This document shows positions 1 through 18,898 of a DNA stretch of 18,898 bases, piece by piece. The notes under the pieces are model-generated. The model worked only from the letters and a program-made list of their open reading frames with translations. It did no database searches and was not told the DNA's origin. The stretch is taken from positions 1 to 18,898 of the forward strand of contig JAYENL010000303.1 of assembly GCA_034722055.1 (NCBI GenBank), in the 5' to 3' direction. The position numbers and the translations under genes are program-made. The DNA is from Armatimonadota bacterium. Its GTDB lineage: Bacteria > Armatimonadota > Zipacnadia > Zipacnadales > UBA5352. Within the stretch, counting starts at the first letter, position 1, and each line of letters opens with the position of its first letter.

Positions 1-2
1 CC

Positions 3-893
3 TTCGACTCCCAGAACCTGGCGTTCTGGGACTCGTTCCGCGGGGAGTACCGGGCCTACATGCGCGACTTCCGCGACGGCATCCGGGACATCAAGACCGC
101 CACCTCGCCGGACTTCATCCACTGGAGCGAGCCGCAGTGGCTGCAGTATCCCGGTGCCCCCGACGAGGCCCTCTACACCAACCAGGTGCGGCCCTACTAC
201 CGCGCGCCGCACACCCTCATCGGGCTGCCCGCCCGCTACACCGAGCGAGGCTGGTCGCCGTCGATGGAGGCGCTGCCGGAGCCGGAGCACCGCCGGCTGC
301 GCTCTGACGCCGGCGACCGCTTCGGAATGGCGATTACCGACAGCCTCCTGATGACCAGCCGCGACGGCCGGACCTTCCACCGCTGGGGCGAGGCCTTCCT
401 GCGGCCGGGCATCCAGCGGCCTGGCGCCTGGGCATACGGCGACCACTACCTGCAGTGGGGGCTGGTGGAGACGGCCAGCGACCTTCCGGGAGCGCCGAAC
501 GAGCTGTCGCTGTACTCCGTGGAGGGGTACTGGACCGGCACCACCAGCTCGCTGCGGCGCTACACGCTCCGCATCGACGGCTTCGTCTCGCTGCATGCGC
601 CGCTGTCGGGCGGTGAGATGGTCACCAAGCCGCTCGTCTTCGACGGCGAGCGCCTCGTCCTCAACTTCTCGACCTCGGCCGCGGGGGACATCCGGGTAGG
701 GCTCCAGGACCCGAGCGGCCAGCCCATCGAGGGCTTCGCGCTGGAGGACTGTGACGAGGTCTTCGGCGACGAGATCGAGCGGGCCGTGACCTGGCGCGGG
801 GGAGAGAGCGATGTGAGCGCGCTGGCCGGGCAGCCGGTTCGGCTGCGCTTCGTGCTGCGGGACGCGGACCTCTACAGCCTGCGGTTCGCGTAG
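3..893 (+). CDS. 5'-truncated putative glycoside hydrolase-like protein (five-bladed beta-propeller-type blades plus C-terminal beta-sandwich)
   Basis: The frame is open from nt 3 (FDSQNLAFWDSFRGEYRAYMR...) to TAG at 891-893 with strong GC3 bias. It has Asp-box-like repeats (TSPDFIHWS, TSRDGRTFHR) and a C-terminal LRIDGFVSL...LYSLRF module resembling uncharacterised GH32/GH43-like propeller proteins. Confidence 0.75.
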   Translation, partial: FDSQNLAFWDSFRGEYRAYMRDFRDGIRDIKTATSPDFIHWSEPQWLQYPGAPDEALYTNQVRPYYRAPHTLIGLPARYTERGWSPSMEALPEPEHRRLRSDAGDRFGMAITDSLLMTSRDGRTFHRWGEAFLRPGIQRPGAWAYGDHYLQWGLVETASDLPGAPNELSLYSVEGYWTGTTSSLRRYTLRIDGFVSLHAPLSGGEMVTKPLVFDGERLVLNFSTSAAGDIRVGLQDPSGQPIEGFALEDCDEVFGDEIERAVTWRGGESDVSALAGQPVRLRFVLRDADLYSLRFA

Positions 894-913
894 AGGTGAC
901 AGACGTCCTTTCG

Positions 914-994
914 GTGGCACGGACACTCCTGTCCGTGCGTCGTTGCGCTTTGCTCTTACCCGCAAACGACCGACGGGCAGGAGTGCCCGTCGCA
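914..994. repeat. Inverted pair of REP-like palindromes (REPIN-like element)
   Basis: GTG-GCACGGACA-ctcc-TGTCCGTGC (914-938) and CGACGGGCA-ggag-TGCCCGTCG (971-992) are each a perfect 9-bp stem with complementary loops, in inverted orientation. The spacer arms gtcgttgcg and cgcaaacgac also pair. Confidence 0.75.
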
Positions 995-1084
995 GGGGAC
1001 GACCGGCGACAACGACTGGGCGCGAGCGTAGTCGCGCGCGTCCGAACGACTACACAACGACTGCCGCTCCCAGGGAGGCGCATC

Positions 1085-1408
1085 ATGCGCACGTTCCATC
1101 ACATCGGACTGCCGACCGACGAGCCGAAAGAGGGCGAATGGTACGTGGAGGAGACGAAGGTGTGGGTGACCGACCCCGAGGATCATCCCTACATGGTGGA
1201 GTTCCTGCGCTATGAGGAGGACAGCCCGGTCACCGGCCCGCTGCGCGACAGGCCGCACGTCTGCTTCGAGACCGACGACTACGAGCGGGACATCGAGGGC
1301 TGCGATGTCATCCTGGGCCCTTTCCGCCCGGATGACACGCGCACCGTCGTATTCGTGATGAAGGACGGGTGTGTGTTTGAGTACATGCAGTACGACGAGC
1401 CCCGATAG
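1085..1408 (+). CDS. VOC/glyoxalase-fold small protein
   Basis: GGGAGG SD precedes ATG 1085. Motifs FHHIG, VEFL, PHVCFETDD and FEYMQ give the H/E/H/E pattern of vicinal-oxygen-chelate proteins. The upstream extension in the ORF track runs through repeat DNA. Confidence 0.8.
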   Translation: MRTFHHIGLPTDEPKEGEWYVEETKVWVTDPEDHPYMVEFLRYEEDSPVTGPLRDRPHVCFETDDYERDIEGCDVILGPFRPDDTRTVVFVMKDGCVFEYMQYDEPR

Positions 1409-1418
1409 CGGGGCTCGT

Positions 1419-1448
1419 CGAGCGACAAGCTACAAGCGGCAAGCTAAC
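1419..1448 (+). repeat. Left heptamer tandem array (AGCNNCA)x4
   Basis: agcgaca-agctaca-agcggca-agctaac starting at 1421, 12 nt after the VOC stop codon. Confidence 0.9.
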
Positions 1449-1473
1449 GACAGTGACGACAGGGGGACCGGCC

Positions 1474-1850
1474 GTGAATCAGGGAAAGACAGTTTCCGTG
1501 ACCTCACAGTGTGGCAGAGGGCAGTCGATGTAGCTGGCGACGTGTACCGGCTTACGGAGACTTATCCGAAGCGGGAGACGTACGGCCTCACCTCCCAGAT
1601 GAGGCGGTGCGCGGCGTCCATCCCTGCGAATATAGCTGAGGGGCGAGGTCGGCACGGCGATGGGGACTTCCTTCGCTTCCTCTACATAGCAGCCGGGAGC
1701 CTCGCAGAGCTTGAGACTTTTGTCGAGCTGTCCCGCCGACTTGACTATGCGACGAACGATGAGTTGGCGCCTCTTGAACGAAGCGTGGAGGAGGTTGGGA
1801 GGATGCTGCAAGGCCTCATCTGCACCGTGCGCGAGGCGGTGAAGAAGTGA
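1474..1850 (+). CDS. Four helix bundle protein (23S_rRNA_IVP / TIGR02436 family, Avd-like); start uncertain, possibly made by -1 frameshift
   Basis: Family signature SFRDLTVWQ...YPKRETYGLTSQMRRCAASIPANIAEG...FLRFLYIAAGSLAELET; stop TGA at 1848-1850. GC is about 55-60% in sampled lines, with A/T-ending codons unlike the neighbours. Candidate starts are GTG 1474 (good SD, out of frame), GTG 1371 (in frame, inside the upstream gene) and GTG 1509 (no SD). Confidence 0.9.
1482..1488 (+). promoter_or_regulatory. Candidate -1 ribosomal frameshift slippery heptamer G_GGA_AAG
   Basis: The frame from GTG 1474 reads GTG AAT CAG GGA AAG. A -1 slip gives GGG AAA GAC AGT TTC CGT GAC CTC (GKDSFRDL), the four-helix-bundle frame. 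The unshifted frame stops at TAG 1531-1533. Confidence 0.45.
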
Positions 1851-1879
1851 GGCGATACGACGGCGCAGGGCGGTTCGCC

Positions 1880-1914
1880 GTAAGCTTGTAGCTTGCGGCT
1901 TGAGGCTTGCAGCT
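1880..1914 (-). repeat. Middle heptamer tandem array (TGNNGCT)x5, inverted relative to the left array
   Basis: gtaagct-tgtagct-tgcggct-tgaggct-tgcagct, about 30 nt after the four-helix-bundle stop codon. Confidence 0.9.
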
Positions 1915-1923
1915 CACGCACTA

Positions 1924-2139
1924 ATGTCCTGGGAAAAGCTACCACGCACTCCCCACTACGGCAACGTCTACCGGGCCCGGGTCCCCGGCGGCTGGCTGGT
2001 GCTGGCGGACACCTGGGCGCGGCATGAGGATGTGGAGAAGGGGATGCACTACGACTCCACCGGGGTGGGCATCTGCTTCTACCCGGATCCGAACCATGAG
2101 TGGACCCTCGCTGACGATGAGGAGTCCGGCAGCGGGTGA
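1924..2139 (+). CDS. Small hypothetical protein (71 aa) with RARVPGGWLV and FYPDPNHEW motifs
   Basis: ATG 1924 to TGA 2137-2139 with GC3-biased codons. The aromatic-rich, globular-looking sequence has motifs I recall from small uncharacterised bacterial proteins. No clear SD. Confidence 0.7.
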   Translation: MSWEKLPRTPHYGNVYRARVPGGWLVLADTWARHEDVEKGMHYDSTGVGICFYPDPNHEWTLADDEESGSG

Positions 2140-2185
2140 GCAGATGGCGCCATGCCCTGCGCCCTCCTCCGCCGTCGTCGTTGCC

Positions 2186-2292
2186 GGTAGCTCGTCGCTC
2201 GTAGCTCGCAGTTGCCGTGCCGCCGTCGCCGTGGCTTGCAGCTTGTCGCTTGTAGCTTGTAGCTTGTCGCTCGTAGCTTGCAGCTTGCACAT
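2186..2292 (-). repeat. Right heptamer arrays: (YGNNGCT)x4 at 2186-2213 and x8-9 at 2230-2292
   Basis: ggtagct-cgtcgct-cgtagct-cgcagtt, then cgtggct-tgcagct-tgtcgct-tgtagct-tgtagct-tgtcgct-cgtagct-tgcagct-tgcacat, ending just before the SD of the SDR gene. Confidence 0.9.
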
Positions 2293-2310
2293 CCCAAGGA
2301 GTGATCGCGC

Positions 2311-3081
2311 ATGTCAATCGAGGGCAATGTCGTCATTGTCACAGGCGGGACCTCGGGCATCGGGGAGGGCTGCACCCGGCACTTCGCTGCGCAGGGCGCG
2401 AAGGTCGTCGCCTCGTCGATTCAGCGCCAGGCGGGCGAGGCGCTGCAGGAGGAGCTGCGGGCGGAGGGCCGCGATGTGACCTTCGTCTACTGCGACATGC
2501 GACACGAGAACGAGGTCGCGGCGCTGGTGGACGAGACGCTGGAGCTGCACGGGCGCATCGACGGCGCCATGTCCAACGCCGGCGTGTGGGTGGAGGGCAC
2601 GGTGGAGGAGTTCAGCGATGAGGCCTGGGACCAGGTGATGGGCGTGAACGTCCGCGGCAACTTCCACTTCGCCAAGCACCTGGTTCCGGTCTACCGCGAC
2701 CAGGGCGAGGGAGTGCTGGTCATCGTGACCTCCACCGCGGCCTTCGTGGGCTTCCCCGCGCACGCCCTCTACTGCGCGTCGAAGGCTGCGCTGGAGGCGC
2801 TGATCCGCTGCCTGACCACCGACCACGCCGGCTACATGCGCACGGTCGGCATCTGCCCGGGCACCATCGACACGCCCATGCTGGCCGCCAGTGCCGAGGG
2901 CTTCCCCCAGCCCATCGATGAGCTCTACGCCGAGGTCGCGGAGAAGATCCCGGTGCGGCGCCTCGGCCAGCCGGAGGACGTTGCCAAGGCGGCGGCCTTC
3001 CTGCTCAGCGAGGACGCCGGTTACATCGCCGGCAGCTCCGTCCTCCTGGAGGGCGGGACGCTGGCCCTGCCGCCGTGGTGA
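2311..3081 (+). CDS. Short-chain dehydrogenase/reductase (SDR family NAD(P)-dependent oxidoreductase)
   Basis: TGGTSGIG (TGxxxGIG), SNAG, catalytic YCASK (YxxxK) and PGTIDT motifs; AAGGAG SD at 2296-2301. Confidence 0.95.
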   Translation: MSIEGNVVIVTGGTSGIGEGCTRHFAAQGAKVVASSIQRQAGEALQEELRAEGRDVTFVYCDMRHENEVAALVDETLELHGRIDGAMSNAGVWVEGTVEEFSDEAWDQVMGVNVRGNFHFAKHLVPVYRDQGEGVLVIVTSTAAFVGFPAHALYCASKAALEALIRCLTTDHAGYMRTVGICPGTIDTPMLAASAEGFPQPIDELYAEVAEKIPVRRLGQPEDVAKAAAFLLSEDAGYIAGSSVLLEGGTLALPPW

Positions 3082-3136
3082 CGCCGTGCCGACGGCGGCC
3101 CGCCAGGTCCGGCGCACGCGCGGCATGATGACCGTC

Positions 3137-3167
3137 GTCGGCGGCCGGGCAGGAGCCGGCCGCCGGC
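3137..3167. terminator. Strong intergenic hairpin (possible terminator or degenerate REP-like unit)
   Basis: gtcggcggccgg-gcaggag-ccggccgccggc is a 12-bp stem with one G-U pair. There is no U-tract. The loop region resembles the gggcaggag core of the 971-992 palindrome. Confidence 0.35.
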
Positions 3168-3200
3168 GCCGACTGACTGCTCTGTCCCGGGTGGTGCACC

Positions 3201-6200
3201 ATGCGACGAGCGCTCCTGATCCTCGCAGTCCTGACATCACCGGCCGCGATGGTGGGGGCTGATGAGACCATGCGACTGGATTTCGACGCCGAGCCGGGCT
3301 TCGAGCCCCAGCCCTCCTGGGTGCCGACCCCGTCGGACGGTGCCACGGTGACGGTCGCTGACGGCGTGGCCCGCTTCGTGGTGCCCGAGCCGGAGATGGG
3401 CATGAAGTGGAGGCTGGCTCTCGACCGCCCTGCGGACATCGGGCTGTATCCGTGGCTGGTCATCCGCTACCGGGCGGATCACTACGCGGTGGATCGAGCG
3501 GACTACCTGGTGTGGCTGAACACCGACGCTGCCGGCGACGGCATTCGGCTGTTCCGCGGCGAGATCGAGGCGGACGGTACCTGGCACACCGTGGCCGTGA
3601 ACGTCCTGGAGGTCGGCGAGGGCTCGACGGCCTATCAGCTCGCCGTGCAGGTGCAGTCCACCGCTCAGGGCGACGGCTGGCTGGAGATCGATTCCATCGC
3701 GCTGGTGGATGCGCCGCCTGAGGACGCCACCGTGCACGAGCCGGAGCTGGGGCCCGATCGTGTGTGGGAGGTGCCGCTGGATGCCCCTGCTGACTTCACC
3801 CCGGAGCCGGACTGGCTGAGCAACCCGGCGGAGGATCATGCAGTAGAACGGACGGAGCAGGGCCTGCGCTTCTCGGTGGCGGAGGCCGGCCGCGGCATGA
3901 AGTGGTCGTTCGACCCGCCGGAGCCGGTGGAGGGCGCCCGCTGGCTGGCGGTCCGCTACCGGGCCGAGGGCGTGCAGCGCCGCCAGGATTACTTCGTCTA
4001 CGTGGCTAACGCCGGCGGGGGCAGCGCGCCGGATGAGCAGTACTGCCTGAGCCTCAATGACATCCGATCCACGGGCTCCTGGCAGGTGGCCGTCGGGCAG
4101 GTGGGGGTGAAGACCATCCGTGCCATGGCGCTGCAGGTACAGGCCGAGGCCCCGGAGGCCTCCGTGGAGGTGGCCTCGATGCGCCTGAGCCGCCATCGGC
4201 CGCCGCGGCTGGTCGCCGACACGCTGGAGATCGGCGCGGCTGAGGGGGACTTCCGGGCCCTGGCGCTGCCGGAGGGCGAGCGGAGCGTGGAAGAGATCTG
4301 CCGGCTGCTGGGCTACGACGACGCCCTGCCCGCGGGGCCGCTGAGCGTTGAGGGCGTGTCCTTCGATGTGCCTGCCCAGCCGCCGATGACGCAGATGGTT
4401 GGCGATGACGCGCTCTCCGTGCCGGTCGGCGAGCGGGCGTCGGAGGTCTACCTGCTGCTGGGGCTGCGGGCGCCGCGCGTCGAGGAGGAGTCCTACGGCG
4501 GTGGGGCCCTGAGCACCGTGACGCAGCCGCACCGCCTCCAGGTTCAGCTGGAGTATGGCGATGGGCGTCCCGACGCTGTCTTCCCGGTCTCGGTGCACAG
4601 CGGCGAGTTCGAGATCGAGCGCGGGCTGGGCGTGTACCTGCTGGCGCCGGATGTGACGCGCCTGTTGGAGCGCGTGGTCGTGCGGGACACCATGGATCGC
4701 GGCTCGCTGGCGGTGCTGGGGGCGACGGTGATGGCGGCGGGTGAGGCCCGGCGCTCGGAGCTGCATCCACGCCGCGCCGCGCCCATGCCCGTTCCGGCGG
4801 TCCGCGACGTCCCCGCGGGCGCGCCGGAGATCACCGTGGCCGGCGACCGCGTGCTGGTGGCCGGGCCTCGGCTGCAGGTGGAGCTGGACGCCGCCCGGCA
4901 GATGGCGGTGACGCTGCTGGGCAGCGACTTCATCGCGGGAGGCCCCTTCGACGTCGAGCCCAGGCCGCTCTTCGCGCTGGTTGTGGATGACGAGGAGGTC
5001 GCGGCGGAGGCGCTGGAGCGCCGCTCCTGCCAGGTCGATGACGCCGGAGTGCTGCGCGCCGAGTACATCTGCGCCGAGCCGCCGGTGACCGTCCTGGTGA
5101 CGCTGCAGCCCCGGGAGGACGGATCGATCGTCATCGGCCTGTCCGCGCGCAACGACGGCGGGCAGAGCACAGACATGGAGCTGCACGGCCCGCGCATCGG
5201 CGCTGTCCAGCCGCGGGACGAAGATGAGAGCCTCGCCTACATGTTCCCGTGCTGCGGCGCCGCCATCTCAGACGAGCCCGTCGGGCTGGCCGCGCCCTAC
5301 GGAGGCGGCTTCCCGCTGCAGGTGATGTGCCTGCACGTGCCTGACGGCGGCGGGCTGTTGCTCATGACGCGCGACAGCGACGCCCGGCTGTATCGCTGGC
5401 ACGAGCTGACCAAGCGCGACGGCGCGGTCTCGCTGGCGATCCGCTACCTGCAGCAACCGGTCGCGCCGGGCGAGGCCTTCGAGGCCGTTCCGACCCAGCT
5501 CGCCGGACACCCCGGCGACTGGCACGGCGCGCTGGAGCACTACCGCCAGTGGCTTGCCACGTGGTATGAGCCCGCGACGCCGCGGAAGCAGTGGTTCCGG
5601 GAGGTCTTCAACTTCCGCCAGCAGTTCCTGCGCTTCACGCTGCCCCGCAGGAGCGGGCTGTTCGATCCTGAGACGCAGATCTTCCACTTCGACGAGGTTC
5701 TGGCCCACGACGCGGAGATGTTCGGGGGCATCGACTACCTGCACACCTTCGACTGGGGCTGGTCGGAGGAGTACGGGCGCTGCGGCGATTACGATCACTG
5801 GGAGCAGCTCGGCGGGCTGGCGAACTTCCGCGAGGCGGTGCAGGGCGTGCAGCAGTCCGGCATTCCCGTGGGGCTGTATATCGAGGGGATGCTGGTCAGC
5901 CCCCAGGCGCAGATCGCCGAGCGCGCGAAGCGGTGGGAGATGCGCATGGAGAACGGCGAGCCGAACCCCTCCTTCGCGCCCAGCATGAACATGTGCTCGA
6001 GCCACCCCGGATGGCGGGAGTACCTGGCGGGCGTCTACCAGCGCGTGCAGTGGGAGGTGGGCAACCGGGGCTTCTACATCGACCAGTACGGCTTCGCCAA
6101 CGCCCGGAAGATCTGCTGGCGTGAGGACCATCCACACCCGATTCCTGCCGGGCCCACCTGGGGGGAGCTGCAGACCACGCGGGCGGTGCGTGACGCCATC

Positions 6201-6809
6201 GAGCCGACCACCGCGCTCTACACCGAGGAGACCCCCTGCGATGTGACCTCCCAGTATCAGGATGGCAGCTTCACGTACACCATCTCGCGCGCGCAGGACC
6301 GCCTCTCGCCCAGCCACCTGAACCTCTTCCGGTTCGCCATCCCGGACTTCAAGACCATCGAGATCATCGTCTGCGACCGGCCGCTGGGAACGAACGCCGA
6401 GGCCGTCATGCGCGTCTTCTTCAATGGCGAGGCCATCTGGCTGGAGGGCATTCCGGAGGACTGGTTCGGCCCCCGCGTGCTGGCGCTGATCGCGAAGACT
6501 CATCGGATCCTGCGCGAGAATCGCGACGCCTTCACGTCCCTAGACGTCACGCCTCTGGTGCCGACGCTGGCCGGTGAGCTCTACGCCAACGAGTTCCGCT
6601 GCGAGCGGGGAGCCGTCTGGACGCTCTACAACACGGCGCACCTCAGCTACGATGGCCCGGTGCTGCGCGTCGAGCACGTGCCCGGCGCGCGATACGCGGA
6701 CCTGTGGGGCGGCGAGGCGCTGGAGCCGCAGATCCGGGACGGCCAGGCCGTCATCAGCACGCGCCTGGGGCCGCGGGAGGTCGGCTGCGTGGCGCAGTGG
6801 GTGCGCTGA
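3201..6809 (+). CDS. Large secreted modular glycoside hydrolase-like protein (two N-terminal CBM-like repeats; C-terminal DUF6259-like TIM-barrel domain)
   Basis: 1202-aa ORF with signal peptide MRRALLILAVLTSPAAMVGA. It has duplicated ~145-aa N-terminal modules and a C-terminal region with GDWH...YRQW, VGLYIEG, GFYIDQYG and LYTEE motifs. Confidence 0.75.
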   Translation: MRRALLILAVLTSPAAMVGADETMRLDFDAEPGFEPQPSWVPTPSDGATVTVADGVARFVVPEPEMGMKWRLALDRPADIGLYPWLVIRYRADHYAVDRADYLVWLNTDAAGDGIRLFRGEIEADGTWHTVAVNVLEVGEGSTAYQLAVQVQSTAQGDGWLEIDSIALVDAPPEDATVHEPELGPDRVWEVPLDAPADFTPEPDWLSNPAEDHAVERTEQGLRFSVAEAGRGMKWSFDPPEPVEGARWLAVRYRAEGVQRRQDYFVYVANAGGGSAPDEQYCLSLNDIRSTGSWQVAVGQVGVKTIRAMALQVQAEAPEASVEVASMRLSRHRPPRLVADTLEIGAAEGDFRALALPEGERSVEEICRLLGYDDALPAGPLSVEGVSFDVPAQPPMTQMVGDDALSVPVGERASEVYLLLGLRAPRVEEESYGGGALSTVTQPHRLQVQLEYGDGRPDAVFPVSVHSGEFEIERGLGVYLLAPDVTRLLERVVVRDTMDRGSLAVLGATVMAAGEARRSELHPRRAAPMPVPAVRDVPAGAPEITVAGDRVLVAGPRLQVELDAARQMAVTLLGSDFIAGGPFDVEPRPLFALVVDDEEVAAEALERRSCQVDDAGVLRAEYICAEPPVTVLVTLQPREDGSIVIGLSARNDGGQSTDMELHGPRIGAVQPRDEDESLAYMFPCCGAAISDEPVGLAAPYGGGFPLQVMCLHVPDGGGLLLMTRDSDARLYRWHELTKRDGAVSLAIRYLQQPVAPGEAFEAVPTQLAGHPGDWHGALEHYRQWLATWYEPATPRKQWFREVFNFRQQFLRFTLPRRSGLFDPETQIFHFDEVLAHDAEMFGGIDYLHTFDWGWSEEYGRCGDYDHWEQLGGLANFREAVQGVQQSGIPVGLYIEGMLVSPQAQIAERAKRWEMRMENGEPNPSFAPSMNMCSSHPGWREYLAGVYQRVQWEVGNRGFYIDQYGFANARKICWREDHPHPIPAGPTWGELQTTRAVRDAIEPTTALYTEETPCDVTSQYQDGSFTYTISRAQDRLSPSHLNLFRFAIPDFKTIEIIVCDRPLGTNAEAVMRVFFNGEAIWLEGIPEDWFGPRVLALIAKTHRILRENRDAFTSLDVTPLVPTLAGELYANEFRCERGAVWTLYNTAHLSYDGPVLRVEHVPGARYADLWGGEALEPQIRDGQAVISTRLGPREVGCVAQWVR

Positions 6810-6870
6810 GAGAGCGGAGGAGCGCGGCGTGCCCACGCCGCCTGCGCGTTGCCTCCATGCCGTCAGGATC

Positions 6871-6890
6871 GGCGGGCTTCCTTGCCCGCC
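6871..6890. terminator. Hairpin between convergent genes (possible bidirectional terminator or REP-like unit)
   Basis: ggcgggc-ttcctt-gcccgcc is a perfect 7-bp GC stem in the 6810-7052 convergent intergenic gap. Confidence 0.4.
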
Positions 6891-6982
6891 CGGCCGTTGT
6901 CGTCGGCAGGGCCGGTCGTTCCGTTCGCGACGTGCTCCCGTTCGCGGCCGGCGGTTTGCCGTTCGGCATCGGGGGCAAGGCG

Positions 6983-7013
6983 AACGACGTACGCACAAGA
7001 GTGTGTGTGCCAC
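6983..7013 (-). repeat. Dispersed copy of the REP-like palindrome family
   Basis: aacgacgtacgcacaagagtgtgtgtgccac aligns ungapped with the reverse complement of 914-944 (aacgacgcacggacaggagtgtccgtgccac) at 26/31 positions. Confidence 0.75.
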
Positions 7014-7052
7014 GGAACGACGGCGCTTGTCGTGCCGTTTGGGAGGACGGAA

Positions 7053-8441
7053 CTACGTTCCCGGCCGGTCGTTGTCGTGCGCAGGGCTGATGATCAGCAG
7101 CTCGCGGGTGTTGTGCGTGATGACCACGACGTCGCGCGGATGCGCCGAGGTGACCCGGGCGGCCCGCGCGCACATGGCTCCCACGAAGCCGGGATAGAAT
7201 GTGTCCCGGTACGGGATCTTGGCGACCTCGCGGCCGGCGTGATCCAGGACCGTCAGGTAGAGCGTGAAGGCCGTGTCCTCGTCGGCCAGATCGTCCTGTC
7301 CGAAGCCGCGCAGCAGCTCCGCCTGCACCATCTCGCGCGATCCCGGCGCCGACCAATCGACCCAGTCGCCGGCGCTGGTGAGCAGGATGCCGTTGGGCCC
7401 GCGCGAGAAGTTGCTGTACTGCCACTCCATCTCGCCCTCGGGGCTGATGCCCCAGGCCATGCCGCCGGTCTTGGAGTTGAGGTAGATCAGCGGCTCCTCC
7501 CGCCCCGGCGGCGTGGCGCAGTCAATCTTCTGACCATGCTCGATGCGCTCGCGGAGCGTCCAGAGCAGGTCGCCCTCGGCGTCGAAGAGGCAGCCGCCCG
7601 TCGAGGTGGCGACCTGCCTGCTCTCGCCCAGGAGCGGAGCGATGACCAGGTCGTCCACGTGCGTGTCCTCGCCCACCTCCGTGGGGACGTGCTTGGACCA
7701 CAGCGGCTCGCCGGCGCGGTCCCGGACCTCGAAGCGCTCGGCGTCGGCCATGCTGAAGGCGATCTCATCGATGCCGTCGCCGCTCAGGTCTCCGGCGAAC
7801 ATAAAGTCCTCGAAGGACAGGCCCACCGTATCGTGCTCCCAGAGGACGCTCCCCTGACCGTCCACGGCGACGAGCGAGCCGTGCTCGCCGTGATGGTTGA
7901 CGCCCGCCACGATGGCGGGAGGTCCCCCCTGACTGAGGCGCGCCAGCGTCCAGATCTGCGCCAGGCCATCGAGGTCGATGCTGCGCTTGAGCTCCCCGGT
8001 GGTGGCGTCGAGGACGTGGATGGGTCCAAGGCCGACGACGACCTCCGGGGCGCCGTCGCCGTCGATGTCCACGATCTCAGTGAGCAGGTGGCGATGCGGT
8101 GTCCGGTAGTGCCAGTGGCTGCGGGCGTAGCGCTCGTGGTCATCGTAGACCGAGTGGTAGAAGGGCGCCTGCGTGGTCTCCCACAGCACCGTTCCGTCGC
8201 CGCGGAAGAGCGCGACGACGTCCTCCTCGCCGCGGTTGAAGGGAACCGCGATCTCATCGCGGCCGTCGCCATCCGCGTCGCCGGTCCCCGGGTTGCAGCT
8301 CGCGACGGTGGCCGCCTCCAATGGCACGCGCGTCACACGCGCCGCGCTGCGCTCCGCCAGCTCAGCGCCGATCCGCGGCGGCATCACCGCTCCGCCGAGC
8401 TGGGGCTGGGGCGACGGACAGGCCCGCACGGTCTCCAGCAT
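7053..8441 (-). CDS. FG-GAP / calcium-blade beta-propeller repeat protein
   Basis: AGGAGG SD 7 nt before ATG 8441. Repeated DxDGDG motifs (GDADGDGRDEI, DIDGDGAPEV, GDLSGDGIDEI) alternate with GxxLW blade motifs. No evident signal peptide. Confidence 0.8.
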   Translation of the reverse strand: MLETVRACPSPQPQLGGAVMPPRIGAELAERSAARVTRVPLEAATVASCNPGTGDADGDGRDEIAVPFNRGEEDVVALFRGDGTVLWETTQAPFYHSVYDDHERYARSHWHYRTPHRHLLTEIVDIDGDGAPEVVVGLGPIHVLDATTGELKRSIDLDGLAQIWTLARLSQGGPPAIVAGVNHHGEHGSLVAVDGQGSVLWEHDTVGLSFEDFMFAGDLSGDGIDEIAFSMADAERFEVRDRAGEPLWSKHVPTEVGEDTHVDDLVIAPLLGESRQVATSTGGCLFDAEGDLLWTLRERIEHGQKIDCATPPGREEPLIYLNSKTGGMAWGISPEGEMEWQYSNFSRGPNGILLTSAGDWVDWSAPGSREMVQAELLRGFGQDDLADEDTAFTLYLTVLDHAGREVAKIPYRDTFYPGFVGAMCARAARVTSAHPRDVVVITHNTRELLIISPAHDNDRPGT

Positions 8442-8467
8442 CGAAGTGCCTCCTCTGTCTGCGCCTC

Positions 8468-9472
8468 CTACCAATCGATCTCGATCTCCTGCTCCTTCTC
8501 TGCGGATTCGCGGGCGGCCAGGCAGGCCTTCACGGCCGCCATGGACTCCTCGGGCGTGATGATCGACGGCTCCTCGCCAAGCTGGACGCAGTCGCCGAAG
8601 TAGCGCAGCTCATCCACCAGCGCGCCCTCTAGCCTTCCGTGCAGGGTCGCCCAGTAGGTGGTGTCGGGGTAGTGCCAGCCCTCCTCGTCGCACACCGCGA
8701 GGCTGGGCGCGACCTCCTGGACGTGGATGGAGCCGTCGGTGCCGCAGATCTCCATCCGCTCATCGATCTGCATGGCGGTGGTATCGGGCAGAAACCACAC
8801 GTTCTCGAGCACCGCGATCGCCCCGTTGTCCATGGTGAACATGCTCCAGCCCAAGTCCGCGTTGCCCAAGTCGCGGACAGTGACGGTCCGCGCGTAGACC
8901 TTCACCGGCTTCAGCCCTGAGCACCACAGCATGATGTCCATGTCGTGGACGCCGTCGCCGACGATGGGCCCGATCTTGGGCAGAACGCCCTCGGTCACCC
9001 ACTGGGGGATGTTCCGCCGGGCGTACATGGAGACGATGCGGCCCAGCTTTCCCTCCTCGGCCTGCCGCTTCGCCATGGCGTAGCGGGGGTTGAAGCGACA
9101 GATGTGTCCCACCATGAAGTAGCGGTCCGAGGCGTTGGCGGCATCCACCATGGCCTGGCAGTCCTCCACGGTGGAGGCCATGGGCTTCTCGCAGAAGACG
9201 TGCTTGCCGGCCTCCAGCGCCGCCAGCGAGGGGGGCGCGTGGAAGTCCCACATGGTCGTGATGCTCACCGACTCCAGCTCCGGATTCTGCAGCATCTCCT
9301 CGTAGTCGGTGTAGGCGTGGGGGACGTTGAAGCGCTCCGCGACCTCCTGCAGCCGTGACTCGGTGCGCGTGCAGATGGCGTAGAGCTCCATGTTGGGGAT
9401 GGCGTCGATTGCCTCGCAGTGCTTCTCGCCGAACCAGCCGATTCCGATGACTCCGTGTCTGACCCGCTCCAT
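8468..9472 (-). CDS. Gfo/Idh/MocA family NAD(P)-dependent oxidoreductase
   Basis: GVIGIGWFG Rossmann motif, GKHVFCEKPMA, VGHICRFNP and catalytic DGVHDMD; AGGGAGG SD before ATG 9472. Confidence 0.95.
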   Translation of the reverse strand: MERVRHGVIGIGWFGEKHCEAIDAIPNMELYAICTRTESRLQEVAERFNVPHAYTDYEEMLQNPELESVSITTMWDFHAPPSLAALEAGKHVFCEKPMASTVEDCQAMVDAANASDRYFMVGHICRFNPRYAMAKRQAEEGKLGRIVSMYARRNIPQWVTEGVLPKIGPIVGDGVHDMDIMLWCSGLKPVKVYARTVTVRDLGNADLGWSMFTMDNGAIAVLENVWFLPDTTAMQIDERMEICGTDGSIHVQEVAPSLAVCDEEGWHYPDTTYWATLHGRLEGALVDELRYFGDCVQLGEEPSIITPEESMAAVKACLAARESAEKEQEIEIDW

Positions 9473-9667
9473 GACAGGGCCCTCCCTGCGTTGCGGAAGT
9501 TGTGCGCAGCCGCCGGCGGATCGCGCCCGCCGCCGTGACTGCCGCTTCGCCGTCGCCCTCTTCGCGTCCTCCACGCGCCGGGCCCGTCACCTGATCCATG
9601 CGGAGGTGCGGACCGACTTGCGAGCTGAGTCTGCTCTGGCGTCATGCAGCAAGCATCCGTGCCTACC

Positions 9668-9696
9668 AACGACGGCAGGTTGGAGGCCTGTGCTAC
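9668..9696 (-). repeat. GTAG-type REP-like palindrome in the divergent intergenic region
   Basis: The minus strand reads GTAG-CACAGGCCTCCAACCTGCC-GTCGTT: a GTAG tetranucleotide, an imperfect palindrome, then the same GTCGTT tail as the other copies. Confidence 0.55.
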
Positions 9697-9808
9697 AGGA
9701 GCAGGCTCGCGGCTGATGAAGGCCATGCGACGCCTGGGGCGAAGGCATGCGGGGAAGGGGAAGACAGTACAGCCGCGCTGAGCCGTGCACGAAAGCAGGG
9801 AGGTCACC

Positions 9809-12721
9809 ATGAGCCCCCGGCAGATCGCGTTGATTGCGGCACTGAGTGCAGCCCTCTGCACCCCGGCGGCTGCTCAGCCGACCGTGACAGCCACGAGGAC
9901 CGATGCCGCGCCTACGCTGGACGGACGCCTGGACGAGGCGCTGTGGGAGCGTGCACGGTGGCACTCGGGCTTCACGCTGCTGGGCGAGACCGAGACGCCG
10001 GCTCAGGCGCAGACGCAGTTCGCGGTAGCCTTCGATGACATGAAGCTTTACTTCGCGGTGAAGTGCCTGGAGCCGAACATGGACCAGCTCGAGGCCACCG
10101 TCACCGAACGCGACGGGAAGGTCCACGGCGATGACTGCGTGGAGCTGATGGTGGACCCGACCGGAGACCGGGTGGAGTACTATCACTTCACGGTGAACCC
10201 GCTGGGCACGCTGTATGACGCGCAGCTTCGCCAGGGCGGCAACGTGCGTTTCCTGGAGTGGGACTGCGACTGGCAGGCGGCGGTGGCCCGGGGCGAGGAC
10301 TCCTGGACGGTGGAGGCGGCGATCCCATTCGTGCAACTTGCACTCGATGAGGGCTCCCGCGATTTTTGGGCGCTGAACGTCGCCCGCGAACGCCGGGCCG
10401 GCACGCAGGAGCTGTCGAGCTTCACGGAGGCCCCCGGGGGCTTCCACCAGCCCGGCTTCTACGCCGAGTTGCTGCTGCCCGACGCCGACCTGGGGCGCTA
10501 CATGTGGACGGTGCGCGACCCCTTCGACGTGCGGGTGGTGATGCGCGACGGTCAGGTGCTGTATGAGGCGAAAACGCATATCACCAACCAGACCGGGCGC
10601 TTCTGGTTCATCGAGCTGCGGCCGGAGCTGATGAGCGAGGAGGGGGCTTCCGCCGGGGAGCCGGTCTCGGCCGGGCTCGATGACGGTCAGGGCCGGGAGC
10701 TGGCCTTCAGCGTCCCCGTCGCCGAGCAGGGGCGGCAGGTGCTGCGCCTGCGGATCGTGGACAGGCGCGATCTCCAGCGGGTGCTGCACGTGCGCTCCAT
10801 GCCGGTTGATGTGCACTACACCCCGCTGGCCATCGACATCACGCGGCCCTGCTACCGTAACAGCATCTACGCCACGCAGGATATCGATACAGTGCAGTTC
10901 TCCGTGACCTCGGCGCTGAGCGAGGAGCAGCTTCGGGGCCATCGCCTGACGGCGGGCGTGTTCCAGCCGGGCGGGGAGGCGGGCGGCAGCTATGGGCGTC
11001 TGGTCGCGGGCCCCGAGTCCGTGCCGGCCGCGGCGGAGGTGCAGATGTCGATTCCTGTCAGCGACCTCCCGGTGGGTGACTACGTGCTGGGCGCGCAGAT
11101 CGTCGGAGAGGGCGGGCGCGTGGAGCACGGGGCGAGCGAGCCGCTGCGCAAGCTGCCGCCCTCGCCCAGCGGCCACGAGTGGCGGATCGACGAGAACCTG
11201 GTGCTCCGCCACAACGGCGAGCCCTTCCTGCCCTTCGGCTGGTTCAGCTACCGGTGGCGGGAGCATGACACTGACGACCCCTACACCGCCATGCAGGACT
11301 ACAACGCCAACTGGCGGTCGGTGGAGGAGAACCGCGAGCTGTTCGACGGCATCGCCGAGAGGGGCCTGTTCGTTACCGTCTACCCGTACTGCCGGGAGTT
11401 CATGAACCGGGGCGATGTCCTGAAGCGGCCGCTGAACGACGAGGAGGCCGAGGTGCTGCGCGAGCGCGTGACTGCGCTCATGGACCACGAGGCGCTGCTG
11501 GCCTGGTACATGGCCGACGAGCCGGAGCTGCGGCCGGTCCTGCCCCGGCGAGCGGAGCAGATCTACCAGGTGGTGCGCGACGCCGATCCCTACCACCCGT
11601 GCATCATGCTTAATGACACCATCGCCGGGATCCACACCTACGCCGGAGGCGGCGACATCCTCATGCCGGACCCCTACCCGCTCTTCCTGGAGGGAGGCCT
11701 GGCGGCACGCGGCATCGAGCGCACCAGCAACTTCGTCAGGGCCGTCCGCGAGGCCACCGACGGGCAGAAGCCGGCGTGGGTCACCCCCCAGGCCTTTAAC
11801 TACGGGGACTACGGCCGAGCCGGCAATCGGGCTCCGACCTTCACGGAGCTGCGCAACCAGCTCTACCAGGCGGTGGTCTACGGCGCCAAGGGCTTCCTGT
11901 GGTATACGCACAGCCAGGCCTTCAACTACCCGTCGCTGGGGATCGGGATGGACTTCCTGTGCCGGGAGGCGCTGGACCTGAAGGCCGCCATTCTCAGCCC
12001 GGACGCCCCGGATGAGGTGTCGGTGCAGGCGCCGCAACCCGAGCACATGCACGTTGCGGTCCGGCGCGCCGGCGGCGAGCTCTACGTCTTCGCGGTCAGC
12101 ACCGCGACCCAGCCGCAGGAGGCCACCGTTACGGTCGCCGGGGCGCCCGAGCGCCTCTACGTGGTCAGCGAGGGCCGGCGCGTGGAGCTGGCGGAGGGCG
12201 CCATCGCCGACCGCTTCGACGTCTACGCCACGCACATCTACACGACCGACGGGGCCCTGGCGGAGAGGGACCAGCTTGAGGACGTCCAGCGGCGGATCGC
12301 CGAGGCCGATGCCGCCCGCGAAAAGCCGGGCAACCTGGCCTTCGAGGACAGCGGCGTGGAGGTGGAGATCTCCAGCGGCTCGCGGTACGGCAACACGCCG
12401 GGGCGCGTCGTTGATGGCATCGAGGGACACATGGGGTGGCGGGCGGATCGCCAGGCAGAGGGCGATCACTGGCTGAAGCTCACCTGGCCGGATCCGGTGG
12501 CTATCGGCCGCGTGGTAATCTACAGCCCGAGCATCGCTGAGGCCGAGATCCAGGTGCCAGACGGCGAAGCATGGACGACGGTCGCCACGGCGTCGGGCAC
12601 CGACCGCCTGGAGGCGACCTTCGGTGCCGTCGAGACGACCAGCCTGCGCATCCTTGTGAACCGGCTGGCCGGTGAGGCGTCGGAGCCGACCATCCAGGAG
12701 GTGGAGGCCTATGCGCAGTAG
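9809..12721 (+). CDS. Secreted modular glycoside hydrolase-like protein: CBM9-like (DOMON-like) N-terminal domain, TIM-barrel domain, C-terminal F5/8 type C (discoidin/CBM32-like) domain
   Basis: GGGAGG SD before ATG 9809 and a signal peptide ending in PAAA. CBM9-like motifs PTLDGRLDE, DDCVEL and WTVEAAIPF; NGEPFLPFGWF; LLAWYMADEPE; C-terminal GNLA...VVDG...HWLKLTW. Confidence 0.8.
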   Translation: MSPRQIALIAALSAALCTPAAAQPTVTATRTDAAPTLDGRLDEALWERARWHSGFTLLGETETPAQAQTQFAVAFDDMKLYFAVKCLEPNMDQLEATVTERDGKVHGDDCVELMVDPTGDRVEYYHFTVNPLGTLYDAQLRQGGNVRFLEWDCDWQAAVARGEDSWTVEAAIPFVQLALDEGSRDFWALNVARERRAGTQELSSFTEAPGGFHQPGFYAELLLPDADLGRYMWTVRDPFDVRVVMRDGQVLYEAKTHITNQTGRFWFIELRPELMSEEGASAGEPVSAGLDDGQGRELAFSVPVAEQGRQVLRLRIVDRRDLQRVLHVRSMPVDVHYTPLAIDITRPCYRNSIYATQDIDTVQFSVTSALSEEQLRGHRLTAGVFQPGGEAGGSYGRLVAGPESVPAAAEVQMSIPVSDLPVGDYVLGAQIVGEGGRVEHGASEPLRKLPPSPSGHEWRIDENLVLRHNGEPFLPFGWFSYRWREHDTDDPYTAMQDYNANWRSVEENRELFDGIAERGLFVTVYPYCREFMNRGDVLKRPLNDEEAEVLRERVTALMDHEALLAWYMADEPELRPVLPRRAEQIYQVVRDADPYHPCIMLNDTIAGIHTYAGGGDILMPDPYPLFLEGGLAARGIERTSNFVRAVREATDGQKPAWVTPQAFNYGDYGRAGNRAPTFTELRNQLYQAVVYGAKGFLWYTHSQAFNYPSLGIGMDFLCREALDLKAAILSPDAPDEVSVQAPQPEHMHVAVRRAGGELYVFAVSTATQPQEATVTVAGAPERLYVVSEGRRVELAEGAIADRFDVYATHIYTTDGALAERDQLEDVQRRIAEADAAREKPGNLAFEDSGVEVEISSGSRYGNTPGRVVDGIEGHMGWRADRQAEGDHWLKLTWPDPVAIGRVVIYSPSIAEAEIQVPDGEAWTTVATASGTDRLEATFGAVETTSLRILVNRLAGEASEPTIQEVEAYAQ

Positions 12722-13442
12722 CGTTCGCACCGCGGTGCTGGCGCTGGCGATGCTGTGCAGCTTTTCTGCGCTGACGGCGGCGGAGGGCCTGGTGGCGCAC
12801 TGGCGCATGGAGGGCATCGAGGACGGCGCCGTGGCTGACGCGACTGGCAACGGCCATCACGCCACGGCGCACGGCCTGGACGGAGAGCTGCCGGAGGTGG
12901 TGGAGGGCATCGCTGGAAACGCGCTGCGCTTCCATCGCGACCTGGAGCAGTACCTTCTGGTAGAGAGCAGCGAGGACCTGGCCGCCCCCGAGAGCCTGAC
13001 GGTGATGGCCTGGATCCGGCCGGCGATGCGCAAGGGCGCTCACGGGATCATCGGCAACAAGAGCGATAAGAGCGGCGACCCGCCCTGGCCGGGCTGGCGC
13101 TTCCGGTACTTCTGGGCCCGGATCATCTTTCAGTACGGGACTGCGGATGGCCGGGAGCCGACGGTGAGCTCAGAGAACTGGTCGGTGATGCCCGGCTTCT
13201 GGCACCACGTCGCCGCGGTCTACGACGGACATCGCGTGCGCCTCTACGTGAACTGCGAGCCGGCGGCGGATGAGGAGGTCGAGGGGGCGATCATGCCGCG
13301 CGAGCGCAGGTTCGTCATCGGCAACTTCGTGGGCCGCAAGAACGCCTATGCCTTCGACGGCGAGATCGACGAGCTGCGCATCTATGACCGGGCTCTCAGC
13401 GCGGAGGAGATCTTTGAGGCGGCAGTCGAGGGTATGCCGTGA
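12711..13442 (+). CDS. Secreted LamG-like jellyroll (ConA-like lectin/glucanase superfamily) protein
   Basis: GGAGG SD and ATG 12711 overlapping the upstream gene end by 11 nt; signal peptide. Motifs GLVAHW, LTVMAWIRP, WHHVAAVYDG, LYVN and FDGEIDELRIYDRALSAEEI. Confidence 0.9.
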   Translation: MRSSVRTAVLALAMLCSFSALTAAEGLVAHWRMEGIEDGAVADATGNGHHATAHGLDGELPEVVEGIAGNALRFHRDLEQYLLVESSEDLAAPESLTVMAWIRPAMRKGAHGIIGNKSDKSGDPPWPGWRFRYFWARIIFQYGTADGREPTVSSENWSVMPGFWHHVAAVYDGHRVRLYVNCEPAADEEVEGAIMPRERRFVIGNFVGRKNAYAFDGEIDELRIYDRALSAEEIFEAAVEGMP

Positions 13443-13494
13443 GCACCGACGGCAGCCGTGCCGGCGCGGCCGCCTCCGGGATGGGTCTCGGGCG

Positions 13495-16400
13495 CTACCG
13501 GTCGATGGAGTGGGGCGGCTCGATGCTCCGTCTTCCCAGGCGCCGCAGGGCATCCTCCAGCGCCGCCGCCACTCCCTGCCGATGCGCCGCCACCACTGAC
13601 GGGTCCTGCGTGTACTCCGTCCAGTCGGTGGTAACTGCCGGGAAGCCCAGGGCGGCGCGAGCCCTCTCCGCCGCAGCCCGCTCGCCTCTGGCCTCAAGCT
13701 CGTCCGCGGCGGCCGAGAGCATCGCCAGCATGTCGTAGTCCTCCACGCCGTCGCGGTTGAGCTCCCAGCGGATGCTGCTGACCGGTCCGTCCTCCCCCGG
13801 GTAGATCAGCGACCCGTCGCCGTTGCCGCCGGGATAGGTCATGGGATTCTCCCACGGGTCCTCCTGCCAGTAGGTAATGCGCCAGTACAGGAAGCCCGTG
13901 ATCTCGTGCTGGAAGAGCTGCCAGAAGAGAATGCGGTGATCGGTGCCGGGATAGTCGATGGCCCAGTTGTTCAGCCACGGCCGCTGGGCCGAGATACACA
14001 CGTAGGCCCAGATCTCGTCGCCGGCCTGGCGGCGCTGCTCCAGGTAGATGGGCTCGAAGCAGTCGCTGTGCGGCACGTGGATGTCCACGAAGCCGGCCAG
14101 CTCGGCGTAGCGGGGGTTGCCCGGCTCGATAGGCCGGCTGGCGCCGTAGCCGTAGGTCAAGAGGGTCTTCAGCTTCGGCGCCACCTCATCCACCAGCCCG
14201 AAGGCCTGCTTGACGGCGTCGAAGGCCTTGGCCCCCGGCTCGTCGATGGTGTAGATGTAGCCCAACCGGTGCCAGTCGCGCTCGGCCAGGTGCGCTTCGG
14301 TGCGCTGCAGCAGCTCGGTGGCGCGCTGGATCTGCCGGCGCTGCTCCGGGGTGGGCTCCTCCTCCCAGCCCTCCACCGTCCCCCAGCCGGATGGCAGGCG
14401 GCACCACCGGATGTTGAAGGCCGTCAGGCCCAGGTCGATCGCACGCTCGATCCCGGCGTCGAACTCCGACCAGTCGATGCTGATGGTCCCGTCCTCAGCG
14501 GTAGAGATGCGCGGGGAGCCCATGCCCTCGGGGCTGCACCGGTGGAGCAGGCAGTTGTCGCGGTAGGCGCGCATGATTGAGTCCGGGGTGAACTGGCCCA
14601 TCTCGAAGCCGGGGTTGGGGAGCAGGTTCCGCTCGGGATCGTCGGCGGGGCTGAGGCGTGCGTCGTCGAACCAGACGCTGCCCACCTCGAAGGTGCGCAG
14701 ATACAGCCGCGTATTCTCCGCCTCGCCCATGGTGAAACGGGCGCTGGCCTGGCGCCACTCACCGTCGGTGGGCGGCAGGTCGCCGGCCCCGCCTTCGGGC
14801 ATCCACCACGCGGCGCGGGTGTCCTCTCCGGGCGCGGTCCGATACCACAGCTCGAAGATGTACTCGCCGCCCGGCTCCAGGGGCATGGGGTCGGTGTAGT
14901 AGCAGAAGCGCGGCGCCTCGTGAGTGCCCCTCTCGGCGTGGGTGATCGTGACGCGCACGGAGTTGCGGCCACCGTGCCTGTGCTCCTGATCGAAGGCCGC
15001 GGTGAACTCCATGTCGCCGAAGTAGTTCGGCCGGCCCTCGACGTCGGCGCCGGTCCAGGCCCCGGCGTTCCACTGCGGGGGCCTGCCGGGGCCGGGATTC
15101 ACGTTCGGGTAGAAGCTCGAGACGTTGAAGCCCAGCCCGTAGCAGGTGCGCAGCCACGGCGTGCGGGGCAGCGCGAAGTCCCAGACGCGCGCGGTCAGCG
15201 GCACCTGCAGCGGCTCGGCGTCCGAAGGGTCGATGGTGATGGTGCCGCGATACGTCCCCGCCGGCTGGTCCGCGGCGGTATGCACGGTCAGCCACACGGA
15301 GCGGACCTCGCCCTCCGGCACGTCGAAGGGCTCCGCAGCCACCAGCGGATCGGGCAGCCGCCCGGGGCCCAGCGGCGCCTTGGAGGTGGACTGCGTCACG
15401 GTCACATATGCTGCGCGCGTCACCTCGATCTCGCCCGCGGGGATGGTCGCGCCCGCCGGACCCGAGAGGTCGGAGACGCTGACCGCCACCTCCTGCAGAG
15501 CCCGGCCGGCGGGGACGATCACCACCTGCGCGGCCTCGCGCTCGTTGGCGGCGAGGGCGATCTCAACTGACTGGGCGGGCTGTCCGGCGAAGGCAGCGTC
15601 CGGCGGGATCTTCTGCATGGTGCTGGCCTGCGAGATGACGTAGCCGCGAGTGCCCGCTGCGGCGGCCAGCGGCAGCCGGGCCACCAGCCGCGCCAGGCGC
15701 TGGGCCTCCTCGCGAAGCTGGTCCACCTGCGTGACCAGCGTCGGGGTCTCCTCGGTCTCCGGCTCCGCCCGCAGCGTCGCGGCAAGCTCGCCGGCGTCGC
15801 CGCTCAGTCGCTGCGCCCGCCCCAGCGCCACCCGGCCCAGCGCGATCTCCTCGTGCGGCAGGGCCTCCCGGCGGAGGGCCGCCAGCTCGGCCTGCACGTG
15901 CGCGACGCGCTGGAGGGCCTGGGCGCGCAGCAGGGGCGCGAAGTCAGCGTCGAGACCCCGCAGATGGCCGAACTGCTCCGGCTGGTGGAAGTTCTCTCCG
16001 GGCAGCGGCGCCCAGGTGCTCAGCTCCTCGCGGGGCAGCCGATGGCGGGTGAAGTTCATCCGCCAGTGCTCATCGACGCCCGGTGGAAGCTGCATCGAGG
16101 CCAGAGGCAGGGCGAGCTCCACCAGCCAGCGGTCGTCCTCGCGGGTCGCGGCGGCTCGCGCGTTGGACTCCCACGTCTCCTCCTTCCCGCGCTCATCGCG
16201 CAGCGTGCCCAGCGGGTTGACCAGCAGGTGGTAGTATCCGCTGCCGTCATGCGCCGGGCTCACGAACAGCTCCACGCAGTCCTCAGACCAGACCGGCGCG
16301 TCATGCTCGGTCATGGTGCCCACGATCTCATCCATGGTGTCCTCGGCACACTCCCACGCGACGAAGAGCGTGGCGTCATCGTGCGTGATGCGCACGCGCG

Positions 16401-16599
16401 TGGTCTGCGCTGGGGTGGCCTGCGGATTCCCGAGCAGCGTGAAGCCGTCGGCGACGCCGGCGTCCTGCCAGACGTCCTCATCGAGTCGCCCGTCGATGAC
16501 AGGCGGCGGCCCCGAGAGAGCCGTGGAGCGCACTTCAGGCTCCTGGGCGGCGCAGTGTGCGGCTGTGAGCGTCGCTGCGACCATGATGGCGACGAGCAT
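13495..16599 (-). CDS. Secreted GH123-like / DUF4091-domain glycoside hydrolase with N-terminal CBM9-like domain and internal CBM4/9-like insert
   Basis: GGAGGG SD before ATG 16599; signal peptide. CBM9-like PPVIDGRLDE; GH123-like AANEREAAQV, AGTYRG, VWDFALP, YTIDEP, WAYVC and GFLYW; DUF4091-type GDGSLIYPG...SSIRWELNRDGVEDYD. Confidence 0.85.
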   Translation of the reverse strand: MLVAIMVAATLTAAHCAAQEPEVRSTALSGPPPVIDGRLDEDVWQDAGVADGFTLLGNPQATPAQTTRVRITHDDATLFVAWECAEDTMDEIVGTMTEHDAPVWSEDCVELFVSPAHDGSGYYHLLVNPLGTLRDERGKEETWESNARAAATREDDRWLVELALPLASMQLPPGVDEHWRMNFTRHRLPREELSTWAPLPGENFHQPEQFGHLRGLDADFAPLLRAQALQRVAHVQAELAALRREALPHEEIALGRVALGRAQRLSGDAGELAATLRAEPETEETPTLVTQVDQLREEAQRLARLVARLPLAAAAGTRGYVISQASTMQKIPPDAAFAGQPAQSVEIALAANEREAAQVVIVPAGRALQEVAVSVSDLSGPAGATIPAGEIEVTRAAYVTVTQSTSKAPLGPGRLPDPLVAAEPFDVPEGEVRSVWLTVHTAADQPAGTYRGTITIDPSDAEPLQVPLTARVWDFALPRTPWLRTCYGLGFNVSSFYPNVNPGPGRPPQWNAGAWTGADVEGRPNYFGDMEFTAAFDQEHRHGGRNSVRVTITHAERGTHEAPRFCYYTDPMPLEPGGEYIFELWYRTAPGEDTRAAWWMPEGGAGDLPPTDGEWRQASARFTMGEAENTRLYLRTFEVGSVWFDDARLSPADDPERNLLPNPGFEMGQFTPDSIMRAYRDNCLLHRCSPEGMGSPRISTAEDGTISIDWSEFDAGIERAIDLGLTAFNIRWCRLPSGWGTVEGWEEEPTPEQRRQIQRATELLQRTEAHLAERDWHRLGYIYTIDEPGAKAFDAVKQAFGLVDEVAPKLKTLLTYGYGASRPIEPGNPRYAELAGFVDIHVPHSDCFEPIYLEQRRQAGDEIWAYVCISAQRPWLNNWAIDYPGTDHRILFWQLFQHEITGFLYWRITYWQEDPWENPMTYPGGNGDGSLIYPGEDGPVSSIRWELNRDGVEDYDMLAMLSAAADELEARGERAAAERARAALGFPAVTTDWTEYTQDPSVVAAHRQGVAAALEDALRRLGRRSIEPPHSIDR

Positions 16600-16648
16600 C
16601 GATCATCCCTCCACTGCAGTGCATCGCTCAGCGATGGGTCGCGCCGTG

Positions 16649-18733
16649 TCAGCGCGGCTCGAGCGCGATGATGCGGCCGGCGGCGTCGGCGACGAACACG
16701 CGCTCGCCGGCGCAGGCCGGCGATGCGAAGACGTAAATGTCCCTGGTAGCGCGATACTGCGCCAGGACCCGCCCGGTGGCGGCGTCCATGCCGCTGAGGA
16801 TGCCCGTGTTGGACGCCACCCAGACGCGCCCTCCAGCCTCCGTGGGCGGCGCGGCCACCGCGCCGGTGGACACTTCGGCGCTCCACACGACGCTCCCATC
16901 CTCCGCGCGCTTGCTGACGCGGCCATCGGTGTGCCTGACGTAAACGTGACGGCCGTCGGCGGCCGCCGCCACGGCCACGCACTTGCTCTCCTGGCTGAGG
17001 CGCCGGCCGGACACCGCGTCCAGCAGCGTCAGCCGGTAGGCGCGGTCGGCGACGAAGAGCATCCGGCGGGCGAGAGCGGGGGCGCAATCGGCCGGGCTGT
17101 AGTAGCGCGCGACGAAGCCCTCCCGGTCGCTGCCGGCGCTGCGCTGGCGCCAGTGCAGCTCCCCGGTGGCAAGGTCGATGCAGTAGACGAAGCAGTCCCA
17201 GGCGCCGGCGTAGACGCGGGCGCCGCCCACCGCCACGCCGGACTCGATGGCGTACTCCGGCGCCTCGCACTGCCAGGCCGGCTCGCCAGTGTCGGCGTTA
17301 AGCGCCAGGACCGAGCCCCCGTTCGTGGGGCAGATTACGCGGTCGCCGATCACCAGCGGTGAGGCATATATCGGCGCATCTGCCGCGTGGAACCAGCGCG
17401 TGCGACCATCCGGCTCCAGGCACAGGACCGTGCCGCCGGCGGAGGCGACGTAGATCCGCTCGCCGCGCGGGCCGACGGCCGGGGAGCCGCGTACCTCGCC
17501 CGTCATCCCCTTCCGCCAGCGCAGCTCGCCGGTCGCGGCGTCGATGGCCGAGACCGATCCGTCATTCGAGCCCACCACGAGCGCGCCGTCCACCACCGCC
17601 GGCGTGGACTGGCAGGACCCGGGAAGCTGGTGCGTCCAGGCGATGCGCAGATCGCCCGAGTCTACCCAGAACGAGACGGTGCGACTGGTGGACCTTCCGC
17701 CCGCGTCGGTGACCTCCAGGCGCAGCACGTGGGCGCCTGGCTCCAGGTCCTCCGCCGTCAGGTCGGCCGTCCACGCGCCGTTCTCCGGGCTCATCGCCCC
17801 GCTGACCTCGCCGTCCAGCAGCCAGGTGCCTACGGTGACCGGCTTGTCGGAACGCGCGCCCAGGTGCCACCGCAGGGGGTCATCGGCTCTCAGCACTGCG
17901 CCATCGGCCGGCTCCACTGAGGTGATGACCAGCGGCGGTGGCGCCTCCACGATAGGCTTCTCCAACAGCGCAACGGTCTCCGACTCGGGTGCCAGATGCC
18001 GGTGGCAGACGCGCAGGATGCCGTCGCGGATGGAGACGATGCCGTAGCCCCGGCGCTTCCCCCAGGTGCTGCCGCCCATCACGGTGTCGAGGCCCTCGAT
18101 CCGCCAGGCGCGGGCGGAGTGCCCGTGGCCCACCAGCACCAGGATGGTGTTGTGCGCGCGGAGCCGGTCGAGCAGCCGGGCGAGATCGTAGGCGCCTGCG
18201 AACTCCCGGCCCTCCAGGGGATGGTGGCAGAAGAGGATGATGGGCTGGCCGGCTGGAGCTCTCGACAGGACGTCATCGAGCAGCGCCAGACCCTCGGTGG
18301 CGATTGAGGGCCGTGGGTCCTGGGGCGTGGCCGTGTCCAGGCCGATGAAGAGCACGCCTGCGCGCTGGAAGGCGTAGAGTGCCGATCCGTGCAGCGCCCG
18401 GAGCCGCGGCCGGCCGCACTCCCAGGTGTTGTCATGGTTGCCGAGCTGGTGGTAGAGCGGCAGGTCGATGGAGTCCCACAGGCCCATATACTGCTCCCAC
18501 CAGCCGGCGCCGCCGCTGAACTCGTTCAGATCGCCGACGACGATACCGAAGGCCGGCGGATCGGCGGTGATGCCCCAGGGCTCGAGGAGCACCGGCTCGC
18601 CGACGGGCAGCGCCGCCACCACCTCCTGGGTCTCGCTGAGCGCGTGGGGGACATGGGGATCGGCGATCTGCAGGAAGGTGATGTCCTCCACGGCCCACAC
18701 GGCAGTGACGGTGAGAAGCGCGAGGACGACCAT
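16649..18733 (-). CDS. Calcineurin-like metallophosphoesterase fused to an Ig-like domain and PQQ-like beta-propeller repeats (start approximate)
   Basis: Metal motifs DPH, GDLNE, GNHD, HHP and GHGH; C-terminal repeats of S(T/S)PAV...GS.DG...A.DA.TGE..W. The hydrophobic MVVLALLTVTAVWA suggests a start near ATG 18733, although the frame stays open to the window edge. Confidence 0.85.
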   Translation of the reverse strand: MVVLALLTVTAVWAVEDITFLQIADPHVPHALSETQEVVAALPVGEPVLLEPWGITADPPAFGIVVGDLNEFSGGAGWWEQYMGLWDSIDLPLYHQLGNHDNTWECGRPRLRALHGSALYAFQRAGVLFIGLDTATPQDPRPSIATEGLALLDDVLSRAPAGQPIILFCHHPLEGREFAGAYDLARLLDRLRAHNTILVLVGHGHSARAWRIEGLDTVMGGSTWGKRRGYGIVSIRDGILRVCHRHLAPESETVALLEKPIVEAPPPLVITSVEPADGAVLRADDPLRWHLGARSDKPVTVGTWLLDGEVSGAMSPENGAWTADLTAEDLEPGAHVLRLEVTDAGGRSTSRTVSFWVDSGDLRIAWTHQLPGSCQSTPAVVDGALVVGSNDGSVSAIDAATGELRWRKGMTGEVRGSPAVGPRGERIYVASAGGTVLCLEPDGRTRWFHAADAPIYASPLVIGDRVICPTNGGSVLALNADTGEPAWQCEAPEYAIESGVAVGGARVYAGAWDCFVYCIDLATGELHWRQRSAGSDREGFVARYYSPADCAPALARRMLFVADRAYRLTLLDAVSGRRLSQESKCVAVAAAADGRHVYVRHTDGRVSKRAEDGSVVWSAEVSTGAVAAPPTEAGGRVWVASNTGILSGMDAATGRVLAQYRATRDIYVFASPACAGERVFVADAAGRIIALEPR

Positions 18734-18799
18734 GCTTGTGCGGATGAGGGCGACGAGGGCACTCGGTGCTTGGTTGCCTGGCAGATGTGTGGCGCGACT

Positions 18800-18898
18800 G
18801 GTGGAGGGGCCGCCGGGCGCGTAGCGCCCGGTGAGGCCTGTAAGCGTAGCGAACAGGCCGAAGGTTCCACCCCGGCCCACGCCTTCAGCGAGGGTGGG
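18800..18898. other. Cluster of hairpins, two capped by GC-GTA-GC, enclosed by an outer stem
   Basis: ccgggcgc-gta-gcgcccgg (18813-18831) and ggcctgt-aa-gc-gta-gc-ga-acaggcc (18835-18859) lie inside ggtgga (18800-18805) / tccacc (18866-18871). A further cccac...gtggg hairpin occupies 18876-18898. Confidence 0.55.

Follow-up and report, generated by a model that had tools for sequence, protein, structure and literature searches.

In the 23S rRNA of Coxiella, an intervening sequence (IVS) carries an S23p open reading frame (ORF) within a stem that is cut by RNase III, with tandem heptamers (GACAGAT) upstream of the ORF (PMC4990558). The same four-helix-bundle family, PF05635/TIGR02436, has been described in cas loci (PMC3936711) and in rRNA insertions of CPR bacteria (10.1101/2024.02.27.582315), and the available text of these two papers mentions no repeats. 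In the Avd protein of diversity-generating retroelements (DGRs), one RNA stem-loop is contacted by all five protomers, with flipped bases lodged in the crevices between them (10.1101/2023.10.23.563531). Runs of heptamers have also been reported on their own account: TAACTGA runs lie before start codons in Beggiatoaceae, Cyanobacteria and Bacteroidetes (PMC4679880, whose author considered that a repeat-binding protein might be the mobile element), and heptanucleotide sites are known in Geobacter (PMC2700814). The accessible text of neither source names a link to PF05635 (“S23” and “four helix” gave no matches in the first, “S23” none in the second). In our literature search, for which subscription papers were mostly outside scope and on which the Geobacter and Beggiatoa supplements may bear, PF05635 was connected with heptamer arms in rRNA alone. 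The cyanobacterial STRR sequences are orphan heptamer runs of a like kind.

A PF05635 gene between heptamer arms

The window, an 18,898-nucleotide stretch of an Armatimonadota genome (G000), carries a PF05635 gene that is enclosed by heptamer arms and placed within a host operon. The cassette proper spans ~1409-1920 and begins at the TAG stop codon (ending at 1408) of a 107-aa host gene on the + strand (1085-1408; orthologues in 24 of 31 genomes). Repeat and fold analysis places a perfect 12-bp hairpin at 1393-1420 (+), whose loop contains or adjoins the stop codon of the host gene and which directly abuts the left arm (1421-1448, +), which consists of four AG-phased heptamers of the type AGCNNCA, three perfect and one imperfect (AGCGACA, AGCTACA, AGCGGCA and AGCTAAC). 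Inner repeats of the ACGAC/ACGGC type follow (1445-1461, +), and then the PF05635 gene itself (1474-1850, +; domain at 1497-1814). On the other side, right arm 1 (1866-1914, -) joins an inner repeat to five heptamers (1880-1914; four perfect TGNNGCT units and one imperfect), ends 10 nt before a 71-aa host gene (1924-2139, +), and forms the right edge of the cassette proper. Two extra right-hand arms, with arrays at 2186-2292, precede the downstream host gene, a short-chain dehydrogenase (SDR) identified by its profile match (2311-3081, +). Arm 2a (2169-2213, -) holds an inner repeat and degenerate heptamers of the YGNNGCT type (2186-2213) and is a direct duplicate of 2220-2262; arm 2b (2220-2292, -) holds nine heptamers (2230-2292, the final one imperfect) and ends immediately upstream of the AAGGAG site that precedes the SDR gene.

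The four arrays had been noted in a first-pass annotation of this DNA, together with an exact 19-bp inverted match between 1419-1437 and 2255-2273, and all of them are present in the letters. Across 300 shuffles of the region the longest inverted repeat was 13 bp, and inverted repeats of at least 19 bp occurred in 6 of 600 random 1.1-kb windows of the genome. A period-7 scan likewise bore out the observation that the window holds no further arrays of this kind. Three public contigs, of which X1 and X2 cover 915-3100 and X3 covers 1148-1930, show zero differences from the window, so that the layout and the frameshift described below are not an assembly slip, with the proviso that X1 and X2 may themselves be the source of the window DNA.

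Folding predicts that the arms pair and loop the gene out, as had been proposed (z = -5.3 against 20 shuffles), with ~24-26 expected pairs in the stem around the gene. In the full transcript, the predicted partner of the left arm is arm 2b, and in a transcript that stops at 1930 it is arm 1. The window gave no Rfam match, and the cassette is flanked by protein genes and does not lie in an rRNA gene; it contains no transposase. No junction of the kind expected after excision of the cassette was seen in public DNA contigs, which lends no support to the suggestion of an excisable unit. A contig (X4) that joins left-arm-like to right-arm-like sequence via 29 other letters was set aside, as those letters were not found in G000 and it probably derives from another locus or organism.

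Some labels of the first-pass annotation had to be revised. Its SDR neighbor was confirmed, whereas the 107-aa gene, which it called VOC from a likeness of motif, has no Pfam or NCBIfam match. The contrast in GC content that it drew is only modest: The PF05635 gene has 60.2% GC compared to 69.5% for the window and 69.6% for the SDR gene, but the 107-aa gene has 62.3%. The GC3 of the PF05635 gene is 0.72 vs 0.87 and 0.93; recent foreign acquisition, as judged from GC, was ruled out by a low GC3 in all orthologues (0.65-0.86). Neither the 71-aa gene nor the frameshift had been reported. The 71-aa gene is itself without a Pfam or NCBIfam family, evolves under purifying selection (dN/dS of 0.06 against the congener G001), and mostly precedes the SDR gene in relatives.

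Two other parts of the window may be recorded here. Upstream of the 107-aa gene, positions 915-995 hold a REP-like palindrome doublet, a motif with ~71 matches in the genome that also flanks a RAYT-like Y1_Tnp gene (C324:43488-43712 of G000); motif and gene probably form an ordinary REPIN-RAYT pair. Positions 3201-18880 encode large carbohydrate-active or secreted proteins (DUF6259, CBM9, GH123, LamG, and a PQQ-repeat metallophosphoesterase).

The assignment of the enclosed gene to PF05635/TIGR02436 was upheld at 128.6 bits (cut-off 33.8) and 127.8 bits (cut-off 24), respectively. Since its solved homologues 2GSC (E = 6e-25) and 2RLD comprise five chains each, we infer that the protein is a pentamer. 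Models of Avd matched below threshold (NF033474, E = 7.5e-8, 32.6 vs 80 bits; PF22296, E = 1.2e-5), and no known catalytic motif was found. In the window copy, the frame set by the native GTG at 1474, which follows a GGGGG at 1462-1466, differs by one base from that of the domain owing to a frameshift after codon 5, while the copy in G001 is in frame. The frameshift coincides with a GGGAAAG (1482-1488, +), which we take to be a candidate slippery-type heptamer of the form X-XXY-YYZ. An upstream in-frame GTG at 1371, which would yield a 159-aa ORF running through the arm and overlapping the host gene, is an unlikely start. Eight copies of the gene that precede an orthologue of the 71-aa gene could be read, three of them intact (G001, G005 and L085) and five broken (G000, G004, G010, G016 and L087/88); the copy in G012 falls in an assembly gap. 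With a dN/dS of 0.12 against G001, the gene is under purifying selection alongside this frequent decay. It appears to be chromosomal, as matches are rare elsewhere: 31 among 72,556 records of plasmids and none among 50,697 of phages.

The site in relatives and the arms dispersed in the genome

Comparison with relatives identifies the 107-aa, 71-aa and SDR genes as a host operon. As the 71-aa gene belongs to this operon, a mobile unit does not extend to 2292, contrary to the earlier claim; the gene is found with or without the cassette, and its presence at empty sites ruled it out as cargo. In G009 (L083/L097) and L086, the first two genes lie 35-45 nt apart with neither arrays nor a PF05635 gene, whereas the site is occupied in G000, G001, G005, G010, G012, L085 and L087/L088. 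In G016, a PF05635 gene precedes the 71-aa gene behind a different upstream neighbor, and G004 retains a remnant of the gene at the site, recognized by eye only. Eight further relatives, in which the 107-aa gene stands in another context, are uninformative on the site. The extra right arm before the SDR gene is found in G000, G001, G005, G010, G012, L085 and L087 and is absent in G009, L082 and G016. The proposal that the arms are the cis-acting parts of a small mobile unit thus holds insofar as the unit is optional, with an empty upstream junction in two relatives, but judging by its distribution the site is old, common to several genera, marked by apparently long vertical residence, and not recently mobile.

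A quick and weakly resolved tree grouped the copies by insertion site and largely by phylum, with some cross-phylum groups, and placed the clade of the window site beside copies at the C29 site, which suggests that copies spread to new sites within a lineage. A separate PF05635 clade lies between tRNA and SRP RNA genes across the order, or between two tRNA genes (G000 C115:24492-24860; L108, L121 and L135), with arms that are of the ACGGC type and less regular; its G000 copy apparently has ATC where orthologues have a start codon.

The layout extends far beyond these relatives, and the expectation that arrays flank PF05635 homologues was confirmed in many phyla. Among the best 80 of 576 homologue loci, a nonrandom sample from more than 10 phyla, 69 have a period-7 array upstream and 65 have one downstream; 56 have both. 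At control positions 1.2 kb away, the counts are 4 of 74 and 1 of 70. Loci with such cassettes occur, for instance, in Nostoc, Chloroflexus and Mesorhizobium (L043, L067 and L034). No other period from 4 to 12 occurred on both sides in any of these 80 loci. Upstream arms in this sample are purine-rich, and downstream arms are their complement within a locus. The unit starts with AG (A 0.80, G 0.94) and is otherwise variable, as read from 55 consensus units in 67 loci. Cognate arms resemble each other in unit (similarity of 0.77 vs 0.50 for noncognate arms; 45 of 56 above the 95th percentile), and loci with more similar proteins have more similar units (rho = 0.20; p = 0.003 when permuted within phyla). 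The alignment columns of the protein that vary with the unit are concentrated between 50 and 70, in the loop joining helices 2 and 3 and in helix 3 itself (z up to 9.3, before any correction for descent), which is no more than a lead. No enzyme neighbor recurred across the best 80 loci.

Genome G000, whose genes were called with our own simple caller, has four PF05635 genes and many more arms. We counted 84 arrays of at least three AGCNN[CG][AG] units, compared to 1 per simulated 3 Mb, and 151 of 154 AG-phased arrays lay outside called genes. The arms are strongly polarized on the sense strand, with the AG arm after stop codons and its complement before start codons: Among 84 arrays within 40 nt of a gene end, 57 were AG arms after a stop and 25 were complementary arms before a start, with 2 exceptions (82 of 84 polarized), while 67 further arrays lay more than 40 nt from gene ends; a gene-anchored count gave 55:3 and 33:4. 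TAG accounted for 27 of 55 stops with arms (odds ratio 2.1, p = 0.005, partly due to the arm definition), and 24 of 55 stop-side arms share one phase with the stop codon. The commonest arm size is five AG-phased positions (60 of 164 arms; the detection threshold lies near 3-4), and the ACGAC/ACGGC-type inner motif lies behind 127 of 164 arms, compared to 18% of intergenic windows taken as controls. This genome also has more tandem arrays with a period of 10 than expected (21 with a score of 20 or more).

Most arms cannot form a long stem, since only 8 gene-less inverted pairs occur among the 164 intergenic arms of G000 (in a count of 17 “inward pairs,” 8 overlaps from the palindromic AGCT core were subtracted). 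The sole gene found enclosed by a close inward arm pair in G000 is the PF05635 gene. Most arrays are unpaired and lie far from any PF05635 gene, which goes partly against the first-pass view of the arrays as the ends of the gene's own unit. Arms differ even between congeners: Of seven array sites compared with G001, three share the arm, two are empty, one is armless with another neighbor, and one has no orthologue. The junction of the gene-less hairpin at C215 is empty in all four relatives with adjacent flanking genes (G001, G005, G010 and G012), so that the hairpin was gained in the G000 lineage. No target-site duplication was visible at two aligned empty sites, though these are diverged. 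A DNA hidden Markov model (HMM) found no decayed PF05635 remnants elsewhere in G000 and none in four array-bearing regions of G006 and one of G026; the same HMM also missed the remnant in G004. At another junction (C91:5420-5694 / L192), an AGTT-type hairpin in G000 supplies the upstream stop codon, the site is empty in G001, and G010 has its own arm of the GGGGCAT type.

The dispersed repeats match the arms around the resident gene. The orthologous site has AGT in each of its three arms in G005 and L085 and AGC in each of them in G000, G001 and L087, and this one-base difference is mirrored genome-wide: G005, whose arms at the site are AGTCRCM, has 21 AGTCRCM and 4 AGCYRCR matches, whereas G000 has 107 AGCYRCR matches and G001 has 32, with no AGTCRCM match in either. 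Arrays of the GGSVAT type gave 26-67 matches in five genomes with such gene-flanking arms and 0 in G000. They also occur in G003 (31 matches) and G002 (13) without a gene of that type among the copies read, and G006 (83% complete) has 135 matches, yet no PF05635 gene was found there; many gene-less hairpins with GGCAAT arms are seen in that genome (L136-L139). Across 31 genomes, array density follows PF05635 count with rho = 0.68, a value in which kin are nonindependent and counts are inflated by flanking arms; the correlation is 0.84 outside the family and 0.43 within it (p = 0.08, not significant).

Explanations of the dispersed arms

The reading that we favor, with about an even chance of being correct on these sequence comparisons, is a pair of the REPIN/RAYT kind, in which a master PF05635 gene would maintain dependent repeats and an Avd-like pentamer would take the place of the transposase. 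It builds on directly observed features, namely the arm-gene-arm layout, the period of 7, the AG phase, the polarity, the unit matching, the gain of a gene-less hairpin, and a gene that is under purifying selection yet often decays. The pentamer would bind cognate heptamer runs and help to seed gene-less arms at gene boundaries. It would bind the AG arm, probably as RNA and perhaps with one unit per protomer, as suggested by the peak of arm sizes at five AG-phased positions and by the reading of flipped-out bases between protomers in Avd. Pairing of the arms in the transcript would loop the gene out and place the stop codon of the host gene beside the ribosome-binding site downstream, which would make an insertion nearly free of cost. 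The stem may be a target of RNase III, as it is in rRNA IVSs. As the protein lacks a known catalytic motif, the writing of new arms would fall to a host enzyme that acts in trans. No obligate partner emerged, as neither a reverse transcriptase (RT) nor a PF13366 nuclease nor a neighboring enzyme co-occurs consistently: RT (PF00078) was not found in 9 of 17 PF05635-positive genomes, nor among the main ORFs of the window (the RT matches of G000 are on other contigs), and PF13366 was not found in G000, G001, G005, G006, G010 or G012. A counterpoint is that the arrays have expanded in G000 though its window copy is frameshifted. The protein for the AGC arms of G000 might now come from a sister copy on C29, which is in frame, or from the window copy through a low level of -1 slippage. 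Given its frameshift, the window copy is a poor substrate for binding tests, and the orthologues in G001 and G005 are intact.

More broadly, and more tentatively, PF05635 may be the specificity subunit of a hitherto undescribed class of transposase-free intragenomic replicators across phyla, whose pentamer would read five AG-phased heptamers by the variable helix 2-3 loop and guide a host enzyme that writes the arms. These would be placed in register with stop codons and with the ends of RNA genes, and by folding they would remove the insert from the transcript. If such a class exists, it would account for the ORFs of rRNA IVSs, for orphan heptamer repeats in cyanobacteria, Beggiatoaceae and Bacteroidota, and possibly for the origin of Avd, and it would offer a programmable repeat-binding ring.

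A host regulon presents a different, rather unlikely explanation, whereby the pentamer would be a post-transcriptional regulator like TRAP or Csr that binds the dispersed arms where mRNAs end and start, and that uses the arms beside its own gene for autoregulation. Such a role would fit the strict polarity at stop and start codons, the majority of solo arms, the sharing of solo arms with the congener at three of seven sites, and the long vertical residence by site, and a regulatory role was indeed proposed for the TAACTGA runs before start codons (PMC4679880). It sits poorly with a gene that is broken in five of eight readable copies, that was not found in 14 of 31 relatives, and whose arrays differ in load ~7-fold between congeners (573 vs 82 matches). 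Copies are also found beside tRNA and SRP RNA genes and within rRNA, a setting that precludes any role in translation control.

A further explanation, which we regard as unlikely, has the hairpins spread independently of PF05635, through a RAYT, some other nuclease or recombination, with the gene as cargo that survives because it is hidden by the stem and a unit that tracks the protein by descent alone. The array-rich G006 without a detected gene points this way, as do the missing catalytic motif and the six Y1_Tnp matches of G000, two of which lie within ~400 bp of an arm. However, the Y1_Tnp genes have palindromes of another kind on their flanks, the array-rich genomes G000, G001, G005 and G006 gave no PF13366 match, no gene other than PF05635 was found inside a close inward arm pair in G000, and purifying selection on the gene requires some function. 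Lastly, neutral slippage, by which microsatellites would build up in intergenic space with an incidental link to the gene, would explain why unit numbers differ between congeners at shared sites but is highly improbable, being largely refuted by the layout survey and the unit-similarity test, that is, by a fixed period and AG phase over 55 consensus units in 67 loci, by complementary and polarized arms, and by three arms at one site that changed from C to T together.

Comparison with known systems

The system of gene and arms is real and widespread and, as a system, apparently undescribed. It connects the function of the S23p four-helix-bundle family with the origin of intergenic heptamer runs in several phyla, and the switch from AGC to AGT at an orthologous site, mirrored genome-wide, makes this link directly testable. 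What the present locus adds is this one-base switch, the registration with stop codons, the polarized gain of a gene-less copy, and a local gene that is frameshifted.

The TAACTGA repeat is the complement of the AG-phased unit AGTTATC, and its polarity is that of the right arms in the window (PMC4679880). With insertion sequences and MITEs the cassette compares poorly, as it has no transposase and no target duplication was visible at the two diverged empty sites. The protein is predicted to share a homologous pentameric barrel with Avd, at scores below the family cut-offs (10.1101/2023.10.23.563531 and PMC10053308), but unlike in DGRs no RT, template repeat (TR) or variable repeat (VR) adjoins the window gene.

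The S23p IVSs in the rRNA of Coxiella, Leptospira and Brucella resemble the cassette in that a terminal stem holds a gene of the same family in its loop, heptamers occur in tandem, and the ORF is prone to decay (PMC4990558). In contrast to them, the cassette lies between protein genes of an operon and is accompanied by extra downstream arms and by ~160 dispersed gene-less arms. REPIN-RAYT systems are alike in that a low-copy gene is flanked by its cognate repeat, with many gene-less extragenic copies and several repeat types per genome (10.1101/2021.07.10.451892); their gene is chromosomal and mostly vertically inherited, as the PF05635 gene appears to be. They differ in the enclosed gene, which here is PF05635 with no HUH/Y1 tyrosine transposase, in the arms, which here are tandem heptamers, mostly solo, and not short palindromes, and in that the PF05635 gene occupies several sites and decays often. 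Overall, the element works like a REPIN-RAYT pair and is built like an IVS, and by the defining tests of each it belongs to neither.
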